In this document: positions 1 to 64,000 of the stretch, one piece after another | Position numbering within the stretch: position 1 is the stretch's first letter | Layout of the letters: every line of letters begins with the position of its first letter | DNA from: a virus | Virus record (IMG/VR): IMGVR_UViG_3300050509_000438 | Coordinates: 1-64,000 of that record | Length of the DNA stretch: 64,000 nucleotides | Reading direction: 5' to 3' (one strand) | The notes under the pieces: model-generated | The model's input: the letters and a program-made list of their open reading frames with translations, nothing else | What the model was told of the DNA's origin: nothing | The model's database searches: none | Position numbers and translations under genes: made by a program

Positions 1-3000
1 TTACCAGCCTTATCGATCTCAGTCGCAGATGTCTCATCAGGAAACATCAGGAACTTAATCCGGTCATCGCCCGTGAGCTTCTTTTTGTCAGCTATCTCCA
101 TGGCCCTGGCAAGTTCCGATGCCCGCCGGAAAGGCTTATCCCCGAAGTTCAGTAGCCGGAACATACCCTCCGCCGGGAATCCCAGTGTACCCTCGATTGC
201 ATCGTTGATCTTCTGGCTAAGCTCCCTGTCAGAATCACTCCAGCGCTTCACCGCGGCCACCGGGTCAAAGCCGGACTGTATCTCACGCAGGTCTTTGTCG
301 CTGGTGAGCTGACCTTCCTTGAGCTGCTTCCAGCCTTCAATGGCGCCATCCCAGACACCCGGCGCGAAGCCCTTCTGCAAGGCCACCAGATCGATCGTTG
401 GATCCTTGTAAGACCTATCCAGCAAGTCCATCTTGGCGAGCCCTGAGACGCTACGATCTACCAGTGAGCCCACACCGGTGGACAGGAACCTGAGTGGTTG
501 CAGCGCCGCGTTGGAATACACGTTGGTCACAATAGAAAGCGGTGTGAGCAGGTTGCCCTGCATGATGGTGATAAGTGTATCCCATACGTTTGACGGCTTG
601 CGGGCGAACTCCTGAAGCTCTTTATTGGCCTTCCGGGCCTGATCCATCAAGGTCTTGTATTTGGCGATGTTCTGGCGCAGGTCTTCCCCGGAAGAGTTTT
701 TTACGACTTCTGAGAATTTTTCGGTCTCTCCGATTACCTTGGCCAGCTCACGTATGCGGGTGCGATCCTCCTCACTGAACTCCGTTGCCCCAAGCTGCTT
801 GGCATAGATCTGCTCGAAGCGATCATCGCTGATCTGCCCGTTCTTATTATACTCATCGACAAGCTGCTCGATGAATTGCTTCTTCTTCTTGCCCTTCAGA
901 CGAGGCGTTGTAACAGCGTCGGCGTCTATATTGTTCGAAGTGATCTTCTTGCCTGGGATCAGTGGCGTGATTCCACGTGAAACAATACCGCGATACTCAT
1001 TCTCATCGAAATCTCCCTTGTGATTAGCTCGAATGTAGTCGAGCCCTGCTTGGATAGCATTGGCCACATCTGCCCCGGTGAGCACTGCTCTCTTTACCGC
1101 TTCCATAGAACCATTCCATATAGCAGCGCCCAGCACACGGATCACATCATTGGCTGTGCCGCCAACATCCTCGATCTTGAAAGAATCGAAGGCATCGGAG
1201 ATCTTCTGCTTCTGCTCCTTGGTGATGAGCCTGGCGCGCTTCATGCGCTCTTCCACGGTCTCCTGAACCTTTTGTTCAACCAGGCGCCGGACCTGCTCAT
1301 CGAACTGCTCTTTGGACTGTGTGACCTGCTGCTGGATGGGCTCGATCATCTTCTGTGCTGTAGCCTGGTTCTCCTTCTCAAGAGCCAGCACCATGAGGTC
1401 TTCATCAGCCGTGATCGCCTTCCAAATCTTATTGGCATTCACGGCACGACCGGCTTCCTTTGCCTGGTTGGCCCCGAATAGAGCGATATCAACAGCTTTG
1501 TTCTGCAGGCTTTCCTTCTGCGCCTGGTCCGTGGTGGCATCAGCGTCGTTCTTGTAGCGCTCATAAAGGCGCGCGGCCATCGCGGTGCGGGTATCCTGCG
1601 TTAGGTCGTTCTTGGTATCCCGGATGACCGTTTCTGACTTCTCGTTGCCGTAGAGGTCGAGCAGGTCATTGGCCTCCTGGTCGGTAACTTCCAAGCGCTT
1701 CGGGATGTAGTCTGCACCTTTCTCGCGAATACCACGCTTGATGGCTTCAGACGCATCACTCTCGAGGATGCGCTGCGCAATCTTGAGTGTGCGCGGGCTG
1801 GAAGGTTGCTGGGCTTGTGTTGTCTCAGAAGGCGCAAGCGGTTCGCCTCCCACAGGTTCTGATCCTGGTTGTGTGGATTCTCCAGCAACCACAGGTGCAG
1901 ATTGCTGCCCTTCTTGACCTCCATCGTTGCCGGGAGGTTGTTCTTCACTTCCTTGAATATTACTTCCATACGAATAAGTCCCCGACTCAGGACCGGTTAT
2001 TTCTTCCTGTTTTTGAAGTACTCCACCTGTTTGAGTCTCTTGATCGCCTGTTCCTTGCTCAGGTTCGGTTTGGATAGGTTCTTGCCCTTCTCGCTGGTCA
2101 CCTTGTACCCCTTGTTGGTCTTGACTATCATCTGGTGTTACTGTTTTGGTTTTCTCTTGAACCGGAAGTGCTTCTTGCGCTTGATCTTCTGAAACTGCTC
2201 CTTCTTGTGGAGTTTCTCGAGTTGGTGTGGCTTGTGCTTCTTGGTCATCGGTTGCAGGAGGGGTAAATGTATCGACGCCGGCATCGCCGGATTGTTCCAC
2301 TTTAGCCTGGATGGTCTCAGCGGCCGCTTCCAAGTCTGGATTTTTGACTTCTTCCTGGATCACCTGGGAGGTTGTCTTGGCCTGCTGATCCGGGGATAAC
2401 TTTACAGTCGAGGCCCCACCAATAAGACCACCACCGATCAATCCCCCGGCGGCGCCGGTAGCAATACGCCATGCATCCAGACTGTAGTCTACCTCGGCAC
2501 CTTTGGCTGCAGCAAATTCTTCGATCTCTCCCTGGGCAGCTTCCGTTAGCGCTTCCGGCACTCCACCTTTTACAAACCCTTTAGCGAACTCCTTGACAGC
2601 ATTCTTAGTAAGCTCCTTCGCAACGGCCTTCCGGAATAACCCTATAAGATTTATAGAGCTTATAGCGTCCAGTTCCCCAGCGAGCACAGCCAGCGCCTGA
2701 CCTTCAGCAGGCTTGTCGAGTCCCTTCTTGATAACTTCCTGACGGGAAATTCCTTCCTTTTCAGCGATCAGATCGATCTGCCGGTCATACACAGCGGAAG
2801 ACTCGGAGACGATCGAGCCTACACCCCCGGAAAGAACAGATGTCGGTGCCCGGTACAAAGCTTGTCCGAGCATGTTGCCAGCGAAGTTCAGGAATGATGA
2901 GGCTCCGTCAACATCTTTGAGGTTTTGAACTACGCCAGCGGTACGCTGTGCTGCTTCCTTATTCTGTTGCTGGACTTCTTCTTCAAATCCTTCGCGATCC

Positions 3001-3665
3001 TGGGCATTTGACTGCTGGAATGCGGCCTTCATGCGCTCATACCCATCGTCGCCAAGCTTCTCTGTAAGGAATGCCTGTGCACGCTCATCGTAACTTTTAC
3101 CGAGAACTTTGTCACGGTTTTGGTTACTCCATCTGGAGAACTCATCCCGTGAAATCCCGGCTGGCAACTTATCGCCAAAAGCATTCAGGTTGCTGCGCGG
3201 ATCGAACAGATCGCCGAACGAACCCTTGCTCATGCGCAGGCGCTGAACATAATATTCCTTTGGAATTTGATCGGCAATGCCGGATTTGACGGTATTGATA
3301 AGAGCTTCTGCCGGGGTATCAAGTGCTTGTTTGGAGGTCCGGAATGTTTCAGCTACTTCCGCCGCCTTACTCTTCAAATCCAATTCCAAGCTGCCCTTTG
3401 GCACCGGCCTTGACTCGTCGAGTTTTAGGTTTGCGAGGTCTCTTTGTTGGTCTTGGCTTACCGGAACGGTATTCGCGCCAGAAGGCTCGCCAGGCTTTTC
3501 TGCAGGAATCGCAGAAGCGGCGCCAGCGGGTTCTTTTTTTTTTACAGGTTCTTCAACCACTTCGTCCTGTACAGGCGGCATCCAGGCAGTTTTGGCTGCT
3601 GGCTTCTCCTGATCGAGAACTTCGTCTTCCTCCGGAGGGGTCCAACTTTTTAAGCGCTTGCCCAT
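1..3665 (-). CDS. Large virion protein truncated by the left window edge (>=1221 aa); candidate internal core/ejection protein (T7 gp16-like by size and position)
   Basis: ATG at 3665 overlaps the upstream stop (TAATG). Hand translation gives MGKRLKSWTPPEEDEVLDQEK... The frame is still open at nt 1 (first 40 codons checked). It is absent from the ORF track only because no stop lies in the window. All listed ORFs in 73-3997 are short shadows. Confidence 0.6.
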   Translation of the reverse strand, partial: MGKRLKSWTPPEEDEVLDQEKPAAKTAWMPPVQDEVVEEPVKKKEPAGAASAIPAEKPGEPSGANTVPVSQDQQRDLANLKLDESRPVPKGSLELDLKSKAAEVAETFRTSKQALDTPAEALINTVKSGIADQIPKEYYVQRLRMSKGSFGDLFDPRSNLNAFGDKLPAGISRDEFSRWSNQNRDKVLGKSYDERAQAFLTEKLGDDGYERMKAAFQQSNAQDREGFEEEVQQQNKEAAQRTAGVVQNLKDVDGASSFLNFAGNMLGQALYRAPTSVLSGGVGSIVSESSAVYDRQIDLIAEKEGISRQEVIKKGLDKPAEGQALAVLAGELDAISSINLIGLFRKAVAKELTKNAVKEFAKGFVKGGVPEALTEAAQGEIEEFAAAKGAEVDYSLDAWRIATGAAGGLIGGGLIGGASTVKLSPDQQAKTTSQVIQEEVKNPDLEAAAETIQAKVEQSGDAGVDTFTPPATDDQEAQATPTRETPQEGAVSEDQAQEALPVQEKTKTVTPDDSQDQQGVQGDQREGQEPIQTEPEQGTGDQETQTGGVLQKQEEITGPESGTYSYGSNIQGSEEQPPGNDGGQEGQQSAPVVAGESTQPGSEPVGGEPLAPSETTQAQQPSSPRTLKIAQRILESDASEAIKRGIREKGADYIPKRLEVTDQEANDLLDLYGNEKSETVIRDTKNDLTQDTRTAMAARLYERYKNDADATTDQAQKESLQNKAVDIALFGANQAKEAGRAVNANKIWKAITADEDLMVLALEKENQATAQKMIEPIQQQVTQSKEQFDEQVRRLVEQKVQETVEERMKRARLITKEQKQKISDAFDSFKIEDVGGTANDVIRVLGAAIWNGSMEAVKRAVLTGADVANAIQAGLDYIRANHKGDFDENEYRGIVSRGITPLIPGKKITSNNIDADAVTTPRLKGKKKKQFIEQLVDEYNKNGQISDDRFEQIYAKQLGATEFSEEDRTRIRELAKVIGETEKFSEVVKNSSGEDLRQNIAKYKTLMDQARKANKELQEFARKPSNVWDTLITIMQGNLLTPLSIVTNVYSNAALQPLRFLSTGVGSLVDRSVSGLAKMDLLDRSYKDPTIDLVALQKGFAPGVWDGAIEGWKQLKEGQLTSDKDLREIQSGFDPVAAVKRWSDSDRELSQKINDAIEGTLGFPAEGMFRLLNFGDKPFRRASELARAMEIADKKKLTGDDRIKFLMFPDETSATEIDKAG

Positions 3666-5563
3666 TATTTCTTCCTGCGTTTAACTCCATCTGGTCCAAC
3701 ATACTCAGTTCCTGCTGGCAGTGCATCGTACTGTGCCTGATCAGCAACAGTGGGAACAGCAGACGCCGCCTTTTTAGCGGCCGGTTTACGTGCTGCCTTA
3801 TACCCTTGCACCACAGCTTCTTGGGCCTTCTGCCTCCAAATATCATCCACTTCCCGCATCTCTGGACTCCACTTGCTACGATCATTGAGGTTCAGCCCTT
3901 CAGTGATCGTGTTGATCTTATCCATGTCAGCCTTGTCGGCCCGGATGAGTTGATCCGTTCTGATCGCGGTGATACCATTGCGCGCGGCGGCGTTTAGGAT
4001 ATCATCATCGGTATAGTCGTCAGCGTCGGCATTGAGTCCGGCGGTGAAGTTCTGAAGCTCATAAATCTGAGACTCGATCTGGGCCGCCTTCTCGTCATTG
4101 CCTTCCGCCTTTGCTTTGGCCAATTCAGTATTCAGGTTGTAGGTGGAGCTACGGACATCGCCGAGCATTTTGCCACGGTTGAGAGAATATCCCTTCAGCG
4201 CAACCTTAAGTTCTGGATCAAGATTCACAAACTCCGACGCTGGCATCTGCTTGATCTTGTTCTTGAGATCATTCGCATCGGCTGCCTCAATAAAATACGG
4301 GCGTCCATTCTTATCGTACGCCTGTACCTGGTAACCAGTCAGGTTGAATGTTGCTGATCCGCGTGCCTGCTGGATGGTGCCGGAGTTGACATTGAATATG
4401 TTCTTTGAACTAGATTCGAAGGTTATAGGCTTACCCGCAGTGACTCCCTTATTGATCATCAGGATGCCACCCGGGGCAGCGTTCTGGTTCATCCGGTGAG
4501 CACTGGCTACACGATCGGGTATGCCTTGCGTACCAACCTGCTCATTGTAGAACGTGTCGCTGTGCGCAATCGCGTCGTTATTGTACAGGCCACCAGTCTT
4601 GGATGTATCCTTCTTGTATTCTACATCAACCTTACTCTTGATATTGGCCGCATTCTCCAGGCGAGTTTTGGCTTTGTCACGCACCCGGATACCGAAATCT
4701 TGCTTGTTGATGATGTTCTTTGAGGGATCCCGAATGAGTTCGTTCTTGATCTCGAGATCGGTCATACCCTTCATCCAGTCTGTACGAGAATCGCCGCTGC
4801 GCTTCATGGCTTGCATCTCATCCTCAAGTTCATTACCAACCTCTGCCTCCAGAAACCCTTGCACCGATCCATCAGGACGGCTTTTCAAGTATTCTACAGC
4901 ATGGCGCTCAGTGACCCCAGGCTTGCCAGTTTTGGGATCCCAGAATGGAGAACTATTGAAAATAGTGTTGGTGGCATTCGGGTTTCCGGAAGACATTGAT
5001 TTCTCCTTGGTCCCATAGCCTTTGACATAATCTGCGGTATAGTCATTAATACGGAAGGCGATAGGATTTTTACCCAAGCGGGCCTCGGCGGCCGCAAGAC
5101 GCTCTCCTCGATCGAAGAAATTTACTTCATTGTTCCGTCCATGGGTGGCCTCGCGCATTAACTCTTCATCGTATCTTGGGTCGTAGTATTTGTCATCAGT
5201 GCTACGCTTATTGATGGCTTCCACATCCTTCTGCCAGCGATCGTACTGAAGAGCGCTACTGGAAGCCAAGGTCTTGGCATCAGCAAGCTTTTTATTATAA
5301 TCTGTGGTGAATCCCTTCCCTGAACGTAGTAATTGCTTACCCTCTTCCGTAAGTGATCGCGCGAGTTCGTTTTTCAGTTTCTCATCGTTCTCAAACTTTC
5401 CCTGCGCAAGATCAACCTTGTACTGGTCGATCATTAAAGCTTCCTTCTTTTTTGCCTGTGTGATCGCTGAGAACAAGGAACCAACAGACCTCAATCCCCT
5501 CTCGATAGGAGAGTAGTCATTGAGCACCATTGGTTGCTGCTTATAAAACTCGCGGTATGCCAT
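3665..5563 (-). CDS. Virion protein, 632 aa (gp15-like position)
   Basis: Long ORF abutting both neighbours in the late operon. It sits between a 200-aa and a >1200-aa ORF. No catalytic motif recognised. Confidence 0.5.
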   Translation of the reverse strand: MAYREFYKQQPMVLNDYSPIERGLRSVGSLFSAITQAKKKEALMIDQYKVDLAQGKFENDEKLKNELARSLTEEGKQLLRSGKGFTTDYNKKLADAKTLASSSALQYDRWQKDVEAINKRSTDDKYYDPRYDEELMREATHGRNNEVNFFDRGERLAAAEARLGKNPIAFRINDYTADYVKGYGTKEKSMSSGNPNATNTIFNSSPFWDPKTGKPGVTERHAVEYLKSRPDGSVQGFLEAEVGNELEDEMQAMKRSGDSRTDWMKGMTDLEIKNELIRDPSKNIINKQDFGIRVRDKAKTRLENAANIKSKVDVEYKKDTSKTGGLYNNDAIAHSDTFYNEQVGTQGIPDRVASAHRMNQNAAPGGILMINKGVTAGKPITFESSSKNIFNVNSGTIQQARGSATFNLTGYQVQAYDKNGRPYFIEAADANDLKNKIKQMPASEFVNLDPELKVALKGYSLNRGKMLGDVRSSTYNLNTELAKAKAEGNDEKAAQIESQIYELQNFTAGLNADADDYTDDDILNAAARNGITAIRTDQLIRADKADMDKINTITEGLNLNDRSKWSPEMREVDDIWRQKAQEAVVQGYKAARKPAAKKAASAVPTVADQAQYDALPAGTEYVGPDGVKRRKK

Positions 5564-6166
5564 TTAGGAGTACCGGGTATTGGTTCCGTACATATCTTCT
5601 TCTGCTCCGAGCGTTGGTTGTGGATTGTATGTATTTCTGGCCCCTGATCCAAGCATGCTACCAGCTACAGCTCCGCCAATAGGACCTCCAAGTACATACG
5701 CTCCAGCGCTCAGAAGTCCACCGGCGATACTTCCCCATTTCGCATCACGGTTGGCTTTCTTTTCCTTCAGGTTCTGCAGATGTGCGGCCCACGGCGCGTA
5801 CACATTCTGGTTCCAGGCTTTATCCTTTTCATCGATCATAGCTTGGTTGGCACCATAGAGCTGCCCCATGTTCTGCTGCTGTATCCCGGCTTCTGTTTGA
5901 GCGAGGTCACGCAGTCCAGTGGTCTTACTGGCGTTGATAGCCGAGATGGTACTGAGTAGTGATGAGGTGCTTCCTGTTACGTTTCGTGCCTGGTTAGCGG
6001 CATCTGCAGCCTGTTGCTCAATGTTCCCTTCCTGCATCTGTACGGCACGATTACGGCCAAAAGCCTGGCTGCGCGCGAGTGCCTGGTTCTCGAATGCCTC
6101 GTCATTGATCTGGTACTTCGGCATGTTCTTGATTGCCCTGCTGATCCGAGTTTTCAATCTGCTCAT
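5564..6166 (-). CDS. Small virion protein, 200 aa, with Gly-rich hydrophobic C-terminus (gp14-like position)
   Basis: C-terminal segment WGSIAGGLLSAGAYVLGGPIGGAVAGSMLGSGA. Directly abuts the next gene (5563/5564). Confidence 0.5.
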   Translation of the reverse strand: MSRLKTRISRAIKNMPKYQINDEAFENQALARSQAFGRNRAVQMQEGNIEQQAADAANQARNVTGSTSSLLSTISAINASKTTGLRDLAQTEAGIQQQNMGQLYGANQAMIDEKDKAWNQNVYAPWAAHLQNLKEKKANRDAKWGSIAGGLLSAGAYVLGGPIGGAVAGSMLGSGARNTYNPQPTLGAEEDMYGTNTRYS

Positions 6167-6187
6167 AAGTCGAGTATTTTAACAAAT

Positions 6188-9100
6188 TTAGGGATTCTTC
6201 GGTGAATCTGCGGATTCGGCCATGGCATAGCTCATCAGCGACCTGGTCACCAGCGCCGGGTCAAGCTGCAGGAGTACCTGAATAGCCTTGCTGCGCATCA
6301 TCTGCCCTTCCACATACTGGGTTGATACGTTTGGTGTATTGGCGTCACGCGGAATCTCAGAATAGAAGTTGTCTTCCTTCTGAGTAAAATTCTCCATCTT
6401 GATCCGGGTTTCCTGCTTCATCTTCACGCCGCGATATTCACTTAGTATTCTCTCTGCCGACCACCGATCCGTAGCAATGTACCCCAATGCTTGCCACACC
6501 TTCTTCATTACAAGATCATCATTGAACACTGGCTCCCACTGCACCTCATACTTAACTCCATAAAATGTGCTGTGAGTATCACTTTGTTCATGCAGGTATA
6601 GAGAGCCATCTTTAAAAGAGACCAACTGTATGCCTACCTTTCCGAAACGCTCTGGGTTATAATTATGACACGACTTCCACCGGGTATCTTCTTCACTGAA
6701 TAGTGAACCTTTATAATTGGCATATCCACGTAATGTCGCGGGCAGATCAGCATGATCAATGTAGGTCACCAACTCTTCATTGTACGGATCGTATTCTGAT
6801 ACCACCATCGGAGGATCGTCGGTCTGATAGGCATCGATCATTAATGCCGCCAGTTCACGGAACCAGTTGCGCATCTTATAGAAAGATATCTCGGTAAGAC
6901 CATCGCGGCCATATCTCACCCAAACTCCATTGAGCACATCCCACCAGTAGATGCGCCCATGCTCCATTGAAATGCTCTCCGGATTGAGGGTGCCGTGGCT
7001 TCCAAGCAGCGTATTGTAGCTACCCAATACCTTGTTACTCAACGCCACCTGTGTACGTCCACTTAGGTCCTCAAGTGTTGTGCGGTTCACATATATGCTC
7101 CACGCTTCACGCTCTCCAATAGCCAGCAGAATGCTACCCGTGGATTCAACCTGCGCATTAGCCGTGTTGATCAGATCACGAATGCGTCCATATTCTGATG
7201 GGTAGATGAACTGGTTCTCGTCAAGGAATCGGTTGAGATTATTAATGAACGACTCTTCAACGATCTGTAATCCAAATCGAGCCTGCGTGAGCTTGAACTT
7301 GACTACAGGCAACTGCCGGTACGAAAAGTTGGGCCTTCCGTCTCCACGCTCCCACTCAGCATACGTCTCATTACGGTTTTGATTCATGGAGTTGGTTCTG
7401 ACGTTCACTGAGAGCAGTCCAGAATCATCTCTATTACGGTAGATCGTCTTATTGAAGAAACTGCAATCACCCTTGTTGAATGGATACTTGCTGAATACAG
7501 TCCCATCGCCATAAGTATCACCAGTTACTGCGGCATTGTTGGTATAGGTCCAGTCTTTCTTGCTCCAGTCGCGCTGATCGGTTCCAGGATAAAGTATGGA
7601 GAACCATTCTCCTGTTTCATAATACAGATAGTCTTCCTCTTGTGGTATCTTTGGGCTGTATACCTCAATAGTGTAATCATTCTGATTTTCAACGTAAGAA
7701 TCATTCGTGGGCAACCAGAGAACTCCTTCAGGCTTCTCGATGATCAATGACGTACCTGTGAATTCGAGAATAGGGACATCGTAAATTTGCTTTTGACTAT
7801 TATTTGGAGTAGCCACTGTACTGGCCACAAAACGGACACGGTCCCCTTCCCTGAAGTTGTAGTACAGGTTATTCATCGGGTTGTTTTGGATCTTGCCGGC
7901 ATCTTTATAACTAGAGTTATACCAGTTATTGATGTTGATCAACACCCGGCTGCAAGAAGACACTACATTGGTGGTCTGTGTATTCCTTACTTCAGGCCCT
8001 ATCTTATGATACAGCGGGTTGCTCCGGAGATATTGCTGAAGCTTTGATGTATTATACACATTGTTCTTACGACCCTCTTCAAAAAACAGCCGCACTTGAT
8101 TACTAAGACTGCCCTCTTCTTTCGCGATCTCAGCAGTAAGTTCATACCCATTGACTGTCCTGGAGTTCTCAAAGTGCTGACGCAGACGATCTTTTATATT
8201 TTGTGGTAACGATGTGGTATCAATAACCTGCGAAGGATTATCGATAAGCGGAATAAATCCATTAACCACTCCAAACATGAAGTAGTCAATGTTCAGACAA
8301 TTCGTTCTGAGTATCTGATAGGCTACTGCCCATAACGGTGGTTTAAATGAATCAGCGAACTTGAATGTCAAAGCATTCTCTGTCTCACTGATATTCTGAC
8401 TGGTGGGTATCTCGTAACTCCATTCGTCTGTTGTATACCCAGCACTGATCCATCCAGACTTATGCATGTACTGTATTGCCGCTTTGTATAATCCTCGCGA
8501 TTTGAATGACCAGTCGGATATCCCATTACGTGCAGTGATCTCAGTTTTGTGTCCTGGTGAAAGTGAAGAGAATGATGCAGCGTCTGTTGTGTTCCATACG
8601 TCGGAAGTAGTTGTAACACGAGTTTGAACGACTCCGATATTAGTAAGAATGGGCTTCTGTGCGGCCTCTTGTTCATCAAGGCAATCACCGAATACAAACC
8701 TGTTGTCAATAGCCTCGACTGTACCAGCCAGGAATGGAACAGTATCGAAGAGTTGATTGAAGTCTGCGGTAGCTACTGGTGTGCTATTGGATGGACCGCT
8801 AAACCTGACGAGTGTGTTGCCAGATTCCTGTACATCAACAGTTTTGAATATCCGCCACAAGTCAAGCTGGCTTTCACGATAAGCGTATTCAATCCCAATC
8901 ACTGCCGATGTAAACTTTACATTGTCGTGATTAAAATAATTATACTCCACTGCAGCACCAGGATCATCCAGGATAACTCCCGGTGCATACACATCGATCG
9001 CTGTGATATTATTTGTCTTCCATGAATTACCTCCAACACTGCTCGGACTCCAGCATGAACGTAGATAACCTTTGTAGATATACCGGTAAGAAAACTGATA

Positions 9101-10156
9101 CACCTTGTATTTTAGTTTCTCAAAGTTATCGGTCACCGTATCATAGTACTTGCGCAGCACTGGCGGCATCACAGGAGCCCATTTATGGAAGGAGAGGTGA
9201 AACTCTCTGAAATCAGATCCCAGATCAAAGAACAACTGCGAGATCGTATCAACATCAATAAGCCTTGGATTATTGTTCCGGTCCGTGAGAGCCATCCAGT
9301 TGTCAAGCTTAGCCATCTTGACAAAGTACTTTATACCAAAAGACCAGCCACTCCACTTGAGGATCTCGAATATTTTACCAACAGACTTATCGTAGCAACG
9401 AAGGCAATGATCTCCACCAGAGTTGTACACAGCATAGTAAACTCTCAAGAACTCTTTGTCTTCGTAACGGCCGATCACACGTTCTATCCCTGCAGGCTTT
9501 GTGCCAACCATGAATCCATTGACCCTGAAATAGTCCAGATCGAATACCGATGTAGTGGTGCCGAGCCCTTCCATCCGGACACCAACAGCATTACATCCGG
9601 CCGGTACTGTCACTTGCAGAGCCCCTGTCTCGGCAAGGTTTATGCCGAACTTATTAATACGCTGTGATGATATAACTGTGGTTCCGTTCAGGAATACAAC
9701 AGAAAGGACTACTCCATTGGAGAAGCCCGCCACGAGCGAGCACTTAAATGCTATATTAACTGTAGACTTTGTGGGTGCTACTGCCTGATAAAGTATCTGT
9801 GATGTTACCGGTGAAGTGGTGATGATAGAAATGCGGGCTTTATTGCCAGATGCAATCCACGCAGTCCCTCCGCCGGTTTGCAGCCAGGGGCTCAGTGTTG
9901 CTGTAAAATCAGGATTTTGCACCAGAGAGCCATACACGTTATAGTCTGTCACCTCTACTGTTCCTCGGATGTTCTCGAGATCACCGAAAGAATCGCTGTG
10001 GCTTGATCCGATGCGAGCATTCAGTGCGTAGCGGTAATCGCCAGTCTCAAACGCACTCCTTCCGGCATTGTCCTTCGATGGAGTGACAAGGCTGTCATCC
10101 TGGTTCATTCCGCCAGCCGGAGTCCTTACCTGTTCTCTGTTTCTGACCTCTGCCAT
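6188..10156 (-). CDS. Large tail protein, 1322 aa (nozzle/tubular-B-like or tail spike)
   Basis: Uninterrupted 3.97-kb ORF in the tail module. Start overlaps the stop of the upstream 255-aa gene. Confidence 0.5.
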   Translation of the reverse strand: MAEVRNREQVRTPAGGMNQDDSLVTPSKDNAGRSAFETGDYRYALNARIGSSHSDSFGDLENIRGTVEVTDYNVYGSLVQNPDFTATLSPWLQTGGGTAWIASGNKARISIITTSPVTSQILYQAVAPTKSTVNIAFKCSLVAGFSNGVVLSVVFLNGTTVISSQRINKFGINLAETGALQVTVPAGCNAVGVRMEGLGTTTSVFDLDYFRVNGFMVGTKPAGIERVIGRYEDKEFLRVYYAVYNSGGDHCLRCYDKSVGKIFEILKWSGWSFGIKYFVKMAKLDNWMALTDRNNNPRLIDVDTISQLFFDLGSDFREFHLSFHKWAPVMPPVLRKYYDTVTDNFEKLKYKVYQFSYRYIYKGYLRSCWSPSSVGGNSWKTNNITAIDVYAPGVILDDPGAAVEYNYFNHDNVKFTSAVIGIEYAYRESQLDLWRIFKTVDVQESGNTLVRFSGPSNSTPVATADFNQLFDTVPFLAGTVEAIDNRFVFGDCLDEQEAAQKPILTNIGVVQTRVTTTSDVWNTTDAASFSSLSPGHKTEITARNGISDWSFKSRGLYKAAIQYMHKSGWISAGYTTDEWSYEIPTSQNISETENALTFKFADSFKPPLWAVAYQILRTNCLNIDYFMFGVVNGFIPLIDNPSQVIDTTSLPQNIKDRLRQHFENSRTVNGYELTAEIAKEEGSLSNQVRLFFEEGRKNNVYNTSKLQQYLRSNPLYHKIGPEVRNTQTTNVVSSCSRVLININNWYNSSYKDAGKIQNNPMNNLYYNFREGDRVRFVASTVATPNNSQKQIYDVPILEFTGTSLIIEKPEGVLWLPTNDSYVENQNDYTIEVYSPKIPQEEDYLYYETGEWFSILYPGTDQRDWSKKDWTYTNNAAVTGDTYGDGTVFSKYPFNKGDCSFFNKTIYRNRDDSGLLSVNVRTNSMNQNRNETYAEWERGDGRPNFSYRQLPVVKFKLTQARFGLQIVEESFINNLNRFLDENQFIYPSEYGRIRDLINTANAQVESTGSILLAIGEREAWSIYVNRTTLEDLSGRTQVALSNKVLGSYNTLLGSHGTLNPESISMEHGRIYWWDVLNGVWVRYGRDGLTEISFYKMRNWFRELAALMIDAYQTDDPPMVVSEYDPYNEELVTYIDHADLPATLRGYANYKGSLFSEEDTRWKSCHNYNPERFGKVGIQLVSFKDGSLYLHEQSDTHSTFYGVKYEVQWEPVFNDDLVMKKVWQALGYIATDRWSAERILSEYRGVKMKQETRIKMENFTQKEDNFYSEIPRDANTPNVSTQYVEGQMMRSKAIQVLLQLDPALVTRSLMSYAMAESADSPKNP

Positions 10157-10923
10157 CAGATGTGAGGTGTTAATCTGATCTCTGCACGTGAGATATTGAT
10201 TACGGTCTGTGGATCAAGTGGATTGCGACGAGCACGTACTCTTTTCTCTGCCCAGTATACATCGCGTTCAGCTTGATCGATAGAATTTGCGGTAGCCTTG
10301 GGGTTGTTCTTTTTCTCATAGCGTGCTTCCATAAAGGCGAACACGTATGAGTAAAGATAAGGATGCACGATAGTCTCACCACACGGATCAAAGCCATCAG
10401 TGATGTACTCTACATACACCTGTGACAGGCTGTAGTCGTAATCCAAAAGCAGCTCTTTGCATTCTCCGGCATCGTGTATCTTCCAGTAACCTTTACTCGG
10501 AAGTCCGCCACCAATACCGAATATGCTTGAGCCATTGAAGTTGAAGAAATTATAGCCGTCGTAGTTACCGAAGTTGAGTCCGTTCGGCAGATGCTGTGAT
10601 AGAAGCCCGCGAACTGTCTGGTCTGTGGTTTGACGATTAGTGGTTTTCAGATCATCGTTCAGCCCAAGCGTTAAAACATACTGACCGAAAGGGGCGCCAA
10701 TCTTCGTATAATCCACATAGTCCTGTGGCAGTTTAGCGGTCTTACGATCTGTGACATCAAGCAGTACGGTCTTCACATCAGACCAGGAATCCAACTTGAT
10801 CTCACGCAAGCCCCGACAAGCCCACGCCAGCGCCTTCGGGAAGAAGCCGTCATGCAGATCGTTCTCGATCAGGAACTGATCTACGATCGCGGAGAGCTTG
10901 TTGAAGTCGTTGCTACTTGCCAT
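10156..10923 (-). CDS. Tail-associated structural protein, 255 aa
   Basis: ORF with 1-nt overlaps to both neighbours (translational coupling) in the tail module. Confidence 0.45.
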   Translation of the reverse strand: MASSNDFNKLSAIVDQFLIENDLHDGFFPKALAWACRGLREIKLDSWSDVKTVLLDVTDRKTAKLPQDYVDYTKIGAPFGQYVLTLGLNDDLKTTNRQTTDQTVRGLLSQHLPNGLNFGNYDGYNFFNFNGSSIFGIGGGLPSKGYWKIHDAGECKELLLDYDYSLSQVYVEYITDGFDPCGETIVHPYLYSYVFAFMEARYEKKNNPKATANSIDQAERDVYWAEKRVRARRNPLDPQTVINISRAEIRLTPHI

Positions 10924-11570
10924 TATGCTGCTTGATCTTTATTGTCCCTTACACTATCCGTTGGAGTCATCCGTTTAACAAGAAGCTTCTCAACCACTCG
11001 ATCGATCACATCATCTTCAAAGTCAGAAGGTATCGGGTACCACTGGTCAAGCCCGATCTGTGATGAGTCACGCACTACAAGACGAACTCCGAACTGGGTA
11101 CCGTATTTCTTTCCAACTTCACAGGTGCCAAACGTGAGCCGCATCCCTTTCAGGAACCCGAACAATCTTCCTTGCATATTGCGTGCAGGATTATTCATAA
11201 ACTGTCTGTACTCCATGTGAGACATCACAATCACAGATTGAGTGCTTTCCTCTGTGTACTTTAATGGATAAACACCATCTATACCACGATTCTTCGGCAG
11301 CGCAGCCCAATTACACGGAATGTCCAGGTAGCTGAATACTCCGCCAGCAGGATCAACGACTGTTACCGGTTCGAATGTTGTGATAAACCCTTCATCAATA
11401 CCGGCGCCGGTGAGCTTCCAGTTGGCGAAGTAGTTGTCGGCAGCAAGAGAGTTGACAACCTCATCAAGCATCAAAAACACCTGCCGCTCATCGATCTTCC
11501 AATCAATGTTACGGTGGTCGTTCTGGAGCCTGAACATTACCCGGTCACTATACTGCCTCTTGGTTTTCAT
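10923..11570 (-). CDS. Structural-module protein, 215 aa
   Basis: Coupled ORF in the late operon. Confidence 0.45.
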   Translation of the reverse strand: MKTKRQYSDRVMFRLQNDHRNIDWKIDERQVFLMLDEVVNSLAADNYFANWKLTGAGIDEGFITTFEPVTVVDPAGGVFSYLDIPCNWAALPKNRGIDGVYPLKYTEESTQSVIVMSHMEYRQFMNNPARNMQGRLFGFLKGMRLTFGTCEVGKKYGTQFGVRLVVRDSSQIGLDQWYPIPSDFEDDVIDRVVEKLLVKRMTPTDSVRDNKDQAA

Positions 11571-12235
11571 GTGCCGGTCCGTGTTTTAAGGTTCGCATAC
11601 TCAGTGATCTGTAGCGCAGACAGGTTGATGCCTACATGCGACAGGATCAGCATTACGATCTCGAGGTAACACAGAGCAGGCACGATCAGGTCAACACTTG
11701 TCGCAGGATTGAACACCGGCGCATCGTTGACTGTCGTATATCCCCACACCGGATCAGGCGGCGTCTTAACATAGCTCATGCCGAATGATCCGATAGAGTA
11801 CGGATCGATGAATCCGTAAGGATTCCGCAGCACGCACACCGGGTAATCTTCTGTCGGCGGCGTGATGGTGTTGTGCTTCTGAAAGGTGTACTGATCGGCC
11901 GTAAGCCTGGTGATCGGCCAGAAGTTGTTCTTGTGGATTGCGTCCGGCCAGATGTAACCGTACGGATAGTCGAAGTCACCATTAGGACGAACCAGTATAT
12001 TAATCGGTCCGTACACAAACGGCCGCAGATCTTCATGGATCCTCCATGTGGATTCATATCCGTACTGCGGAACACCAGATTGATTTATGGTCTTGATGTT
12101 CCCGATACGTGTGGACATGAACTCAAGCTGAGCTACCTTGGCCAGGATGTTGAACTGTGAAGGCGTGATGGTGCCACGTTGTTCCTTATTAGAAACAAAG
12201 GACACCAATTCCTGCACAAGCTCAATAGTCATCAT
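11567..12235 (-). CDS. Structural-module protein, 222 aa
   Basis: Coupled ORF (4-nt overlaps) in the late operon. Confidence 0.45.
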   Translation of the reverse strand: MMTIELVQELVSFVSNKEQRGTITPSQFNILAKVAQLEFMSTRIGNIKTINQSGVPQYGYESTWRIHEDLRPFVYGPINILVRPNGDFDYPYGYIWPDAIHKNNFWPITRLTADQYTFQKHNTITPPTEDYPVCVLRNPYGFIDPYSIGSFGMSYVKTPPDPVWGYTTVNDAPVFNPATSVDLIVPALCYLEIVMLILSHVGINLSALQITEYANLKTRTGT

Positions 12236-12714
12236 TTTTTCTTATCGCGTTCGTAAAGTTTCTCAAGAATTGCATCGTCAATCTCTGGAAGAACAAATGG
12301 ACTCAGTACTTCCCACCAGGAAAAGTCAATGTCCTTTGGTAGTAAAGAAAACACACCTTCGCGAATGTCCGGAATGATGTACGGTTCAATATCGATGACT
12401 ACATCCCTCCCAGCATCATCACGGTATGTAGTGAGCTGTAACGCTTTCTTTATCTCTTCATTGCGCTTTTTTTCATTCTCAGCTTTGAATTTATACCGAT
12501 CCTTCTCATCCCTTACGTAAAAGCCGTCTTTCACTTCCGCGTACTTTTGATCGATCTCCGACACAATATCATCCCATGCCTGCTGGATTGGCTTTGTCCT
12601 TGTCATCTCTTTTTCAATAGCCCATAGAAATGGACTATACTTGCCGGCGTAAGGAGTTTTGTAACGCACGGCGTTCTGGCGGAAGGTGAGGACTTTTTCG
12701 AAGGTTGTAATCAT
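12232..12714 (-). CDS. Structural-module protein, 160 aa
   Basis: Coupled ORF in the late operon. Confidence 0.45.
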   Translation of the reverse strand: MITTFEKVLTFRQNAVRYKTPYAGKYSPFLWAIEKEMTRTKPIQQAWDDIVSEIDQKYAEVKDGFYVRDEKDRYKFKAENEKKRNEEIKKALQLTTYRDDAGRDVVIDIEPYIIPDIREGVFSLLPKDIDFSWWEVLSPFVLPEIDDAILEKLYERDKKK

Positions 12715-12717
12715 ACG

Positions 12718-13551
12718 TTATTGTTTTTGGATGGTTGTTTTATAAATGGAACTGTCTGGAAGAACAAAAACAGCAGTTTTATGAATAGTGTCCAGCACTG
12801 CAGGACAATGAATAGGCGGTGGATCTTTTGGTATCAAAGACACGAAGAAATTCCAAACTCGTTTTCCAACCTCGTAGCATTGATCTGCACCATCGCAATC
12901 GTTTATATTGTAGCCCTTGGTGAGCACAGTTCCATGAGAGGCATCGGGGATCACTTTGATGTCGCTCTGCCCCGGATGTACTTTGGTGATCATGGTATTC
13001 ACGGTGTTAGTGGACCACCAACTAACAGATGTGTCCTTTGTTCCAGCAAGCAATAGTACCGGTGCTTTCGTAACTACCGGTGCTTTGAGTTCTGCCTCGG
13101 GGCCATAAGGATAATCTCCAGCCAACGCAACAAATCCAATAAATATACCGGTGTGATCGACCCATATCTGACGGATGGTTTCCTTTCCACCAAGAGAATG
13201 CCCAGTAAGGGCAGCATGGGTAATGCCAAGTTTTTTGAATGTCTCAGACCATCGGCTTGAGATGGGTGTGTAATTATCAAGCCAGGAGGTTGTTCCTTTT
13301 TTTGCTTGTACGATAAGGAGGTTGAATGGTAACGTTTCTTTTTGGGCCAACCTGCCGTAGCCATAAGCGGCAAGCTGATCTTTTGTAAAGCTCGCACCCC
13401 CATGTCCGGGCTGGAAGATCACCCAAAGCTTGTTGCCTGGTGTGATGTACGATACATAATTGAATGGCTCTCCGGTATACGAAGTCATCTGCATTTGACC
13501 GTAGCTGACAATGGTCAGCAGGAGAAGCGATAATATCAGGCGTATTTTCAT
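12718..13551 (-). CDS. Secreted alpha/beta-hydrolase serine esterase, 277 aa
   Basis: N-terminal signal-like MKIRLILSLLLLTIVSYGQ. Nucleophile elbow LTGHSLGG, later GTKDTS and DASHG (Ser-Asp-His candidates). Confidence 0.6.
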   Translation of the reverse strand: MKIRLILSLLLLTIVSYGQMQMTSYTGEPFNYVSYITPGNKLWVIFQPGHGGASFTKDQLAAYGYGRLAQKETLPFNLLIVQAKKGTTSWLDNYTPISSRWSETFKKLGITHAALTGHSLGGKETIRQIWVDHTGIFIGFVALAGDYPYGPEAELKAPVVTKAPVLLLAGTKDTSVSWWSTNTVNTMITKVHPGQSDIKVIPDASHGTVLTKGYNINDCDGADQCYEVGKRVWNFFVSLIPKDPPPIHCPAVLDTIHKTAVFVLPDSSIYKTTIQKQ

Positions 13552-13561
13552 ACTACCAAAT

Positions 13562-15190
13562 TTACAGAGATTTTGTCAGAAGCCACTCATATAAGTTCGG
13601 GTTGTGGAACTCATGGCCTACCCGGTACGCTCGGTCCCAACATCCGCTATGTCCTACACCGGCGTAGATCGTAAAGATCGATTCAGGGTTATTACCGGCG
13701 TTCATGCTGTTGTCGATGGCAACCACAGCCCCTGCAGCGATCATACCGTTAACAGGCCGCGATACACCGGCAAGTGGAGCGGCGGTATCTGCATCGCCAG
13801 CAAATGCCCAAACCTTGATGTCTTTGTTGGCCGCATTGGTTCCCCAAGATGTAGAGGTGCCGCCAGAAGCGCACACCGGCGCAATTGCTGCGAATATGTT
13901 GGGATCGTTCCCGGCGTTAGCTGAAGCCAGCCATGTGCCATATCCACCCATGGAGAGCCCGGTCAGGTATATCCGATCGGGATCGATCCGGTATCCGGAA
14001 GAGTTCTTCACCCAATCGCAGAAAGCCCACGCTTCCGTCCAGAACCAGCTATTGGCCTGGGGCGACAGAACAATGAATTTCTGTCCACCGAACTGCATCT
14101 GGCTACCGTTCTTGATGTGCTTTGGTGGACCATTAGCCGGCACCTTATCCAGGTCACCAGATGTCCCAAGTCCGCGCTCGCCAGCGCCATGCAGGAAGAT
14201 GATGCAGGGGTACGTATCGACAGTCTGTGAGTAATCGTTCGGTAAAAACTGAAGAAATCCGATTGCGGCGCCGGTAGTTCCTGCAGGCTTTTTGACCTGT
14301 ACGCCATCTTCTGTTGCACCATTTGGCTGGAGAGTGACGCTGGTATGGGCCTGTAATCCACCACTGTTGGTGATGTCCTGCGGCAATGTACCAAGGGTGC
14401 CCACTATATCGTACGTACCTGGCGTGGTCTGATTGTAGCTGCCCTGTGCCCATGTTACAGCAATGGATATCACCGATGCATCATCAAGAGTACAGTTGAC
14501 AGTAGAGGGCAGAGATGCCTGCACCGTGGCGAAAGCAGTATTGTAGGCGAAGGTACGCGATGTTTGTGCAGCGATCGCGGTAATATTCCGGTCGTCGCCA
14601 GGCCCGTCAACCACGACGATGTTGATCGCTGCGGTTACAGATCCCGGGTTGGCAACATGGTCTGGTAGCGTGAGTGTACCTGTAATCGGATAGGTAGCCT
14701 CAACATCCGGGTCGTATGATCCTTCATCCCATGTAACTTCCATCGCCACTACAGAGGCATCATCAAGTGTCACATTAACTGTTGACGGCAACGCGATGTC
14801 CTCAAAAGCGGTTGTTACCGGCACGGTGATGTTTGCCTGAGCGGCAACCGAAACAACATCATGCACTTCTTCCTCAACCGTTACAAGGATTGTGGCCAGT
14901 ACTCCAGCAGTATTGGCGGTATCCGGGATAAGCTGGATCACACCTGTTATCGTGTGATCTGTTGGCGAAGCAGCATTATAGTCGTTCTGTTGCCAGAAGA
15001 CATTCAGGTTGGCCGTGCTGGCGTCATCGAAGGTTACTTCAACTGTGGATGGTAATGCCAGATTCTGATAAGGGGTGCCGAATGGAACAGATTGTGGGGT
15101 TTGGTCGGCAACAGTTTCAATTTCCTTCGGTGGTCTTACATCCGGGAATGGGAGTGTTGAGGACGATATGCCGATGTCAATTCCAAACAT
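13562..15190 (-). CDS. Ig-like (Big_4-type) x3 plus C-terminal esterase, 542 aa
   Basis: Three repeats of (A/S)LPSTV.V(T/C)(F/L)DDAS....V.W..G.Y. C-terminal motifs IIFLHGAGERG, LTGLSMGGYGTW, GDADT and GVGHSGCW, typical of the PHB-depolymerase/feruloyl-esterase-like fold. Confidence 0.6.
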   Translation of the reverse strand: MFGIDIGISSSTLPFPDVRPPKEIETVADQTPQSVPFGTPYQNLALPSTVEVTFDDASTANLNVFWQQNDYNAASPTDHTITGVIQLIPDTANTAGVLATILVTVEEEVHDVVSVAAQANITVPVTTAFEDIALPSTVNVTLDDASVVAMEVTWDEGSYDPDVEATYPITGTLTLPDHVANPGSVTAAINIVVVDGPGDDRNITAIAAQTSRTFAYNTAFATVQASLPSTVNCTLDDASVISIAVTWAQGSYNQTTPGTYDIVGTLGTLPQDITNSGGLQAHTSVTLQPNGATEDGVQVKKPAGTTGAAIGFLQFLPNDYSQTVDTYPCIIFLHGAGERGLGTSGDLDKVPANGPPKHIKNGSQMQFGGQKFIVLSPQANSWFWTEAWAFCDWVKNSSGYRIDPDRIYLTGLSMGGYGTWLASANAGNDPNIFAAIAPVCASGGTSTSWGTNAANKDIKVWAFAGDADTAAPLAGVSRPVNGMIAAGAVVAIDNSMNAGNNPESIFTIYAGVGHSGCWDRAYRVGHEFHNPNLYEWLLTKSL

Positions 15191-15195
15191 TTACA

Positions 15196-17229
15196 TTATA
15201 GTAATGGCCCGTGATATAGCGCAAATTTCTGTCCTAATTGTTCACTGCCGGTAGAAGATGGGTGTACCCCATCACCACCACGTTGAACATCTGCAGTCGT
15301 AAATTGTCCACCGTATAAGGTAGCAACTTCTTGCTGTGCTTCGACAATCTGTGGCTTATACAATGGAGCAGAGGCATATGCATAGTCGGTAAGAGCAACA
15401 CATAATTTTGCATCACTGGTATCAAACCCAGCATCCTCTACCTGATCTATCAGGTATTCCCACCATGCGATGAACTGTGACTTGTATGCTGCCTTGACAG
15501 CAGCAGCACCATTGGCATATTCCGGGTTATTGTCCCCCATATCACCAAGCCCCTGCATGAAGCACACTCCTTTGAAATTCACAGTTTTTCCCTGTGCCTC
15601 AAGGACATTAAGTCCCTGAATCAATGTTTGTACAGAAGTTCGCCCAATGCTGTTGTTGGCAACATTAAAGTTCAGGAACATAGATGCTCCTGACAGAGCC
15701 TTCTTCACCAGGAATATTTCATTATTGGCCAACGCGTTCATATCAAACCCGAACTTAAGCTCTGAAGAGAATCCATTCGGAACAGAGCCGCCGTTATTAT
15801 TAGGCCAGTCAAGGTTCTCAAAACCAACTGATGAGTTTATATATATCATGGCTCCTAATGGTCCGACCAGTGATGGAGATGGGCTGGTGGAAGTATTCCC
15901 TCCAATCATTTCGGACTGACCTGTCAACAGATAAACATTTGCTATCCCTGGAGCAGGTGGTAATTCTGAACCTGCATTATAGGTCAATCTTATCAATCCC
16001 TTACCACCATTACCACCGCGTTGATTTGTAGCACTTGTGGTTCTAGCGCCACTCCCTGCCCCTCCGTAATCATTTCCGGCCGCACCAACACCAGATGAGC
16101 CCGCTGCGCCGGAGCCTCCATTTTCAGATGTAGCCGCTCCGCCTGGCGCGGATGTAGAGCCCGATCCAGCAGGAGCATCTCCACCATTGCCAGTGCTGCC
16201 AGCACCACCACCACCAGCCGCCGAACGCGATGATGCCTGAACTGTTGATCCATTACCACCTCTGTATTTTGTAGTGCCATTGCCATCAGCTATAGCCCCA
16301 CCTAAGCCACTGGCTGTTGTAGTTCCCTTCTTCCCTCCTGCGGCTTTTACAACAGACCCATCTTCCCATGAAGTATCCTGGCCGTCAGTTCCATCAACGT
16401 TGGCGCCGCTTGGTACAGGGCACGAAACAGCAGCGGCAACATGGTATGAACTTGAGCCTGAAATCGGTCTTGTCACAGTCCCCAATGAATATCCTCCTCC
16501 TCCTCCTCCCCATCCTCGTGCTGCTGCACCACCAACTCCAGAGCCAGCACCCCCTCCAGCCCAACATTCTACCTGCATTTCATCCACGCCAGCGAGCCAG
16601 TTGTATGTTCCATCACCAGTAACCTCAAGAAGCTCAACAACGATCTGGGGTTGAACTTCAACATCGAGAGCGCCCTGTATAAAAAATGGATTGGTTATAC
16701 CACCCGTCAGAGTGATATCACCAAGAAGAGTCTGCACTCCTGCAGCATTAGGATCATAAGTGCCTTCTAGCCACGTTATAGCCAGTGATTGAACATTCCC
16801 ATTGTTGAGGGTTGCGTTAAGGTTTGATGGTTTAGTTATAGCACTAAACAATGTTCCATAAGATACAGACACTGGAGTGGCCACTTGTATCGAAGCAATG
16901 TACAAAGCAATACTATACGGATCAGAGGTTGCTGATGCGGATCCTTGAGCGTTCGTCGCCGTAACAGTAACACTGATATCAGTATCAACGTCTGTATTCG
17001 TCACAACGTAAGTGATATTGGTAGCAAGAGGAATATCCACTCCGTCTCGTTTCCATTGATAAGTAAAGCTTGTCGGGTTGTTAGCCCACGACCCGTTGCT
17101 TGCGGTTAGCGTTCCGTTAACATCAAAAACGCCTGATATTGTTGGCGCCTGAATATTCGATGGGGGTCCTGCGGAGTTAGGTTGACTTGGGAAAATGCAG
17201 ACTTGCGCGATGATTGTGTATTGCGTCAT
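15196..17229 (-). CDS. Ig-like plus glycine-rich domain plus SASA/SGNH-type O-acetylesterase, 677 aa
   Basis: Gly-rich core VECWAGGGAGSGVGGAAARGWGGGGGGY. C-terminal motifs LLTGQSEMIGG (GQSN-like), CFMQGLGD and GDGVHPS (D..H), as in the sialate O-acetylesterase family. Confidence 0.6.
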   Translation of the reverse strand: MTQYTIIAQVCIFPSQPNSAGPPSNIQAPTISGVFDVNGTLTASNGSWANNPTSFTYQWKRDGVDIPLATNITYVVTNTDVDTDISVTVTATNAQGSASATSDPYSIALYIASIQVATPVSVSYGTLFSAITKPSNLNATLNNGNVQSLAITWLEGTYDPNAAGVQTLLGDITLTGGITNPFFIQGALDVEVQPQIVVELLEVTGDGTYNWLAGVDEMQVECWAGGGAGSGVGGAAARGWGGGGGGYSLGTVTRPISGSSSYHVAAAVSCPVPSGANVDGTDGQDTSWEDGSVVKAAGGKKGTTTASGLGGAIADGNGTTKYRGGNGSTVQASSRSAAGGGGAGSTGNGGDAPAGSGSTSAPGGAATSENGGSGAAGSSGVGAAGNDYGGAGSGARTTSATNQRGGNGGKGLIRLTYNAGSELPPAPGIANVYLLTGQSEMIGGNTSTSPSPSLVGPLGAMIYINSSVGFENLDWPNNNGGSVPNGFSSELKFGFDMNALANNEIFLVKKALSGASMFLNFNVANNSIGRTSVQTLIQGLNVLEAQGKTVNFKGVCFMQGLGDMGDNNPEYANGAAAVKAAYKSQFIAWWEYLIDQVEDAGFDTSDAKLCVALTDYAYASAPLYKPQIVEAQQEVATLYGGQFTTADVQRGGDGVHPSSTGSEQLGQKFALYHGPLL

Positions 17230-17606
17230 AAAATAGCTAGATATTTAATAGTGATGGCGCGCCCATTTCCAATCCTTGTCCAACTTAGTGTAAATCCGTC
17301 TGCGTCTAAAGATGAGATTATAGCCGAATGACCATCACCACCATTAGTTTGCACTTGAATTGACCTTGTGTGACTCTTGGTTGCTCTGGTTAAAAGCGTC
17401 GCCAGAAGATTGAGATTGTTTATAAAATTGCAACCTAAGTTTATGCCATCATCCCATCCATCAGAATATGTGTTTGAATCACCATCATCAATAGCCGAAA
17501 ACAAAACCATGATTGGTTTACCCCCTAGGCCGGTGATTGATTGTGAGCCTGAACCTGTTGCCGCTGCCCGTGTTGTGGACCCTGATATTTTTCTATGTAT
17601 TCCCAT
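17226..17606 (-). CDS. Fibre-module protein, 126 aa
   Basis: Coupled ORF between the fibre and esterase genes. Confidence 0.45.
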   Translation of the reverse strand: MGIHRKISGSTTRAAATGSGSQSITGLGGKPIMVLFSAIDDGDSNTYSDGWDDGINLGCNFINNLNLLATLLTRATKSHTRSIQVQTNGGDGHSAIISSLDADGFTLSWTRIGNGRAITIKYLAIL

Positions 17607-17617
17607 AACGTTAATAT

Positions 17618-20600
17618 TTACCTTATTGCAACATCAAACCAGCGACTACTTGTTGAATCATACTGAATGACCAATGAACCATTCGGAGCAATTGTAAGAT
17701 TCCCACCAGTGGACGAGGTGATCCTGTTTGCCGCTGATGAAGCAGCATCTTCATTGGTCACCACAACATTGTTTGCCCCAACATTCCTGATCACAATTAT
17801 CTTCCCATCAGAACCTCCGGTAAAGCCTGTTATGTTACGGCTGGCATCAGTACTTATACGAAACGAAGTTTGAGTACCAATGGCATAATCGTTCTGGTTA
17901 GACGTGATCTGAGATTTCGTAGTTTGTCTTAACGCAAATCCTCCATTTACATCCAATGTTACATTCGGAGTGGCCGTTGCAAATCCGTTAAGTCCATCAA
18001 TAGGAACGGACAGGAAAGGGTAATGAGTTAGTCCAGTAGTGTTTGTCAGAACCGGATTAATGTATACACCTCTGGCTGTGGTTGTGCCTCCTGTAAGATC
18101 TAAGGTATATCCAACAGTCATCGCATTAATAATAGCTCCTGAATTAGCACTGTTTATAAACCCTGTTCGCAACCTAAGCATGTGACTTTCTGTAGCCGCC
18201 TGTGCAGACATATTCACGTTCACGTTCACAATATCAAACTGGGCCGCTCCTGATGTGACAGTTACTCCTGGTATCTGGAAGTAATGAGTGCCTCCGCGGT
18301 ATATCAGATGCGTGCCAGTAACTCCTACTGTTCCTGTTGTGCCGGGGGCAATGTATGTAGATGAGCCAGTGCCGAATCTTGACTCCCCTCCGTTATCCAC
18401 TCTGAATATGGCCTGGTTGCTGCTATTGGCCACACGTAATCCTACATCTCCCGAACCTGCGTTGATATGCACAACCGTATTGGCTGTGATCGTATCACCA
18501 GAATTCTCAGTGAACAGTACATTGCCAACAATCTTAGGAGTTGTAACTGTGCTGGTACCTGTAACCTGCCATCCAGTACTACTGGTTAAGATGCTGCTAT
18601 CTACATGTGATGAAGTAATCTTTCCCCATGATGGTGCTGTGCTTACGCCACCAGAGATCAGCGCGTTTCCGGTAGCAACTCCAGCAAGTTTTGATAATGC
18701 TGTAGTCGTCGATGCATATAGCAAATCCCCAACAGCATATACAGTTTGTCCAGTACCTCCGTGATCAGCAGCAATTGCAGTACCTGCCCAAGTACCGGTT
18801 GCAATTGTTCCTAAGGTTGTAATAGATGTTTGACCTACATACGTTGCAGCAATATCCAGCGTAATTGATCCAGTACCATTAGTAATTGATAGCCGGTCAG
18901 TAGTTGGCGTAAGCGTTGCTTTTGTCAGGGTATTGCCAGTCGTATTACCAATGAGTAGTTGTCCATTGGTATAAGAAGTGTTACCCGTTCCTCCGTTATC
19001 TACCTCAAGAGTTCCGGTCATCGTTATTGTACCAGTAGAAGTAACAGGACCGCCAACAAATGTCAATCCTGTCGACCCACCGGATACATCTATGGAAGTT
19101 ACCCCGGAGATATTAGACCATACAGTGCCATTGCTGAATTTTACAGTATTGGTCGTAGTATCATAAACAAGCCCTCTCGCATGAGAAGAAGCCGTAGGCA
19201 ATGATACTGTTGCATATCCTGCAAGCACGAATGGAGAGTCCACATAAACCTGATCAGCGGTGAACCTTATCTTACCAGCACCAGCAGTTGTTCCGGATAT
19301 AAAAACACCCTGACTAAGATTTGTTCTCAATAGGATACCACCATCTGAACCAGAATCAGTTGCTGTTACACTGAAGAAATTCAGACGATCAGCACCCCCG
19401 CTATTCTGTCCAAATATAACTCCAAAAGATCCTGCGTTACCACCTATCTCTGTAGTACCGGTAAGCTGACCTCCCCAAATAATATCTGTTACCGGAGTAT
19501 CATCAGCTGCAGATAATCCATTGAATACGTTTATTTTTGCGCGCTGTGTGAGATCAATGCCATTGTTTTGAATTGTTTGATAGAAAGAGGATCCACCAAT
19601 ATCGGCAACAGCAATCCATCTTACAGCATTACCAGAGTCGAGTGCAAGTATCTGTGTAACCGTATTATCTTCAGTGATGTCCAGAAGAAATAGGTTGCTA
19701 AGTCCTGAGAATGTGAAACTGTATGTGCCAGTGTTGCCATCGATGACAGTATCCATGCTCAGCGCGGTGCCGCCGAGGCCGATGAATCCAGGGTTTGTTT
19801 CACTCAACCCATTTTCAGGAACAAGTCCGCCACCACCACTGGTGCCAAGAGAACCAAAGCCAGTCCATGTGGTCGCATCCTGCTTGACAAATGTGGCTGC
19901 GGTGTTCTGGATGGAGATCGTATCGGACACTGAAACAAGAGTAAGTCCTGTGTCAGCGGCAAAGACAAGATTACCGGTTCCCTGCTTGATGAAGATCACT
20001 CCGAACCCAACATCTTCATCGGTAAGTGTAATGTCAACCTGCGCGGCACTGGTGCAATACACTACTTTGTTTCGATAGGTTGAGTCGATCGTAAGTGTCG
20101 TGCCAGCTTCAATCACTATCTCATACGCCGGGAACAGTTCACCGGAAGACAAACTCAATCCATACAGAGCCTGAATTTCTTCAACAGGTCCCGCGGATGC
20201 TGTTGTGCGCGCCAGGATCCGGTTGGTGTTCATCGTCATCGAACTGATGCCGATGGTCCCAAATCCAATGCTTGTTCCTGATCGGCGCAGAATATCTCCA
20301 TCGCTTGCCGCGGTGATCGCAGCAGTTACACCAGATGAGTTTGCTGAACGACCAACCACAGACAACCCAGCAATATCCTGAAACTTAGCATACGTAACCG
20401 CAGCATTTGCGATGGTAGTGGCTACTGTGCCGGTACCTGTCCCGGTCACATCCCCGGTAAGTGTTACCGAGCTTACACCGCCAGATGCCGACAGGGTATG
20501 GGTAGCATGATCATACGACAGATTGGTGCCGATCGTGATAAAAGCGATCGCGTTATCCGTGTCGTCCCATCCCCATAGCCGGTTCGCGCCAGGGTCGCTG

Positions 20601-22501
20601 AGACTGGATCCGGTACCACCATCCGCAAGAGCCACATCTGTTCCTCCAACCCGGTAAATGTATGCCGTACCGATGGTGGTTGAGGTATGGATGTCGAAGG
20701 AAACTGTATTATTGGCGGTCAGTGTTGCCCACGTAACGTAGGCCGTACCGTCCACATCGTAGGCTTGCAGCAACAACGTGTTACCTGCGCTGGTTGATGT
20801 GCGCAACGCGGCACCTGTAGGATAAGTGGTGTTGTTGGAATCATCAAGGATCACTCCTGAATTCTGGATGGAGTCACCAGCGGCAAGGTTCCATCGAACA
20901 ATGGCGTTGTCAGTTGAAGATACCGGGCCGCTCACATTGCCGGGTGAAGGAGGCGTCTGCCATGTCGGGTGTCCAGCGACAACGGTGAGCACCGATCCAT
21001 CTGAACCAGGGCCAACTTGCTGGGCTGTATCGCCGGGTCCACCGATGAAGATCGCGTGATACGTTAAACTGGCGGTAAGCTTACCATTAAGCTGGTCCTG
21101 GATATTCGCATTTGCGTTATCAAGGAAGTTGATCACAGTGGAATCAACAGTAAGTCCGGAAAGCAGGTTGATCTCTGTGGAGGTAGTCGATACATCCGTG
21201 ACATCGGCCAGCACCAGCGTATGCCATTCAGTATTGTAATTGGTACCGTCGATCTTGCGGAGTACCTGATTGGTGCTGCCCCCGACAGGTAATCCATTGG
21301 CTGCGGATGAACCCCACGATACAGATGTGCCATTTGTTGTGATCACCTGGCCCGCGGTACCAACTCCAAGATTGATCCAGTCCGTTCCATTATAAGTAAG
21401 CAGATCACCCTGTGCTACGCCGGTAAGGTTTACAACCAACCTCTCATCAAGAGATGCTTGAATGGAAGATGATACATCCAAGAAACCAAGAGTAGTTGTC
21501 GTGACGCCGCTCGCAACTGGTATACCGTTCGCATCAGAAACAAGAACTCGGTTCGCAATGATCGATGTCGCATCTGTCATGACGCCAAGCGATGAATTAA
21601 TCACAAGGCGATTTGCATTACCGGAAGCGATCTTACTTCTGGCTATCGCAGCAGCAGAATTAATATCAGCATTAACAATGGAATCATTGGTGATCGAGAA
21701 CACACCGGCATTATCGAAAGTGACAACACCGGATGGAGTAACTGCAGTTGCTACATCTGCCAGATTGCCAACAAAGAACTTTCCGTTCTGAAGAGAATTC
21801 GAAAGCCTGTTGTTAAGCTGTATCTGTATGTTGGAGCTAATACCAGCGAGTTGATTGATGTCAACCGCAGCAACACCCGTCACGCCATCCATAATATTCA
21901 GTTCTGCAGCACTCGCCGTCAGATCTGTGATCTTACTTACAGTCAGCGTTGACCACTGTACATTGTATGAAGTGTTATCGATCTTGCTCAGGTATTGACC
22001 TGTGGTACCACCGGACGGGATCCCATTCCCTACGACAGAGCTCCACACAAGACCAGCCGGTGTAGATGTAAGCACCTCGCCTGGATTCCCCATCTCGAGC
22101 GGCAAATAGATGATACCGTTGGATTGCAGTAATGCACCCAATCCGCCCACCGGATAATTACCGGATATAGCCTGATTGAATTCAGTGGTTGTTAACGGGG
22201 TAGGAAGTGTTGACAGGGCATTGAGTCCAGAGGCGTCCCGAATCTGAAGAAGCAACGAATTGGCTACTGATGTATCAATGTTAACAGCTATTATTGCATC
22301 CCCATCATCGTTTAAAACAAGGGCATTGCTGAGTTCGTAGAACAGCGATGCACAATGGATAAGCTGATTTTCAAGAGCAGGCTGCTTAGGGCTGTTGCTA
22401 TTGGCTGCCTCTACCGCTTCAAAACCTATCTCACCGATCCTGGCATAGGCATCGGAATAAATCGTGAAGGCATTTGGTATGAGTTGATACAGGTTTCCCA
22501 T
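17618..22501 (-). CDS. Giant tail fibre, 1627 aa
   Basis: A 4.9-kb ORF rich in G/T/S/N. Internal ~100-aa duplication (P.GG..GQ.L.KID...YN..W.TL). Recurrent GGTG(S/N/Q) fibre-type motifs. Confidence 0.7.
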   Translation of the reverse strand: MGNLYQLIPNAFTIYSDAYARIGEIGFEAVEAANSNSPKQPALENQLIHCASLFYELSNALVLNDDGDAIIAVNIDTSVANSLLLQIRDASGLNALSTLPTPLTTTEFNQAISGNYPVGGLGALLQSNGIIYLPLEMGNPGEVLTSTPAGLVWSSVVGNGIPSGGTTGQYLSKIDNTSYNVQWSTLTVSKITDLTASAAELNIMDGVTGVAAVDINQLAGISSNIQIQLNNRLSNSLQNGKFFVGNLADVATAVTPSGVVTFDNAGVFSITNDSIVNADINSAAAIARSKIASGNANRLVINSSLGVMTDATSIIANRVLVSDANGIPVASGVTTTTLGFLDVSSSIQASLDERLVVNLTGVAQGDLLTYNGTDWINLGVGTAGQVITTNGTSVSWGSSAANGLPVGGSTNQVLRKIDGTNYNTEWHTLVLADVTDVSTTSTEINLLSGLTVDSTVINFLDNANANIQDQLNGKLTASLTYHAIFIGGPGDTAQQVGPGSDGSVLTVVAGHPTWQTPPSPGNVSGPVSSTDNAIVRWNLAAGDSIQNSGVILDDSNNTTYPTGAALRTSTSAGNTLLLQAYDVDGTAYVTWATLTANNTVSFDIHTSTTIGTAYIYRVGGTDVALADGGTGSSLSDPGANRLWGWDDTDNAIAFITIGTNLSYDHATHTLSASGGVSSVTLTGDVTGTGTGTVATTIANAAVTYAKFQDIAGLSVVGRSANSSGVTAAITAASDGDILRRSGTSIGFGTIGISSMTMNTNRILARTTASAGPVEEIQALYGLSLSSGELFPAYEIVIEAGTTLTIDSTYRNKVVYCTSAAQVDITLTDEDVGFGVIFIKQGTGNLVFAADTGLTLVSVSDTISIQNTAATFVKQDATTWTGFGSLGTSGGGGLVPENGLSETNPGFIGLGGTALSMDTVIDGNTGTYSFTFSGLSNLFLLDITEDNTVTQILALDSGNAVRWIAVADIGGSSFYQTIQNNGIDLTQRAKINVFNGLSAADDTPVTDIIWGGQLTGTTEIGGNAGSFGVIFGQNSGGADRLNFFSVTATDSGSDGGILLRTNLSQGVFISGTTAGAGKIRFTADQVYVDSPFVLAGYATVSLPTASSHARGLVYDTTTNTVKFSNGTVWSNISGVTSIDVSGGSTGLTFVGGPVTSTGTITMTGTLEVDNGGTGNTSYTNGQLLIGNTTGNTLTKATLTPTTDRLSITNGTGSITLDIAATYVGQTSITTLGTIATGTWAGTAIAADHGGTGQTVYAVGDLLYASTTTALSKLAGVATGNALISGGVSTAPSWGKITSSHVDSSILTSSTGWQVTGTSTVTTPKIVGNVLFTENSGDTITANTVVHINAGSGDVGLRVANSSNQAIFRVDNGGESRFGTGSSTYIAPGTTGTVGVTGTHLIYRGGTHYFQIPGVTVTSGAAQFDIVNVNVNMSAQAATESHMLRLRTGFINSANSGAIINAMTVGYTLDLTGGTTTARGVYINPVLTNTTGLTHYPFLSVPIDGLNGFATATPNVTLDVNGGFALRQTTKSQITSNQNDYAIGTQTSFRISTDASRNITGFTGGSDGKIIVIRNVGANNVVVTNEDAASSAANRITSSTGGNLTIAPNGSLVIQYDSTSSRWFDVAIR

Positions 22502-22502
22502 A

Positions 22503-23180
22503 TCAGCAGGTCGAGCAGGTTTGTTCTATTGAACGTATTATGGCCTCCATTTCCGTGTAGTTGCTATTGGCAAACTCAGCATCTGCTGCAAATAGCTTGG
22601 ACATCAACAGCAAAGGGATTTTCAACTCATTCAAGTCTCCATTACAACCACACCCACATTTGTTTTTGAATTGCTCACCAACACATTCGGCAGAACGGAT
22701 TTTAATGTAGAACGCCTGAATGAATACATCCACATTCGGATTATCAAGCAGCGTGCTCAGGTCTGTCACCTCTTCCCAATAAGTTGCATTTGGCGGTTGC
22801 ACTCCGGTTATAGGGGCGATGCACTTATACACGAAGCCTCCATCATAGACGATGCTTGCATATTGAGTGATCACGTTCCCGCTTTGCTGTTGCTCAACAT
22901 AGTTTGCTCCATTATCATAAAGAGAAAACCGGCAGAGGATGCCTTCATAATATCCGTCGATCGGAGTGTTGACAGTGTATGTGAGCGTCGAGAGTACGTT
23001 GCCCTGGCTTGGATTGTCGAATGATCGCGCTCCTTGTGAATTGGTCTTGGACCACAGAAGATAGTTCGCTTTATCGCTGCGGACCGGATTTCCGCTGACT
23101 CCGTAATTGGAGGTGTCAGTAACGACACCTGTGGCGATGTCGACGTTTTGTAAGAATGATAAGCCGTCTACAAGGGCCAT
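22503..23180 (-). CDS. Virion-module protein, 225 aa, Cys-rich patch KNKCGCGCNG
   Basis: ORF ending 2 nt before the fibre start codon. Confidence 0.45.
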   Translation of the reverse strand: MALVDGLSFLQNVDIATGVVTDTSNYGVSGNPVRSDKANYLLWSKTNSQGARSFDNPSQGNVLSTLTYTVNTPIDGYYEGILCRFSLYDNGANYVEQQQSGNVITQYASIVYDGGFVYKCIAPITGVQPPNATYWEEVTDLSTLLDNPNVDVFIQAFYIKIRSAECVGEQFKNKCGCGCNGDLNELKIPLLLMSKLFAADAEFANSNYTEMEAIIRSIEQTCSTC

Positions 23181-23182
23181 AG

Positions 23183-23219
23183 GCGTACCTTTGGGGTTAT
23201 TGTTACTCCAAAGGTACGC
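23183..23219 (-). promoter_or_regulatory. Perfect 12-bp hairpin (GCGTACCTTTGG / CCAAAGGTACGC, 13-nt loop) 2 nt upstream of the 225-aa gene start
   Basis: Arms at 23183-23194 and 23208-23219. Each strand displays the TACCTTTG box. There is no U-tract. Confidence 0.5.
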
Positions 23220-23249
23220 TAAAATTAGAATAATTGCCTATCCGATTTC

Positions 23250-24362
23250 TTACCGTTCCCAGTAGTCCAGCATGTTTCTGATGGCATCATACATGGTAAC
23301 GTTTTCGGGCTTGGTTAAGTGGTCAACAAAATCCATCACCGGATCATTACCGGCAAGCACATGATGTACAGGTTCCATGGTATATGGCACCCACCACTTC
23401 TTTTTGTCAGGATCATACTCGATGATGCCAAAACTATCAGCCTCAAGAACCGTCATTTTAACTGCATGGCGAGTGTTCTTGCTGAGCGCAAAGAATCCAC
23501 GCGGATTCTTGAATGCCCATCCACGGAGATCGCTTTTTATCAGCGCGAGATCACGTTGTTTATTGCCCTCCATTGTAGGAATCCCTGCGCTGGCGGCGTA
23601 AGCATTGATATCGTCAACCCTGGATAGCTTGCGAACCTCCGCTATCGCTTCTTCCTGAAGTTCTTCTTCTGCCAGCATAAAGGCAATAGATTTGTTGGTC
23701 TTAATGTCAATACGCTCAAAAGCCGGCACGATCGATTTATCGCGGTGCCGGTTGGACTTATTAAGCGGATGCAGTTCAAGCCATACATACAGAGGATACT
23801 GAGCTTCAACACTTACGGTCTTCACACCATCAATGAATTCCACGGATTCAATGATGTCTTCGATGCTTTCCATGCCAGTCTTGCGATCTCGAATTTTTTC
23901 CTTTTTACCAGTCTTATTCTGCCTGAGTTTTTGACGCTTTGATAAATCTGGTTCTCCGAAATCATAGATCATGTAGCTGCCCTCCAGATAAATGGGTTGT
24001 ACATCAGCAAGTTGTTTGGTGGCCGGATTGATCTCATCTCCACCGATCACGCGATACTTTGCAATGGTCTTCCGTGTGATGGGTGGTAGGATCAGATCAC
24101 TCAATCCCATGTCGATAATACGCTTCTTCCTCTCCGGGGTGCCGAAGATGTCCCTTACCACAGCACCGCGATTCTTAGGATTATTCGGACTATAACGGTT
24201 CGTTGGATCTTGTGATGATTTCCTTGGCCCATCTGCCAGTGGCTCCTCGGGTGCAGATTGATCAGCACCTGCGTCACCGCCTTCATTATCTTCTACCTCC
24301 GGATCAGGCGCGAAAGCACCTGGCTGCTCATCTAATCCCTTAGGATTTGTTGTTTTTGCCAT
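23250..24362 (-). CDS. Head-associated protein, 370 aa, with disordered acidic N-terminus
   Basis: First ORF downstream of the major capsid gene. Function not recognised. Confidence 0.5.
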   Translation of the reverse strand: MAKTTNPKGLDEQPGAFAPDPEVEDNEGGDAGADQSAPEEPLADGPRKSSQDPTNRYSPNNPKNRGAVVRDIFGTPERKKRIIDMGLSDLILPPITRKTIAKYRVIGGDEINPATKQLADVQPIYLEGSYMIYDFGEPDLSKRQKLRQNKTGKKEKIRDRKTGMESIEDIIESVEFIDGVKTVSVEAQYPLYVWLELHPLNKSNRHRDKSIVPAFERIDIKTNKSIAFMLAEEELQEEAIAEVRKLSRVDDINAYAASAGIPTMEGNKQRDLALIKSDLRGWAFKNPRGFFALSKNTRHAVKMTVLEADSFGIIEYDPDKKKWWVPYTMEPVHHVLAGNDPVMDFVDHLTKPENVTMYDAIRNMLDYWER

Positions 24363-24416
24363 GTTGAAATATTTTGTGTTTAGAAATTCTTGTGAATATT
24401 TTTATGCGATATGGAG

Positions 24417-24449
24417 CCAAAAAATGGCAAGGTCATCCCTGCCATTTTT
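24417..24449 (-). terminator. Intrinsic terminator after the capsid gene (A-tract / stem / T-tract, potentially bidirectional)
   Basis: Stem GGCAAGG (24426-32) / CCCTGCC (24437-43) with loop TCAT. On the minus strand it is followed by ATTTTTTGG. Confidence 0.6.
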
Positions 24450-24459
24450 GGTGTTCCGA

Positions 24460-25899
24460 TTAAGGGGTCGGTTTGCCGACGATGAACTTCGAGGCTCCAA
24501 CCACCTGCATGCCCATGTGAACATACATGTGAATCCTGCGCACCATTTGACCATCGGTAGCCCCGCTGCGAGCGTTCGCGCCGGTCTCGAAGATCTTGTA
24601 GTGGCCACGGGCACCAGATCCAACCGTCTTCTGGTATAGGATCGTGAAGGCATCCCGAGGGATGTTCGTCTTTGCGTCCTGCATCTTGTCCATGGGCGCA
24701 ATGATGAAGTAATTCGGGTAAGGGAAGCCGGGGGCTCCTGCGAACTTCGGATGGTTCAGAGTCCGCAGCTCCTTGATGTTATACTCCAGGTTACCACTCT
24801 TGATCTGGTTGATGTTCAGATCAACCGCCTGGCGGTCATACACCATGGAACCATTCACGCCGAGTGCTGAAATGATGTCCTCTGCCTTGTACAGAAACTC
24901 AGCACCTACGTGCATGATCACCCGGTTACCTTGCTGCTGAGACCGGCGTATCCGCGCGATCTGGCGGAACAAGTTCACTGTCGGGTTGGTGTCATAATAT
25001 AGCTTCGGTGCGTTGAGCTCCAGGTTCTGAATATACCCCTGAGTGGTGTAAACACTCAGCTCTTCGCCAGTTTCCGGGTCAATGTTGGTCAGGTTGCCGT
25101 CATCTTTGTTCTGCAGGAACAGACCGTTATCGATGGCTGCGGCCATACGGATCTCGGTGTCGTTCATACCCTTGACGTAGTTGAGGTTAAAATCCTGGCC
25201 CCTCCAGTTCATCGGATAAGTTTCATCCTGCTCCTGGAAGTCAGTGGTGATGTACTTATCAGTGAATGTCTGCAGGTAAGAAGTGAACGCCTTAGCGGTA
25301 GGCACCAGACCTTGTTGCTGGCCGCGGGTTCCTTCCTCCCATGAGTTGGATGGCAGGATGAAGCGATCACCACCGTAGGTAGAGCCTACCTGGGTAATCG
25401 TTGCTGCAAGCGAAGCCATCGATGCATGAACCTTTTGCAGGTACAGACGGTGCGCGCCTGGTGTATCTGTGTTCTTGAAGGCAATCCGCCATTCACTGTT
25501 GTTTTTGAATAGCACATGCTGTCCTTGGCGCGGATAGCTGTATTTGAGTGCATTCGGTCCAGTTTGAGGGCTATGGGATTCAGCCGCGAGCTGAATATAC
25601 GCGTAGCCGTTGTATGTACCTCCAGACACAAGTCCATACACATCACCAACAGTGGTGGAGGTATTGACTGCCGGTACGTCAAAGCGGGAGTTTGCTTCGT
25701 GGTGGATGAATTCCTGGCCTTTGATCTCTTTCATCAGGCCCATCTTCATCATGTCACCCCAGTCTGCTTCAACCGGGTTAACATCGAAAAGCTCAGCGCC
25801 GACCTGCGGCTTGAGCCAAAAGCTGAAGTTCGAGACCAGAGGATATTTATCTGAACTCGCGACGGAATAGTCGTTATAGGTATTTGATTCGGTTGCCAT
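24460..25899 (-). CDS. Major capsid protein, 479 aa
   Basis: Position directly after the scaffold gene in a portal-scaffold-capsid order. Followed by a strong terminator. Codon usage is strongly biased (AAC/ATC/AAG/CTG). Confidence 0.7.
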   Translation of the reverse strand: MATESNTYNDYSVASSDKYPLVSNFSFWLKPQVGAELFDVNPVEADWGDMMKMGLMKEIKGQEFIHHEANSRFDVPAVNTSTTVGDVYGLVSGGTYNGYAYIQLAAESHSPQTGPNALKYSYPRQGQHVLFKNNSEWRIAFKNTDTPGAHRLYLQKVHASMASLAATITQVGSTYGGDRFILPSNSWEEGTRGQQQGLVPTAKAFTSYLQTFTDKYITTDFQEQDETYPMNWRGQDFNLNYVKGMNDTEIRMAAAIDNGLFLQNKDDGNLTNIDPETGEELSVYTTQGYIQNLELNAPKLYYDTNPTVNLFRQIARIRRSQQQGNRVIMHVGAEFLYKAEDIISALGVNGSMVYDRQAVDLNINQIKSGNLEYNIKELRTLNHPKFAGAPGFPYPNYFIIAPMDKMQDAKTNIPRDAFTILYQKTVGSGARGHYKIFETGANARSGATDGQMVRRIHMYVHMGMQVVGASKFIVGKPTP

Positions 25900-25930
25900 G
25901 TTGCTTTAAAAAGTTGAATGGATAAAATTT

Positions 25931-27226
25931 TTATCTCATCACCATACTCTTGCCGTTAGCATTCGCTTTCTTCTTTTGGATATTCATCTCCCATTGCTTC
26001 TCTTCGCTCAAGTTCCCCGTGACCTTGCCGCCGGCAACCTTAGCCTGCCGGTCAGGTTTCTTTGTAGCGATTTCTTCCGCGCGTATGATATTGTTTTTAT
26101 CAGTGGCGCGGCGAAGCAGTTTTTCGAAAATGTCGTCACCAAATTCCATGTAAGCTATGCGCTTGACATTTTGATCAAAGTCGAGCTCACCGGCAACAAA
26201 CTCTCCCTTTGTGTTGTAGTTGGCCGGGTTCCCTACCCATGCCTTGTACGCTTCATGGATCATTTTTTTCTGATCCTTGGTGAATTTGAACGGGATATCG
26301 TCCTTGGTATCATTTGTAGGACTGAAGATCAGCTCGCTGAATTCCTTCATGCTTTCGTCGATGGCAGACACATTCGCCTTGATGTTCTTGCCGACGAGAG
26401 GGTTTTCTTTGACCTTATCCTCAGTCTGAGTAGTGGTTTCTGTCTTGAGTTTGGCCTGCTCTGTTTTGATGGTTTTGCGGGCCTTGTGTACAGCGTCTTC
26501 CAGGTTGATCTCACGCAATTCCTTTGCCTCGTCAAAGGCTTCTTTGCTATCAAAATTGTCGCGATTCAGTTCGCCGTACTGCTGATTGTATTCGAAGTTG
26601 AACTTCTTGAGCGCGCGATCGCGCGGAAGCTCCGGGTGATCCATGATGAACTGCTCTTCCAGCAGCATCTTCGGATTCTCTTTCTCCACGTCCATACCCA
26701 CGATACGGGAATAGGACTGCATGCGATCGCCAAAACGGGCCGGATCAATGTCCTTAATGAAGTCCCACATTTTTTCCTGGGCTTCAGACTTGAACTTCGG
26801 CTTGGTATCCTTGGATGACTCGAGCTGCTTTTTAAGATCTTCGTTCTCTTTAAGAACGGTGTCAACAGAGGCAAGAACTTCATCAAGATCTTCCTCATTT
26901 TTGATCTCGTAGTCCTTTGCGTATTTGCTGTTGATGTAATCGTTAACAGAAACCGGCTCTTCTACCTTTTTGTCGGTAGGATCTTCCTTGTGGTCCTCTT
27001 CCTTTTCTTCTTCGGATTCCTTCTCGTCAGCCTCTTCTTCTTTCTCTTCCTTGCCGGACTTGTCGGACTCCTTTTCTTCTTCCTTGGTCTCTTCCTGCTC
27101 TTCTTCGACCTCCTCCTTGGTTTCAGCCTCTTCTTTCGGCTCATCCTTTTTGGCTACCGGAACGTCGACGTGCTCCATTTTTTCAAGGTCGAATACTTTT
27201 TTGGTTTCTGTAGCGGGTGTTTCCAT
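25931..27226 (-). CDS. Scaffolding protein, 431 aa
   Basis: Extremely E/K-rich N-terminus with helical character, located between portal and capsid. Confidence 0.65.
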   Translation of the reverse strand: METPATETKKVFDLEKMEHVDVPVAKKDEPKEEAETKEEVEEEQEETKEEEKESDKSGKEEKEEEADEKESEEEKEEDHKEDPTDKKVEEPVSVNDYINSKYAKDYEIKNEEDLDEVLASVDTVLKENEDLKKQLESSKDTKPKFKSEAQEKMWDFIKDIDPARFGDRMQSYSRIVGMDVEKENPKMLLEEQFIMDHPELPRDRALKKFNFEYNQQYGELNRDNFDSKEAFDEAKELREINLEDAVHKARKTIKTEQAKLKTETTTQTEDKVKENPLVGKNIKANVSAIDESMKEFSELIFSPTNDTKDDIPFKFTKDQKKMIHEAYKAWVGNPANYNTKGEFVAGELDFDQNVKRIAYMEFGDDIFEKLLRRATDKNNIIRAEEIATKKPDRQAKVAGGKVTGNLSEEKQWEMNIQKKKANANGKSMVMR

Positions 27227-27291
27227 GCATTACAAAGTTAAGTGAAATATTTGAATACTCGTTTAGACGATTATTTAAGGTATAAAAAAAT

Positions 27292-29742
27292 CTACTTCTT
27301 CTTCCCTGCCGCCGTAGGCTTCGGCCGTGCCTTTATTTCCTCACGCTTCACCTGGTTCTTCTCGGCCTCAGTCTGCGCCTTTACCATCGTATCCATGTTC
27401 TTGCTGTCTACCTTCTGCTTCTCGGGGATATTCCGGATGGTCTGCTTGACGATCTCGGCCTGCTGATCACCCTGCGCGATGAAGCGCTTGGTCTGGTTAT
27501 CCAGGGATTTGATCATCCGGTCATCCATGCGCTTCTGCGCCTGCAAGCGTTCCTGTATCTGGCCGTTCAGGATCGCGAGTTCCTTATCGAGTTGAGCCTG
27601 GGCCTGCATAACCGCCATCTCGCCCTCGATCTTGAGTTGTGCTGACTGCTGATTGCCTTCGAGTTGCATCTGGTGGTTGCGCTCAAGCTGAGCCTGCATC
27701 TTACGCTCGAACTGCTTCTGTTTGACCCCCAGCATTTGCCGGGCCTGTTTGAGGTTGTCGATCTCCCGGACGTAAGCACTATCGGCCAGGGATATCCCGC
27801 CGGGGAGACCATTTACGCCAGCCTGTATGGCTACTGATACATCCGCGTAGAACGATGCCCACTCTTGTTCTGTAGGCTGCCGTGTCAGGAACAGCCCATA
27901 TTCGCAGTACGCGATGTCCGGAGCCACATTGTAGTACCCGGAGTTGACCTTGCCTAATGCCGGGATGAAGCCTTCGATCGTGTGCCCATCAGCCTTGGAC
28001 TGCTGCGCCAAGAGCAATAACTGGTGGCTGCAGCGCTTGTACAGGTACTCATGGGCATTATACAGATACTCCATATCGAAGTCCGAGGTCATCTGGCTGA
28101 GCTGCGCATTACGTACGGCGAGCCGGTCCGGGATCTCCGAAGACTCGATCGCCGAGGTTCCCGTCATCTGCTCAAGCATGTTGATAGCCAGCGTGAGCAT
28201 GTTCATGTAGTCGGCCATCACAAGGCCGCCAGAGGTCACTCCCATAGCATCGCCTATCTTCTGATCGTACTTGTTGGTCGCGCCACGCTTGATGAGGATC
28301 TGCTTCTTTAGGAACAGTTTCATCACATCGAGCGGCGTCCAAACCTTTCCGCCGTGGCCGATAGCCACATCTTCAAGCTGATTGAAGTCAATCTCCAGGA
28401 TGCCCATGTAGCCCTTGGCCAATACCTCCTTGATCTTGTTCCAGGCCACGTTCACCATGAACAGCGGCTCGATCATCTGGGAAGCGAAGCTCACAGTACG
28501 GCCTTCTTTGAAGTTAGTGGCGAAGGTTTTGATCGGCAGGCTGGAGTTCACAAGGTTGGTCCGGGGGTACTTCTTGCGGCCGTAGCCATACACACAATTG
28601 CTGTCCACCACCCAGGTGCCGCCATAAATCGAGGTATAGTCGTTCTTGATCAGGGAGCGCTCACCGGTATCGTATAGATGCGCAACTTCCTTTGGAGGAG
28701 TGTAGTTGTAGCTCTTTTCAATAAATATTTCCCCATCGTTGAGGTTCTTCTGTTTGACGAACCGGCGGTTATCTTCAGACCGGAAGTAGAACTTCATCAC
28801 GGGGATGTACCCCAGGCCGTCGTAGTTCTCCAGGCGTTTGTAGTCGACAAAGTAGGAATTGTTGGGGGTGGTGCTGGAGTGAGCGCGGACGATCTCCATC
28901 TGTTCATCCAGGCTAAGCTCATCGCGGGTTTCCTTGATAAACTGGCTTACGGTAATAAAATCGAAGAATCCGGCATACTCCTGCTCCTCAAAGTCGTCGT
29001 TATCCACATAGGATCCGATCCAGAACTTCGGGTTGATCCGTTCTGATCGCGGCACGCCATTGCAATCCAGGTAACAGTGCAGGTGCCCGCGGCCGATCAC
29101 AGTCAGGTCCCAGTCCACCTCACGCATCTTCTGGTTGAAGTTGTTGATCTCCTGGATTAGTTTGATGGTCAGCTCCGCCTCGATCTCCTTTTTGATCTTG
29201 GGGTTGACCATAATATCGTACTCCATCTCATCAGGATACTGCGGCAGAGAGTCGACATCGAGTTCCGGAAATAGCTCTTTTGGGTCAAAACCCATACTGG
29301 TAACCCATTCTTTGAGCCGGTAGAAGGCATCGAGGGCTGCTGCGTAATCGGCTTTTTCGTCGACCGACACGATGTCGATCGCGTTCACACCAATGTCAAA
29401 GTGGTTCTTTTGGATCTTGGCGACGGCGCGGTTGACGTACTTTGGCGCCAGGTTTAGAACCTGGATGTCGAGGAAGGCCAGTGCGTTGCTGCCGTCGTTG
29501 AGTGGACTGTTGGCATCGAGGTACCCGAAGAGCTTCCTGATTCCGTCTACTGACTGGCGACCCTGGGCGAGTTCAACCAACGAGTCGAACTCCGAGGTAC
29601 CGTAGAAGAAGGTCGAGCCATAGCGATTGCTGCTGAAGTACATCGCGCGTGCATAGCTCAAGCCATACGCTGGCAACTCCTTGGTTTTCGGATCAACAAA
29701 TTCACTTGGAAAGTAGCAGTGTCCGTCGGGCAAACCTACCAT
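27292..29742 (-). CDS. Portal protein, 816 aa
   Basis: Size and position between TerL and scaffold. C-terminal Q/E/K-rich coiled region. Confidence 0.7.
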   Translation of the reverse strand: MVGLPDGHCYFPSEFVDPKTKELPAYGLSYARAMYFSSNRYGSTFFYGTSEFDSLVELAQGRQSVDGIRKLFGYLDANSPLNDGSNALAFLDIQVLNLAPKYVNRAVAKIQKNHFDIGVNAIDIVSVDEKADYAAALDAFYRLKEWVTSMGFDPKELFPELDVDSLPQYPDEMEYDIMVNPKIKKEIEAELTIKLIQEINNFNQKMREVDWDLTVIGRGHLHCYLDCNGVPRSERINPKFWIGSYVDNDDFEEQEYAGFFDFITVSQFIKETRDELSLDEQMEIVRAHSSTTPNNSYFVDYKRLENYDGLGYIPVMKFYFRSEDNRRFVKQKNLNDGEIFIEKSYNYTPPKEVAHLYDTGERSLIKNDYTSIYGGTWVVDSNCVYGYGRKKYPRTNLVNSSLPIKTFATNFKEGRTVSFASQMIEPLFMVNVAWNKIKEVLAKGYMGILEIDFNQLEDVAIGHGGKVWTPLDVMKLFLKKQILIKRGATNKYDQKIGDAMGVTSGGLVMADYMNMLTLAINMLEQMTGTSAIESSEIPDRLAVRNAQLSQMTSDFDMEYLYNAHEYLYKRCSHQLLLLAQQSKADGHTIEGFIPALGKVNSGYYNVAPDIAYCEYGLFLTRQPTEQEWASFYADVSVAIQAGVNGLPGGISLADSAYVREIDNLKQARQMLGVKQKQFERKMQAQLERNHQMQLEGNQQSAQLKIEGEMAVMQAQAQLDKELAILNGQIQERLQAQKRMDDRMIKSLDNQTKRFIAQGDQQAEIVKQTIRNIPEKQKVDSKNMDTMVKAQTEAEKNQVKREEIKARPKPTAAGKKK

Positions 29743-29832
29743 TGGATCTCAGGTGGGGTTATTTTCATAAAGATAGGTAAAAAATTGCATAGGCGAGTAT
29801 TTGTGTCATTGGTGAAGATTTTTGTAAAAATA

Positions 29833-29863
29833 TTTGCACATAAAGATTCAATTGTTACCTTTG
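29833..29863 (+). promoter_or_regulatory. Plus-strand promoter inside the TerL-portal spacer (TTTGCA-N17-TACCTTTG)
   Basis: TTTGCA at 29833-38, a 17-nt spacer, and TACCTTTG at 29856-63. Same architecture as other promoters in the window. Confidence 0.45.
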
Positions 29864-29871
29864 GATTACTT

Positions 29872-29934
29872 ATGGCGGGCAGTGGTGGTGTGAGGTTTGG
29901 TAGTGGTCCGGTACGCATAGGTGGGGTCGGCTAA
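29872..29934 (+). CDS. Micro-ORF MAGSGGVRFGSGPVRIGGVG (20 aa) within the antisense mini-cassette; may instead be a non-coding RNA
   Basis: ATG lies 8 nt after the TACCTTTG box. The stop lies 15 nt before the terminator hairpin. Confidence 0.25.
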   Translation: MAGSGGVRFGSGPVRIGGVG

Positions 29935-29949
29935 CGGCAAGGTATGGGG

Positions 29950-29982
29950 AAGAGAGATCATCACTGATCTCTCTTTTAATTT
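29950..29982 (+). terminator. Plus-strand intrinsic terminator overlapping the TerL stop codon
   Basis: An 11-bp stem AAGAGAGATCA / TGATCTCTCTT with loop TCAC, followed by TTAATTT. On the minus strand it is followed by CCCC, so no U-tract. Confidence 0.55.
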
Positions 29983-32138
29983 AAGGCCCTCCCTTCATTA
30001 TCTGTTAGCGGTAGCATTTGGGCAATATCCATAAATACTTTCGGTTTTACTTTCGGCTGAATTTTTGTTGCGAGTTCAGCAAATCCACAAGCAACCGCAA
30101 AATCAAATTCAGTTGTTCGTCTTGGATTAAAAAGCAAAAGATCTTCTATAAGATCTACAAAAGGAATTGTGTGGCCAAAATATTCTACATATGTCGCGAG
30201 CAGCGACGTATAATCCTGAATGATGGTTTGACTAGCCGGTGTACCCTCCGTTGACAAGCGCGTCTTGTTCTTCAACCATTCCGGTTCATACTTGTTCAAA
30301 ATGAACTGCCCGCATCCATGATCATTGAAATAGTTGATCACCGAATATTTCTGACTCTCCACATGTACCGACACTCCGAAGAACCAGCAGATCATGAGCA
30401 CGCGCTCGAATAGCACGTTGGGATCGTTCGGGCGCGAATCCATCATGCCGAAGTACCGATTGGTCTTATACTGATACTTCTGCTCAGCACGCTCTTTCAG
30501 TATCTCAAGACTTAGTGACCCATCGATTGCCGGATCATACTTAGTCTTCAGCAGCATCACAGGCTTGGAACGACGCGCGCTTAAGAACTCATCCTCACCA
30601 ATGCCTTGCTTGGATTCGATGATAATCCCGTGCTCGATGGGGTCAAGACCGGCGGCGAACCTGGCATCATTGCGCGGGACGTATTGATACTCTCCACCGA
30701 TCAGTTTCTTGTCTACAAGATTGCATTCTTTCTCAACATCCAGTGGTAACCATGACGCCTTAAACCATCCGGAGGTTGGGTTGTGCCTGTAGCGTATTTT
30801 GCTGAACCTGACGTTGTTCTCCCAGTATAGATCGAACCGATTGTACATAGGAGTCGTCTGCATGTCGATCTCTGACTTACGATCCTGAAGTATGGTGGCA
30901 TTGAACTCACAACGGTCTGCGCTGACATAGAATATCTCCTTGACGGTGAGTGGATACTTACGGATGATGTCTGCGTGGTCGCTCGGATTGTTCTTGACTG
31001 ACTCTCGTTCAGCCAGGATCCATTCCTTCGCTTCCTTGCGCATCGGGAATCCCCACTCGTCGAAGTAACCCTCAAGCGCACAGTCCCCTGGAAGATAGGC
31101 GAAGTACAGACCTGAGATGGTTTGGCCAATTGGTGTACGCACATCATAATCGCTTTCCATTGCGAGCTTCTGGTATGCCTTACCACCACGCGCCGCGACA
31201 TCCAAAAACTCGACCGTCGTTGCCCCGAAATGCTTGCCTCGTATGAATTTACCTCGTTTGAGACATGGCTTTATGAATGACCATCGCTTCGATACATTAC
31301 CGCCGAGAAACTTACCAAGTTCTTCGCCAACATAGCTGTGCAGCACAGCCTGATCGTATGCAGCTTCTTTCGAGATGCGGTAGTCCATGAATGACTCCAG
31401 GGTATCTGGCTGATCATGGATGTTAAATCGCTTGCCGCGCCGCGGAGATATTTCAAATCGGATTCCTTCGGATTGCTTGTCGGTGACGTCGTAAGTTGGC
31501 TTGAAATAAAATGGAATTTTGTAAAAAGGTTTTAATACGTGGGTGTCGTAGAACGCATAAACTTTATCATCGTTCTCGCCCTGCATGCCGCTGTAGTGCT
31601 TGCGTGCTCGAATGGTCCTGAACACGATCCACGCGCCCATTAGTGCCGACTTGCCGTAACGTCGAATAGTATTGAGTAGACCACCAAAAGAGTTCGGATC
31701 CTCTTCCCAGAACTGTACCCAGTACGTTATCTCAATATCTGGTATGCGGAAGTCTGGATACCCGAAGTATGTCTCCCATGCTGTCAGGTAGAACCAGTAG
31801 AACCTTGTAAGGAACGTCTTCTTGCCTTTATTCCAAATCCATACCCCATCCGTTGTGCGCTTCCACTCGCGATCTTCCCATTCGGCAAGGTCAGCCTCGA
31901 ACGGACTTTTGAAGTTTGGATCATATTGCTTGCTATCGGGATCTGACTTTACGATCCATTCCTTTGCTGCCTTCTGAAGATATTCAGGCATGACAGGCCG
32001 TACGAACTTGTTTTCTTCTTTGAAGAGGACATCTTCATCAGCAGGTTCTGGTGGCAGGTAGACTTCTTTGATGCCTTCACCGCTGAGTCCGGTGATAAGG
32101 AACTGGAACTTGTAGGGGTTCGAGGTTGGTTGATACAT
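29976..32138 (-). CDS. terL: Terminase large subunit, 720 aa
   Basis: P-loop-like TIRRYGKSALMG, acidic Walker-B-like YVGEE, and its position next to the portal and HNH genes. Confidence 0.8.
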   Translation of the reverse strand: MYQPTSNPYKFQFLITGLSGEGIKEVYLPPEPADEDVLFKEENKFVRPVMPEYLQKAAKEWIVKSDPDSKQYDPNFKSPFEADLAEWEDREWKRTTDGVWIWNKGKKTFLTRFYWFYLTAWETYFGYPDFRIPDIEITYWVQFWEEDPNSFGGLLNTIRRYGKSALMGAWIVFRTIRARKHYSGMQGENDDKVYAFYDTHVLKPFYKIPFYFKPTYDVTDKQSEGIRFEISPRRGKRFNIHDQPDTLESFMDYRISKEAAYDQAVLHSYVGEELGKFLGGNVSKRWSFIKPCLKRGKFIRGKHFGATTVEFLDVAARGGKAYQKLAMESDYDVRTPIGQTISGLYFAYLPGDCALEGYFDEWGFPMRKEAKEWILAERESVKNNPSDHADIIRKYPLTVKEIFYVSADRCEFNATILQDRKSEIDMQTTPMYNRFDLYWENNVRFSKIRYRHNPTSGWFKASWLPLDVEKECNLVDKKLIGGEYQYVPRNDARFAAGLDPIEHGIIIESKQGIGEDEFLSARRSKPVMLLKTKYDPAIDGSLSLEILKERAEQKYQYKTNRYFGMMDSRPNDPNVLFERVLMICWFFGVSVHVESQKYSVINYFNDHGCGQFILNKYEPEWLKNKTRLSTEGTPASQTIIQDYTSLLATYVEYFGHTIPFVDLIEDLLLFNPRRTTEFDFAVACGFAELATKIQPKVKPKVFMDIAQMLPLTDNEGRALN

Positions 32139-32158
32139 TCAACCTCAAAGGTACGTAA

Positions 32159-32626
32159 TTATTTTTTCACACGCTCTTCGGGTCGCATGATGCGCAGTTG
32201 CTGCTTGGCCATCTCGATCTCGTCCTTGTAATTGTAAATCTTCTCGAAGGTACGGTTGATGCGATCAAGGAGCTCTTCGGACTTAGCTGAGATCGTGTTC
32301 TTCAGATTGATTGCCTTCAGGATGGATTCCTCATCGGCCTTTTCTGTATCGAGAGATTCCATCTTAATATGCTGCATCTCCCAAAAGAGTTGCTGATCAC
32401 TGACCAGCATGACGTATTCATTTGGGTTCTCTGCGGACAGGAAGTCGAAGATCTCTTTGTTGATCTTCTTGTCCTTGAGGTTGACAATATCCTGACTCTT
32501 CTCCCAGTCGAGTCCGGCACGCTTGCAGGCTTCCTTCTTGCGCTCATCCAGGCTGGCGATCTTGTTGAGATCGGAGTCCTTGGAGTAGAGGTGCTGGATG
32601 TATTTAAGGGTTTTGCGGTCGGTCAT
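32159..32626 (-). CDS. Possible small terminase subunit, 155 aa
   Basis: Position only (immediately upstream of TerL, coupled to HNH). Helical K/E-rich protein. Confidence 0.35.
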   Translation of the reverse strand: MTDRKTLKYIQHLYSKDSDLNKIASLDERKKEACKRAGLDWEKSQDIVNLKDKKINKEIFDFLSAENPNEYVMLVSDQQLFWEMQHIKMESLDTEKADEESILKAINLKNTISAKSEELLDRINRTFEKIYNYKDEIEMAKQQLRIMRPEERVKK

Positions 32627-33039
32627 CTTGGAATATTTATTACTTCATCAAGTGCTTGTTGACACCATACTGTTATCTGTTTCCTGTTTGCCCTTCGCCA
32701 TAATATATATTCAATGTACATCATATCTGCCTTCTCCGTATTGCAGGACCGGCATGCAGGCACTATATTTTCCTTCCCTATGCCTCCTTTTGATTTTGGT
32801 ATTTTGTGATCTCGGGTGATGCGGGAAATGGCAACTAATTTTCCACAGTAATGGCATTGTATAAATGCCTTGTCATGGGTTTGGTGAGTCTTGGCTGCAA
32901 GTTCAGGGAGCGATATTATACGCTTTGGTCTATAGTCAATTCTCTTTTCTTCACTAATCCTTTTATCGCGCATGGCCTTCGTCTCTGCATCCAGTGCATC
33001 AAAAAATGCTTGCCTTTTATCGTCGTGCTTTATACACAT
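32623..33039 (-). CDS. HNH endonuclease, 138 aa
   Basis: Motif CHYCGKLV...RDHKIPKSKGG...VPACRSCNTEK. An HNH adjacent to terminase genes is a common arrangement. Confidence 0.85.
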   Translation of the reverse strand: MCIKHDDKRQAFFDALDAETKAMRDKRISEEKRIDYRPKRIISLPELAAKTHQTHDKAFIQCHYCGKLVAISRITRDHKIPKSKGGIGKENIVPACRSCNTEKADMMYIEYILWRRANRKQITVWCQQALDEVINIPR

Positions 33040-33285
33040 TCTGTTTTAACTTAAAAAAAGGGGTTCCCGATTACAGCCAGTACCACACGGGAAGGGCTCA
33101 GATTGTTTTCACGTGGGCTACAAGCGTATTACTACTTGCCCTGCATCGGCCTCTCATCACCCAATGCATCGCTTTACCGAATTTCATTCTGCCGATCTCA
33201 TTTGATCGGTGTCTGTACCAGAATTACAATCATTCTCTCACTGGTTTCCCTGCAATGGACACGCCAATGCACCCCATGCGGCTTC

Positions 33286-34104
33286 TCATCCCGCAATTAC
33301 CTTACAAAGCACATCCTCCTTCAAAACCGCAAAATACTCCACTCCCTCCACCTTCACCGGCCAGTTCGCCCCGTAGTTGTAGATGATCTTGTCGCCTACC
33401 TGCAGGTCGCAGAATGGGCTGAAGTGGCGCATGAACGCCTCGAGCGGCTTGTTCTCCGGCTGGGACTTCTTCACTATCCATTCCTCCTTGGGCCGCATGC
33501 GAATAGAGCCATCCGGGTTGGTCAGCGGCTTGCCGTTCACCACTACCGGCGTGGGGATGCTGATGTCCTCCCATGTCTCCACGTTGGGCTCCACAAGGCA
33601 CCAGTCGCCCTGCATGATGATCTCACCATCACGTACCGAGCAGATGATCTCGTTGCAGCCTGCCTTGTACAGCGTGCGCCCGCGGTGCTTGCCGAGCTCG
33701 TTGTCGGGCTCGGTTACCCACTCTCCGAAGTAAACCTTGTCGCCACGCTGAATGTCACACTTGGCGGCGATGTCCGCGATCGTGATGGTCTTGAAGCCTT
33801 CCCATGTTGAGCAGGAATAGTACTCTGCGCTTCTATTGTACCCGGCACGAATCTTGGCTTCAATATGGTCGCCGCCAACATAGGCGCGCGGCGCCGGCAC
33901 CCCGGGATCCACAAGTTCAAGAACCTGGCGCGTGAAATTGATCGGACAGGTTTCCACGAAGCCGTAGATGCGTTTGCGGGCAAAGCGCTCGATCTCTTCG
34001 TCGTTCTGATGGGCGGTGTTCAGGGTCACAATCCCGCTGTTCGTGGTCTTGGACTCGTACTTTTGGTCTACGGAGACGATGAAAAAGTCGTTAATGATTT
34101 GCAT
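33286..34104 (-). CDS. Tandem GroES-like (Cpn10-fold) protein, 272 aa
   Basis: DFFIVSVDQKYESKTTNSGIVTLNTA and VGDKIIYNYGANWPVKVEGVEYFAVLKEDVLCKV resemble the GroES N- and C-terminal signatures. Codon usage matches the phage. Overlapping plus-strand ORFs are GC-driven shadows. Confidence 0.4.
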   Translation of the reverse strand: MQIINDFFIVSVDQKYESKTTNSGIVTLNTAHQNDEEIERFARKRIYGFVETCPINFTRQVLELVDPGVPAPRAYVGGDHIEAKIRAGYNRSAEYYSCSTWEGFKTITIADIAAKCDIQRGDKVYFGEWVTEPDNELGKHRGRTLYKAGCNEIICSVRDGEIIMQGDWCLVEPNVETWEDISIPTPVVVNGKPLTNPDGSIRMRPKEEWIVKKSQPENKPLEAFMRHFSPFCDLQVGDKIIYNYGANWPVKVEGVEYFAVLKEDVLCKVIAG

Positions 34105-34124
34105 CTTTGTTAAAATTTACAGCT

Positions 34125-34472
34125 ATGGCAATGAAAGTAAGAACCAACATCGATCCCAAGAAGGGTGTACGCAGCGGCTCAAAGTCGGTTATCGTCCGAA
34201 ACAAGAAGGGTGAAACTGAGGCTATCCGTAAGAAAGGCGATGCGTACATCAACGAAGAGACCATGGCTGAGGATCGGCAGATCGCCGCAGGTACTGGCTC
34301 GGGGCAGTTTGCTGGTTCTGGTTCAGCGCCCCGCAGTGGCGGTTCTGCTTCTTCCACACAAGGCGCAGCGCCGGCGGGTGGCACCAAAAAGCAGGTGAAG
34401 GCATCCAAGCTCCGGGTGCGCACCAACTCAGCATCGCCGCAAGCCAAAAGATCTGCGCGTAAATTGTACTGA
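34125..34472 (+). CDS. Highly basic, Gly/Ser/Ala-rich disordered protein (about 115 aa) encoded antisense inside the minus-strand block
   Basis: Codon choice matches confident phage genes (Ile all ATC, Asn all AAC, Lys mostly AAG, purine-rich first positions). The mirror ORF 34091..34480(-) uses TTG/ATA/AAT instead. Confidence 0.55.
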   Translation: MAMKVRTNIDPKKGVRSGSKSVIVRNKKGETEAIRKKGDAYINEETMAEDRQIAAGTGSGQFAGSGSAPRSGGSASSTQGAAPAGGTKKQVKASKLRVRTNSASPQAKRSARKLY

Positions 34473-34476
34473 TGGA

Positions 34477-34881
34477 TCATCGGAAGCTGTAGATCATCAC
34501 CAGCACATATTCTTCGTGTGAAGCCACTGATATTGTGGCTTTTTTTATGTCTTTCTCGCGATAACTGGCTTTTTCATCGGCCATGATTGTAGAGATCAGC
34601 GCTTCGTAGTCGCTGGCCAGATATACATCCGCTCCGGCGTACCAAGAATTATCGGTCTCATTCAGCACTCTATCCAGACCCTGCTCTCCATCACTAATGA
34701 AGGCAGAGAATATTGCGTCGGTGAATACATCGGCTCTCAGGGAAGAGACTATCTCAGGGCCGTGGGAGGCAACGTAGGAACTGACCTCTGGCTTGATGTC
34801 CTGCGAGCTTGCGGCATACGCTGCAAGAATGAAGGTGATCATTGCGATAAGGATGATGGCATCTTTGATCTTGGTGTTCAT
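34477..34881 (-). CDS. Membrane-anchored/secreted protein, 134 aa
   Basis: N-terminal hydrophobic segment AIILIAMITFILAAYAASS. Its own promoter lies 4 nt upstream. Confidence 0.55.
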   Translation of the reverse strand: MNTKIKDAIILIAMITFILAAYAASSQDIKPEVSSYVASHGPEIVSSLRADVFTDAIFSAFISDGEQGLDRVLNETDNSWYAGADVYLASDYEALISTIMADEKASYREKDIKKATISVASHEEYVLVMIYSFR

Positions 34882-34885
34882 GACT

Positions 34886-34916
34886 CAAAGGTGTGAAAAT
34901 ATTTTTACATTGTCAA
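34886..34916 (-). promoter_or_regulatory. Promoter TTGACA-N17-CACCTTTG, 4 nt upstream of the ATG
   Basis: On the minus strand, TTGACA at 34916-34911 and CACCTTTG at 34893-34886. The spacer contains the dyad GTAAAAATATTTTCAC. Confidence 0.55.
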
Positions 34917-34920
34917 TAGC

Positions 34921-34955
34921 GGTAAAAGCAAAAACCCCGGGGATCGGCCGGGGTT
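34921..34955 (-). terminator. Intrinsic terminator (second of a tandem pair)
   Basis: An 8-bp stem AACCCCGG / CCGGGGTT followed on the minus strand by TTTTTGCTTTT. Confidence 0.6.
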
Positions 34956-35000
34956 AATGGAAAAGGAGGCTGAAAAGCTAAGAATGCAGAAGATCAAAGC

Positions 35001-35033
35001 TAAAGAAAAAGCCCCGATCTTGCAACCGGGGCT
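35001..35033 (-). terminator. Intrinsic terminator (first of a tandem pair) after the 218-aa gene
   Basis: Stem AGCCCCG / CGGGGCT followed on the minus strand by TTTTTCTTT. Confidence 0.6.
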
Positions 35034-35075
35034 TCCGCTATGTTTAAATGCCAAAAACCTGGGCGCGAAGGTAGG

Positions 35076-35732
35076 TTATTTTTTTACTATCACAAAAGGA
35101 CAATCATCGGCATTGATCTGAATCTCAAGATGGTTCAGGGCATTGTGGTAATCTGATCCATAGCCGGCCAGCGGAACATCACCCTGATCATTTGTGAGAT
35201 AAACAGAATGGTTGCTGAGTGGTGGTTGATCTGTAATTCCGTGAGCCAATTGCCATCTATCCGATTCTGGATGCGGCTGGGTCGACCTCCGCGATTCATA
35301 CCATTCGCTCCATTCTTTTTCTTGCTGTTCTTGAGCCGAGGCCTCCAGGGGGCAGGCATCAGAAGTACGGTTCCAGAATTCGTGCAGTAAATTAACCTTG
35401 GGTTTTTCATCTTTTTTGATGCCGGCATCAGCAATGAACTTCCTGAACTCTGTGATGAACTTCTCGGCTTCATCACGGATGTAGGCAGTTGTAACACCGA
35501 CCCTCAGGTCATTCATCTGATAATCGCCCTTGTTGATGTGATAATAGAAGATCGCTTTCTCGTAAGCGGAGCTTTCTATTTTGTGGGTCTCGACTACTCG
35601 CCATTCATACTCTCGTTCTCTGGATTCTCCGATAACTGCATACTTGCCATCGAACATTGCTTCCATGCCGTAGGTTACAGCCAAAAACAGATTCAATTGA
35701 ATCTCGTTGTGAGTGATGATTATATTTTTCAT
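35076..35732 (-). CDS. Hypothetical protein, 218 aa
   Basis: ORF with phage-like codon usage, followed by tandem terminators. Confidence 0.5.
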   Translation of the reverse strand: MKNIIITHNEIQLNLFLAVTYGMEAMFDGKYAVIGESREREYEWRVVETHKIESSAYEKAIFYYHINKGDYQMNDLRVGVTTAYIRDEAEKFITEFRKFIADAGIKKDEKPKVNLLHEFWNRTSDACPLEASAQEQQEKEWSEWYESRRSTQPHPESDRWQLAHGITDQPPLSNHSVYLTNDQGDVPLAGYGSDYHNALNHLEIQINADDCPFVIVKK

Positions 35733-35775
35733 GTTATGTGTTGTTGGGTTATCGGCCCTCCCTCCGTTAAATTTT

Positions 35776-36147
35776 CTAACTAAACCACACCAGCGCCATC
35801 GACGCTATCATCAGGAATGCCTTTATCCCCAGCAATAGCATTGGATCTACCTTCTTCTGAAGGTTGTCAAGGAAGTTGTCACCCAGAAAGCTCCAATGAG
35901 CCTGGAGCCCATATTTATTGAAGGTGTAGTTGAAGATCAGGTAATGGAGTGAAGTCATTGTTGCCAGCGTCTTCCACCAGAGAATCTCTGGATAGGTGAA
36001 GGCTCCCCATAACATCACTATTGAACGTAACCATGCGCTCAGGATGTGCTTGTCATTCCGCCCCAGCACTCGCGTACGAAAGATTTCAACCCCGAGCTCG
36101 ATCGCGGGAGGTAGAAGTGCAAGGTAGAGTACGTGGAGTAAGATCAT
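35776..36147 (-). CDS. Membrane protein, about 123 aa (start moved to the internal ATG)
   Basis: ATGA overlap with the upstream stop at 36144-36147. Several hydrophobic helices. Confidence 0.5.
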   Translation of the reverse strand: MILLHVLYLALLPPAIELGVEIFRTRVLGRNDKHILSAWLRSIVMLWGAFTYPEILWWKTLATMTSLHYLIFNYTFNKYGLQAHWSFLGDNFLDNLQKKVDPMLLLGIKAFLMIASMALVWFS

Positions 36148-36332
36148 GGCTTCTTTTTTAGGTTGATGATGATTGCGGTCCCTACTAATATAATGAATCC
36201 CAGCGCCCAAGGCCAGAAGTCATGGAAGAAACCTGGCGGCATGTCATATCCGGCGATCTTGAGAATGCCCCAGATCAGCGGTAATGCCAGCAGGACGATC
36301 ATAGCTGCGATTAATGTGCCTTTTGTGTTCAT
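36144..36332 (-). CDS. Small two-TM membrane protein, 62 aa (holin-like topology)
   Basis: Hydrophobic segments LIAAMIVLLALPLIWGIL and WALGFIILVGTAIII with a basic C-terminus. Confidence 0.5.
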   Translation of the reverse strand: MNTKGTLIAAMIVLLALPLIWGILKIAGYDMPPGFFHDFWPWALGFIILVGTAIIINLKKKP

Positions 36333-36550
36333 ATCAGTTCATTGATTCGTTTGTAACATGTGCTGCGCGATATATTAAGTATTTCAGCAACCTCCTCCCA
36401 TCTCTTTGTTTTAAGCAGTTCGCGTTGCTGCTCTTTTTGCTCTTCTGTGAATACAGGACGTTGTATTATTACCATCCCATTCTTCTTGCGCTGATAGTAT
36501 GTTCGTTTTAATTCTTCGCTGGTCAGCTTGTAGTATTTTTTTCGCCCCAT
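36329..36550 (-). CDS. Small HTH DNA-binding protein, 73 aa
   Basis: C-terminal WEEVAEILNISRSTCYKRINELI helix-turn-helix pattern. Confidence 0.45.
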   Translation of the reverse strand: MGRKKYYKLTSEELKRTYYQRKKNGMVIIQRPVFTEEQKEQQRELLKTKRWEEVAEILNISRSTCYKRINELI

Positions 36551-36993
36551 AGCGCAGAAAATTGAAAATAAAAATCATCCCATGTTTTGATCAGGAAGTA
36601 CTTGCCGCCGGAAGCTTCGATCTCTGCCTGAAACTTCTTCTGATCCTCGCGCTGCCGATCCTTACCAACCTTGACTTCCCAGGAAGTGAACTGCCCCTGA
36701 ATTACCGCGGCGATATCCCCAATCCCCTTACTCTCCTTGCTGCGTGGTATGAAGCGGCCCTTCTTGACCGTAATACGATGGCCTACCACATTATGAACAT
36801 GCTCTGGCTGGATGTACCTGCCTTCACTGGCCTGGCGCCATGCTTTGACTCCGCGGTACTTGAAGAACGCCAGCACGGCCTTGGTGAGATCGTTCGCTGT
36901 CTTGTCGCTGAAGGTCTTCTTGGGGCGACAGTGCTCAGGAATGTTCGCGTATTCCTGTTTGGAAATTATGGTGGCCAGGTCGCGGAGGGTCAT
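36523..36993 (-). CDS. VRR-NUC-type nuclease, about 156 aa (ATG start preferred over the upstream TTG)
   Basis: GIGDIAAVIQGQFTSWEVKVGKDRQREDQKKFQAEIEASGG fits the G.PD...EVK...Q pattern of the VRR-NUC/PD-(D/E)xK family. Confidence 0.5.
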   Translation of the reverse strand: MTLRDLATIISKQEYANIPEHCRPKKTFSDKTANDLTKAVLAFFKYRGVKAWRQASEGRYIQPEHVHNVVGHRITVKKGRFIPRSKESKGIGDIAAVIQGQFTSWEVKVGKDRQREDQKKFQAEIEASGGKYFLIKTWDDFYFQFSALWGEKNTTS

Positions 36994-36995
36994 AA

Positions 36996-37322
36996 TTAGT
37001 TGCCTTCCTTTTGATTTGACTGAACAAGAGTCAAAGTATTTGGATTCCAAAATTGATTTGCAGTATCTGCCAGATACGCCAACTGGTATCCATCTAAGGT
37101 GTCATTGTAGGCTCTCCAGCTTTGCGCGTGGTCATCCATATAAATTCCTCCGATCTCTAAAAGTTCATCGCATTTAATGATGCACTGAATTGCCAGAAGA
37201 GGTTCTTTAAGACGAGCTTCGCCACTCATGTGCCCTTCCTCAACATCCGGATCAGTGATAGTAGCTAATACTTTCTTGTGGGTGATGATTCTGATGTGTA
37301 GTGATACGATTTCTATTTTCAT
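36996..37322 (-). CDS. Hypothetical protein, about 108 aa
   Basis: Internal ATG forms an ATGA overlap with the stop of the phosphatase gene. Confidence 0.45.
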   Translation of the reverse strand: MKIEIVSLHIRIITHKKVLATITDPDVEEGHMSGEARLKEPLLAIQCIIKCDELLEIGGIYMDDHAQSWRAYNDTLDGYQLAYLADTANQFWNPNTLTLVQSNQKEGN

Positions 37323-37699
37323 AAATAAGAATTTTCTATAAACCATTCCTCTAATGCCATCCAATCCACATACGGCTTCTTGCCATCTTCCCGGATCAAA
37401 GGTACGCCAGCATTCTTATCGTCGATATTGCAATGACAGTAGACCTTCCGTGATCCTGTTTCATACTCTGGATTGCACATGACATATTTGAACTCTATCG
37501 AATTATTTCGAGCCCACTCCTGTACGTCATCCAGCAAATGACCTGTGCGCATGGTCATCAGGATGAACTCATGACCGGCGTTTCTGAGCTTATGAAGAAC
37601 CTCCACGGCATGCGGTACAGTTGGCCCCACGTAAGGATTCCAGTTCTCTACAAGCGTGCCGTCAAAATCAAGTTCTATGAGTTTACGCGTTGTCACCAC
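37319..37699 (-). CDS. HAD-superfamily phosphatase, GmhB-like, 126 aa
   Basis: DxDxT motif ELDFDGTLV. A Cys/His cluster MCNPEYETGSRKVYCHC resembles the GmhB zinc site (CPH...CxC). Coupled to the heptose kinase gene. Confidence 0.55.
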   Translation of the reverse strand: MVTTRKLIELDFDGTLVENWNPYVGPTVPHAVEVLHKLRNAGHEFILMTMRTGHLLDDVQEWARNNSIEFKYVMCNPEYETGSRKVYCHCNIDDKNAGVPLIREDGKKPYVDWMALEEWFIENSYL

Positions 37700-38600
37700 T
37701 CACCTCCTCCCATCTCTTGATCAGTTCTTCCTTCGTTATTGCATGGACACCAGCATAACGACATACCTCTGAAGCCGCAATGTTGGCAAGACTAACTCCG
37801 TCCTGAATGTCCTCATTCAAAGCAGTCATCATACCCACTACTCCCGTTACGGTGTCACCGGCACCACAGACATCCACGATATTAATTTTGTGTCCATTGG
37901 TCCGTCCAGCCATACCTTCGTTGTTGGTGTACATGATCCCAGACTCACCTTGCGTTACGATGAACCATCGACTATATAACTCCGGCCATTGTGGCATCGC
38001 ATCAAACTCCTTTTGGTTACACTTGATTACAGTAGATCCCTTGAATCTAGCGTAGTCCCTCTTCGCGTCCACCACCACTGGGATCTTATAATGTAGCGAA
38101 AGTTCCATGATCGCGTTGATCAACGAGTCAGAGAGACACCCCTTATGGTAATCAGCAAGCACAATGCAGTCGTACTTACCCATCGTGGCTTCTAGTTCCT
38201 TCCACCAGGAATACGCGGTGAACGGCAGCCACTCGATCTGCATGGGATCGATCTCGTCGTCGATGCGCAGCAGGTGATGACTTCCGGACATGATGCGCAT
38301 CTTCTTGGAATGCTTGCCTTCATGGGTTTTGATGTTGTCGTTGTACTCCATAGGCCAGCAGTAGCCGCCGTTGCTATGGATGCAGAACAAGTCTGTCGGC
38401 ACGCCCATGCCCACAAGATTCATAAACACATTGCCAGCTCCACCGGGTCTGCTGAAGGCGATCTGTTGATTGACCACTGGCACAGGTGCCTCCGGGCTGA
38501 TGCGGTCGACGGAGCCGAGAATGTAAGCGTCTTCGATGAAATCACCGATGACTGCTATCTTGAGTTCGGCGGCACGAGTGAGGAGGGCGTGGAGGTTCAT
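37683..38600 (-). CDS. hldA: PfkB-family sugar kinase resembling the HldE N-terminal domain (heptose-7-phosphate 1-kinase), 305 aa
   Basis: VIGDFIEDAYILGSVDRISPEAPVPVV, RPGGAGNV and DVCGAGDT match the RfaE domain I signatures as recalled. Confidence 0.8.
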   Translation of the reverse strand: MNLHALLTRAAELKIAVIGDFIEDAYILGSVDRISPEAPVPVVNQQIAFSRPGGAGNVFMNLVGMGVPTDLFCIHSNGGYCWPMEYNDNIKTHEGKHSKKMRIMSGSHHLLRIDDEIDPMQIEWLPFTAYSWWKELEATMGKYDCIVLADYHKGCLSDSLINAIMELSLHYKIPVVVDAKRDYARFKGSTVIKCNQKEFDAMPQWPELYSRWFIVTQGESGIMYTNNEGMAGRTNGHKINIVDVCGAGDTVTGVVGMMTALNEDIQDGVSLANIAASEVCRYAGVHAITKEELIKRWEEVSGDNA

Positions 38601-38815
38601 GCTAAAAAGTTATATCGTTTTAATCCGTTATCTTGAGATATTTCAACTGGCATTTCTACAGGAGCAGGCTGTTGATGTTCATCTATAAACTCATCGAGTT
38701 CCATTGCCTCTCGTGAGAATTCCGGTAAAATTAAATCCGAAGTTATATGCTGGAGAGTCAATTCCCCAAAACAATTGGTGAACTCCTGTTGTGCGTCAAG
38801 TACGGAGTTCATCAA
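38597..38815 (-). CDS. Hypothetical acidic protein, 72 aa
   Basis: Coupled ORF inside the nucleotide-sugar operon. Confidence 0.4.
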   Translation of the reverse strand: MMNSVLDAQQEFTNCFGELTLQHITSDLILPEFSREAMELDEFIDEHQQPAPVEMPVEISQDNGLKRYNFLA

Positions 38816-39033
38816 TCGTTATTGCTTTTTGTGTACCCCGGCGGATTCGGTGCGTCACAGGAGCGCTTCATCTGCCATTCAGCAAGTGCTTTATTGTATT
38901 CCCTCATTGATTCTTCATAAGAATATGGACCGACATAGTCATCCCGATTAGGCTCCTGCGGCTTAATGCTCTCCATATACTCATTCCACTCCTTGAGCTT
39001 CTGTTCGTAGGCGGCTTGTTCTTCTATATTCAT
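38812..39033 (-). CDS. Hypothetical protein, 73 aa
   Basis: Coupled ORF inside the nucleotide-sugar operon. Confidence 0.4.
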   Translation of the reverse strand: MNIEEQAAYEQKLKEWNEYMESIKPQEPNRDDYVGPYSYEESMREYNKALAEWQMKRSCDAPNPPGYTKSNND

Positions 39034-39149
39034 TTTACAATTCTCTTCTTTGGATCCATAACAAACGCGATGAAGTATTTAATCCACTCAGGATGGTTAA
39101 GATCGAGATCAAGTCGTCCTTCTTTTGTTGCACGCACCCATGGAGGCAT
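39030..39149 (-). CDS. Small ORF, 39 aa (MPPWVRATKEGRLDLDLNHPEWIKYFIAFVMDPKKRIVK), below the ORF-track cutoff
   Basis: Fills the only gap in the operon. ATGA overlap with the next gene. The start lies 4 nt after the upstream stop. Confidence 0.3.
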   Translation of the reverse strand: MPPWVRATKEGRLDLDLNHPEWIKYFIAFVMDPKKRIVK

Positions 39150-39153
39150 TCGT

Positions 39154-39606
39154 TTAATCTTCATACGCTTTCAATACCATTTTAATAATGTCCGAACTGC
39201 TGATCTTATCACCAAGCCCATTGGCTGTAGGCTTGTAGAACACCATTGTCGCATGGTGCTGACCGATGACCGGTTTGCCGAGCCATTCGGCACCTTTGAC
39301 GAGGTAGTCGGGCGTTGCCTTCGCGATCTCATACAATAGTTCTTCATCACTGTCTATACCGATAACTTCGTCGATCATACTGCGGTTACCACACTGCATT
39401 GCCATCAGGTTGATTTTCCGGATCGCGTACGGGATGATCGGCAGTCGTGAGTTACCTTCTTTAATACGTTCGTCTTCATCGAGCATCACTATCACTTTGC
39501 CTTCGGGTCCTGCGAGAAGGCGGCATTGATTTAATGCGTTAAAATGCCCCACATGGAGCAGGTCTAATTTACCGGTGGTGATCACTTTAGGCATAAGCTG
39601 TGGCAC
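39154..39606 (-). CDS. hldC: Cytidylyltransferase-fold nucleotidyltransferase resembling the HldE C-terminal domain (heptose-1-phosphate adenylyltransferase), 150 aa
   Basis: HxGH motif GKLDLLHVGHFNAL. DYLVKG and the C-terminal ISSSDIIKMV parallel RfaE domain II. Confidence 0.75.
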   Translation of the reverse strand: MPQLMPKVITTGKLDLLHVGHFNALNQCRLLAGPEGKVIVMLDEDERIKEGNSRLPIIPYAIRKINLMAMQCGNRSMIDEVIGIDSDEELLYEIAKATPDYLVKGAEWLGKPVIGQHHATMVFYKPTANGLGDKISSSDIIKMVLKAYED

Positions 39607-39914
39607 ATTTTTATTAAGTCTTCAAACTGGCCGTAGTTGAACCATATTGATTCTTTTACTTCTTCAGGCTCTGTAGGCTCCACAATCAATTCTATCACAC
39701 AAGCCGTGGTCTGGTTCTTCATGGTGACAGAGCCTTCGATGGCCTCAGTAACCATGTAGTATGCATGGTGCTGGTCGCCTTTAATGTCTTTAATGAGTTG
39801 AGATCGAAACCCGTCGATATACCGAAGGAAATATCTCTCAACCTCGTTCACCATGTCCTTACTTATGACTCCGGCTTCCGCCATTGACTCTGTGATTTCT
39901 CGTGCTGTTTTCAT
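39582..39914 (-). CDS. Hypothetical protein, 110 aa
   Basis: Coupled ORF. Confidence 0.45.
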   Translation of the reverse strand: MKTAREITESMAEAGVISKDMVNEVERYFLRYIDGFRSQLIKDIKGDQHHAYYMVTEAIEGSVTMKNQTTACVIELIVEPTEPEEVKESIWFNYGQFEDLIKMCHSLCLK

Positions 39915-40525
39915 GCTGCCTCTCTTTTATACTCCGGAAATGTCTCCAAAAATAACTTAACATTCTTCTCGATCTTCACCACACCACGTTTGTAGTAATC
40001 ATGCTGGCGATTCACGATACGCTTGAAGAGGCGAGATGTGTTCTTCTTACTCACCGCTACGAGCAGCGCTTGCCTGTAACCGCTGACATCGAGGTACCAG
40101 GCAATACCTTGATCATAATGGAATCTGTTAACAGCATCATCGAATGCTCGATCGGTTTCAACACTGAGACCTTTCAATTCAAATACTAAGCTTAGCGCTC
40201 TGCTATCTCCATCCATTTTGCATCTTGCAGGAACCCCAAACCTATTAGATCGGTACCATTCATGTTGTCGTCTTAAATCATGCACCCATAATAATTGCTG
40301 ACAAATGGGGTCAGTTTTAAAAGTTCTTGCCATAGAAAGAGCTTTTTCAATATCCTGGTGTTCATAATTTGCTTGATGAGGTTGCATTATGCAATCTTCA
40401 ACCAATCTCCCAAAGGCAAATATCTCTTCCAAATCGGACGGATCTTGAAAATCAGGATTGATCATTTTCTGTAGTTTTTTCAGATCGCTATTGCTTATGT
40501 AATGATGATTAAAATATGAATCCAT
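39911..40525 (-). CDS. PD-(D/E)xK exonuclease (YqaJ/Exo-like partner of RecT), 204 aa
   Basis: ARCKMDGDSRALSLVFELKG contains a D...ELK core. Located in the recombination module. Confidence 0.5.
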   Translation of the reverse strand: MDSYFNHHYISNSDLKKLQKMINPDFQDPSDLEEIFAFGRLVEDCIMQPHQANYEHQDIEKALSMARTFKTDPICQQLLWVHDLRRQHEWYRSNRFGVPARCKMDGDSRALSLVFELKGLSVETDRAFDDAVNRFHYDQGIAWYLDVSGYRQALLVAVSKKNTSRLFKRIVNRQHDYYKRGVVKIEKNVKLFLETFPEYKREAA

Positions 40526-40617
40526 AAAAATGGAGGCTTAACCCCACAACCTCCAGAGGCCTTTGCTAAACTGCACGATACGCCACCTGACGTCACGTAA
40601 CATCACAAAACTCTACC

Positions 40618-41190
40618 TCACGATAATTCTTCAATGTGTTTTAATTCAAACCTACCGAACATTCCATTATTTGTTGGCCGATAGGAGCCTATTCCAACAT
40701 AGTTACCAGCATACTCTATAACGTTCCTAACCATGTCCGTAGTGATAGACTTTTCGGCAACAAGTAATGTAAACTCCGGTTCCCATTCTGTCCATTTTGG
40801 GCGAATGGTAATTATCCTGGCTTTTACATTGCGGTTAACTGTTGATCTCTTATCAATCACGTCATAATCAGGAATAATAATTTGCTCTGGAGTGATCGTG
40901 AACATCGCTGCAACGAGTTGCTTCATTGACTTACCACGGCCACCAACTTTAGATTTGATGTATGCTCCGGCATTAATGAAAGAGCATCTTAATTGATCGG
41001 CCGGTATGTAGCATTTACCATCAGGGTTTCGGTAGCAACGGTATTCAGCGCGCACAGTATCGTCATGGGAAATTTCTGGTCTTTCATGGATGAGTCCCCG
41101 TTTCTTTTCCCATTCCTCAAGTTTAAGATCATCCATACGGTGTTGCATGTACGGAGTCAGCCCTTTAATTTTTATTGAAAATTTTTTCAT
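40618..41190 (-). CDS. Hypothetical protein, 190 aa
   Basis: ORF with phage-like codon usage. C-terminal Gly-rich loop GIGSYRPTNNGMFGRF. Confidence 0.45.
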   Translation of the reverse strand: MKKFSIKIKGLTPYMQHRMDDLKLEEWEKKRGLIHERPEISHDDTVRAEYRCYRNPDGKCYIPADQLRCSFINAGAYIKSKVGGRGKSMKQLVAAMFTITPEQIIIPDYDVIDKRSTVNRNVKARIITIRPKWTEWEPEFTLLVAEKSITTDMVRNVIEYAGNYVGIGSYRPTNNGMFGRFELKHIEELS

Positions 41191-41302
41191 TTATTCCTTC
41201 TTCTTTGGTTCGTACTCGTAGCAGCCCATAGCTATAAACTTCATCACTAATCGGAACGGCATATTTTGCATGAATATCCTCCGCTGTTAACCTGTCTTTC
41301 AT
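41171..41302 (-). CDS. Small ORF, 43 aa (MKDRLTAEDIHAKYAVPISDEVYSYGLLRVRTKEEGINEKIFNKN), below the ORF-track cutoff
   Basis: ATGA overlap with the upstream stop. Fills a 108-nt gap. Confidence 0.25.
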
Positions 41303-41658
41303 CCTACACTCCTCGCTATCCTCGCATATCTCTCCTCATGGTTGCGTCCATGAACCAAGACAACTCCTTGTCCATTCAGGTCGCCGCTCTTCAGTGTCTC
41401 CACCTCCTTGTAGGTGATCACCTTGATAATATCACCATCTATTCTGGTGATGATCACGCGCACTCCATGCCGCAGCATTAGAATGTCGTGCTTGTTCAGT
41501 CCAACCGGACTCTCAACCCGTAATGTAAGGTCGTAATGATACAGCTTTGGCTTCTCTTTGTCGAGCCTGCCGAATCGCTTCCATACACTCTGCCAGAAGG
41601 TAAGCTTGGGAGTGAGTGGGTAAGCCCGCGTGATGATGGAGGAGGTGATCGTGATCAT
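41299..41658 (-). CDS. Hypothetical protein, 119 aa
   Basis: Coupled ORF. Confidence 0.45.
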   Translation of the reverse strand: MITITSSIITRAYPLTPKLTFWQSVWKRFGRLDKEKPKLYHYDLTLRVESPVGLNKHDILMLRHGVRVIITRIDGDIIKVITYKEVETLKSGDLNGQGVVLVHGRNHEERYARIARSVG

Positions 41659-42881
41659 TTGCGTATGATTACTTTTGAGTCTTCAAATACATCCGTACCG
41701 TCGATTTCCGCATCGCACTTGGATAAAAATAAATTGATCCAGTACTGGATAGCGTCGATGTATTCCGGACGACCTTGTGCATCGACCACAGGCTTCTTGC
41801 TCTTATCTCGCTTCTGGATGCCAGGAAAATCAGGATGAGACATGCAGTGATAGATGATTGTCGCGAGTGCTTTTGGTACCTTCTTAGGATCATTGAACTT
41901 GAGCACATACTTCACTGGACCTGTCTCCATGCCGGGAACTTGCGTTGCAGCCTGCTCCGCAAATGAATTGCTCATCTTATCGAGTGATGCTTGCGTCTCG
42001 ATCTCAAGTTGTTGTTTCTTATTCTGCTCCGCAATCTCAGCCTCTCTGCGTGCCGCTTCCTGCTGTGCCTTGCGTTTCTGCTCAAGCTCAAGCTTCTCCA
42101 GTGCCTCTTTGTCGTCGGCAAGTTTCTTCCGCTCGAGCATCTCCTGCTTCAGGTCGGGTATCTTTGCGCGCCATGCGTTGATGATCGGGGTGCATTGCTC
42201 CATGACAACAGTGTTCCATTTGTCGAATGATTCCTGTTCAATAAGATCCTTGTACCATGCAGCCATCGCTTCATCTCGTTCATACTTACTGGGTAAGAAG
42301 CATGCTTCCCAGTCCTCTGGCTTGAGCTTAGGCTTCATCTTCTTGTAGTCCTCGGCACGCTTGTCGAAGTCATCAGGTGTCGACGCCGCGAAATACTCAG
42401 CCGATCCGGTCTCCGCCTTCCTGACCTTTTCCGTAACCAGATTATTGAGCGCCTTCAGGATACCGGTCTTCAGGTCTACCAGGTAGTTCTCACGTTCGCG
42501 CTTTCTGGCAGCCTCGGCCTCAATCGCTTTTTTCTTATCAAGTTCGCGCTGCTTATAGGCAGCAAGAAGACCGCGAAGGCGGTTGTACTCATTGTCCTTC
42601 TTGGACTTGTAGTCGAATGGGGAGATCAGCTCTCGAGCTTGATCAAGGATGGACTCTACCGGCTCGGCAAGCTTTCGATACAGCGGGTAGCTGACATCGT
42701 CGTAGGTGATCTTGAGGCGCGCACAGAGTGTCTCTACCTCAGAGTACTCATCTTCGCTCTCCACTTGCGTTACCGCTCGCGTAACAGCCAGTGCTTTGTC
42801 GTGGCTGCTGCGCAACTTTGGGATGATAGTCTTGAGGTCCTCGATATTGAGTTGAGGAAGGCTGTTGGTTTCTTCGGTCAT
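41655..42881 (-). CDS. Coiled-coil protein, 408 aa (recombination-module accessory)
   Basis: Long K/E/A/Q-rich helical regions. Lies between the tRNA-like gene and the downstream recombination genes. Confidence 0.5.
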   Translation of the reverse strand: MTEETNSLPQLNIEDLKTIIPKLRSSHDKALAVTRAVTQVESEDEYSEVETLCARLKITYDDVSYPLYRKLAEPVESILDQARELISPFDYKSKKDNEYNRLRGLLAAYKQRELDKKKAIEAEAARKRERENYLVDLKTGILKALNNLVTEKVRKAETGSAEYFAASTPDDFDKRAEDYKKMKPKLKPEDWEACFLPSKYERDEAMAAWYKDLIEQESFDKWNTVVMEQCTPIINAWRAKIPDLKQEMLERKKLADDKEALEKLELEQKRKAQQEAARREAEIAEQNKKQQLEIETQASLDKMSNSFAEQAATQVPGMETGPVKYVLKFNDPKKVPKALATIIYHCMSHPDFPGIQKRDKSKKPVVDAQGRPEYIDAIQYWINLFLSKCDAEIDGTDVFEDSKVIIRK

Positions 42882-42940
42882 GCTATATAAGTTCAGTTTT
42901 CATCTTGTCACATCCACGTTGTCGTCCATAAAGTCTTGCT

Positions 42941-42960
42941 TTAAAAAACCTCTTTGGTTT
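42941..42960 (-). terminator. Weak intrinsic terminator immediately after the tRNA-like gene
   Basis: On the minus strand: AAACC-AAAGA-GGTTT followed by TTTAA. Confidence 0.4.
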
Positions 42961-42963
42961 ATG

Positions 42964-43120
42964 AAATAGTAGAAGGATTCGAACCTTCAATCCCGATTCC
43001 TTTATTGCTCAGTCGGGAAATCCACCTTATCAAGTCATGAGCAAAAGGCCTCACGCAGTCAACGCTTCGGCACTCATATAGACCATTTGTGGAGGCGTAT
43101 ACCAATTCCGCCATACTATT
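42964..43120 (-). tRNA. Atypical class-II tRNA-Leu-like gene, 157 nt, with oversized anticodon region and variable arm; no CCA; anticodon not identifiable
   Basis: Acceptor AATAGTA/TACTATT. D-arm TGGCGGAATTGGTATACGCC resembles tRNA-Leu. T-arm GAAGG-TTCGAAT-CCTTC. TCCAC/GTGGA stem encloses 64 nt. Variable arm TCCCGA(16 nt)TCGGGA. Confidence 0.45.
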
Positions 43121-43192
43121 TACCATGAGGTGAACGGCTTCCCCCTCACGAGTCGCCGTTCCGTGAGCACCCGCCTGGTGCCCGACTCTGAG

Positions 43193-44146
43193 TTATGTAA
43201 AAGGAACCTGATCGTCCTTTTTTGTTTTCTTCTTGCCGCCGGTCACCTCCGGTTCATATACCTCGCCGGTCCGCTCGTTGACATCAGCGCGGAACTCGGC
43301 TGTCTCACCTTGCGCCACCAGCGTCGGGTCAGCTACCTCCTCCTGCTGCGCCGGCAGATCAATGGTCTTCTGTTCTTCTTCATCCGGAGCCTCATACTGC
43401 TTATACAGGATCACTGTATCCGGCTGCTTGTACTCCACCTTGAACACATAGTTGATCACGCTCTTCTTAGCCGCCTCGCCGTAGTGCTGCTGCCAGAGCA
43501 TGCCGCCTTCCTTCATCTGGCTTTTGGATCTTCTGATTTTGAGTTCCTCCAGTGTCAGCATGTAATCGCTTGACTTGCCATCAGCCCAGTCTACCGTAAC
43601 GTACACCGCCATCACGGTCTCTTCGCTGGGCCTTGGTACCGGGAATGACATCTCGTGCTTTGTGACGAGTTTGAGTTTTGGGTTGTATGAAAACTGATCT
43701 TTATTGAAGACCAGCACGGGGTCGTTGACACGCTTGATGGTTGTCATGCGCTCGAGCATCTCTTTTTTTGCAAATGGATCGGGATCAACCTTCATCATCT
43801 GCTTCCAGCTACCGTCCTTCTGCTTAACTCCTTGCGGACGCAGATACAGCTTCTCCGGCGAGACACCATAGGAACCGACCTTGACGAAGGCGGCAAAAAT
43901 AGAGAAGGGATCACATTGCATGAGCTCCGGGTTGGCATTCACCTTCTCCATGAAGGCGAACACATCGCGCTCATATTTCGATGCACCATCTTCGCGCGTG
44001 GTGACAGCCTGGTAGTTCTGGATGTAGCGGTTCTTGATCGCGTCGATCGCCAGAAGGTCTTTTACGTTCTTGGCGGCTGAAATCTGCTGCTCAAGAGCCT
44101 TGATCGGATTTGTTTTCTGTATTTGAGTTTGGTCTGCCATTGTCAT
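43193..44146 (-). CDS. recT: RecT-family single-strand annealing protein, 317 aa
   Basis: CDPFSIFAAFVKVGSYGVSP...LYLRPQG and LWQQHYGEAAKKSVINYVFK parallel the E. coli RecT blocks as recalled. Confidence 0.65.
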   Translation of the reverse strand: MTMADQTQIQKTNPIKALEQQISAAKNVKDLLAIDAIKNRYIQNYQAVTTREDGASKYERDVFAFMEKVNANPELMQCDPFSIFAAFVKVGSYGVSPEKLYLRPQGVKQKDGSWKQMMKVDPDPFAKKEMLERMTTIKRVNDPVLVFNKDQFSYNPKLKLVTKHEMSFPVPRPSEETVMAVYVTVDWADGKSSDYMLTLEELKIRRSKSQMKEGGMLWQQHYGEAAKKSVINYVFKVEYKQPDTVILYKQYEAPDEEEQKTIDLPAQQEEVADPTLVAQGETAEFRADVNERTGEVYEPEVTGGKKKTKKDDQVPFT

Positions 44147-44171
44147 GCTTTGTTTATGTTGAGGTAAAGGT

Positions 44172-44188
44172 GTAGAAAAGATTTTTAC
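44172..44188. promoter_or_regulatory. Dyad GTAGAAAAGATTTTTAC in the divergent early control region
   Basis: Member of the GTAAA..TTTAC dyad family. Lies between recT(-) and the plus-strand early genes. Confidence 0.4.
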
Positions 44189-44242
44189 ATTAAAAGTGTT
44201 TTGAGATTTTTTATTTCAAATTTAATTCACAGCTTTGCTTTC

Positions 44243-44434
44243 ATGAAATTCATCAATAAGAACGAGTTTTACAAAGAGCTCATATCCAGGCATGGCAAGG
44301 GGTATACTTACATTAAGGTGTGCTCTGCGCTTGATGGTGATCAACACACTACCTCAGACAAAGAGAAGAAGCAGATGATCGCCATCGTTGAGGAGCAGTT
44401 CAAAAGAGTGAAAGAAAACATCCTTAAATCATAA
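44243..44434 (+). CDS. Hypothetical early protein, about 63 aa (ATG start preferred)
   Basis: First plus-strand ORF after the divergent region. Confidence 0.45.
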   Translation: MKFINKNEFYKELISRHGKGYTYIKVCSALDGDQHTTSDKEKKQMIAIVEEQFKRVKENILKS

Positions 44435-44437
44435 TTC

Positions 44438-44761
44438 ATGGACTTGCAATTAAACATCAATGCTGAGGAACTTGCTAAAAAGCTTACCGATGCACTTACA
44501 ACCGAGGCTTTCTTCAAACTTTTCAAGGAATCTGTGGAGTCAGAATTAAAACGACTCACTGAGTCCAATGCATGGAATGGCACCAACACCATCATGCGCA
44601 GAACTATTGAGGGGTTCATTGCAGAGGAAATGCGAAAGCAACTCGATAACGAATACAAGCCAAAAATCCAGGCAGCGATAAAAGCCCGTCTTGAAAAAGA
44701 AGACCTTGACAAGCTTTGTGCTGAACTTGCAGATAAAGTTAATATCAGAACTAACTATTAA
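44438..44761 (+). CDS. Hypothetical protein, 107 aa
   Basis: ORF, helical K/E-rich. Confidence 0.5.
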   Translation: MDLQLNINAEELAKKLTDALTTEAFFKLFKESVESELKRLTESNAWNGTNTIMRRTIEGFIAEEMRKQLDNEYKPKIQAAIKARLEKEDLDKLCAELADKVNIRTNY

Positions 44762-44767
44762 ATCACT

Positions 44768-45382
44768 ATGACACCGCACCTATGTTGCCCGCAGACCCTC
44801 ACGCCGGAAAACCTCGGCCAATGGATCGAACAGAATTCGAAGCATTCCTTCGAGCACAACGAAAAGATCCCACTCACTGATCTCGACATTCAGGAGTTCG
44901 AGCACAAGTCTTCAGCCGCCTCACGTGCCCTGGACCGCCTCAAGCTTGTAGAGGACAACTTCAAACATTACATGAAGCGCGGCACTCCAGTGGAAGTTGG
45001 CATCGTACAGCCCATCGACATTACCATACCGCCTACTGCCGGCACGGATGTGCTCAAAGCCAACCGCGAGCACGCCGACAAGATACTTGAGCAGGGCTAC
45101 CAGGTGGAGATCACCAAGCTTTACACCATCCCTTATCCTGAAGAGAGCACCATGGTAGTGGTTACCATCGAGGGCCAGGAGTGGCCGATGTATACCAAGC
45201 CCATGGGTAAGGACCAGAAGGCGATGTACGGGGAGTTGTTTGCGGAGGGCGGGAAGAGAGGACATATCGGTACTCCTTTGAAGAACAAGAAGGAGGTAGC
45301 AATTGAGTTCAAGCGGCCCGATGAAAGTTCATATCAAGGCGATGGAGATGATTCCACACAGGCTGATGGTCTCTTCAGTTAA
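44768..45382 (+). CDS. Hypothetical protein, 204 aa
   Basis: ORF. Confidence 0.5.
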   Translation: MTPHLCCPQTLTPENLGQWIEQNSKHSFEHNEKIPLTDLDIQEFEHKSSAASRALDRLKLVEDNFKHYMKRGTPVEVGIVQPIDITIPPTAGTDVLKANREHADKILEQGYQVEITKLYTIPYPEESTMVVVTIEGQEWPMYTKPMGKDQKAMYGELFAEGGKRGHIGTPLKNKKEVAIEFKRPDESSYQGDGDDSTQADGLFS

Positions 45383-45594
45383 GCCCTCTTCATATTGAAC
45401 TTAACACCCAGCAGATCTCCCCATGCCTCAAGTCCTTCATACAGCGCGTTGCACAGCCTGGTCTTCTCGGCTTCCGTCAGGGTGCTGGTCTCATACCGGC
45501 CGATGCTGTTCGCGTAGATCTTGCTGTACTTGATAGAGGATACTCGCGCGAGCTCGCGCATGGAGACGAGCTTCTTGGATTTTTCTTTTGCCAT
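45379..45594 (-). CDS. Small HTH regulator (Cro/repressor-like), 71 aa
   Basis: MAKEKSKKLVSMRELARVSSIKYSKIYANSIG is an HTH pattern. A TACCTTTG box lies 5 nt upstream of this ATG. It is a lone minus-strand gene among plus-strand early genes. Confidence 0.55.
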   Translation of the reverse strand: MAKEKSKKLVSMRELARVSSIKYSKIYANSIGRYETSTLTEAEKTRLCNALYEGLEAWGDLLGVKFNMKRA

Positions 45595-45634
45595 AGTGGC
45601 AAAGGTATGTAAAAATAAATTAACATCATAACGC

Positions 45635-45715
45635 ATGAAAATCATCCTTGTGAGTCTTGTTGTAGTGGCGTTTGTTCTGTACTACGATTACATTAAGGCT
45701 GTACTAAAAAAATAA
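45635..45715 (+). CDS. Micro-ORF MKIILVSLVVVAFVLYYDYIKAVLKK (26 aa, single TM)
   Basis: Lies in the 124-nt divergent spacer, preceded by the dyad GTAAAAATAAATTAAC. Confidence 0.25.
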   Translation: MKIILVSLVVVAFVLYYDYIKAVLKK

Positions 45716-45718
45716 CAC

Positions 45719-45985
45719 ATGATCAGCATCGGCCGGCATGGAACCAAAGTCAAGATTACTATTGAAACCGGAATGGCTACTGGCGGTGACCTGTTTTTAT
45801 ACTGGGAGTGTAGCAATGAACTTTTCGCAGAACTACTCACCACCAGGCTTCAAAGAAAATTAGCTGATCGCATAGAGGCTATCCGGCAGGAAGAATACAA
45901 TAAAGGCTGGAAAGACGCCAAATCCAAAAAGAAAGCGAAGCAAACCTGGTTCACTAGCGTGTTCCGACTTTTCTACGAAAAATAA
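45719..45985 (+). CDS. Hypothetical protein, 88 aa
   Basis: ORF. Confidence 0.5.
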   Translation: MISIGRHGTKVKITIETGMATGGDLFLYWECSNELFAELLTTRLQRKLADRIEAIRQEEYNKGWKDAKSKKKAKQTWFTSVFRLFYEK

Positions 45986-46016
45986 CCCCTATCCTAAATG
46001 CAACCATGAGAACAAT

Positions 46017-46253
46017 TTGACCAGTATGACCATCACAATTAAACTCCTCGAATCCTACCGTGATCACGAGCACATCATTGTTCGGGCGCGGTACGGCGAA
46101 CTCAACCAGGAAATAAGAGCAGAAGGCAATGATACAGACAGCGCTAAAAAGAATCTGGAGCTTCATTTTAAAGCTCAACACGGCCCTCATACAGTGGTTC
46201 GGTTTACACTTGCACGAGCGCGAACTGGAGAGTCTTACCAGGGCGGAGATTAA
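46017..46253 (+). CDS. Hypothetical protein, 78 aa
   Basis: ORF. Its 3' end overlaps the next ORF. Confidence 0.45.
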   Translation: MTSMTITIKLLESYRDHEHIIVRARYGELNQEIRAEGNDTDSAKKNLELHFKAQHGPHTVVRFTLARARTGESYQGGD

Positions 46254-46377
46254 GTTGCTCTACCTGGGCAACCATCGCCTGCAGTTCATCAAGGCTGTAG
46301 CAATGGGCATCATCGGCGGAGTGGCTGTTGGGGTTGTGATTGGCGTGAGCGTGATCAGTATAATGAGAGCGTGGTAA
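46129..46377 (+). CDS. Small C-terminally TM-anchored protein (start uncertain, possibly TTG near 46210)
   Basis: C-terminal segment AMGIIGGVAVGVVIGVSVISIM. Confidence 0.4.
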   Translation: MIQTALKRIWSFILKLNTALIQWFGLHLHERELESLTRAEIKLLYLGNHRLQFIKAVAMGIIGGVAVGVVIGVSVISIMRAW

Positions 46378-46388
46378 ATTAGTAAAAT

Positions 46389-46625
46389 ATGAATGAAGAT
46401 AGAACAGCTATGATCATCAAGATGCTATTGCATGGCGATGAGAATGAAAAAAAATTAACTGCAAGACTATATCCTAAAATAGCGTCTGCGCTGAGTGGTT
46501 CTGGGCTTTATTTAATTGGACGTTTTTTAGAGGATACCGGTATTAAAGAGAACGGATGTCTTGTAATGCCAATCATATACAAGGGAGTTGATCTTAATTT
46601 GGAGATTACTGTTAAAAAGAAATGA
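46389..46625 (+). CDS. Hypothetical protein, 78 aa
   Basis: ORF. Confidence 0.45.
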   Translation: MNEDRTAMIIKMLLHGDENEKKLTARLYPKIASALSGSGLYLIGRFLEDTGIKENGCLVMPIIYKGVDLNLEITVKKK

Positions 46626-46798
46626 CCTGCCTCTCCTGCCGCCGTGACCTCCCGCGCAAGCGGTTCGCGATCGTAACCTCGACCTATATTACCGTCAAGG
46701 GGGAGAAGCGGATCAACAAGGGGCGCCGGAAGAAATGCAACAGTTGCACATGGGGGCGGAAGTATAAAAAGAAGAAAGAAACTTTAACGTGTTATTGA
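46622..46798 (+). CDS. Small zinc-ribbon-like basic protein, 58 aa (MTCLSCRRDLPRKRF...KKCNSCTWGRKYKKKKETLTCY), below the ORF-track cutoff
   Basis: CxxC...CxxC pattern. ATGA overlap with the upstream stop. Confidence 0.45.
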   Translation: MTCLSCRRDLPRKRFAIVTSTYITVKGEKRINKGRRKKCNSCTWGRKYKKKKETLTCY

Positions 46799-46799
46799 C

Positions 46800-47027
46800 A
46801 TGTGGCACTACGTAGTAGTTGAGATCGAGCATACTTATAATGGGTATAGTTCTTCCGGAGAAGTAGCTATCACACAGCCCTGCTGGAACATTGTTTACAA
46901 AATCCCGATCTATCGCGATGACCTCGGTGAAGAAGAGTCGCTATGCCTCAAAGGCTGCCTCTCCTGGATCGAGAACAACAAAGCACCCGGCAGCAAGTAT
47001 GCTGTGATGAAAATGTATTTAGTTTAA
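46800..47027 (+). CDS. Hypothetical protein, 75 aa
   Basis: ORF. Confidence 0.45.
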   Translation: MWHYVVVEIEHTYNGYSSSGEVAITQPCWNIVYKIPIYRDDLGEEESLCLKGCLSWIENNKAPGSKYAVMKMYLV

Positions 47028-47034
47028 TAAAGCA

Positions 47035-48069
47035 ATGTGGATCATACCTTCAAACCACCCTCTTTACTCTCAGTTTGCACAGGTCGTCGTGGAATCGAAA
47101 TCGGAATTGAGAGAGCAATTAGATCATTTCGGCGCTTATTCGGTGATAAAGAATGGGAAACCAGAGACGTTATCCAACCTGCCGTTTATGTGGAAATCGA
47201 ATCCGTTATCGCCTACAATCTGGTTGCGCAAATGGAGCAAGGTGTATTGGCTCCCACTCCTGTTTGGACGGACCTTAAAACATTCCCATGGGGGCTATTT
47301 CGGAATAAAATATGCATCCTCACTGGAGGATATCCATGCCAGCCCTTCAGTACAGCCGGAAAGCAGTTCGGAGTTAATGATCCGCGACACCTCTACCCAT
47401 ATCTCGAATACGGAGTCGATGCAGTTAAACCTGTTTGCTGCTTCTTCGAAAACGTCAGCAACCACATCAATATCGGATACAGAGAGGTCAGACATTCTTT
47501 GGAAACGCTTGGTTACACGGTTGAAGAGGGAATATTCTCGGCGGAAGAAGTTGGCGCGCCACACTTACGCAAACGCCTATTCATCCTCGCCGTGGCCGAC
47601 TCCTACTGCACAGAACAGAGTAAGAGACGAGGAGACTTTGCAAAAATGCTTGGCCTTCAGGAAGGCCAACGCGAATCAGAACACGGTTCCTCTTTATCTG
47701 GAAGAAAAAGTGAGATTATGGAAGACTCCAATATCAAGCGAGTTGGAAGGAGGCAAAATGAAGATATTGATCGGAAAGGACGGTCGTTACAAACTAAGAG
47801 ATCAAGTGATGGAGTTGGCCTGGCCAACTCCATCAGCCAGAGATTGGCGCAGCGGAAAAAGCAATCAGCACGAGAAGAATTCCAGACCATTGAACGAAGT
47901 TGCTTTCCATCAGGACAAGGGCAATACCAGCAAGGATGGGAACATCCTCGTCTTGAATCCCGCATGGGTTTTACAGTTAATGGGTACGACTTTACAGAAG
48001 ACCTTCTTCGCCTGGCGGGAAATGCCGTCGTTGAGCAGCAATCTGAACTCGCCTTTAGAACACTCTTAA
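47035..48069 (+). other. Second fully open same-strand frame across the methyltransferase locus (344 codons); its middle (47593-47985) carries WPTP/LNP..LMG motifs
   Basis: PWPTPTAQNRVRDEE, RLWKTPISSELEGGK, LAWPTPSARDWRSGKSN and LNPAWVLQLMG. No stop codon anywhere, while the third frame stops after 24 codons. Confidence 0.6.
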
Positions 48070-48083
48070 ATAAATTTATATGA
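47037..48083 (+). CDS. DNA (cytosine-5)-methyltransferase; catalytic motifs are in this frame but the TRD-like middle lies in the overlapping frame
   Basis: SVCTGRRGIEIG (motif I-like), GGYPCQPFS (IV), FFENV (VI), APHLRKRLF (VIII), LAGNAVV (X). GTG start. Confidence 0.8.
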   Translation: MDHTFKPPSLLSVCTGRRGIEIGIERAIRSFRRLFGDKEWETRDVIQPAVYVEIESVIAYNLVAQMEQGVLAPTPVWTDLKTFPWGLFRNKICILTGGYPCQPFSTAGKQFGVNDPRHLYPYLEYGVDAVKPVCCFFENVSNHINIGYREVRHSLETLGYTVEEGIFSAEEVGAPHLRKRLFILAVADSYCTEQSKRRGDFAKMLGLQEGQRESEHGSSLSGRKSEIMEDSNIKRVGRRQNEDIDRKGRSLQTKRSSDGVGLANSISQRLAQRKKQSAREEFQTIERSCFPSGQGQYQQGWEHPRLESRMGFTVNGYDFTEDLLRLAGNAVVEQQSELAFRTLLNKFI

Positions 48084-48307
48084 CCGCAACCTACATCGGA
48101 ACAACCAACAAGCACTACACTGCCGGCAACACGTACTCGTTGCAAACACAGAACTTCACCGGCCGCCGCTACAAGGATCTCAACGATCGAGTCGGTGAAC
48201 CCGACAACAGGATCATGGTATGGAAGAATGAACGAGACGCCGCGCTCAAAGTGTACGAGACGCAGGCTGACATCGCTAAGGACTTTGTGGTAAAGACGGA
48301 TTGGTGA
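48080..48307 (+). CDS. Hypothetical protein, 75 aa
   Basis: ATGA-coupled ORF. Confidence 0.45.
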   Translation: MTATYIGTTNKHYTAGNTYSLQTQNFTGRRYKDLNDRVGEPDNRIMVWKNERDAALKVYETQADIAKDFVVKTDW

Positions 48308-48519
48308 TGCGACGGTTCTTCAGGCGACTATACTTTAAGGTGTTCAAGCGATATGAACGGCTTGAGTTCATGTGTCTCAATTGGCCGGAGGCTGATGTGC
48401 TGCTCAAAGAGAACAAAAATAAATCTGAAGAAGAGCAATGGCATCTGGCGAAGGAAGAAGATTTCAATCAGATTTATGGGACTGTGTTTCTTGAGAGAAG
48501 GAGGAGGATATTGGAGTAG
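48301..48519 (+). CDS. Hypothetical protein, 72 aa
   Basis: ORF. Confidence 0.4.
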   Translation: MVMRRFFRRLYFKVFKRYERLEFMCLNWPEADVLLKENKNKSEEEQWHLAKEEDFNQIYGTVFLERRRRILE

Positions 48520-48551
48520 TTAAAAGAGATCGATTATTTGATTGAGGTATT

Positions 48552-49235
48552 ATGAACAAAGAGCACCCAATTTTATACAGCACACCGATGATCCGCGCAA
48601 AGCTGGAAGGTCGGAAGACGCAGACGCGGAGAATATGTAAGCCGCAGCCTGAATTAAAACCAGAGGAATATCGAGGTAGTGAGTTTGGGGATTACTGGTG
48701 GCCATCGAACAAAGCTAGATTGATGTTGGACATCAAACAGATGCAAATGGTTTGTCCCTACGGAACAGTCGGCGATGTTCTATGGTCGCGAGAGACGGCA
48801 TGTATAGAAGTAGACCCCGAAAGTGGTAATCATTACCCTGTTTATAAAGCTGACTGTCCCAACTATCCATTAGGATCGAATCGATGGACACCATCAATTC
48901 ATGTCCCTAAAATTTATTCCCGCATCTGGGAGCGTATCACAGACATTCGTGTTGAGAGGTTGCAGGACATCAGCGAAGAGGATGCGATCGCTGAAGGAAT
49001 TATCCGTATATCAACAATCATTGATACTGAGTGGTACGCCAACTACGGAAACGAAGATATAGGAACATCACTTCATCCAATCGAGTCTTACCGCACGCTT
49101 TGGGAGTCGATCAACGGTGAAGGCTCATGGATTGTCAATCCCTGGGTATGGGCGATCACCACTGAAGTACTGTCAACCACCGGCAGACCGAAAGAGTTGA
49201 GCGACGAACTGATTCTAAACATACCTGAGAGATGA
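48552..49235 (+). CDS. Conserved phage protein with an N-terminal ..MIRAKLEGRKTQTRR.. motif (ASCH/PUA-like fold suspected), 227 aa
   Basis: LYSTPMIRAKLEGRKTQTRR and GDVLWSRE are recalled from phage proteins often found near methyltransferases. Confidence 0.4.
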   Translation: MNKEHPILYSTPMIRAKLEGRKTQTRRICKPQPELKPEEYRGSEFGDYWWPSNKARLMLDIKQMQMVCPYGTVGDVLWSRETACIEVDPESGNHYPVYKADCPNYPLGSNRWTPSIHVPKIYSRIWERITDIRVERLQDISEEDAIAEGIIRISTIIDTEWYANYGNEDIGTSLHPIESYRTLWESINGEGSWIVNPWVWAITTEVLSTTGRPKELSDELILNIPER

Positions 49236-49498
49236 AGCCGGTCTTCGTGAAAAATATTCCTGATGAACTGGAGCCTAATACTCACTATATCTCAGAGGAG
49301 TTTTCAGTATCAGCTCACTTGTGCCCTTGTGGTTGTGGCCTTCAGGTATTTTTGCGCCTCGGTAATCAAAACAATAAGGATGTAACTGAATGGTCTCTAA
49401 TAAAGGATGGTGAATTTGTAAGTATTGAACCATCGATTGAAATACGAGGTAATTGCCGATCACACTATTTTATTACTAGAAATGAAGTTAAATGGTAA
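49232..49498 (+). CDS. Small Cys-cluster protein, 88 aa (DUF6527-like by recollection)
   Basis: HLCPCGCG ... IEPSIEIRGNCRSHYFITRNEVKW. Confidence 0.4.
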   Translation: MKPVFVKNIPDELEPNTHYISEEFSVSAHLCPCGCGLQVFLRLGNQNNKDVTEWSLIKDGEFVSIEPSIEIRGNCRSHYFITRNEVKW

Positions 49499-49519
49499 AC
49501 ACACCTAACAAATAGAGAG

Positions 49520-49831
49520 ATGAGTGAAGCCCAACACAAAGAAATCGTGCGCAGCGTGCGCAGCGCGCGCAACATACCATCCAAGTACATGATGGCCACC
49601 AAGGCGCTGCATCTACTCGGGGACATCTCGCGTGAGACTCCAGACTTGTGCCATGTGCACAGCGAGACCGATCGGTACTACGTGGGATCCTGGGTAACCG
49701 GGTTCGGGTTCTTTGATGTACTGTTCTCCAAAGAGACCACACGAGAGCTTACCGCTGAGGAGATCGCTTACTGGAATACTCGCGCTGTGCAGATCGGATC
49801 ACAGCCGCCGATGAAGCTTAAGGTGGATTGA
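49520..49831 (+). CDS. Hypothetical protein, 103 aa
   Basis: ORF. Confidence 0.45.
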   Translation: MSEAQHKEIVRSVRSARNIPSKYMMATKALHLLGDISRETPDLCHVHSETDRYYVGSWVTGFGFFDVLFSKETTRELTAEEIAYWNTRAVQIGSQPPMKLKVD

Positions 49832-49977
49832 GGTCACACCCTCAGCTCAACCACTCCTTCCGCCAGTAAGGTATTCCACCTCACCCTGAGCACGTAACAC
49901 CGCAGACGCACGGGTATAGTAGGAAATAATAATTTAATGCCATACTTTGGTGTCACTTAATCACCCCACAACACTCT

Positions 49978-50163
49978 ATGGCTAAAGAGGAACCACGGGT
50001 ACAGATGCGTCTGTCTCCTCCCAAAACTCTTCACAAAAAAATAGTCGCTTATCAAAAACTTCGAAGCATCGGCACCGATGAAGATCTCTCTCTAAGAGAG
50101 GCTGCTTATGAGCTCTGGCAGAAGGCTCTCGACTCCATTCCTGCTATTAAAGAAGTCGCTTAA
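49978..50163 (+). CDS. Hypothetical protein, 61 aa
   Basis: ORF after a 146-nt spacer that contains a TACTTTG box. Confidence 0.4.
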   Translation: MAKEEPRVQMRLSPPKTLHKKIVAYQKLRSIGTDEDLSLREAAYELWQKALDSIPAIKEVA

Positions 50164-50178
50164 CCCCAGCCCTGCGCC

Positions 50179-50466
50179 ATGGAAGATATTATCTGTAAGC
50201 GTTGTGGCTCCGTCAACGATTTCTCTGCCACACCATCAGGTCCTCACCTGAAAGCTACCTGCAATAAGTGTGGCCAGTACATAAAATTCCTGCCTCAACA
50301 ACAAACAAAACCAACCCTTTACTTCGGGAAATACCGCGGCCGCGAGATCTCGTCCATGAATTCCGAGGAGGATCTGCGCTACCTGCAATGGCTTATATCG
50401 CAACCCGATCTAAAACCAAAGCTTAAGACCGATATTCAGTTCCAACTCAAACGCCTTGGTAAGTGA
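50179..50466 (+). CDS. Zinc-ribbon plus DUF3820-like protein, 95 aa
   Basis: CKRCGS...CNKCGQ and YFGKYRGREISSM...LRYLQWL. Confidence 0.5.
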   Translation: MEDIICKRCGSVNDFSATPSGPHLKATCNKCGQYIKFLPQQQTKPTLYFGKYRGREISSMNSEEDLRYLQWLISQPDLKPKLKTDIQFQLKRLGK

Positions 50467-52424
50467 GTACCGCCGAAACAGCAAATCGCCTCATAGAATG
50501 CGGGATGTCGGTGATCCCCATCCAGATGCCAAGCAAGGTTCCTACTGTAAAAGCATGGCATCAGTTCCAGCAGCATCCACCAGCCCCGGGGGAGCTTACT
50601 TTCAACGGAGGAATGGCGATGATCTGCGGAAAAGCCTACAATCTGGAGTGTCTCGACATCGATTTGAAGTACGATATGACCGGAACCCTGCTTCAGCGCT
50701 TCCAGGATGCGCTCGGAGAGCTATGGGAACACCTGGAACCGCTGATTTTGATACAGCAGACCGTAAAAGGAGGCGTTCACCTGGTTTACCGGTGCAAAGA
50801 GGTCGGAAACAACGAAAAACTAGCCTCCAGGCCCACTACAGAGGCCGAAAAAGCCTTAAATCCAGGCGAAAAATGCAAGGTTTTGCTCGAAACCCGTGGT
50901 GAAGGCGGTTATTTCGTCATCAGCCCAACCCCCGGCTATGAGGTCCTCCAGGGATCCTTCGAAAACATCGGCTGGATCACCCCGGACCAGCGCCGGCAGC
51001 TCCTTGATGCCGCAAAATCACTCAATGAGTACTGGGAAGAGGTCTCTGTGCGCCCCACTCGCAAAGTTCAGGAGGCCGCCGGAGGTCTGCGGTCATGGGA
51101 GGACTACGACCGGAAGGCGGATGTTGCCGCCCTCCTCGAAAAACACGGCTGGACCTACGTCCGGTCCAATGCCAGGCAGCAGTTTTGGAAGCGGCCCGGC
51201 TCAACCGACAGCCTCTGGAGCGCATCCTACCACCCGGAGCTCAACCTGTTCTATGTCTACAGCTCCTCGGTAGCTGATTTATCCGCAGGCAAGGCATATA
51301 CGCCCAGCGCGCTGCTCGCCCACCTGGAGTTCAAAGGCGACTTTGAGTCCATGGCCCGCGATCTCTTCCGCCTGGGATACGGTGATCATACCAAAACCCC
51401 TCAAAAACCATCAAATCAGCCCAATTTGCCAGGCGGGTCACCCGTCAGCCTAGCTCCCGCGCAGCGCAATCAGCCTACCGATGCACCTGACCAGGAAGCC
51501 ATGAAAGCCATTTGGCGCGAGGTGCTGGTCACCAGCGAGCCTCCGGAAGATGTGGTCCTGCTCCAGATCCAGAACGTGCCGGTCGCCACCCTGGGCAACC
51601 ACTCGCTCCTGATCGGGAAGAAGAAGTCCCGCAAGACCCTCTTCATCTCCTGGCTCATCAGCCAGTATCAAGGCCAGATCGATACCGATATCATGCTCTT
51701 CGACACCGAGCAGGGACGCCGTCACGTATGGCGCCTGCGCGAGAAGATATACCAGCTTACCGGCGTTTACATCCCCACGTTCTACCTGCGTGGCAAGAGC
51801 CTGGAGGAACGCCGCCAGATCATCGACGGCACATTGAAACACTGGCCTACCAGGCCCCGCATCATCATCATCGACGGTATCCGCGACCTGATCTCCAACA
51901 TCAACGATCCCGACCAGTCAACAGACCTTATCCTCTGGCTTGAGCGCTTGATCCTATCCTATAACATACACGTAGTCAACGTACTGCACATCAACAAGAC
52001 CGACAACAACGCCCGCGGGCACATCGGCTCAGAGCTCCTCAACAAGGCTGAGATCACGATCGAGCTCGAGAAAGACGAAGCCTCCGGCTCCACGATCGTC
52101 AAATGCGAGTCGAGTCGTGACAAGCCCTTCGAGGACTTCTCCTTCACTCACGGTGATGATGACCTGCCGGTGCTCTGTTCCCTGCCGGTCAGAGGCCAGG
52201 TATTACCAGAAAGCGAACGACGCATACGCCTGCAGGCAGCCTTTGACGGACGCATGCTCAAATACTCCGAAGCCGTCGAAGAGATCAAAGCCCAGTTCGG
52301 CGTGGGCCGAGATAAAGCAAGAACCCTGATAGCGGAGTTCCACCGGAAAGGATGGCTCATCAAAGTGGGGGCAACAGAAGGCAAAAACTCAAACCAGAAC
52401 GTGACCTACAAACTCATGATATAA
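50463..52424 (+). CDS. Primase-polymerase / helicase fusion (replication initiator), 653 aa
   Basis: N-terminal Prim-Pol-like GMSVIPIQMPSKVPTVKAW, CLDIDLKYD, VKGGVHLVYRC and ETRGEGGYFVISPTPGY. C-terminal Walker A LLIGKKKSRKT and Walker B RIIIIDGIRD. Confidence 0.75.
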   Translation: MSTAETANRLIECGMSVIPIQMPSKVPTVKAWHQFQQHPPAPGELTFNGGMAMICGKAYNLECLDIDLKYDMTGTLLQRFQDALGELWEHLEPLILIQQTVKGGVHLVYRCKEVGNNEKLASRPTTEAEKALNPGEKCKVLLETRGEGGYFVISPTPGYEVLQGSFENIGWITPDQRRQLLDAAKSLNEYWEEVSVRPTRKVQEAAGGLRSWEDYDRKADVAALLEKHGWTYVRSNARQQFWKRPGSTDSLWSASYHPELNLFYVYSSSVADLSAGKAYTPSALLAHLEFKGDFESMARDLFRLGYGDHTKTPQKPSNQPNLPGGSPVSLAPAQRNQPTDAPDQEAMKAIWREVLVTSEPPEDVVLLQIQNVPVATLGNHSLLIGKKKSRKTLFISWLISQYQGQIDTDIMLFDTEQGRRHVWRLREKIYQLTGVYIPTFYLRGKSLEERRQIIDGTLKHWPTRPRIIIIDGIRDLISNINDPDQSTDLILWLERLILSYNIHVVNVLHINKTDNNARGHIGSELLNKAEITIELEKDEASGSTIVKCESSRDKPFEDFSFTHGDDDLPVLCSLPVRGQVLPESERRIRLQAAFDGRMLKYSEAVEEIKAQFGVGRDKARTLIAEFHRKGWLIKVGATEGKNSNQNVTYKLMI

Positions 52425-52426
52425 CA

Positions 52427-52586
52427 GCTAGGCTGGCGCTAGGCGGCAGCTAGGCTAGCCTACCCCCTAGAAGCTGTGTCGCTAGGCGGGCGGGCTAGGC
52501 TATATGTAGCCTACCCGCCTAGCAGCCTAGCTCGTTTCAGCCCAGTTAAAAAAACACCCGCTAGGCTGAACAACTTTCAGCCTAGC
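52427..52586. repeat. Iteron field: GCTAGGC / GCCTAGC heptamers; putative replication origin or regulator array
   Basis: Direct copies at 52427, 52438, 52449 (11-bp phasing), 52481, 52494 and 52560. Inverted copies at 52517, 52525 and 52580. Palindromes TAGGCTAGCCTA (52451-62) and TAGGCTA-TATG-TAGCCTA (52496-52513). A-tract at 52547-54. Confidence 0.6.
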
Positions 52587-52604
52587 TAACAAACCAACAG
52601 AACC

Positions 52605-52946
52605 ATGAAACTCACCGACCTGATCAAACCCAAGCCACTGTCCCCAGGTGGTCTGACCCCCAAACAACTCCGCCTCCTCCAATCCCTCGACCCCGAGGTT
52701 CTGGCCATCCTCGATCTCACACCCGTCCCAAGCCAGGAGTTCAAAACCAACCAGGCTATTGCCGCCCGCGTGGAACAGTGGATCGAAGAGGCCCGAAATA
52801 AGCCCGTGGTTAAACGAACGATCTCAAAGGGGTATCAATCCACCAACCCCTGGGTGATCGTCGATCTGAGTGGCCTTCCTGAAAGCGACAGACCCATGCG
52901 TGGTTGGCAGTGTATGGCCGGAAAGACGATTCGCGCTCCGTTCTGA
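52605..52946 (+). CDS. Hypothetical protein, 113 aa
   Basis: ORF. Confidence 0.45.
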   Translation: MKLTDLIKPKPLSPGGLTPKQLRLLQSLDPEVLAILDLTPVPSQEFKTNQAIAARVEQWIEEARNKPVVKRTISKGYQSTNPWVIVDLSGLPESDRPMRGWQCMAGKTIRAPF

Positions 52947-52995
52947 TGGAATTACGTAGAAATCTACGTACAAAGGCACCCGCTGTAAAAATCCC

Positions 52996-53026
52996 TTGAC
53001 AACCAGGCACAGGGTGACTACCTTAG
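52996..53026 (+). promoter_or_regulatory. Promoter TTGACA-N17-TACCTTAG, 4 nt upstream of the ATG at 53031
   Basis: Perfect TTGACA at 52996-53001 and TACCTTAG at 53019-26. Preceded by TGTAAAAAT at 52984-92. Confidence 0.55.
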
Positions 53027-53030
53027 CGTC

Positions 53031-53477
53031 ATGAGAAACCCAAGATACCTCTTCATCGCAATCGTACTCTGCCTGACATTCTGGGTAACAGTATGGAGCT
53101 GCGCATGTGCGCCAGGCGGCACCCCCTCCCCCCGGTCGAGCTCGCCAGGGCAAACGGAATTTTGCGACCCCAGGGGTCCGCTTTTCTCTGATCGTTTTTT
53201 TCAAGCATTATGCTTATCCCAGGATCCGGCTGGAGTTAAACTAATTCTGCGATCAGCCTCAAACAGCGCAGTGCAGCCATCGTTTGGTAATGTGTGTGCT
53301 ATCTTTGCATGGGAGAATAGTCCCGGAAACCGTTCGTCAACCCGGACTGTACGTAGTTGCGATGATGCCAAATATAATTTGGTTGGTGTGTTACCGCACA
53401 CAAACACTCATAATCGACTGTTAAATACGAATTGGCTCGTAGTATTCCACATAATGACAGTATTCAGGTCTGCGTAG
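53031..53477 (+). CDS. Doubtful CDS: possible secreted/lipoprotein moron, 148 aa
   Basis: Signal-like LFIAIVLCLTFWVTVWSC with a Cys. Composition after residue 30 is atypical (S/R/P/C-rich). An internal hairpin plus T-run lies near 53166-53200. Confidence 0.35.
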   Translation: MRNPRYLFIAIVLCLTFWVTVWSCACAPGGTPSPRSSSPGQTEFCDPRGPLFSDRFFQALCLSQDPAGVKLILRSASNSAVQPSFGNVCAIFAWENSPGNRSSTRTVRSCDDAKYNLVGVLPHTNTHNRLLNTNWLVVFHIMTVFRSA

Positions 53478-53487
53478 TAATACCTAC

Positions 53488-53934
53488 ATGTCAATAGATT
53501 TTTACACTTATAATCTGATCTTCCGGCGGGCTTCTTTCCCTTCTTATTCCAAGTTTCGTGTAAACAAATTTGAGCTTACTATGCTTTGTCAGCTCAACGG
53601 GTTTTTGCGGTTTAAGAACGTTGTGATAGTGAGCAAGACGGAACTGTTTGATGTTATAACAAACAATGGGACGGAGAAAGCAAAGATGGCGGGTTATTAC
53701 ACTGGTTTGTTGACAAAGGGCATGATTGGAGAGTATGAATATATTTCACAGCCAGGTTCAACAAGTGTTGGGTTGTCAGATCTTGGGGTTAGCGTGCTTA
53801 AGCAGTTCGAGCACGAACTGCGATTGCTTGCCGATCGGTATAGATGTAGTCCGTTGCGGGTTGGTGTTGATACCGCGGCACCAACACCGGCGAGCGCACC
53901 GCGGCACACGCCAAAGCAGCAATCCGCGGCATGA
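53488..53934 (+). CDS. Winged-helix (MarR-like) DNA-binding protein, 148 aa
   Basis: FELTMLCQLNGF...VSKTELFDVI...AGYYTGLLTKGMIGEYE pattern. Confidence 0.5.
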   Translation: MSIDFYTYNLIFRRASFPSYSKFRVNKFELTMLCQLNGFLRFKNVVIVSKTELFDVITNNGTEKAKMAGYYTGLLTKGMIGEYEYISQPGSTSVGLSDLGVSVLKQFEHELRLLADRYRCSPLRVGVDTAAPTPASAPRHTPKQQSAA

Positions 53935-54107
53935 GTCGTGACCCTTCCACATATTACCCTCCTTTACGCTTCGAGCATGTATCCAAGCACAACCCAAAGA
54001 CCTCAAAGTATGCTGGTGTGTTCATTCACCGGGTTTATAGCAGGGAGTTGCCGTTTGTTGCGATCAAGATCTTTAAAGGTGTTGTAAAGCACTCATCAGC
54101 GAATTGA
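53931..54107 (+). CDS. Small ORF, 58 aa (MSRDPSTYYPPLRFEHVSKHNPKTSKYAGVFIHRVYSRELPFVAIKIFKGVVKHSSAN), AP2-like strand pattern; below the ORF-track cutoff
   Basis: ATGA overlap with the upstream stop. Followed by a strong terminator. Confidence 0.4.
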   Translation: MSRDPSTYYPPLRFEHVSKHNPKTSKYAGVFIHRVYSRELPFVAIKIFKGVVKHSSAN

Positions 54108-54118
54108 TCGATAATACA

Positions 54119-54153
54119 AGAGCCCGACCTATTTAGCCGGGCTCTTTCAATTT
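54119..54153 (+). terminator. Intrinsic terminator
   Basis: An 8-bp stem AGAGCCCG / CGGGCTCT with an 11-nt loop, followed by TTCAATTT. Confidence 0.6.
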
Positions 54154-54310
54154 AACTTACAGGTGTTTGCGGTGTGTTCCTTGAACAGGGGCCGCAATAG
54201 TTTACTTGCGCATAATCGTATTTGTTTGGTGTGTTTGCGTCCCTATGGCCATTGCCAGGAGGATGCGTGTTCATTGCCTATCAGGTCCAAATATAGTATT
54301 TTCTGTTCAT

Positions 54311-54360
54311 GTAAAAAAAATTTTACAGAATTGTTGCTCGGTATGTAAAAATGTGTTTAC
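54311..54360. promoter_or_regulatory. Two tandem dyads, GTAAAAAAAATTTTAC and GTAAAAATGTGTTTAC, upstream of a TTTACTTTG box
   Basis: Dyads at 54311-26 and 54345-60, box at 54357-64, ATG at 54386. Confidence 0.45.
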
Positions 54361-54385
54361 TTTGAGGTATCAAACAACGACAAAT

Positions 54386-54565
54386 ATGAACACCACACAA
54401 CGAGCAATCGAAGCTGGGCTAACCTTCAAGCGCCTTGAAAAGGCTGAAGGTGCTGTGACTGCAAACACGATCAGCGCCTATAAGGTATTCAATACCCTGA
54501 TCAACGGACTGACCGATCAGGAGAAAGAATTCATCAACAAAGAGGTGCGCCGGTTGAACAAATAA
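54386..54565 (+). CDS. Hypothetical protein, 59 aa (ATG start; upstream part of the track ORF is promoter DNA)
   Basis: MNTTQRAIEAGLTFKRLEK... Confidence 0.45.
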   Translation: MNTTQRAIEAGLTFKRLEKAEGAVTANTISAYKVFNTLINGLTDQEKEFINKEVRRLNK

Positions 54566-54595
54566 CGGATAGGCTAACATAAACAACAACGACAA

Positions 54596-55129
54596 ATGAA
54601 AATCAAGACAATCACACTTCACCAGTTCAATGAGCTGGAGGGCAAGGCCAGAGAAAAGGCATTGCAAAAACATTCCGATATTAATGTGAATTATGAATGG
54701 TGGGATTATACCTACGATGATGCCGCACGTATCGGTCTGAAGATATCCGAATTCGATCCGGATCATTATTGCAAAGGGAAATTACAAATCTCGTTGTGTG
54801 AAGTTTGCGACAAGATCAAGACCGAATACGGTGAGCAGTGCGATACGTACAAACTGGCTGACGAGTACCTCACTAAATGGGCTGAGCTTGTCAAAAAATA
54901 CTCTTACGGGGTCAATATTGATCAGGTGGCTGAGGACAAAGAATATGAATTTGATCAGGAGGCCGACGAGATGGAGGAAGATTTCCTCAAAGATCTTTGT
55001 GAAGAGTATCGCATCATCCTGCGTAAGGAGTATGAATATCTGACCAGTGAAGAGGCTATTGTTGAAACGCTGGAATCAAACGGGTATTATTTCGATGAAG
55101 ATGGCAACATTGAAACACCAGACGCATGA
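54596..55129 (+). CDS. Acidic protein, 177 aa (possible DNA mimic/anti-restriction, speculative)
   Basis: Strongly D/E-rich. C-terminal EEAIVETLESNGYYFDEDGN motif is common in mobile-element proteins. Confidence 0.45.
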   Translation: MKIKTITLHQFNELEGKAREKALQKHSDINVNYEWWDYTYDDAARIGLKISEFDPDHYCKGKLQISLCEVCDKIKTEYGEQCDTYKLADEYLTKWAELVKKYSYGVNIDQVAEDKEYEFDQEADEMEEDFLKDLCEEYRIILRKEYEYLTSEEAIVETLESNGYYFDEDGNIETPDA

Positions 55130-55458
55130 AAACTCAACACACACCCGGACCGTGGGAAGTGCACCCCCATTATGAATCTGTTTACGCATCAGGAAAACGG
55201 ATTTGTATAATCGTCCCACAAGGTGGGAGTTTAAAACCTTTTGACAAAGAGAACGCTTTGCTGATCGCCGCCGCCCCCGAAACAGCAGCCGAAAGGGATA
55301 GGCTGAAGGAAATCAATAGTGGGCTATTGAATGCTCTGGAGAACCTTTGTCAGCAGGTGGCGCGTGATTGCTCAATCAGCAGTGACACGAAGTATTTTGA
55401 ACTTTTTCAACGGCATCAGGAAGCATTGCAAGCGATCAAAAAAGCAAAACAACAATAA
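55126..55458 (+). CDS. Hypothetical protein, 110 aa (HTPGPW ... NALLIAAAPE family)
   Basis: Paralogue of 60033..60371 (APW ... LLTAAPDLLNALE). Confidence 0.5.
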   Translation: MKTQHTPGPWEVHPHYESVYASGKRICIIVPQGGSLKPFDKENALLIAAAPETAAERDRLKEINSGLLNALENLCQQVARDCSISSDTKYFELFQRHQEALQAIKKAKQQ

Positions 55459-55479
55459 CCACGGCGGCAAGCCGGTAAT

Positions 55480-55857
55480 ATGACAACGACGAAAGAAACA
55501 ATGAGAGATGTATTGCAGCCCACCCTCAACAATATTGAAATCGAGGGCTTAACGGCTATGTTCAACGAGTTTTTCAATGATTACTGTGAGCAACACGGCG
55601 CGGAACAGGCAAAAGCTGGGTTCTTTTATTGTAACGGTCATTTGCAAAGTGAAGATGATGCCAACGGAACGCCTATCCACTTCGAGGGTCTTAAAGTAAG
55701 CTATTTAGGCAAGCGTAAAGACGGTGATCTGACGTATGTTATTCTTGAGGATAGCAAAGGTAATGAACGGCTATGTGAGTTTAATCAGTACAATGGGCAA
55801 TGGCACCTATTCAACAAGCAATGGACGAAAATTGTGAAGTCCGGTAAAACCTTTTAA
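55480..55857 (+). CDS. Hypothetical protein, 125 aa
   Basis: ORF. Confidence 0.5.
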   Translation: MTTTKETMRDVLQPTLNNIEIEGLTAMFNEFFNDYCEQHGAEQAKAGFFYCNGHLQSEDDANGTPIHFEGLKVSYLGKRKDGDLTYVILEDSKGNERLCEFNQYNGQWHLFNKQWTKIVKSGKTF

Positions 55858-55867
55858 ACTTACTCCC

Positions 55868-56254
55868 ATGACACGCGCACAATACGAACAACTATTCAAG
55901 ACCGGTATTGAGATCAACCTCCCGGCCAACGACAAGCCTGCTTTACGCGAAGCTTGGAATAATAATATTGATGCCCTGGTAAAAGAGGGAACACTCCCCG
56001 ACCGTGCCCGAGACTGGTCACACCCGCGAAGGTTCTACCCATACGGATCCACAGAGAACCCCTTGCGTAACCATAAACGTAAGACCCGGGACGAATACCA
56101 GGTACACGGATGTTATGCCCACGGTTGGGAGGAAGTAACAGCAGAGGACACACGCGCTGAAGCCAAACAGAGGCTTAAGGAGTACAGAGAGAACGAGCCA
56201 GGCACGGCCTTCAGGCTTGTGCGCAAGCGCGTGCCGCTGGCCGTCATAGCATGA
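55868..56254 (+). CDS. Hypothetical protein, 128 aa
   Basis: ORF. Confidence 0.5.
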   Translation: MTRAQYEQLFKTGIEINLPANDKPALREAWNNNIDALVKEGTLPDRARDWSHPRRFYPYGSTENPLRNHKRKTRDEYQVHGCYAHGWEEVTAEDTRAEAKQRLKEYRENEPGTAFRLVRKRVPLAVIA

Positions 56255-56384
56255 AAAGGCGACACCGGTTCAACTCCGGCGCTCTCTGGGTTGCGTGTGG
56301 TCGATTAGCGCAGGCGGTAATGGGTTGTTACCGTGGCAATTTGGTGCCAGATCGCAGAGAGCAATTTTTATAGCAAACTAAATT

Positions 56385-56402
56385 TATATATATATATATA
56401 TA
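56385..56402. repeat. (TA)9 dinucleotide microsatellite 5 nt upstream of a start codon
   Basis: tatatatatatatatata read directly. Preceded by GCAAACTAAATT. Confidence 0.9.
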
Positions 56403-56407
56403 GGATT

Positions 56408-56596
56408 ATGAGAAGATCAAAACAGCATGCGTATTATGTTGGTAATCAATTTCCTGATAGGGTTGGTCAGATGGTGATAGTTAAAAATAGAATTGGAAGC
56501 TCATCAGCCTTTGATGTTGTATTTACAGAAGATCAAAAACAGCATGAATGCAATAGAAGTTTTTTAATTCCAACCACATTGAATAGAAAAATATAG
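56408..56596 (+). CDS. Hypothetical protein, 62 aa (internal ATG start)
   Basis: MRRSKQHAYYVGNQFPDRVGQMVIVKNRIG... The upstream part of the track ORF reads through the TA repeat. Confidence 0.45.
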   Translation: MRRSKQHAYYVGNQFPDRVGQMVIVKNRIGSSSAFDVVFTEDQKQHECNRSFLIPTTLNRKI

Positions 56597-56609
56597 GGAG
56601 CCTATCCTA

Positions 56610-56654
56610 CCCCGTGGATCTTTCGTCGTTGTTAGTCCACGGGGTTATTTTAAA
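56610..56654 (+). terminator. Intrinsic terminator
   Basis: A 9-bp stem CCCCGTGGA / TCCACGGGG with a 17-nt loop, followed by TTATTTTAAA. Confidence 0.6.
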
Positions 56655-56703
56655 CAACGGCCACGTGTCCCGGTGATCAGGGGCGCAAACTAAAATTGGA
56701 ATA

Positions 56704-57183
56704 ATGAACACAACATCAGAAGACATAATAACATCTAACGCTATCGAGCAAACTGTTTGCTCTCCAATGCACAAAGCCCCCCGTGAACCAATGACACCGG
56801 ACTTAACACAATTCATGATGCAATGTATGCTTAGTGAAATGAAAGTGTTAACAGAGGACGAAAAACCGTTCCTAGATAAACTGATCGAAAAGCGTGTGCA
56901 GCACTGCTTTAAGTACACACTCGAACCTAAGTTGATCCTATTTCTGGCAATTCTCTGTAAAAGCCCTGGTAATTGCGTGCTTTATCTATGGTATCTTCAA
57001 ATGATCAGTCGGGATGAAAAGATAATGCATTTCACAGTCGAAAAAATTTGTGAAGTGTTCCCGGTCGGGTTTCTCTCTGAAAGTTCATTGCGTGAAATAT
57101 GGAATAGCCAAAAAGTTTCATGGAGAGGCAGCGATAATATGGTAGACCATCAGCAGGCAGGGGCGTCATTGTTAGCAAACTAA
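56704..57183 (+). CDS. Hypothetical protein, 159 aa
   Basis: ORF ending in the GCAAACTAA junction motif. Confidence 0.5.
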   Translation: MNTTSEDIITSNAIEQTVCSPMHKAPREPMTPDLTQFMMQCMLSEMKVLTEDEKPFLDKLIEKRVQHCFKYTLEPKLILFLAILCKSPGNCVLYLWYLQMISRDEKIMHFTVEKICEVFPVGFLSESSLREIWNSQKVSWRGSDNMVDHQQAGASLLAN

Positions 57184-57185
57184 TT

Positions 57186-57302
57186 ATGGACCTCCTAAAA
57201 TTCATCTTCGCTGATCCCTTTACCTTCATAGGCGTCATTGTGCTGCTGCTGGTAATATTCGAAGGCTGTGCAGAGATCATTAGAGCGATACGTAAAAAAT
57301 AA
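57186..57302 (+). CDS. Micro-ORF, 38 aa, single TM (MDLLKFIFADPFTFIGVIVLLLVIFEGCAEIIRAIRKK)
   Basis: The start is part of GCAAACTAATTATG. Below the ORF-track cutoff. Confidence 0.35.
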   Translation: MDLLKFIFADPFTFIGVIVLLLVIFEGCAEIIRAIRKK

Positions 57303-57310
57303 AAAGCATT

Positions 57311-57430
57311 ATGAAAGCACAAGACATTATAGATTTGATTTGGGCCGCCTGTCATGCAGTAGAGATTGGCCTTCTTTTGGGCGTAGTGGGATTGCTGAAT
57401 GACATCAAGAAAGATAAACCCGCAAACTAA
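57311..57430 (+). CDS. Micro-ORF, 39 aa, hydrophobic (MKAQDIIDLIWAACHAVEIGLLLGVVGLLNDIKKDKPAN)
   Basis: Ends in GCAAACTAA. Below the ORF-track cutoff. Confidence 0.35.
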   Translation: MKAQDIIDLIWAACHAVEIGLLLGVVGLLNDIKKDKPAN

Positions 57431-57827
57431 TTTTATGACCTATGCAACAAGACTATTTCTTTCAATCATCCACCGGCTGGAACATTGGTTGGTACGGATA
57501 CAATCAGTATCACTTCGATACCTACGAAGAGGCCGAACTGTTCGCCCGCTACTGGAATGTGCGCGTACCTTCTACCAGCTCAAGAGGTTAGAGCGTGTAG
57601 TGTACCTCGATGGCGCGTGGACTTACTTCTGGCGCTATAGCCAGACTCCTACGTTTGCCACCCCGGAAAACCTGGTCATGCGCTGCAGGCTCCGGGCAAA
57701 GCTCGACACGGATCGGCGTTGCAATATACAGGAGCGCCGCTGGCATACAGAGTATGTGAAGGAGTGGGGTGAGATCAGCTATAGGGAGACGCTGGATCCT
57801 GTGGGACAGCGGTGGAGTAGTAATTAA
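57399..57827 (+). CDS. Hypothetical protein; 5' boundary and frame uncertain (alternative 49-aa ORF at 57442..57591 looks more protein-like at the 5' end)
   Basis: The track frame is R/L-rich for the first 60 residues. The other frame reads MQQDYFFQSSTGWNIGWYGYNQYHFDTYEEAELFARYWN. Confidence 0.35.
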   Translation: MTSRKINPQTNFMTYATRLFLSIIHRLEHWLVRIQSVSLRYLRRGRTVRPLLECARTFYQLKRLERVVYLDGAWTYFWRYSQTPTFATPENLVMRCRLRAKLDTDRRCNIQERRWHTEYVKEWGEISYRETLDPVGQRWSSN

Positions 57828-57839
57828 TGCAAACTAATT

Positions 57840-58097
57840 ATGACTGAACAACAGGGCTATGAAGAGTACTTAAGCTTTGGAGGCACTAAGACCCGATTGG
57901 AGTGGGTAGCTGCCACAAAACACTGGCCTTATGGCATAGACTCCGAAGGACTCATCACCGCCGTGCTCGCCTGGTGGGAGGAGCATCAGCACGACACCGA
58001 CACTGTATACGATCACGAGGGGTATACAGAGCATTACAACCGCTACAACGAGCCTCCGGAGTTCGTTCGCATAGCGCAGGAGTTGAAAGCAAACTAA
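57840..58097 (+). CDS. Hypothetical protein, 85 aa
   Basis: The start is within GCAAACTAATTATG and the end is within GCAAACTAA. Confidence 0.5.
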   Translation: MTEQQGYEEYLSFGGTKTRLEWVAATKHWPYGIDSEGLITAVLAWWEEHQHDTDTVYDHEGYTEHYNRYNEPPEFVRIAQELKAN

Positions 58098-58112
58098 ATC
58101 TTGAAAACCTAT

Positions 58113-58298
58113 ATGGAGCAAAGAATAATCTCATCACTCACCAATGGCCAGTTGGTCGAATGCACAAAAGAAGAATATCCAGAAGTGCGTAAAATTCTCC
58201 ATAGGCAGGCCGCCAAATATCTGGAAGAGGGACAGGAAATGAGAAGCATCATTGCTCTGGAAGAGGTAAGACGTCTTGATAAAACACATTTATGGTAG
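58113..58298 (+). CDS. Hypothetical protein, 61 aa (ATG start)
   Basis: MEQRIISSLTNGQLVECTKEEYPEV... Confidence 0.45.
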   Translation: MEQRIISSLTNGQLVECTKEEYPEVRKILHRQAAKYLEEGQEMRSIIALEEVRRLDKTHLW

Positions 58299-58335
58299 TG
58301 CACACAATTAATATAAACTTTAATCAAAAACAAAA

Positions 58336-58608
58336 ATGAAAAACATCTTAATCACAACCCAGCATCGCGGTGTCTTCTTCGCACAAGTGGATGACAACAC
58401 TGACCTAACTCAAAAGACGCTGGTTAACCTCAAGAATTGCCGTATGGCTATTTATTGGGGCACCACCAAAGGGGTGATGCAACTCGCTCATGAAGGCCCC
58501 ACATCCTCATCTAAGATCGGCGCACCTGCCGACATTGATGTAATGCACGACATCACCGCTGTGTTTTCGGTTTCAGATAAAGCCGCTCAAGCATGGACAA
58601 TCGCCTGA
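58336..58608 (+). CDS. Hypothetical protein, 90 aa
   Basis: ORF. Confidence 0.5.
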   Translation: MKNILITTQHRGVFFAQVDDNTDLTQKTLVNLKNCRMAIYWGTTKGVMQLAHEGPTSSSKIGAPADIDVMHDITAVFSVSDKAAQAWTIA

Positions 58609-59093
58609 TCACTTTTAACGAGGTTTGCCATAACGGTGCCTGTGTTGAAGGTGTGAAGGAATTTTACATTGACAATTTTTATGGCCAAACCGCCGTATCG
58701 CTGGCTGATGCCATCGATGCTGGAGCTGACCTAAAATATTTAGGAGGCTACGGCTACGGCGACGGCTACGGCTACGGCGACGGCTACGGCGACGGCTACG
58801 GCTACGGCAACGGCGACGGCTACGGCAACGGCTACGGCGACGGCGACGGCTACGGCAACGGCAACGGCGACGGCTACGGCGACGGCAACGGCAACGGCTA
58901 CGGCGACGGCGACGGCTACGGCAACGGCAACGGCGACGGCTACGGCGACGGCGACGGCGACGGCAACGGCGACGGCGACGGCTACGGCAACGGCAACGGC
59001 GACGGCTACGGCGACGGCGACGGCGACGGCAACGGCGACGGCTACGGCAACGGCTACGGCGACGGCAACGGCGGTTGGCCCAAACCATCATGA
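58593..59093 (+). CDS. Protein with a 50-aa N-terminal domain followed by 54 Gly-(Tyr/Asp/Asn) dipeptides, 166 aa
   Basis: MDNRLITFNEVCHNGACVEGVKEFY...LKYLGG followed by (G[YDN])54 and GGWPKPS. ATGA-coupled to the recombinase gene. Confidence 0.6.
   Translation: MDNRLITFNEVCHNGACVEGVKEFYIDNFYGQTAVSLADAIDAGADLKYLGGYGYGDGYGYGDGYGDGYGYGNGDGYGNGYGDGDGYGNGNGDGYGDGNGNGYGDGDGYGNGNGDGYGDGDGDGNGDGDGYGNGNGDGYGDGDGDGNGDGYGNGYGDGNGGWPKPS
58746..59072. repeat. Perfect hexanucleotide array (GGC-NAC)54 with N = T/G/A only, including an exact 66-bp tandem duplication
   Basis: Read directly. Units 58908-58973 and 58974-59039 are identical. Gly is always GGC, and CAC never occurs. Confidence 0.95.
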
Positions 59094-59638
59094 CCCTAGG
59101 CTACGCCCGCGTGAGCCGCGAAGACCAGGACCTCACCCGCCAGATCGACGCCCTGCAAAAGGCTGGCTGTGATAAGCTCTACCTCGATAAGATGTCGGGC
59201 GTCAAAAACTCCCGGCCTGAGCTTGACAAGCTGCTGATCGACGTGCAGCCAGGCGATACTGTGGTGGTCCATAAGCTCGACCGCCTGGGCAGATCTACTA
59301 TCCACCTGCTGAGCACCGTCACGGGCTGGCGCGATCGCGGGATACACTTCAGATCGCTCAGCGAGAGCCTGGACACCTCTTCGCCCCATGGCCGGATGAT
59401 CTTTACGGTGATGGCAGCCTTTGCTGAGCTCGAGCGCGACATGATCTCGGAACGCACCAGGCATGCGCTCAGTGTGAAGAAGAGCAATGGACAGCGTATG
59501 GGGAGGCCGGAGGCTGACAGGACGCAAACTAAATCTGAGATTGCGGCTATGGTTGAGCGTGGTATGTCAGATGCCGAGATCATATCAGAGCTCAGGATGG
59601 GGAGAAGTACTTATTATAGGTTGAAGGCTAAGCTATGA
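59090..59638 (+). CDS. Small serine recombinase (resolvase/invertase family), 182 aa
   Basis: LGYARVSREDQDLTRQ, VHKLDRLGRS and SERTRHAL, with a C-terminal HTH MSDAEIISELRMGRSTYYRLK. Confidence 0.85.
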   Translation: MTLGYARVSREDQDLTRQIDALQKAGCDKLYLDKMSGVKNSRPELDKLLIDVQPGDTVVVHKLDRLGRSTIHLLSTVTGWRDRGIHFRSLSESLDTSSPHGRMIFTVMAAFAELERDMISERTRHALSVKKSNGQRMGRPEADRTQTKSEIAAMVERGMSDAEIISELRMGRSTYYRLKAKL

Positions 59639-60027
59639 AGCCAAGAGTAATATTCGTAGGCGTACACAATAAGCCAGGTAAGACGCCGCTGGATTCATCC
59701 ACGCTGACCGGTAGAACAGTCGATGCAATTGCAAGTCTGTTGCCTGAGTTTGAGATCGTAAAGTCAAATTTGCATGATATGGAGTATCTGCCTACAGATC
59801 GGTTGATGACTGTAACATCATGGCGCAGGAGAGTAAAGTATAAGCGTGATGATATTGTGGTAGTATTGGGTCGCCAGGTTGGTTGGGATTTTGGAAGAAA
59901 TCATGGTAGCCAAATACCTATTCCCTTTATCCAAATGGAACATCCTGCCAAGGTCATGTCATCAGTCGAGCGCGCACGGTATATTCAGAATGCGGTTGAG
60001 GTAATTAAAAATAGAGTTAAACTTTAA
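59635..60027 (+). CDS. Hypothetical protein, 130 aa (weak UDG-superfamily resemblance)
   Basis: VIFVGVHNKPGKTPLD...G and a late HPA motif. Low confidence. Confidence 0.4.
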   Translation: MKPRVIFVGVHNKPGKTPLDSSTLTGRTVDAIASLLPEFEIVKSNLHDMEYLPTDRLMTVTSWRRRVKYKRDDIVVVLGRQVGWDFGRNHGSQIPIPFIQMEHPAKVMSSVERARYIQNAVEVIKNRVKL

Positions 60028-60032
60028 AACAA

Positions 60033-60371
60033 ATGGAATACGGTAAAGCACCATGGATATTAAAAAAGCGTGGGAGAACACAAATCAAACGCAACATAAC
60101 AACTGCCGATGGCTTTCACATAGCGTCAGTGGGTGGCTGTTTTGGATTGAAGGATGATATTGATGCAATCGCTATCCTGCTTACAGCCGCCCCTGATCTT
60201 CTGAATGCACTCGAGTTCATCATGAACATAGACGAAAGCCAGGGTGTGAAGGGCCGCACATACGGAGACACTCAATACGACAGTCTTTCAGGACACTATG
60301 GTTCTAATGAAATGCTGAACTACATCAAGTCACTGATTGAGCCAGCCATCAAAAAAGCTCGTGGCCTATGA
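60033..60371 (+). CDS. Hypothetical protein, 112 aa, paralogue of 55126..55458
   Basis: GKAPW ... AILLTAAPDLLNALEFI. Confidence 0.5.
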   Translation: MEYGKAPWILKKRGRTQIKRNITTADGFHIASVGGCFGLKDDIDAIAILLTAAPDLLNALEFIMNIDESQGVKGRTYGDTQYDSLSGHYGSNEMLNYIKSLIEPAIKKARGL

Positions 60372-60664
60372 AAAAGAAAAAATATCTGCCGCTTTACGAG
60401 AAGTGGATGAAGACTGGCCAATTGCCAGAATGTGGATTGTGCAACTGCTTTGGTGAATGTATTACTGATGACGAATATTTTTTAGACCCATCACATCAGC
60501 TTTTTAAACTCATGTACCCTGAAGACATAGAAATGCCGCAGAGTGAATATTGGGGGCGCGGTCCAATTGAAGAGCTTGTAGATATTGAAAAAATTCACAA
60601 CGAGTTCACTCCCCTTCGTCAGAACATAGTACTCTTAATGGCCGCGATGAACGGGGAGCTATGA
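60368..60664 (+). CDS. Hypothetical protein, 98 aa
   Basis: ATGA-coupled ORF. Confidence 0.5.
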   Translation: MKKKKYLPLYEKWMKTGQLPECGLCNCFGECITDDEYFLDPSHQLFKLMYPEDIEMPQSEYWGRGPIEELVDIEKIHNEFTPLRQNIVLLMAAMNGEL

Positions 60665-60738
60665 CTACCCCCGAAGTCCAATCCCTTATAGAAGTCCTGA
60701 CCAAGTGGTTCGGAGATCACAACTATTTCAACGTATGA
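60661..60738 (+). CDS. Micro-ORF, 25 aa (MTTPEVQSLIEVLTKWFGDHNYFNV)
   Basis: ATGA overlaps at both ends. Confidence 0.25.
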   Translation: MTTPEVQSLIEVLTKWFGDHNYFNV

Positions 60739-60890
60739 CATACCTCGAAATTAAGGTTATCCTAAAGTACAAGTGTGAAGAACGCTGGATCGAGAACGGT
60801 TCGGCCCGTTACTTTCACGCGCATTGTGCTACGGTAGATGACTATAGCTTTAAGCGCTTGTGCATGGCGGTACAATTTTACTTCAACTGA
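60735..60890 (+). CDS. Hypothetical protein, 51 aa (ATG start)
   Basis: MTYLEIKVILKYKCEERWIENG... Confidence 0.4.
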   Translation: MTYLEIKVILKYKCEERWIENGSARYFHAHCATVDDYSFKRLCMAVQFYFN

Positions 60891-60910
60891 AATGATCTAA
60901 CGAAAAAGGA

Positions 60911-61153
60911 ATGAAGACACTTGAAGAGATCAAATACGAAGTGGCAAAAGAGCTTGGATACAAAGACTATGAGCACATGGTTCTGTTGGGAAATACCTAT
61001 TGGATAAGCCAAGCCACAGACCATGTCGCCAAGCGCTACGCAGAGCAGGCGATTGAAAGGTGTGCTGCGGTGGCAGATACATGCTTAAATCACGTCAACG
61101 AAGTAATCGTTGATACTGAAGTAATCTACAACGTTAAAACCGAACTGAAATGA
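60911..61153 (+). CDS. Hypothetical protein, 80 aa
   Basis: ORF. Confidence 0.5.
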   Translation: MKTLEEIKYEVAKELGYKDYEHMVLLGNTYWISQATDHVAKRYAEQAIERCAAVADTCLNHVNEVIVDTEVIYNVKTELK

Positions 61154-61350
61154 GAAAATACTGGAAAGACATCCTGCCGTCAATTAAGCTCGGCCTTTTA
61201 GTGGCGCTTCTGTTAATCGTTGTGATTGCTATATTCCGATCCACAGTGGATGATGACAGCATCCAGCAATTCTTACGAAAGCAAATCACCGACCTTTCAG
61301 TAGGCGAGTTGATATTAATAGTGGTTCTTATTGTAACGCTCACAAAGTAA
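61150..61350 (+). CDS. Small membrane protein, 66 aa
   Basis: Hydrophobic segments LGLLVALLLIVVIAIF and LILIVVLIVTL. Confidence 0.45.
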   Translation: MRKYWKDILPSIKLGLLVALLLIVVIAIFRSTVDDDSIQQFLRKQITDLSVGELILIVVLIVTLTK

Positions 61351-61586
61351 TGACCTACCCCGACGAACTCCAGCAATACGAAGACCGCATGGCGCGGCGC
61401 AACCGCGTGATCAACCGGATCATCGTGCTTTGCTTCGTGCTGATCGTTCTTACGCTGCTGGCCTTCATTACGGCGATCGGGTGGTATGTGAATGCGCAGC
61501 ATAGAGAGCCTACTGTGCACAAGACCGAGTCAGGGAGCAATAAGGTTGAGCATACAAGCAGAAGGAGGATGTATGACGGTAGATGA
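61350..61586 (+). CDS. Small membrane protein, 78 aa
   Basis: TM segment IIVLCFVLIVLTLLAFITAIGWYV. Confidence 0.45.
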   Translation: MTYPDELQQYEDRMARRNRVINRIIVLCFVLIVLTLLAFITAIGWYVNAQHREPTVHKTESGSNKVEHTSRRRMYDGR

Positions 61587-61734
61587 AGGAGATGAGGATG
61601 ACTACTTCGATAATGAAGAGGAATCTGAACCTGATTATTATGTGTGTATGTGCTGCGGGTATACATGCGTAGAAGACCACAATGGATGGGGGTGTCCTCA
61701 CTGTACAGCAATAATGGAAGAAGGATATTATTAA
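61573..61734 (+). CDS. Acidic zinc-ribbon protein, 53 aa
   Basis: MTVDEGDEDDYFDNEEESEPDYYVCMCCG...GCPHC. Confidence 0.4.
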   Translation: MTVDEGDEDDYFDNEEESEPDYYVCMCCGYTCVEDHNGWGCPHCTAIMEEGYY

Positions 61735-61738
61735 ACAA

Positions 61739-61924
61739 ATGAAAGGAGCCACCTACATCCGCGAAGTCAACGATTACTCTGTAGTGATCAAGGTATGGCG
61801 CTGCAACAGAACAGGAGAAATATTTAACACAATACACAAACGACATGAACAAACCCAAATCAAAACGCGGCTTCGCATCGATGTCGCCGGAAAAACAACG
61901 AGAGATCGCATCTATGGGAGGTAA
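61739..61924 (+). CDS. Hypothetical protein, 61 aa (3' end overlaps the KGG gene)
   Basis: ORF. Confidence 0.35.
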   Translation: MKGATYIREVNDYSVVIKVWRCNRTGEIFNTIHKRHEQTQIKTRLRIDVAGKTTRDRIYGR

Positions 61925-62117
61925 GACGCATGGCAAAGAATTCTTCCAGGCTATTGGTAGCAAGGGCGGTAAGGTACACTCACGCCAGCACATGGCCGAA
62001 ATTGGGCGAAAGGGTGGCTCCAAAGTATCTCAGGATCGGCGATACATGTCTGAGCTTGGTAAAAAAGGAGTCGACACCAAGCGGAAGAAGTCCGGTAAGC
62101 CCATTGCGCAGGTGTAA
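61845..62117 (+). CDS. KGG-repeat general-stress-type protein (YciG/Con-10-like), 90 aa
   Basis: KRGFASMSPEKQREIASMGGK, IGSKGGK, IGRKGGS and LGKKG repeats. Confidence 0.6.
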   Translation: MNKPKSKRGFASMSPEKQREIASMGGKTHGKEFFQAIGSKGGKVHSRQHMAEIGRKGGSKVSQDRRYMSELGKKGVDTKRKKSGKPIAQV

Positions 62118-62129
62118 ACAAATGTTTAC
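62114..62129. promoter_or_regulatory. Dyad GTAAACA-AA-TGTTTAC (7-bp perfect arms)
   Basis: Overlaps the KGG stop codon. Member of the GTAAA..TTTAC family. Confidence 0.4.
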
Positions 62130-62137
62130 ATTGCTGT

Positions 62138-62287
62138 ATGTTTACCTTTAACATCGGCCCTCAATTCTTGTACGAATACTGGGAGTATCGCCATGCTTTA
62201 GATGGGCATCATTACGATGTCAGAATAAAAGTTTGGCTTGATCTATTCACAATGCAGGTATTTTCAACTGAACATCCACTACGATGA
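62138..62287 (+). CDS. Small ORF, 49 aa (MFTFNIGPQFLYEYWEYRHALDGHHYDVRIKVWLDLFTMQVFSTEHPLR), below the ORF-track cutoff
   Basis: ATGA overlap with the next gene at 62284. Confidence 0.35.
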   Translation: MFTFNIGPQFLYEYWEYRHALDGHHYDVRIKVWLDLFTMQVFSTEHPLR

Positions 62288-62580
62288 GCAAAGACAAATT
62301 CGAGTACTTCCACAACCACGGTGACGAAGAGGGCAACAATAGCCTCACTATTTGCTATGGGGATTCAAGCGAGCCTGATCATATCATGGTCACCTGTGAG
62401 GACACAGAAGAAGATGCCATCGAAGCAGTGAGGCGGCTTAATGTAATCTTGGACACCTACGCCCAGCAAAAGGTCGATGAGTTCAAGGAGAAGTTGAAGA
62501 TTGCTATTTGGAATCGATACCAACGGAGTGACTATCATTTAACCATCACATGTATTAATAAAGACATCGATAACCTATGA
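62284..62580 (+). CDS. Hypothetical protein, 98 aa
   Basis: ORF. Confidence 0.5.
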   Translation: MSKDKFEYFHNHGDEEGNNSLTICYGDSSEPDHIMVTCEDTEEDAIEAVRRLNVILDTYAQQKVDEFKEKLKIAIWNRYQRSDYHLTITCINKDIDNL

Positions 62581-63305
62581 AAAACTTCCACATCTTCCTT
62601 GATCCCACCGGTACGTGGAAAGGGAATGAGTTTCCGGACGAGCCAGGTAGATTTTTTACCTATTACAGTGCTGGTGGCAAAACTGCTGAAACAGCACAAG
62701 AAGCCGGAAGAATTTATCAAATAGCCGTCAAGAAGCTAAAGTCCGAAGCCCTCGAAGCCAAGGATGTTCCCGCTGAACAGATTAATCCTGATGATCCGAC
62801 AAGGTGGCTATTGTATCTGGTCGAAGATGACCCCATTGAAGTCGTTCCCGGCGTTCTTTACCCCTGGGACGGAGGGTGGAAAATTTATGAGGATATGCAA
62901 GAGGACATCGGTGGTATCTATAAAATTCGTCTCCTCCCCAAGTCTCCGGTAACCCTTGGTGCTTGTATTATTTGTGGGGCTATTGAAGGAGAACCGCACT
63001 ATGCGACTTGCAGTAAAGCAACAACCGCAGCGCCGCCGACTCCGTTAATTCCGGAACGCAGCATCGCCTCGCCTGATCACTTACCCTCACTCAACACAGG
63101 CATAGTAGCCACGGGAGAACCTGAGTTTAATGTCAGGGATAACGCTATAGTAGTAAGTGGTACCGTTTCAGGCAAATCATCATCTGAAATCCTTGATGAG
63201 TTTTCTACCTTGAGGGGAGCCACAGGAAGAGAGGAGCCACAGGAAGAGAGGAGCCTGAACTATGGCAGTCAATCGATGCAAACAAGCCTAAGTATATCTG
63301 TTTAA
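62577..63305 (+). CDS. Hypothetical protein, 242 aa
   Basis: ORF. Confidence 0.5.
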   Translation: MKNFHIFLDPTGTWKGNEFPDEPGRFFTYYSAGGKTAETAQEAGRIYQIAVKKLKSEALEAKDVPAEQINPDDPTRWLLYLVEDDPIEVVPGVLYPWDGGWKIYEDMQEDIGGIYKIRLLPKSPVTLGACIICGAIEGEPHYATCSKATTAAPPTPLIPERSIASPDHLPSLNTGIVATGEPEFNVRDNAIVVSGTVSGKSSSEILDEFSTLRGATGREEPQEERSLNYGSQSMQTSLSISV

Positions 63306-63325
63306 CGAACGTGTACACCGATGGC

Positions 63326-63454
63326 ATGCCTCTGCCACTGCTTGAATTTTGGGCACAAGTTGAGAATTGGTACGGAGACATTCAGAAAAAAGAAACAGGC
63401 GAACAGTTCTTAAAACGAATGCTCGAAAAATACACCATAACCCGCAAGCCATGA
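63326..63454 (+). CDS. Small ORF, 42 aa (MPLPLLEFWAQVENWYGDIQKKETGEQFLKRMLEKYTITRKP)
   Basis: ATGA overlap with the next start at 63451. The frame is open upstream to about 63200 without an ATG. Confidence 0.25.
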   Translation: MPLPLLEFWAQVENWYGDIQKKETGEQFLKRMLEKYTITRKP

Positions 63455-63864
63455 CCGACGACCAGAAAAAGAAGTACGAAGAGGCGGCGAAGGAGCACAC
63501 TCGCACCCACTTTTCATTTCACAGCAGTCTTAGCGCGATGCAAGGCGAATCGTTCTTCATGGGTGCCACTCACGCCCACAATGAACTATCAGAAAAAATA
63601 GATGCTCTTGCAAACTTCAAGAAGTATGTGCATGATCGCCTCGATAAGATGGGGATACCGTCGGATCCAGAACCGGAGAACAACAACAAACACGGATGCC
63701 GAATCGAAGGTCGGTTAAATTTCATGGAAAATCGGCTGAAGCAGGCCCACAACGCCGCAATAGACGCCGCGATTCAGCAACTAAACAGTGAACGACAAAA
63801 CAGCTACATAATATCCACGTTCGAGTCGTTCTCGATTGAAAGACTCCAAAAACTGAAACTATGA
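63451..63864 (+). CDS. Hypothetical protein, 137 aa (ATG start MTDDQKKKYEE)
   Basis: Internal Met coupled to the upstream small ORF. Confidence 0.45.
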   Translation: MTDDQKKKYEEAAKEHTRTHFSFHSSLSAMQGESFFMGATHAHNELSEKIDALANFKKYVHDRLDKMGIPSDPEPENNNKHGCRIEGRLNFMENRLKQAHNAAIDAAIQQLNSERQNSYIISTFESFSIERLQKLKL

Positions 63865-64000
63865 CCGCCAGCAACATCGAGCACGAAGGAGAGTGCCAAG
63901 AGTGCCTCCGACATGAGAAAGACGGGCAACTGCTTTGTGATAAGATTGCCAAGCTAGAGCATGAGAACAGGGAACTGCGGGATGCACTGAAGAGTTTCGT
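63861..64000 (+). CDS. 5' part of a CDS truncated by the right window edge (MTASNIEHEGECQECLRHEKDGQLLCDKIAKLEHENRELRDALKSF...)
   Basis: ATGA overlap with the upstream stop. Open to nt 64000. Not in the ORF track because no stop lies in the window. Confidence 0.45.
   Translation, partial: MTASNIEHEGECQECLRHEKDGQLLCDKIAKLEHENRELRDALKSF

Follow-up and report, generated by a model that had tools for sequence, protein, structure and literature searches.

Esterase genes in the tail module

Three adjacent minus-strand genes, here termed E3, E2 and E1, are located between a 1627 aa tail fibre gene and the ring and muzzle genes (Table 1) in the window, the 64,000-nucleotide stretch of viral DNA analyzed here. 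The gaps within this trio are 3-10 nt. An earlier note made from the sequence alone had described three back-to-back genes with esterase signatures inside the tail-fibre module. This description holds for the position in the tail module, for the ORFs, which have exactly the coordinates given there, and for the esterase families, which were found for all three. The window phage is a distant crAss-type podophage infecting Bacteroidota. Its ring/muzzle region matched crAss_MUZ_C (E 9e-9) and, weakly, CrAss_Ring_2 (E 0.05), as well as PHROG virion structural protein families.

Table 1. Features of the esterase locus and its surroundings in the window
Feature	Position	Strand	Description
Tail ring-like genes (222, 215, 255 aa) and 1322 aa muzzle protein	6188..12235	-	Define the crAss-type tail module
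Conserved 160 aa gene	12232..12714	-	Downstream boundary of the variable slot
E1, 277 aa	12718..13551	-	Predicted exported alpha/beta-hydrolase esterase
E1 C-terminal tail, residues 240-277	12721..12834	-	Pro-rich linker and three short beta-strands; pLDDT 70-86
E1 catalytic domain	12835..13497	-	S119 (GHSLGG, 13186-13203), D173 (13027-13044), H206 (12928-12942)
E1 signal peptide, residues 1-18	13498..13551	-	MKIRLILSLLLLTIVSYG; predicted cleavage before Q19-M20
E2, 542 aa	13562..15190	-	Three Big_4 Ig-like repeats and alpha/beta-hydrolase carboxylesterase
E2 esterase domain, residues 303-541	13568..14284	-	Homologous to solved carboxylesterases
E2 motifs	13943-13960; 13784-13798; 13643-13660	-	GLSMGG; GDADT; GVGHSG
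E2 Big_4 repeats, residues ~24-109, 112-193, 203-289	14324..15121	-	Pfam Big_4, three stretches, E 8e-23
E3, 677 aa	15196..17229	-	N-terminal Ig-like domain, Big_4, glycine-rich fibre domain, C-terminal SASA/SGNH esterase
E3 SASA (SGNH-clan) esterase domain, residues 431-670	15220..15939	-	Pfam SASA
E3 esterase motifs	15910-15921; 15541-15555; 15262-15273	-	GQSE; QGLGD; DGVH (residues 437, 559, 653)
E3 glycine-rich fibre domain, residues 206-417	15979..16614	-	Pfam Gly_rich_2, E 7e-8; confident part of predicted model
E3 N-terminal Ig-like domain, residues ~23-110	16900..17163	-	Lineage-specific; resembles Ig-like protein 9NCF
126 aa ORF between fibre and E3	17226..17606	-	Part of the variable slot
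Long tail fibre, 1627 aa	17618..22501	-	PHROG tail fibre family, E 2e-12; upstream boundary of the variable slot
Putative lysis-type membrane genes (62 aa with 2 TM; 123-144 aa, multi-TM)	35797..36332	-	TM prediction

E3, a fibre-type protein with a SASA esterase domain

The Ig-like, glycine-rich and SASA/SGNH parts that the earlier note assigned to E3 were all recovered, and the GQSE, QGLGD and D..H motifs are conserved. Besides Gly_rich_2, Pfam detected Big_4 (E 7e-4) and SASA (PF03629, E 7e-8), the latter with 32.8 bits against a gathering cutoff of 24.8 and covering profile positions 3-221 of 226. The G-Q-S, Q-G and D..H residues are invariant in six homologues. The SASA domain is poorly modelled (pLDDT <50 at residues 437-516), and its structural matches to SGNH proteins are weak (E 2e-3 to 0.1). 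A profile search of solved structures with E3 returned no SASA or SGNH match. The SASA signature differs from that of many family members, which have GQSN and QGE.D in place of GQSE and QGLGD. In CE2 esterases, the active site is known to double as a binding site, and 2W9X, whose title states such a dual site, is among the weak fold matches of E3. A catalytically dead domain serving only as a carbohydrate-binding module, in E3 or in any of the three proteins, is nevertheless extremely unlikely, as none of the family alignments shows any variation at the Ser, Asp and His positions.

E3 is read as a virion fibre because Foldseek matches its glycine-rich domain to fibres of phage tails with known structures (Pam3 fibre 7YPX, E 4e-8; Bxb1 tail tip 9D93, E 1e-7). 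PHROG virion and tail families also match its N-terminus. The Ig-like domain at this end is shared, with 42-49% identity, by P0144 and by an otherwise different 607 aa protein of the related phage L008, and is probably the virion-attachment part. Among 50,697 deposited phage genomes, this Ig segment is the only part of E3 with a detectable match. Deacetylating fibres or spikes of the SGNH type are found in Pectobacterium phage Possum, Acinetobacter phage Aristophanes and, as receptor-binding enzymes, Klebsiella prophages (PMC9569702, PMC8471582, PMC13123978). E3 resembles them in that it is a fibre-type protein of the tail module and ends in an SGNH-clan esterase, and it is likewise presumed to recognize and deacetylate surface polysaccharide. 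Unlike them, E3 belongs to the SASA branch (PF03629), is joined to Ig-like, Big_4 and glycine-rich fibre domains, and is encoded on the backbone of a crAss-type podophage of Bacteroidota. It is likely that E3 is a virion-borne deacetylating fibre. As a side fibre, it would present a distal SASA/SGNH O-acetylesterase that acts on surface polysaccharide during adsorption.

E2, a carboxylesterase with Ig-like repeats

The three Big_4 repeats and the GLSMGG esterase described for E2 in the earlier note were also found, together with the HGAGERG, GDAD and GVGHSG motifs. The repeats share 30-33% identity with the Big_4 unit of E3. The esterase domain matches 4Q82 (E 3e-28), 3DOH (E 3e-17) and LC-Est1C (E 3e-12) in the PDB. 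It shares 50-55% identity with PKD/T9SS esterases that are secreted by Ohtaekwangia, Marivirga, Fulvivirga and Chitinophagaceae. Judged by these similarities, the catalytic domain of E2 comes from a family of secreted, often T9SS-dependent, esterases of Bacteroidota. In E2, three Big_4 repeats take the place of the signal peptide, PKD domain and sorting domain of those enzymes. A hydropathy check found no signal peptide (11-residue maximum 1.05), and neither E2 nor E1 has a T9SS sorting domain. Without a signal peptide and a sorting domain, E2 would not leave the cytoplasm before assembly or lysis.

Both outcomes can be considered. Apart from the repeats and a short unique N-terminus, E2 has no recognizable fibre or anchor domain, and its nearest cellular relatives are secreted free enzymes. 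E2, and possibly E3, could thus be soluble enzymes that are freed at lysis and loosen the acylated matrix or capsule of neighbouring cells, as free depolymerases do. This is unlikely, given that E2 lies inside the structural operon, starting 5 nt after E3 and ending 10 nt before E1, that its homologues in the phages L009 and L010 are also in structural modules, and that E3 has a true fibre domain. Ig-like repeats, moreover, commonly occur on surface proteins of virions. We therefore prefer to read E2 as an Ig-repeat-tethered carboxylesterase that would be attached to the virion and whose most likely target, approached from outside, is acylated polysaccharide of the surface or matrix.

E1, a predicted exported alpha/beta-hydrolase

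The earlier note's reading of E1 as a signal-peptide-bearing alpha/beta hydrolase with GHSLGG is borne out by several features. The 11-residue hydropathy maximum is 3.14, compared with 1.05 in E2 and 1.65 in E3. Positions -1 and -3 carry small residues, Q19 and M20 do not vary, and the Gln is present in all family members and distant relatives. A Gln following the signal-peptide cleavage site is known as the Q-rule of Bacteroidota (PMC5837995). It is highly probable that E1 is exported. S119, D173 and H206 are invariant in 17 homologues, and 15 of these 17 family members match the alpha/beta-hydrolase clan. The AlphaFold model (pLDDT 86.6) matches alpha/beta hydrolases, with 4Q82 as the top fold match. 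Ser directly follows the strand 112-118, Asp follows 165-170 and His follows 196-201, so that the modelled nucleophile-elbow topology is canonical. The C-terminal tail is found in some family members and missing in others, and hardly differs even where it occurs on very distant relatives; by this distribution it appears to be a mobile module. The E1 family is rare and unannotated, and was found neither in cultured phages nor in bacterial genomes. With its predicted Sec/signal-peptidase-I export to the periplasm, E1 could not be a virion component and would act within the infected cell's envelope instead of on an adsorbing virion.

E1 and E2 belong to one family

The earlier note regarded the three proteins as structurally unrelated, with three different folds. 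This has to be corrected, because E1 and the catalytic domain of E2 align with an hhalign probability of 98.2% (E 5e-14), with Ser, Asp and His in register. Both have 4Q82 as the best solved match. By profile comparison, the two are remote homologues in one alpha/beta-hydrolase family, and only E3 (SASA/SGNH) differs; the trio has two folds.

This family includes phospholipase/carboxylesterase-type hydrolases such as 4Q82 (Haliangium), Thermotoga EstA (3DOH), LC-Est1 and the secreted PKD/T9SS esterases of Cytophagales and Chitinophagales. The E2 domain is a clear sequence homologue of these enzymes and E1 a remote one, and the HG.GE.G, G.S.GG, GD.D and G.H motifs are shared. E1 would represent a minimal version of the E2 family with a Sec/signal-peptidase-I signal peptide added. 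It differs from the secreted Bacteroidota esterases in consisting of a signal peptide, a catalytic domain and an added short tail.

A mosaic slot

The trio appears to occupy a hypervariable slot for accessory genes, bounded by the long tail fibre gene on one side and the conserved ring/muzzle genes on the other. The number of esterase genes at this locus ranges from one to three among relatives. L001 and L002 have E3 and E1 (the 675 aa protein of L001 is 90% identical to E3), and L005 has E1 only, E2 being missing from the locus in all three. In L008, the locus encodes a SASA-like protein other than E3, together with E2 (93% amino-acid and 81% nucleotide identity) and a divergent E1-like protein. 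The position of the 126 aa ORF holds unrelated small ORFs (99 aa in L008; 125 and 77 aa in L005) or none (L001). The fibre is itself mosaic: its N-terminal ~680 aa are kept in relatives, while its centre and C-terminus are exchanged. The 160 aa boundary gene is conserved, with 82% identity in L008 and homologues of 147-157 aa in L001, L002 and L005. From the breakpoint map and gene tables, DNA breakpoints between relatives map to gene borders, which suggests that slot genes are exchanged one by one via recombination at these borders. As far as sequences tell, the trio is a mosaic with each gene swapped independently, and all slot genes of at least 200 aa in the window lineage are serine esterases. 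We hold this anatomy and the mosaic-cassette reading with high confidence.

The earlier note saw in the trio a battery that removes different acyl groups step by step from a receptor, be it capsule, LPS or exopolysaccharide; read strictly, the three enzymes would act together on one such receptor at adsorption. The three genes are indeed tightly packed in one operon beside the tail fibre, the large genes of the slot are all esterases in the four relatives examined, and the L008 locus also has three esterase-type genes, assembled from partly non-orthologous parts. Such a battery is still very unlikely. Relatives manage with one or two independently exchanged genes, E1 and E2 are of the same family and do not provide three different chemistries, and the Sec signal peptide of E1 would take it out of the cytoplasm, where virions assemble.

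Several receptor-binding depolymerases in one variable locus are a feature of multi-tailspike phages of Klebsiella and Acinetobacter and of CBA120-type phages. The slot is similar in that several enzyme genes lie side by side near tail genes and modules are exchanged between relatives. It differs in that all modules in the window are esterases, not glycosidases or lyases, and one is predicted to be exported rather than virion-borne.

E1 and lysis cassettes

E1 directly adjoins lysis genes in five unrelated phage backbones (L003, L004, L007, L011 and L013). In L007, L011 and L013, it has small membrane-protein genes on both sides, in the order small hydrophobic protein, E1, 1-TM coiled-coil protein, multi-TM protein and a further gene. 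This last gene is a recognized endolysin (GH19, M15) in L011 and L013; in L007 it encodes a DUF5675 protein, which is at most a putative endolysin. The order in L003 and L004 is E1, 1-TM protein, endolysin, and a GH108 endolysin lies three genes from E1 in L006 and L012. The small membrane proteins flanking E1 matched no known holin or spanin family. L007 also encodes a lipobox protein with a C-terminal TM helix that resembles a unimolecular spanin; the esterase may therefore be unneeded there for outer-membrane disruption. An E2 homologue in L010 lies directly 5' of a CHAP endolysin. Ordinary receptor-binding genes also typically adjoin lysis cassettes, which speaks against deducing a lysis role from this position.

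In the window and its crAss-type relatives, by contrast, E1 is among structural genes. The only recognizable lysis-type membrane gene of the window is about 22 kb away; no endolysin was recognized near these membrane genes. The multi-TM protein encoded there is 31% identical (E 4e-14) to that of the L013 lysis cassette. The LysB-like role that the earlier note offered as an alternative has indirect but real support from the gene neighbourhood in the five phages, and none from that in the window.

E1 is 50-79% identical across phages with entirely different receptor-binding genes (K1-lyase_C, Collar, BNR-like, SASA). This speaks for an envelope substrate that is common to their hosts and against a receptor that is specific to a strain. 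The window, L001/L002, L007, L011 and L013 have an SGNH/SASA fibre together with E1, an association that could equally point to a functional link between E1 and the receptor enzyme. E1 might then destroy or mask the receptor from inside, deacylating nascent surface polysaccharide in the periplasm. The infected cell and its debris would stop binding phage, resulting in superinfection exclusion and no loss of progeny. The frequent presence of this fibre, the location of E1 always directly after receptor-binding genes, and its kinship with the virion-type E2, an enzyme of the same family, are in line with such a role. Pairs of E2-like and E1-like proteins in the window, L008 and L009 also look as if one chemistry were used outside and inside. 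We consider masking rather unlikely, since a receptor-specific enzyme should co-vary with the receptor-binding proteins, which are unrelated among phages sharing E1. Furthermore, a small membrane-protein gene parts E1 from the fibre gene in L007, L011 and L013, placing E1 inside the lysis block, and expression from a late operon is late for exclusion.

The position of E1 within lysis cassettes of other phages suggests that its likeliest job is an attack on an ester-linked envelope component late in infection. Ester cleavage at this stage would aid envelope breakdown and release. A contribution of E1 to lysis or egress is a tentative assignment.

Implications for a possible envelope attack

LysB, a lysis-cassette product of mycobacteriophages, is a mycolyl-arabinogalactan esterase of the alpha/beta-hydrolase serine type; the ester link it attacks belongs to the outer layer of an envelope that is diderm-like (PMC5707550, PMC6116114). 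E1 is likewise an alpha/beta-hydrolase serine esterase, and several Bacteroidota phages have it within their lysis cassette. The two are not specifically related in sequence or fold, and no LysB was among the PDB or viral matches listed. If it acts in lysis, E1 would be a functional analogue, not a homologue, of LysB. Unlike LysB, E1 has its own Sec signal peptide, lies outside the lysis region in the window phage, and would act in a classical Gram-negative phylum without mycolic acids.

Another comparison is the phiKT gp28 'disruptin', a cationic peptide that disrupts the outer membrane for a spanin-less phage (bioRxiv 10.1101/515445). If the lysis reading is true, E1 would also provide a non-spanin breach of the outer membrane at lysis, in its case by an enzyme with a putative outer-membrane role. 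On the whole, we find it somewhat probable that the locus encodes two virion-borne receptor-modifying esterases, E3 and E2, and an exported envelope esterase, E1, that would help lysis.

Genomic setting and probable host

The podophage to which the window belongs is uncultured, and the window spans most of its genome. Its tail genes, listed in the table in the order of transcription, include three putative esterase genes (E3, E2, and E1) between the long tail fibre gene and a conserved gene of 147-160 aa, a region referred to here as the slot. The muzzle protein has a crAss_MUZ_C match above the cutoff (E 9e-9), and the 215 aa virion protein weakly resembles crAss ring protein 2 (Ring_2, E 0.05). 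The tail module is of the crAss type, a label that rests on the muzzle C-terminal domain and the ring proteins by the portal/terminase block. By portal, Cellulophaga phi38:1 and phi40:1 and the Flavobacterium 'elemo' podophages come closest among cultured phages, with an identity of only 21-23%. The portal placement, the style of the E1 signal peptide, and the cellular relatives of E2 all point to a probable host among the Bacteroidota.

Several other features lie outside the tail module. At its C-terminus, a 272 aa protein carries a Cpn10/GroES domain (Pfam E 8e-7); it is possibly a co-chaperonin of the phage joined to an uncharacterised N-terminal region. The phage also encodes a carbohydrate kinase of the PfkB family (Pfam E 6e-13), whose gene may serve auxiliary metabolism or, alternatively, act on nucleotide sugars or in DNA modification. 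The DUF3799 (PDDEXK-like) nuclease and RecT suggest a recombination module, which would suit heavy mosaicism at the tail locus. The plus-strand early region encodes a Prim-Pol-type primase/polymerase and a small protein with a TrAA12-like match (E 3e-8), and the 50-52 kb region of the window is richer in GC (0.54) than its neighbours. The strongest AT skew of the window (-0.318) falls over a 431 aa gene that has no family match.

Features of the window and of compared loci, with tail genes in transcription order
Feature	Position	Strand	Basis or remark
Terminase large subunit (TerL)	29976-32138	-	PHROG family match
Portal	27292-29742	-	PHROG family match
Four proteins without assignment	between portal and tail fibre	-	
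Tail fibre, 1627 aa	17618-22501	-	
126 aa ORF	after tail fibre	-	
E3, 677 aa	15196-17229	-	
E2, 542 aa	13562-15190	-	
E1, 277 aa	12718-13551	-	
C-terminal tail of E1	12721-12834	-	
160 aa protein	after E1	-	
Virion proteins of 222, 215, and 255 aa	after 160 aa protein	-	
Muzzle protein, 1322 aa	after virion proteins	-	
431 aa gene	25931-27226	-	
Strongest AT skew	26001-28000		
272 aa protein with Cpn10/GroES domain	33286-34104	-	
Multi-TM lysis-type protein	35797-36111		homologue of L013 cassette protein, E 4e-14
2-TM ORF	neighbour of 35797-36111		with its neighbour, about 22 kb from E1
PfkB-family kinase	37683-38600	-	
DUF3799 nuclease	39911-40525	-	
RecT	43193-44146	-	
Prim-Pol-type protein, 653 aa	50463-52424	+	
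TrAA12-like protein, 166 aa	58593-59093	+	
Block around E1 in L007	9662-12318		
Block around E1 in L011	6795-8892		
Block around E1 in L013	7723-10642		
E1-like protein of L008	9640-10548		
E1-like protein of L009	9719-10804		
PTPS, GTP cyclohydrolase I, radical SAM/SPASM protein in L003	15094-20026		

Three predicted serine esterases of two families

The three open reading frames reported in the earlier note were recovered at exactly the positions given there, all on the minus strand and 3-10 nt apart. That each of them encodes a serine esterase is a credible prediction, and the evidence differs from one protein to the next.

E3 contains the Pfam domains Big_4, Gly_rich_2, and SASA (PF03629). 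The SASA match scores 32.8 bits against a gathering cutoff of 24.8 and covers profile positions 3-221 of 226, and the same family is precomputed for the homologues P0139-P0143. The motifs GQSE, QGLGD, and DGVH are present. In an alignment of E3 homologues (A4), G-Q-S, Q-G, D234, and H237 are invariant, even with the divergent 607 aa protein of L008 included (L001-L013 are loci of other phages that carry homologues). The SASA domain is of low confidence in the full-length model (pLDDT 27-47 for residues 440-530). A fold search with it gave weak SGNH matches (CE2 4XVH, 2e-3; 2W9X; GDSL 1Z8H; TesA; NanS 3PT5, 0.12), which are not taken as proof of an SGNH fold, since the domain is poorly predicted. 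The profile of this domain found no SGNH or otherwise relevant match among PDB sequences. The glycine-rich domain, which is confidently modelled, resembles parts of two solved virions by Foldseek, namely the fibre of cyanophage Pam3 (7YPX/7YFW, E 4e-8) and the tail tip of mycobacteriophage Bxb1 (9D93, E 1e-7). At its Ig-like N-terminus, E3 matches virion and tail families of PHROGs, and a tblastn search of 50,697 phage genomes matched E3 through this N-terminal Ig segment only. Within the lineage, the N-terminus is kept and the distal parts vary. A conserved anchor with an exchangeable enzymatic tip is the usual layout of receptor-binding fibres. We read E3 as a deacetylating side fibre, predicted to be present in the virion and similar to the SGNH tail fibres and spikes already described (PMC9569702, PMC8471582, PMC13123978).

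E2 consists of three Big_4 repeats and a C-terminal domain (residues 303-541) homologous to solved carboxylesterases. Searched against PDB sequences, this domain matches 4Q82 (E 3e-28), Thermotoga EstA (3DOH, E 3e-17), and also LC-Est1, and its HG.GE.G, G.S.GG, GD.D, and G.H motif residues are invariant in 11 homologues. NCBIfam gives just sub-threshold matches of the PHB-depolymerase type. The full architecture occurs in only five proteins among 5.8 billion clusters. The catalytic domain is 50-55% identical to secreted esterases with several domains from Cytophagales and Chitinophagales. Many of these carry PKD domains and type IX secretion system (T9SS) sorting domains; the phage protein has neither a signal peptide nor a sorting domain. 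Most simply, E2 would be a captured host-type polysaccharide esterase mounted on Ig-like repeats, either borne on the virion or freed at lysis.

E1 was the weakest of the three calls, since on its own it gives just sub-threshold Pfam matches to DLH and S9. Among its homologues, however, 15 of 17 match families of the alpha/beta-hydrolase clan. The nucleophile elbow GHSLGG spans residues 117-122, and S119 (within G-H/Y-S-L-G-G), D173, and H206 are unchanged across the 17 homologues. The AlphaFold model is confident (pLDDT 86.6). It places S119 between strand 112-118 and helix 120-131, in a G-x-S-x-G strand-helix elbow, with D173 after strand 165-170 and H206 after strand 196-201, in the order Ser-Asp-His. 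With the model as query, Foldseek gave 1140 PDB matches at E<=1e-3, alpha/beta hydrolases led by 4Q82 (E 5e-10, TM 0.69 on target), with DLH, S9 peptidase, cutinase/PETase, and LYPLA2 structures after it. In fold, elbow, and residue order, E1 fits an alpha/beta-hydrolase serine hydrolase. The lone phmmer match of E1 to PDB sequences, a WD40 protein, was judged spurious, and PHROGs contains no family for E1 or E2.

The earlier note had further proposed that the three folds are structurally unrelated. Pairwise BLASTP between E1 and E2 does give nothing (E about 1). However, an hhalign comparison of the E1 family profile with the profile of the E2 catalytic domain gives 98.2% probability (E 5e-14, 225 columns), with the nucleophile Ser, Asp, and His of the two families in register. 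Furthermore, 4Q82 is the best solved neighbour of both proteins, and E2 relatives turn up in an exhaustive E1 profile search. Two enzyme families therefore make up the trio, with one SASA/SGNH protein and two proteins of one alpha/beta-hydrolase group; the sequence observation itself was correct, and the separation of E1 from E2 suggested by BLASTP is overturned. One host-derived esterase scaffold appears in two opposite packages, tethered to Ig-like repeats without a signal peptide in E2 and Sec-exported, by prediction, in E1.

Mosaicism of the slot

The content of the slot differs among relatives. L001 and L002 have the order fibre-E3-E1 and no E2, with E1 79% and E3 90% identical to the window. 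L005 has the fibre, two small ORFs, and E1, and neither E3 nor E2. L008 has the fibre, a 99 aa ORF, the 607 aa protein, E2 (93% identical), and a 302 aa protein. The 607 aa protein has just the Ig-like N-terminus in common with E3; its SASA match is weak, and its motifs read GQSN, QGE, and DHVH. The 302 aa protein is an E1-type hydrolase, though a divergent one (hhalign 98%). In a DNA comparison, all breakpoints fall on gene borders. All slot genes of at least 200 aa encode esterases in all four genome types. Genes like E2 and E1 also adjoin in an unrelated myovirus-like contig, L009. The tail fibre is mosaic too: identity over its N-terminal ~680 aa is 71-75% in L001, L005, and L008, and its centre and C-terminal parts are swapped in differing combinations.

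Since each slot gene is exchanged independently, the three genes of the window represent just one of several combinations. A battery of three enzymes acting stepwise on the acyl groups of a receptor, as the earlier note envisaged, is not supported, given this independent exchange, the predicted export of E1, and the presence of two families. Esterase-bearing tail fibres are already known, and the trio as first described is a moderate curiosity. The literature covered, which was incomplete, gave no account of multi-esterase cassettes in crAss-type tails. The all-esterase recombination hot spot offers a natural system for how Bacteroidota phages retarget acylated surface polysaccharides.

Predicted export of E1 and rarity of its family

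The N-terminus of E1 reads MKIRLILSLLLLTIVSYG|QM and has a positive n-region and a hydrophobic h-region (hydropathy 3.14). In all 17 family members, the hydrophobic leader ends with G, A, or S at -1 and is followed by an invariant Gln; the Met after this Gln is likewise invariant. Leader and Gln-Met are also found in the E1-like protein of L009, in the L013 copy, and in nine of the 11 distant relatives retrieved, the proteins P0207 and P0213 having no N-terminal signal. Gln at +1 is a mark of signal peptidase I substrates in Bacteroidota (PMC5837995) and has been recorded for secreted proteins of Porphyromonas phages (PMC10367356). With its n-region, h-region, small residues at -1/-3, and Gln at +1, E1 fits a Sec/signal peptidase I substrate of this kind and should be exported. 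An exported E1 could not take part in virion assembly in the cytoplasm. The Leu/Ile-rich hydrophobic core and the canonical cleavage motif behind it make a SAR-type signal anchor unlikely. In L008, the E1-like protein begins at a Met that lies inside its L009 homologue and thus has neither the 56-residue leader nor the signal peptide seen there; either this copy is not exported or its gene is truncated.

The C-terminus of E1 is a tail of ~38 residues, a Pro-rich linker with three short strands, whose consensus is …C.ALLDTI..TAIF.LPDS.LYK.TIIKQ. It is found or missing among family members and is nearly unchanged on distant relatives (P0208, P0210, P0212, and P0220) that differ much more in their catalytic domains. 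The tail resembles a mobile module of its own under strong constraint. A mini T9SS sorting signal was considered for this tail and rejected: neither E1 nor E2 nor any of the 17 family members has a Por_Secre_tail (PF18962) match at E<=0.1, and ~38 residues are too short.

The family is rare. A profile search of 1.84 billion protein representatives gave two matches at E<=1e-30, 19 at E<=1e-10, and 71 at E<=1e-3. None of the 19 is from a cultured phage or bacterial genome, and the nearest outgroups are all unnamed metagenomic proteins. Neither E1 nor E2 matched any of 50,697 deposited phage genomes by tblastn. Scans for E1 relatives found none in IMG/VR, none in GTDB genomes of 185,579 species, and one 2.3 kb contig in JGI metagenomes, and thus no prophage that would point to a host.

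E1 and the lysis genes

E1 lies beside or within the lysis genes in L003, L004, L007, L011, and L013, whose phages are unrelated to that of the window, but not in the window, L001, L002, L005, or L008. In L007, L011, and L013, the order is an SGNH/SASA fibre, a hydrophobic protein of 70-93 aa beginning MSYFKTVSFW…, E1, a 1-TM coiled-coil protein of 80-100 aa ending in VKY(R/Q)K, and a multi-TM protein of ~130 aa. The next gene encodes a GH19 endolysin in L011 and an M15 peptidase endolysin in L013; in L007 it encodes a DUF5675 protein that matches only a PHROG family without function and is not a confirmed endolysin. L003 and L004 have E1, the same 1-TM protein, and then a GH19-like or CHAP endolysin, and L006 and L012 have a GH108 endolysin three genes upstream of E1. 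The membrane proteins flanking E1 in L007, L011, and L013 match no PHROG family and no known holin or spanin family. The unrelated phage contig L003 further carries genes for PTPS, GTP cyclohydrolase I, and a radical SAM/SPASM protein, a combination usual in 7-deazaguanine DNA modification.

E1 and the membrane proteins remain constant while the gene in the lysin position varies, and genes for membrane proteins lie on both sides, which is hard to explain if E1 is the last gene of the tail module. Furthermore, E1 is 50-79% identical across phages with unrelated receptor-binding genes (K1-lyase_C, Collar, BNR-like, and SASA). This conservation suggests that its substrate may be a common envelope component. 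Together with the lysis-cassette setting, it favours a role of E1 in envelope breakdown or egress.

A serious rival is that E1 is a periplasmic receptor-destroying enzyme. SGNH/SASA fibres often accompany E1, which would also suit a receptor-linked role, and receptor-binding genes normally adjoin lysis genes as well; in L010 an E2 homologue does so. L007 has a spanin-like lipoprotein besides E1. E1 is distant from lysis genes in the window, as it is in the crAss-type relatives. No endolysin was recognised in the window, nor any holin or spanin family, save the multi-TM homologue and the adjacent 2-TM ORF.

The alternative raised in the earlier note, a lysis role analogous to LysB for the secreted enzyme, gains indirect support by comparison with the cassettes of the five loci and remains unproven. 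E1 does not belong to the cutinase-like LysB family, as judged by the fold matches listed and by tblastn against the 50,697 phage genomes. No LysB is among the listed PDB and viral fold matches of E1, which are just generic alpha/beta hydrolases, actinophage 'esterases' among them (TM about 0.5). If the lysis reading is true, E1 would be a functional analogue of mycobacteriophage LysB (PMC5707550) in a classical diderm, and an enzymatic counterpart of spanins or disruptin. As a proposed role, this is an alternative to spanins, which about 15% of phages of Gram-negative hosts do not have (bioRxiv 10.1101/515445).

It is a tentative and somewhat doubtful proposal that E1 represents an undescribed class of lysis or egress proteins in phages of Gram-negative Bacteroidota, namely Sec-exported serine esterases. 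Such a class would be marked by a Q-rule signal peptide (Gln directly after the signal peptidase I cleavage site), a minimal alpha/beta-hydrolase domain, and, in some members, a conserved C-terminal tail. The enzyme would reach the periplasm without the need of a holin and would cut an ester-linked envelope component, aiding the breach of the outer layers. In the crAss-type lineage, its gene would have moved into the tail-fibre slot. Within the literature covered, which was incomplete, no exported esterase was described from the lysis cassette of a Gram-negative phage.

Overall, the locus is a variant of known esterase receptor-binding proteins and multi-enzyme variable loci, and it includes one uncharacterised esterase family with predicted export. 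The secondary idea of the earlier note, concerning the secreted enzyme, is the most interesting lead, although unproven. E1 belongs to a rare family of esterases, predicted to be exported, that lies inside the lysis cassette in several phages. The breach of the outer membrane by Bacteroidota phages is poorly understood, and E1 may be a concrete candidate for that step.

Follow-up and report, generated by a model that had tools for sequence, protein, structure and literature searches.

What would a bacteriophage do with an activated heptose? This question is raised by a close-packed operon on the minus strand (36996-39606) of the window, the whole stretch of 64,000 nucleotides analyzed here, part of a phage genome of approximately 78.3 kb. 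The operon carries three enzyme genes together with small ORFs, and neighboring genes overlap or abut: the nucleotidyltransferase gene shares 11 nt with a 44-aa ORF, the kinase gene shares 17 nt with a HAD phosphatase gene, and three other junctions overlap by 4 nt. Public gene calls on a contig identical to the window give products of 146, 44, 73, 71, 305, 126 and 108 aa. The phage belongs to a family with genomes of about 80 kb, and its host is probably a member of the Cytophagales (Bacteroidota). A first-pass annotation of this DNA had described a split HldE-type kinase and nucleotidyltransferase with an associated phosphatase, and profile matches bear out that description. The motifs that it quoted were all found where it had placed them.

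The kinase gene (37683-38600, minus strand) encodes a 305-aa protein with the motifs VDRISPEAPVPVV, PGGAGNV and DVCGAGDT. Profile searches matched it near full length to TIGR02198 (rfaE_dom_I; 1.6e-55), with ribokinase as the runner-up at 1.7e-7; PF00294 matched at 6.3e-13, and the best PDB match by sequence was HldA (4e84, 1.6e-24). When the AF2 model (pLDDT 93.3) was searched with Foldseek, HldA scored 2e-27, against about 1e-17 to 5e-17 for the remaining PfkB kinases of sugars and nucleosides. Residues R33, S35, P36, E37, P39 and V40 are invariant among 40 homologues, as are the PGGAGN and GAGD motifs. These sequence and model comparisons place the protein closest to the heptose kinases HldA and HldE, with a predicted PfkB fold and the expected motifs. 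The phage kinase clade is divergent: the nearest cellular kinases are 34-36% identical, and the TIGR02198 score of 188.5 bits lies under the NCBI equivalog cut-off of 345.

The nucleotidyltransferase gene (39154-39606, minus strand) encodes 150 aa from a GTG codon, or 146 aa from the ATG at 39594 used in the public call. Its product, assigned to the cytidylyltransferase fold, contains KLDLLHVGHF, with the HxGH motif, and a C-terminal KISSSDIIKMV, with ISSSD. It matched phrog_7878 (1.4e-17), TIGR02199 (rfaE_dom_II; 8.7e-11, 41.8 bits against a cut-off of 181.5), TagD (7.5e-8) and PF01467 (1.2e-5), and its best PDB match was TagD (1coz, 1.5e-4). By these scores the protein leans only slightly toward HldE domain II over TagD, and we infer that it may act as a heptose-1-phosphate adenylyltransferase. 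Ribokinase and NMN-adenylyltransferase families did not lead the searches for either protein; the best profiles were rfaE_dom_I and rfaE_dom_II, and the best structure, for the kinase, was HldA. Nucleotidyltransferase and kinase share one operon in the window and in the relatives L004, L005, L169 and L170, and they are fused in the HldE architecture in 11 of about 80 IMG/VR loci.

The third enzyme (37319-37699, minus strand) is a capless small HAD phosphatase of 126 aa, which the first-pass annotation had called GmhB-like. It contains LDFDGTLV and MCNPEYETGSRKVYCHC, retains the catalytic DxDxT (DFDGT) and DD (IDD) motifs, and can be aligned to BT0820. Matches were obtained to phrog_1238 (9e-23), NF046079 (BT0820 family; 3.3e-19) and PDB 2obb (4.3e-15), and no GmhB or HisB-N (histidinol-phosphatase) model matched at E<=0.01. 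We therefore rejected homology to GmhB. For all three enzymes the family assignments go well past what chance would give. The C..CHC cluster, previously read as a GmhB trait, reads S..CHC in L169 and N..ANY in L170 and is absent from BT0820; we rejected it as a conserved metal (Zn) site because it is lost in those two relatives. The enzyme could still be a heptose-1,7-bisphosphate 7-phosphatase, a functional analogue of GmhB that is not homologous to it. Its gene adjoins the kinase gene in L169 (83% identity) and L170 (51%); in L004 and L005 no copy lies within 10 kb of the kinase. The BT0820 phosphatase family has no assigned substrate, and in crAss-like phages its member adjoins a polynucleotide kinase.

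The remaining ORFs of the operon, all on the minus strand, encode 44 aa (39030-39164), 73 aa (38812-39033), 72 aa (38597-38815; 71 aa in the public call) and, 3' of the HAD gene, 108 aa (36996-37322). None has a family match in profile searches; the 108-aa product is 35% identical to its equivalent in L169. The first three had been described as tiny ORFs of 39, 73 and 72 aa interleaved with the parts of the pathway. The latter two lengths hold, and the 39-aa product corresponds to the 44-aa ORF with an internal Met taken as its start. What lies between nucleotidyltransferase and kinase differs among relatives: a 67-aa ORF, no gene at all or, in L169, a 314-aa Gad2-like gene. The 44-aa ORF has no homologue in L004, L005, L169 or L170, and conservation of the 73- and 72-aa ORFs was not seen in relatives. 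These three ORFs probably lie outside the heptose pathway.

A Pfam scan of window ORFs of at least 140 aa found no GmhA, HldD or glycosyltransferase, as had been noted before, but this does not extend to the genome: the apparent lack of isomerase and transferase is an artefact of the window edge. On an overlapping contig (L087), 99.8% identical to the window across the overlap, a gmhA gene (11760-12359) starts 336 nt past window position 64000. Its 199-aa product matched NF001628 (2.5e-67; 226 bits, cut-off 265), TIGR00441 (9.3e-49) and PF13580 (SIS_2; 2.4e-23), and shares 50-55% identity with the proteins annotated as GmhA in Rufibacter, Pontibacter and Fibrella. The exact protein is present on five contigs, each of 50-200 kb (the one shown is 78.3 kb). 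HldD epimerase was not found in the phage genome.

Approximately 4.6 kb beyond the window lies a gene for a 468-aa protein in which a DUF5672 GT-A-like domain is joined to a GT9 heptosyltransferase domain. This fusion matched PF18922 at 4.7e-19 and PF01075 at 4e-4 (20.2 bits; gathering score 22), and many homologues carry both Pfam domains in precomputed annotation. Foldseek searches with the AF2 model (pLDDT 93.7) returned TibC first (3e-11), then WaaC and WaaF (about 4e-8); 3tov was also matched, in keeping with a GT-B fold for the GT9 part, and the N-terminal domain matched GT-A enzymes. Invariant among homologues are the GT9 motifs G211-D212 and G381-x-D383-S384-G385, as well as a cluster formed by C423, C430, H432, C442 and C451, which falls at the site of the TibC iron-finger insertion. 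Of the sugar-binding residues of TibC, a profile alignment shows that Thr226 is kept, whereas Lys230 aligns with His-Arg, Trp305 with Gln, and Pro300 with the invariant Asp383; an Asp at this last position is also what WaaC has. Sequence similarity to TibC is weak (E 0.0045), and the phage protein has the DUF5672 domain in place of the N-terminal beta-barrel. Given the missing beta-barrel, the Asp at the Pro300 position and the weak similarity, it is probably not a true member of the autotransporter heptosyltransferases (BAHT); the phage also has no autotransporter substrate of the TibC/AAH kind. TibC O-heptosylates protein and is stereoselective for ADP-D,D-heptose (PMC4358343), a preference that fits a genome without HldD.

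Next to the transferase gene lie genes for methyltransferases, among them a SAM methyltransferase, for a GmaR/SunS-like GT-A protein and for further soluble or transferase-like proteins, and no protein of the cluster has a transmembrane segment. The best solved relative of a neighboring 270-aa family is the flagellin glycosyltransferase GmaR (2.9e-4). The genome also encodes a 1627-aa fibre-like protein with 24% Ser+Thr. In eight distant phages the transferase block lies directly upstream of the terminase and portal genes, and in the distant phages L109 and L117 the kinase and nucleotidyltransferase genes lie within about 5 kb of the block. The pathway genes are scattered across three loci of the phage genome. 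Kinase, nucleotidyltransferase, GmhA and transferase recur together across the family of ~80-kb phages. Judged by equal contig sizes rather than by reading whole genomes, the kinase and transferase match lists share 17 contig sizes of 67-82 kb, and GmhA shares five sizes with the kinase list and nine with the transferase list. Homology and structure prediction show the enzyme families, their intact motifs, the gene linkage and the co-occurrence.

Compared with the bacterial GmhA/HldE (or HldA plus HldC)/GmhB/HldD pathway, the order of the chemistry is the same and the isomerase, kinase and nucleotidyltransferase families match, the two latter in the split HldA/HldC form. Burkholderia structures are among the PDB matches, namely 4e84 (HldA) and 5x9q, a "putative cytidylyltransferase" that we take to be HldC. 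The phage version differs in its BT0820-family phosphatase, its lack of HldD, its distribution over three phage loci and its scores, all under equivalog cut-offs. Also similar is the module of the cyanomyovirus P-SSM2, a Prochlorococcus phage. Its overlapping genes gp309-311, whose annotations read nucleotidyltransferase, carbohydrate kinase and "phosphoheptose isomerase", have the same order of nucleotidyltransferase, kinase and small HAD. Identity is 34% between the window's nucleotidyltransferase and gp309 and 28% between the kinases, whereas the HADs are different proteins that barely align (E 0.008, N-terminus only). "Phosphoheptose isomerase" is a misnomer on both HADs, given by GenBank in P-SSM2 and through phrog_1238 in the window. 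The cyanophage module is flanked by carbamoyltransferase, cupin and SDR epimerase genes rather than by recombination genes, and no GmhA or GT9 gene lies within 6 kb on either side of it.

We favor, with somewhat better than even confidence, the view that the phage encodes a complete ADP-heptose pathway, which would supply a phage glycosylation machine and place a heptose-containing glycan on what are likely virion proteins. The HldA-like kinase (37683-38600) would add a phosphate at C1, the BT0820-family HAD (37319-37699) would take off the 7-phosphate, and the HldC-like nucleotidyltransferase (39154-39606) would form the nucleotide sugar. Since no HldD was found, the expected product is ADP-D,D-heptose. 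The DUF5672 GT-A-like/GT9 fusion would consume the activated heptose, most likely yielding a glycan that contains heptose and is methylated. It would be attached to an acceptor in the cytoplasm, most probably to virion proteins such as the Ser/Thr-rich fibre. The substrates of the steps and the nucleotide are presumed, and the acceptor most of all. The scores of kinase, nucleotidyltransferase and GmhA stay under their equivalog cut-offs (188/345, 42/181 and 226/265 bits), and substrate specificity may therefore be altered. Hints of a protein acceptor come from the likeness to TibC, the GmaR-like neighbor, the linkage to terminase and portal genes, the lack of transmembrane segments and the Ser/Thr-rich fibre.

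Phage ADP-heptose could instead serve to remodel the host envelope, with the GT9 enzyme heptosylating the lipopolysaccharide core or another surface glycan, as a means of superinfection exclusion or lysogenic conversion, for instance. GT9 is the classic family of lipopolysaccharide heptosyltransferases, WaaC and WaaF are strong structural matches, and JGI names homologues of the transferase "ADP-heptose:LPS heptosyltransferase". The P-SSM2 genes bear heptose-pathway product names in GenBank amid sugar-modifying enzymes, and these genes have long been discussed as lipopolysaccharide genes. A tyrosine integrase in one relative, L170, is compatible with lysogenic conversion of the host surface; in this genome, however, no integrase was found, only a small serine resolvase. 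TibC outranks WaaC and WaaF in the fold search (3e-11 versus 4e-8), and the conserved TibC-like metal-finger cluster has no counterpart in WaaC or WaaF (PMC4358343). The fusion of GT9 to the kind of GT-A domain that characterizes giant-virus glycosylation genes, and the company of terminase and portal genes in distant phages, also argue against a host target, and we consider envelope remodeling unlikely. The alternative that the enzymes act on another sugar phosphate (pentose or hexose), or drain or rewire host metabolite pools or signaling with no dedicated transferase, draws on the three sub-cut-off scores and the uncharacterized phosphatase family. Moreover, HldE-like kinases are encoded on at least 587 viral contigs, in differing gene neighborhoods where a cupin-like protein and an SDR epimerase are common companions in place of GmhA or GT9. 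Here, by contrast, the genome that carries the kinase also encodes a clear GmhA and GT9-type transferases, which accompany the kinase repeatedly across the family. The HldE-specific N-terminal signature shows no variation, and in the structural search HldA outscores every other PfkB kinase by ten orders of magnitude. A module that does not handle heptose is accordingly improbable.

The position of the operon among recombination and nuclease genes, with RecT, an exonuclease and an SNF2 helicase around it in relatives, also fits a DNA target, in which the sugar of ADP-heptose or another NDP-heptose would be attached to a modified base in phage DNA and allow evasion of restriction. There is precedent in a metagenomic phage cluster (contig 53), in which a HAD/APH bifunctional enzyme, a cytidylyltransferase and a GT-B transferase give mono- and di-heptosyl-5-hydroxymethylcytosine (5hmC; bioRxiv 10.1101/2023.12.21.572611). 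The arabinosyl-5-hydroxycytosine pathway of RB69, DLP3 and HY126 follows a similar logic with a HAD phosphatase, from sugar phosphate through bisphosphate and 1-phosphate to NDP-sugar (PMC13326640). Both share with our phage a kinase, a HAD phosphatase and a nucleotidyltransferase that lead to an NDP-sugar through a bisphosphate. A C5 cytosine methyltransferase is encoded in the window at 47037-48083, but the adjoining 227-aa protein matches only phrog_874, of unknown function. The DNA-glycan clusters use APH-type kinases and MurU- or cytidylyltransferase-type nucleotidyltransferases, and they always include an enzyme that generates 5hmC or 5-hydroxycytosine. Window ORFs of at least 140 aa, and precomputed Pfam matches for the rest of the genome, gave no TET/5mYOX dioxygenase, no thymidylate-synthase homologue and no dCMP hydroxymethylase. 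Their transferases also have other folds, being T4 beta-glucosyltransferase-like GT-B, BshA/MshA-like GT-B or GT-A enzymes, and GT9 appears in neither study (PMC13326640; bioRxiv 10.1101/2023.12.21.572611). DNA hypermodification is, in our judgment, a remote prospect.

The preferred reading, glycosylation of virion proteins, has parallels elsewhere. Mycobacteriophages, chloroviruses and mimiviruses glycosylate their virions with virus-encoded transferases. Our phage resembles them in encoding its own transferases with methyltransferases alongside, and DUF5672 domains are present in many giant-virus proteins of transferase type. We tentatively suggest that ~80-kb Bacteroidota phages may make their own ADP-D,D-heptose and O-heptosylate their own virion proteins, the Ser/Thr-rich fibre for instance, through the TibC-like GT9/GT-A fusion, other transferases and methyltransferases. 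To our knowledge, neither protein heptosylation by a virus nor a whole viral ADP-heptose pathway serving it has been reported. If correct, the phage system would be the first encoded by a virus for protein heptosylation, and its product the first virion glycan made by a wholly virus-encoded heptose pathway.

Seven closely spaced ORFs run along the minus strand from position 39606 to 36996 of the window, with adjacent genes overlapping by 4–17 nt, and gene calls on a 78,362-bp JGI contig, which matches the window at 100% identity over 20.9 kb, give the same ORFs. The first encodes a nucleotidyltransferase of 146–150 residues (39154–39606) and is followed by three small ORFs (44, 73 and 71–72 residues), a 305-residue kinase (37683–38600), a 126-residue HAD protein (37319–37699) and a last ORF of 108 residues (36996–37322). 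The motifs quoted in the first-pass annotation are all found in the operon sequence. A megablast search of 50,697 phage records gave no match to the operon.

The kinase had been described as an HldE-type PfkB enzyme, and this assignment holds. It matches TIGR02198, the HldE kinase-domain model, over nearly its full length (1.6e-55), compared to 1.7e-7 for ribokinase, the next PfkB subfamily. Its closest solved structure is Burkholderia HldA (1.6e-24), and an AlphaFold model built with 40 homologues (pLDDT 93.3) also retrieved HldA (2e-27), with every other PfkB kinase at ~5e-17 or worse. Neither its N-terminal signature of HldE type nor its GAGD motif varies across the phage clade. The TIGR02198 score is 188 bits against an NCBI equivalog cut-off of 345, and therefore the kinase is a divergent member of the HldE-kinase clade. 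Approximately 100 homologues share 37–74% identity, many of them on 77–82 kb contigs, and a gap separates this set from cellular Bacteroidota kinases at 34–36%. Scanning IMG/VR with the single kinase protein found no relative, and an alignment-based scan found relatives that were at most 34% identical, indicating that this phage clade is absent from that collection. HldE-like kinases do occur on at least 587 IMG/VR contigs, commonly in the order nucleotidyltransferase, kinase, cupin-like protein and SDR epimerase.

The other half of the proposed split HldE is less clear-cut. The nucleotidyltransferase has the cytidylyltransferase fold (PF01467, 1.2e-5), adjoins the kinase in all four related phage loci compared (L004, L005, L169 and L170) and is fused to it, HldE-style, in 11 IMG/VR loci. 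However, its profile matches are only slightly better for HldE domain II (8.7e-11) than for TagD (7.5e-8), and TagD is its top PDB match. Its assignment to the HldE-domain-II type is based mainly on gene context.

The phosphatase is not GmhB-like as first annotated. Its HAD catalytic motifs are intact and its best matches are NF046079 (3.3e-19), PDB 2obb (4.3e-15) and phrog_1238, which place it by sequence in the BT0820 family. The C..CHC cluster noted in the first-pass annotation was discarded as a GmhB-like zinc site, since the closest homologues do not conserve its cysteines. In L169 and L170 the gene comes after that of the kinase; in L004 and L005 it was not found near the kinase. phrog_1238 is labeled "phosphoheptose isomerase", a misnomer that is widespread among phage records, including those of crAss001, Klebsiella phage Menlow and Ralstonia phage RSF1; in crAss-like phages the protein adjoins, or is fused to, polynucleotide kinase. 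A literature search on BT0820 yielded nothing useful. Prochlorococcus cyanomyovirus P-SSM2, of an unrelated lineage, has split HldA/HldC-type genes with annotations of long standing. Its nucleotidyltransferase, kinase and small HAD are arranged in the same order, but its HAD is barely related to that of the window. The recruitment of two different HADs to the same position argues that the pathway includes a dephosphorylation, and in the window phage the uncharacterized BT0820/phrog_1238 family probably supplied a functional analogue of GmhB.

The three small ORFs had been described as interleaved with the parts of the split module. They have no family match in profile searches and no counterpart in the four related loci, where the nucleotidyltransferase and kinase genes are separated by a 67-residue ORF (L004), by nothing (L005 and L170) or by a 314-residue Gad2-like gene (L169). 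We therefore consider them unlikely pathway components and read this slot, from these comparisons, as a variable accessory-gene site outside the pathway. The L169 gene (3076–4020) belongs to a Gabija anti-defense family (PF26128), and the kinase of that locus is 67% identical to that of the window; the slot may collect anti-defense genes. Downstream of the kinase, the relatives carry a 417–443-residue SNF2/DEAD-like helicase (L004 10926–12257, L005 11076–12362, L169 6327–7589, L170 7450–8703) and a small VRR-NUC-like nuclease; in two of them, L004 and L005, these come immediately after the kinase. At this position the window has no helicase and encodes a 156-residue nuclease-like protein (36523–36993) whose C-terminus matches the small nuclease.

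The first-pass annotation also reported neither isomerase nor transferase, which reflects where the window ends. The window covers 64 kb of a ~78.3-kb genome, and we recovered the remaining 14 kb from two contigs that extend past it, L087 (99.8% identical over the overlap) and L088 (the 100%-identical JGI contig). A 199-residue GmhA begins 336 nt beyond position 64000 (NF001628, 2.5e-67; PF13580, 2.4e-23) and is 50–55% identical to annotated GmhA of Rufibacter, Pontibacter and Fibrella. Approximately 4.6 kb past the window end, the minus strand encodes a 468-residue protein with an N-terminal DUF5672 domain (4.7e-19), on which a literature search yielded nothing useful, and a C-terminal part that weakly matches GT9 heptosyltransferase models (PF01075, 4e-4; Aah/TibC TIGR04414, 0.0019). 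In its structural model (pLDDT 93.7), the N-terminal domain resembles GT-A enzymes, and the top match is the bacterial protein O-heptosyltransferase TibC (3e-11), followed by the GT9 enzymes 3tov, WaaC and WaaF (~4e-8). The GT9 catalytic GD and GxDSG motifs are invariant in 43 homologues, and the fusion has an invariant C/C/H/C/C cluster at the insertion site of TibC's four-cysteine iron finger. The search for an HldD-type epimerase, extended from the window to the whole ~78.3-kb genome, again found none.

The fusion is flanked by genes for a SAM methyltransferase, a 205-residue protein of no assigned function and two further families. The best solved relative of the 270-residue family is the flagellin glycosyltransferase GmaR (2.9e-4), with the peptide glycosyltransferases SunS and ThuS ranking next at non-significant values. 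The 266-residue family carries a GT9-like FIGNQS motif; profile-profile comparison with the fusion matched only FIGxxS (probability 32%), iterative searches connect its homologues with the GT9 domain, and it is tentatively a second GT9. None of the neighbors in the cluster has a transmembrane segment. The cluster also contains a 118-residue GroES-like protein (L087 17633–17989, minus strand), and a second Cpn10-like sequence of 272 residues lies at window 33286–34104 (minus strand; C-terminal match 8.3e-7) and is kept in L004, L169 and L170. Just outside the window, between the cluster and the structural genes, a 112-residue protein (L087 20567–20729, L088 20371–20709) contains the Acb2/Tad1 hairpin domain PF24729, which suggests an anti-defense sponge for CBASS or Thoeris signals.

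Homology, structure prediction and gene positions show the enzyme families and their linkage, and from these we infer the substrates and the nucleotide. In the route with the best support, GmhA would convert sedoheptulose-7-phosphate to heptose-7-phosphate, the kinase would form heptose-1,7-bisphosphate, the HAD enzyme would release heptose-1-phosphate, and the nucleotidyltransferase would produce ADP-D,D-heptose for consumption by the GT9 domain(s).

The acceptor is the weakest step of this proposal. We favor protein, probably virion proteins, because the best structural relative of the fusion is a protein heptosyltransferase selective for un-epimerized ADP-D,D-heptose, the neighboring GT-A protein of 270 residues resembles protein and peptide glycosyltransferases, packaging and structural genes accompany the transferase block, all components are soluble, and a fibre-like protein of 1627 residues is 24% Ser+Thr. 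This last protein (17618–22501, minus strand) is also 12% Gly with recurring GGTG-type motifs, has no Pfam match and no internal repeats by BLAST, and is a candidate acceptor. On the other hand, the fusion is missing several of the traits that define the TibC family, recombination genes surround the nucleotide-sugar operon, and one relative, L170, has an integrase. When the ten largest structural proteins were each compared with themselves, no TibA/AIDA-like acceptor repeats appeared. Among known phage systems, heptosylation of 5hmC in DNA has been reconstituted from one gene cluster (bioRxiv 10.1101/2023.12.21.572611), and a HAD phosphatase also serves the arabinosyl-5-hydroxycytosine pathway, which follows the same bisphosphate logic (PMC13326640). 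For DNA modification, neither a TET nor a thymidylate-synthase partner was found among window ORFs of at least 140 residues or the precomputed Pfam matches for the rest of the genome. A C5 cytosine methyltransferase, for which no TET-like partner was found, is encoded at 47037–48083 (plus strand; PF00145, 3.4e-21), and two small ORFs later there is a 227-residue protein (48552–49235, plus strand) whose sole match is phrog_874 (2.3e-62), a family of no assigned function. The L170 integrase is a tyrosine enzyme adjoining RecT (709–2139), indicating that at least some members of the family are temperate; the L170 kinase is 48% identical to that of the window, and the window phage has only a small serine resolvase (59075–59638).

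Homologues of the GT9 fusion are 46–80% identical, better conserved than the kinase, and reside on contigs of the same size. As a proxy for co-occurrence rather than a whole-genome check, 17 contig sizes are common to the kinase and transferase match lists, and the GmhA list shares five with the former and nine with the latter. In distant phages, the block of 266-residue protein, DUF5672-GT9 fusion, methyltransferase and 270-residue protein lies directly upstream of terminase- and portal-like genes, and in two of them (L109 and L117) a kinase and a nucleotidyltransferase are within ~5 kb of it. The ~80-kb family has the crAss-type muzzle domain; in the window, a crAss-virus muzzle C-terminal domain occurs in a 1322-residue protein (6188–10156, minus strand; PF25729, 9.3e-9), which suggests that this ~78-kb phage from an environmental metagenome has a podovirus tail of crAss-like type. 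GmhA similarity and one MAG label suggest Cytophagales hosts. Other genes include those of two minus-strand fibre-like proteins with Big_4 Ig-like domains (13562–17229), one of which also has sialate-O-acetylesterase-type SASA and glycine-rich domains, and an adjacent 277-residue protein with weak alpha/beta-hydrolase matches; these are probably receptor-modifying esterases acting on an acetylated polysaccharide. Window positions 1–3664 (minus strand) are the 3' part of a 1653-residue gene that runs off the left edge (L088 11899–16860), so the small plus-strand ORFs there are probably spurious. Downstream of this tail gene is a 135-residue PAS-domain protein (PF13426; L088 18554–18961), which is unusual in a phage.

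The module alone would not surprise a specialist. What is new is that three things come together and are conserved in one ~80-kb phage family: a heptose system that is complete from GmhA to transferase, a phosphatase outside the GmhB family and a DUF5672-GT9 fusion that shares features with TibC. Nucleotide-sugar genes of phages are usually classed as "LPS genes" and not put to the test. Here, the whole route from the central metabolite sedoheptulose-7-phosphate to the transferase is predicted to be phage-encoded and is conserved across the family, which opens the fate of the heptose that phages make to experiment and allows a direct test of what they do with it. Should the virion be the acceptor, the protein O-heptosylation of bacterial autotransporter adhesins would extend to viruses, as a new type of virion glycan relevant to receptor binding, stability and immune recognition. 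With DNA or the host envelope as acceptor, the system would instead represent a new way to evade restriction or exclude superinfection.

Follow-up and report, generated by a model that had tools for sequence, protein, structure and literature searches.

A probably non-decoding, tRNA-Leu-shaped RNA gene of the T5 RNA1 kind downstream of recT in a phage genome

The DNA analyzed here (64,000 nucleotides, hereinafter the window) comprises positions 1 to 64,000 of the IMG/VR virus record IMGVR_UViG_3300050509_000438, a 78,415-bp record with direct terminal repeats. The genes surrounding the RNA element under study are all on the minus strand, and the RNA gene occupies the 311-nt gap that separates recT from a gene for a 408-aa protein, inside a same-strand operon and immediately after the recT stop codon; a PDDEXK exonuclease-like gene is found further downstream of the 408-aa gene. 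The features of the locus, listed 5' to 3' along the minus strand, are the following:

43193-44146, minus strand: recT (Pfam RecT and phrog_148), the upstream gene, on the same strand as the RNA gene
43121-43192, minus strand: GC-rich structured leader between the recT stop and the RNA gene, with two hairpins (fold z = -3.09)
42964-43120, minus strand: tRNA-Leu-shaped RNA gene, 156 nt plus the discriminator U, probably non-decoding and of the T5 RNA1 type
43114-43120, minus strand: acceptor 5' strand AATAGTA, 7/7 Watson-Crick pairs with 42965-42971
43095-43111, minus strand: D-arm of the class II tRNA-Leu type with G18 and G19, columns invariant in the class alignment A2
43021-43093, minus strand: anticodon-arm position, with a 5-bp TCCAC/GTGGA stem that closes a 63-nt folded payload
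43089-43093 and 43021-43025, minus strand: the two strands, TCCAC and GTGGA, of the anticodon-position stem
42989-43020, minus strand: enlarged extra (variable) arm of 32 nt, with a 6-bp stem and a 16-nt loop
42972-42988, minus strand: canonical T-arm GAAGG-TTCGAAT-CCTTC
42965-42971, minus strand: acceptor 3' strand TACTATT, followed by the discriminator U at 42964
42941-42963, minus strand: weak hairpin and then a T run, 3' of the RNA gene, read from the sequence
41655-42881, minus strand: gene for the 408-aa protein, function unassigned, downstream of the RNA gene; its position is kept in relatives

Counting and coordinate mapping bear out the acceptor stem (7 of 7 Watson-Crick pairs), the T-arm (located at 42972-42988) and the variable arm (6-bp stem and 16-nt loop, 32 nt in total) of the original prediction, which had described a tRNA-Leu-like gene at this site. 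The resemblance of the D-arm to tRNA-Leu holds as well: the D-arm 19-mer TGGCGGAATTGGTANACGC occurs once in the 64-kb window, against 0.00 occurrences expected by chance, and is identical to a Bacteroides tRNA-Leu gene at 18 of 19 positions. The anticodon-position stem TCCAC/GTGGA is present as described; the length that it encloses is 63 nt rather than the 64 nt given originally. The cloverleaf is the unconstrained minimum-free-energy fold (166 nt folded). The element has the core features of a tRNA, namely a 7-bp acceptor, a UUCRANY-type T-loop on a 5-bp T-stem and a G18/G19 D-arm, and it keeps the 12-bp acceptor/T-stem stack, the GG D-loop, the T-loop UUCGAAU and the universal core bases that were checked (U8, G18, G19, T-loop). 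Each of its five helices is perfect, and the added RNA takes the form of helices that lengthen existing arms. The 63-nt payload folds with z = -2.24, 5 of 200 shuffled sequences folding equally well. No relatives of this exact payload were detected in the collections searched, including an exact-pattern scan of viral contigs, and blastn against the phage collection gave no match; the predicted payload helices therefore follow from folding energy only (z = -2.2).

The flanks of the RNA gene are structured as well. The upstream 70 nt (43121-43190), described originally as rich in stems, indeed fold strongly (z = -3.09), and the interleaved CTCACG/CGTGAG segments of this leader could form a candidate pseudoknot. 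The leader recurs once among the relatives described below, 5' of the second tRNA-like gene of L126, where 1 of the 6 pairs of the candidate pseudoknot, which is known from these two copies only, is lost and uncompensated. The leader has no Rfam match, HDV-type ribozymes included (E <= 10), and no match in viral contigs by exact-pattern scan. Extra copies of the leader motif in the phage's own genome were dismissed as chance matches within coding DNA. Theta ribozymes adjoin the 3' ends of phage tRNAs, and a descriptor for them has been published (PMC10879173); by eye, the nested double pseudoknot of such ribozymes (P1, P2, P3, P1.1, P4) does not seem to fit the leader, the candidate P1 strands being only 5 nt apart with no room for P3, so that an HDV-like or theta ribozyme appears unlikely here. 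On the 3' side, the weak terminator noted originally is there as an AACC/GGTT hairpin with six T, but a standard terminator scan does not call it. A promoter scan revealed no sigma-70-type promoter belonging to the RNA gene. An ATG-initiated reading frame of 55 codons (minus strand, 42959-43126 of the window) spans the entire RNA gene; most likely, this frame is a by-product of the RNA sequence and is not to be annotated as a protein.

In its default mode, ARAGORN finds no tRNA or tmRNA in the window and no ordinary tRNA or tmRNA in the whole phage, and the element is the sole tRNA-type gene of this compact genome. No Rfam family matches the element at the gathering score (29 bits for tRNA), and in a search at E <= 10 the Rfam tRNA model matches the T-arm alone (14.4 bits, E = 4.8). 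Both tools had been proposed originally as a check on the element; only the intron mode of ARAGORN reports it, with a 'Gly(CCC)' loop that is forced from the extra arm, whereas default ARAGORN and Rfam at the gathering score make no call. The same intron mode predicts a 'tRNA-SeC with a 104-nt intron' at positions 65442-65634 of the genome (minus strand), outside the window, which we consider spurious given its poor stems and AT-rich sequence. Under the standard code, the structural half of the phage genome is fully open; stop-codon recoding was rejected on this ground, and there is thus no call for a suppressor tRNA.

The assertion that no U33-anticodon-purine loop can be placed in the element stands, for an intact loop as well as for one restored by a single excision. 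All combinations of the first a and the last 7-a bases of the 63 nt inside the TCCAC/GTGGA stem were tried and none yields a loop with U33 and purine 37; nor is there an intact Leu-type stem-loop elsewhere in the middle region of the element. A decoding class II tRNA-Leu (RF00005) was accordingly rejected, the stem closing 63 nt instead of a 7-nt loop and the default finders being silent. Genes for Ro60/TROVE, RNA ligase (PF09414), RtcB and CCA-adding enzyme are all absent from the phage. No group I intron, other intron or ribozyme family of Rfam matches the element at E <= 10; a group I intron, the P3-P9 core of which is usually at least 200 nt, was rejected given the 63-nt insert, the lack of an Rfam match and the lack of a restorable loop. 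A bulge-helix-bulge or heal-and-seal intron fails on the same lack of a restorable loop and on the absence of RNA_ligase and RtcB from the phage itself, which leaves a phage-borne cut-and-seal route unsupported. The 'intron-containing tRNA' of the original prediction is hence not supported: a single excision never restores the loop, 63 nt falls well below the length of group I introns, and the phage lacks ligase and RtcB. A tmRNA was discarded too, pair 3-70 being U-A and not G3-U70 and default ARAGORN detecting none, as was a YrlA or Y RNA, with no Rfam match, no TROVE gene and an RNA that ends at the acceptor. A role as a decoy or sponge, also suggested originally, is conceivable, but one directed at anticodon nucleases would be difficult to reconcile with the missing anticodon loop. 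Antisense targets of the payload in the phage's own genome were limited to chance-level matches of 9-11 nt.

A search pattern derived from this element (the 14-mer of the D-arm and the 11-mer of the T-loop, 95-125 free bases apart) matches at least 116 viral contigs. Among the 117 matches listed, 83 are closed by an acceptor of 6-7 of 7 pairs, each of these being one unit of 137-167 nt; closure of the whole span by the acceptor implies a single unit and not two adjacent tRNAs. Of the listed matches, 77 pair at 7/7 positions and reduce to 57 unique units that fall into 43 payload clusters. Acceptor pairing in this set was a selection criterion and so is not evidence by itself, but the three outer pairs of the T-stem, which lie outside both the pattern and the filter, show 100% pairing by various types of base pair and covary. 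In one payload cluster, two pairs show compensatory changes (UA/AU/GC at one and AU/GC at the other). One and the same scaffold, for example AGTCAGG...CCTGACT, bears many unrelated payloads; no motif common to all payloads of the class was found, and the predicted payload architectures differ across the class, so that one common function is not assured. Anticodon loops appear at the frequency of shuffled sequences: among 59 units, intact Leu anticodon loops number 1 (0.35 in shuffles) and split ones 2 (3.0 in shuffles), and any canonical anticodon arm is found in 4 of 57 payloads, compared with 2.65 in shuffles. In bacteria (one genome per species), the 133 pattern matches are mostly adjacent tRNA pairs and include just 7 single long units; the four bacterial units that can be named come from short MAG contigs of Bacteroides, Parabacteroides, Rhodothermaceae and Neisseriaceae.

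A covariance model, R1, was built from 41 representatives of the class. R1 matches the element with 60.5 bits (E = 3.5e-13), its sole match in the window, a score that is partly circular since the class was seeded with the D-arm and T-loop of this very element; acceptor closure, T-stem covariation and viral enrichment are independent of the seed. Three of the four complete class-bearing phages contain one long R1 match, and the fourth, a 341-kb phage, contains three of differing lengths. The class is thus widespread, enriched in phages and usually present in a single copy per phage. Many of its members sit within tRNA arrays and not between protein genes. The literature that we searched yielded no description of the Leu-scaffold class as such. 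As a side observation, the viral contig L004 (positions 10-707) carries three consecutive over-length tRNA-like genes, two of which have a common acceptor and T-arm, with a 42-nt D-loop insert and an anticodon-type loop UUUAUGA in the middle one.

Reports of stable tRNA-like RNAs in phages T4 and T5 date back to the 1970s-80s. The rna1 gene of T5 (AY543070, 30501-30644, 144 nt), annotated in that record as 'tRNA-like stable RNA with unknown functions', is matched by R1 over its full length with 37.5 bits (E = 2e-8). Like the element, T5 RNA1 has a Leu-type D-arm (in T5, GGAAUUGGUAGACG), a 7-bp acceptor, a GAAGG/CCUUC T-stem and a discriminator U, and it folds in the same manner, with a stem at the anticodon position that closes a long insert and a hairpin in the extra arm. 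The payload sequences of the two are unrelated; T5 RNA1 belongs to a large coliphage tRNA cluster, whereas the element is a lone tRNA-type gene after recT, and the stability of T5 RNA1 is an annotation of its record, whereas the element is known here from its sequence. Judging by the model score and these shared features, the element belongs to the R1 class, and so does T5 RNA1. The suggestion that it is a 'tRNA-mimic ncRNA' is the one interpretation in the original prediction that gains: the core is intact, the anticodon loop is absent, and the element fits the Leu-scaffold class that includes T5 RNA1. We accordingly favor the reading, with a probability of about 0.65, that the element encodes a stable RNA of the T5 RNA1 kind, built on a tRNA scaffold and without a decoding function. 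Two further tRNA-like stable RNAs are annotated in T5, rna2 (L283:4960-5084) and rna3 (L283:5878-5950); RNA2 has a canonical T-arm and acceptor on a different body, and R1 matches its T-arm only.

Other known RNAs resemble the element in part. T4 species 1 RNA (rnaC, 139 nt) is likewise a stable phage RNA that combines a canonical T-arm with one very long arm and an additional hairpin, and is encoded beside tRNA genes; unlike the element, it lacks a Leu-type D-arm and has a weak acceptor, and R1 gives it 21 bits, mostly from the T-arm. The ends of YrlA RNA lie in its Ro-binding stem and not at the acceptor, where the element ends. In other respects YrlA, a non-decoding bacterial Y RNA that is also found in phages, is similar to the element in having tRNA-like D and T arms (PMC4201824). 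T4 rnaC and rnaD have been described as 'RNAs of yet unknown functions' (PMC9697503), and bacterial tRNA mimics are the subject of a 2026 preprint.

The possibility that the element is a decaying, functionless tRNA-Leu pseudogene with acquired insertions, which the original prediction had also raised, has some points in its favor, namely the missing anticodon loop and the rejection of the element by standard tRNA finders, the discriminator U in place of the A73 that is kept in 34 of the 41 class representatives, and the payload without a homologue in the collections searched. A degenerating gene is hardly expected, however, to show five perfect helices with the checked core bases kept, or added RNA that prolongs the existing arms as helices, or to be maintained as the lone tRNA-type gene of a compact phage genome; moreover, the same design is found in dozens of phages, where stems covary, and in a T5 RNA annotated as stable. 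We therefore consider decay to be highly improbable.

Searches of viral contigs with the single RecT sequence and with the 408-aa protein retrieved no relatives; a search with a RecT alignment yielded three distant loci in metagenome contigs and none in genome contigs. The relatives compared here are contigs L118-L130 and L154-L156, which were reached by way of RecT homologues (40-91% identity). In ten related phages, the gap after recT is long and contains other insert-bearing tRNA-like units, this element being present in none of the ten; even the closest relative, with 91% RecT identity, carries different cargo in the gap. The region downstream of recT is, then, a variable RNA island. R1 scores 42.5 bits on L125, and the Rfam tRNA model calls tRNAs in three relatives despite their inserts (L121, 51.9 bits; L126, 32.1; L119, 30.9). 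In L118 (2647-2752) and L126 (4360-4465), tRNA-like genes share an identical 35-nt insert, located between the 5' strand of the anticodon stem and the loop AUUUAAC; the intron mode of ARAGORN reads both as tRNAs with a putative UUA anticodon in that loop, and two compensating changes distinguish the anticodon stems of the two. The same mode assigns a UUC anticodon and a 36-nt insert to L121. A GAAA tetraloop caps the anticodon-position arm in L120, as a four-base loop does in L119, and L156 carries a normal tRNA-Glu. An exact-pattern scan of viral contigs with the 35-nt insert gave no match.

These relatives bear on the notion that the element is the precursor of a decoding tRNA from which one or more unconventional introns are removed, in the manner of the 'enigmatic introns' of Lak megaphage tRNAs (Devoto et al. 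2019), which are short anticodon-region inserts identical across phages (PMC6784885). Short phage tRNA inserts that lack an explanation are thus on record, the 35-nt insert of L118 and L126 resembles the Lak inserts in being identical in different phages, ARAGORN restores 7-nt loops in L118, L126 and L121, and Rfam scores L121 as a tRNA. In the Lak genes, however, both the anticodon and the intron are assigned by a tRNA finder, whereas the element has no restorable anticodon loop: no split of its 63 nt yields U33 and purine 37, and across the 59 class members restorable Leu loops do not exceed the number in shuffles. The extra arm is enlarged too, so that two separate excisions would be required. 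There is no group I match, the phage encodes neither RNA ligase nor RtcB nor CCA-adding enzyme, and RNA ligase (PF09414) is present in just 1 of 10 class-bearing viral records. On balance, a pre-tRNA appears improbable for this element.

The position of the gene lends itself to yet another explanation, that the element works chiefly in cis: shaped like a tRNA, it would serve as a cleavage signal which, together with the leader, divides the recT transcript from the genes downstream and determines their stability, with the RNA itself as a by-product. The element lies directly after the recT stop in a same-strand operon where no sigma-70-type promoter of its own was found, and in relatives a tRNA-like unit of one kind or another occupies this junction, its sequence varying freely. 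Against it, the more distant relatives L130 and L155 have a gap of about 135 nt without a tRNA-like unit, a mere cut site needs neither a 63-nt folded module nor an enlarged extra arm, and many class members are located in tRNA arrays instead of between protein genes. We regard a predominantly cis-acting role as quite improbable.

Several additional RNA features were observed at the recT-downstream site of the relatives. A composite that flanks the tRNA-like unit is conserved in most of them (L119:3962-4214, L121:3964-4250, L125:2335-2638, L129:1596-1882 and others). Its upstream leader of about 85 nt (CCAGGGCGGAGGG ... GUNAAACCAC ... UGUAGAAAAGUC) contains a covarying helix, and its downstream trailer reads CAAAUGCCAACGUUCUU; the terminator hairpin has a conserved loop that includes GGCAU, complementary to AUGCC in the trailer, and a pseudoknot is possible. 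The leader/trailer composite has no Rfam match, and the trailer motif gives chance matches in coding DNA alone in an exact-pattern scan of viral contigs. Three relatives have an extra ORF-free stretch of about 170 nt directly after recT (L126:3934-4100, L127:3499-3665 and L128), with a hairpin whose stem reads CCGGG/CCCGG in one phage and TCGGG/CCCGA in the others, a compensating change.

If the element is indeed a tRNA-scaffolded stable RNA of the T5 RNA1 kind, it would probably be transcribed with the recT operon, given that no promoter of its own is seen. By analogy with tRNA maturation, host RNase P would cut the 5' end at position +1 and a 3' tRNA-end nuclease would release the RNA after the discriminator, and the product may persist as a stable RNA, L-shaped and unable to read codons; by analogy with T5 RNA1, full-length RNA would be expected to accumulate. 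The scaffold would provide processing and stability, and the variable payload would be the working part that binds a protein or an RNA. The same design logic is familiar from the 'tRNA scaffold' chimeras of Ponchon and Dardel, in which a foreign structured RNA reportedly replaces the anticodon arm and the cell processes and stabilizes the product; these engineered scaffolds are artificial, and the likeness is an analogy of design and not family membership. Leucylation of this element is doubtful because its discriminator is U and not A73, the base found in most class members; with A73 in 34 of the 41 representatives, charging of some other members is conceivable. LeuRS, like the Ala, Ser and Pyl synthetases, does not read the anticodon (PMC11028032). 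A broader and distinctly speculative extension is that the Leu-tRNA scaffold serves phages as a general display frame, in which a phage-specific structured payload targets the host in trans, perhaps by serving as a decoy or sponge of a defense or RNA-handling protein, the scaffold guaranteeing processing and stability and A73 members perhaps being leucylated without an anticodon.

The design of T5 RNA1, that is, a Leu-tRNA body without an anticodon loop and with an interchangeable folded payload, is thus common in uncultured phages and strongly enriched in viral over bacterial sequence. The class supplies comparative data on the old question of the function of the stable tRNA-like RNAs of T4 and T5 and gives a reason for the genetic study of T5 rna1; if true, the display-frame extension would give RNAs of the T5 RNA1 type a function. 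For annotation, the class accounts for over-length 'tRNAs' that standard finders miss or mislabel as intron-bearing. Among the minor observations on other class-bearing viral contigs, those at L047:9217-9291 and L037:1757-1828 comprise a type II hammerhead ribozyme (45.5 bits), located just 5' of two long Leu-scaffold units, and, in another contig, a match to the Bacteroidetes FopS sRNA (66.7 bits).
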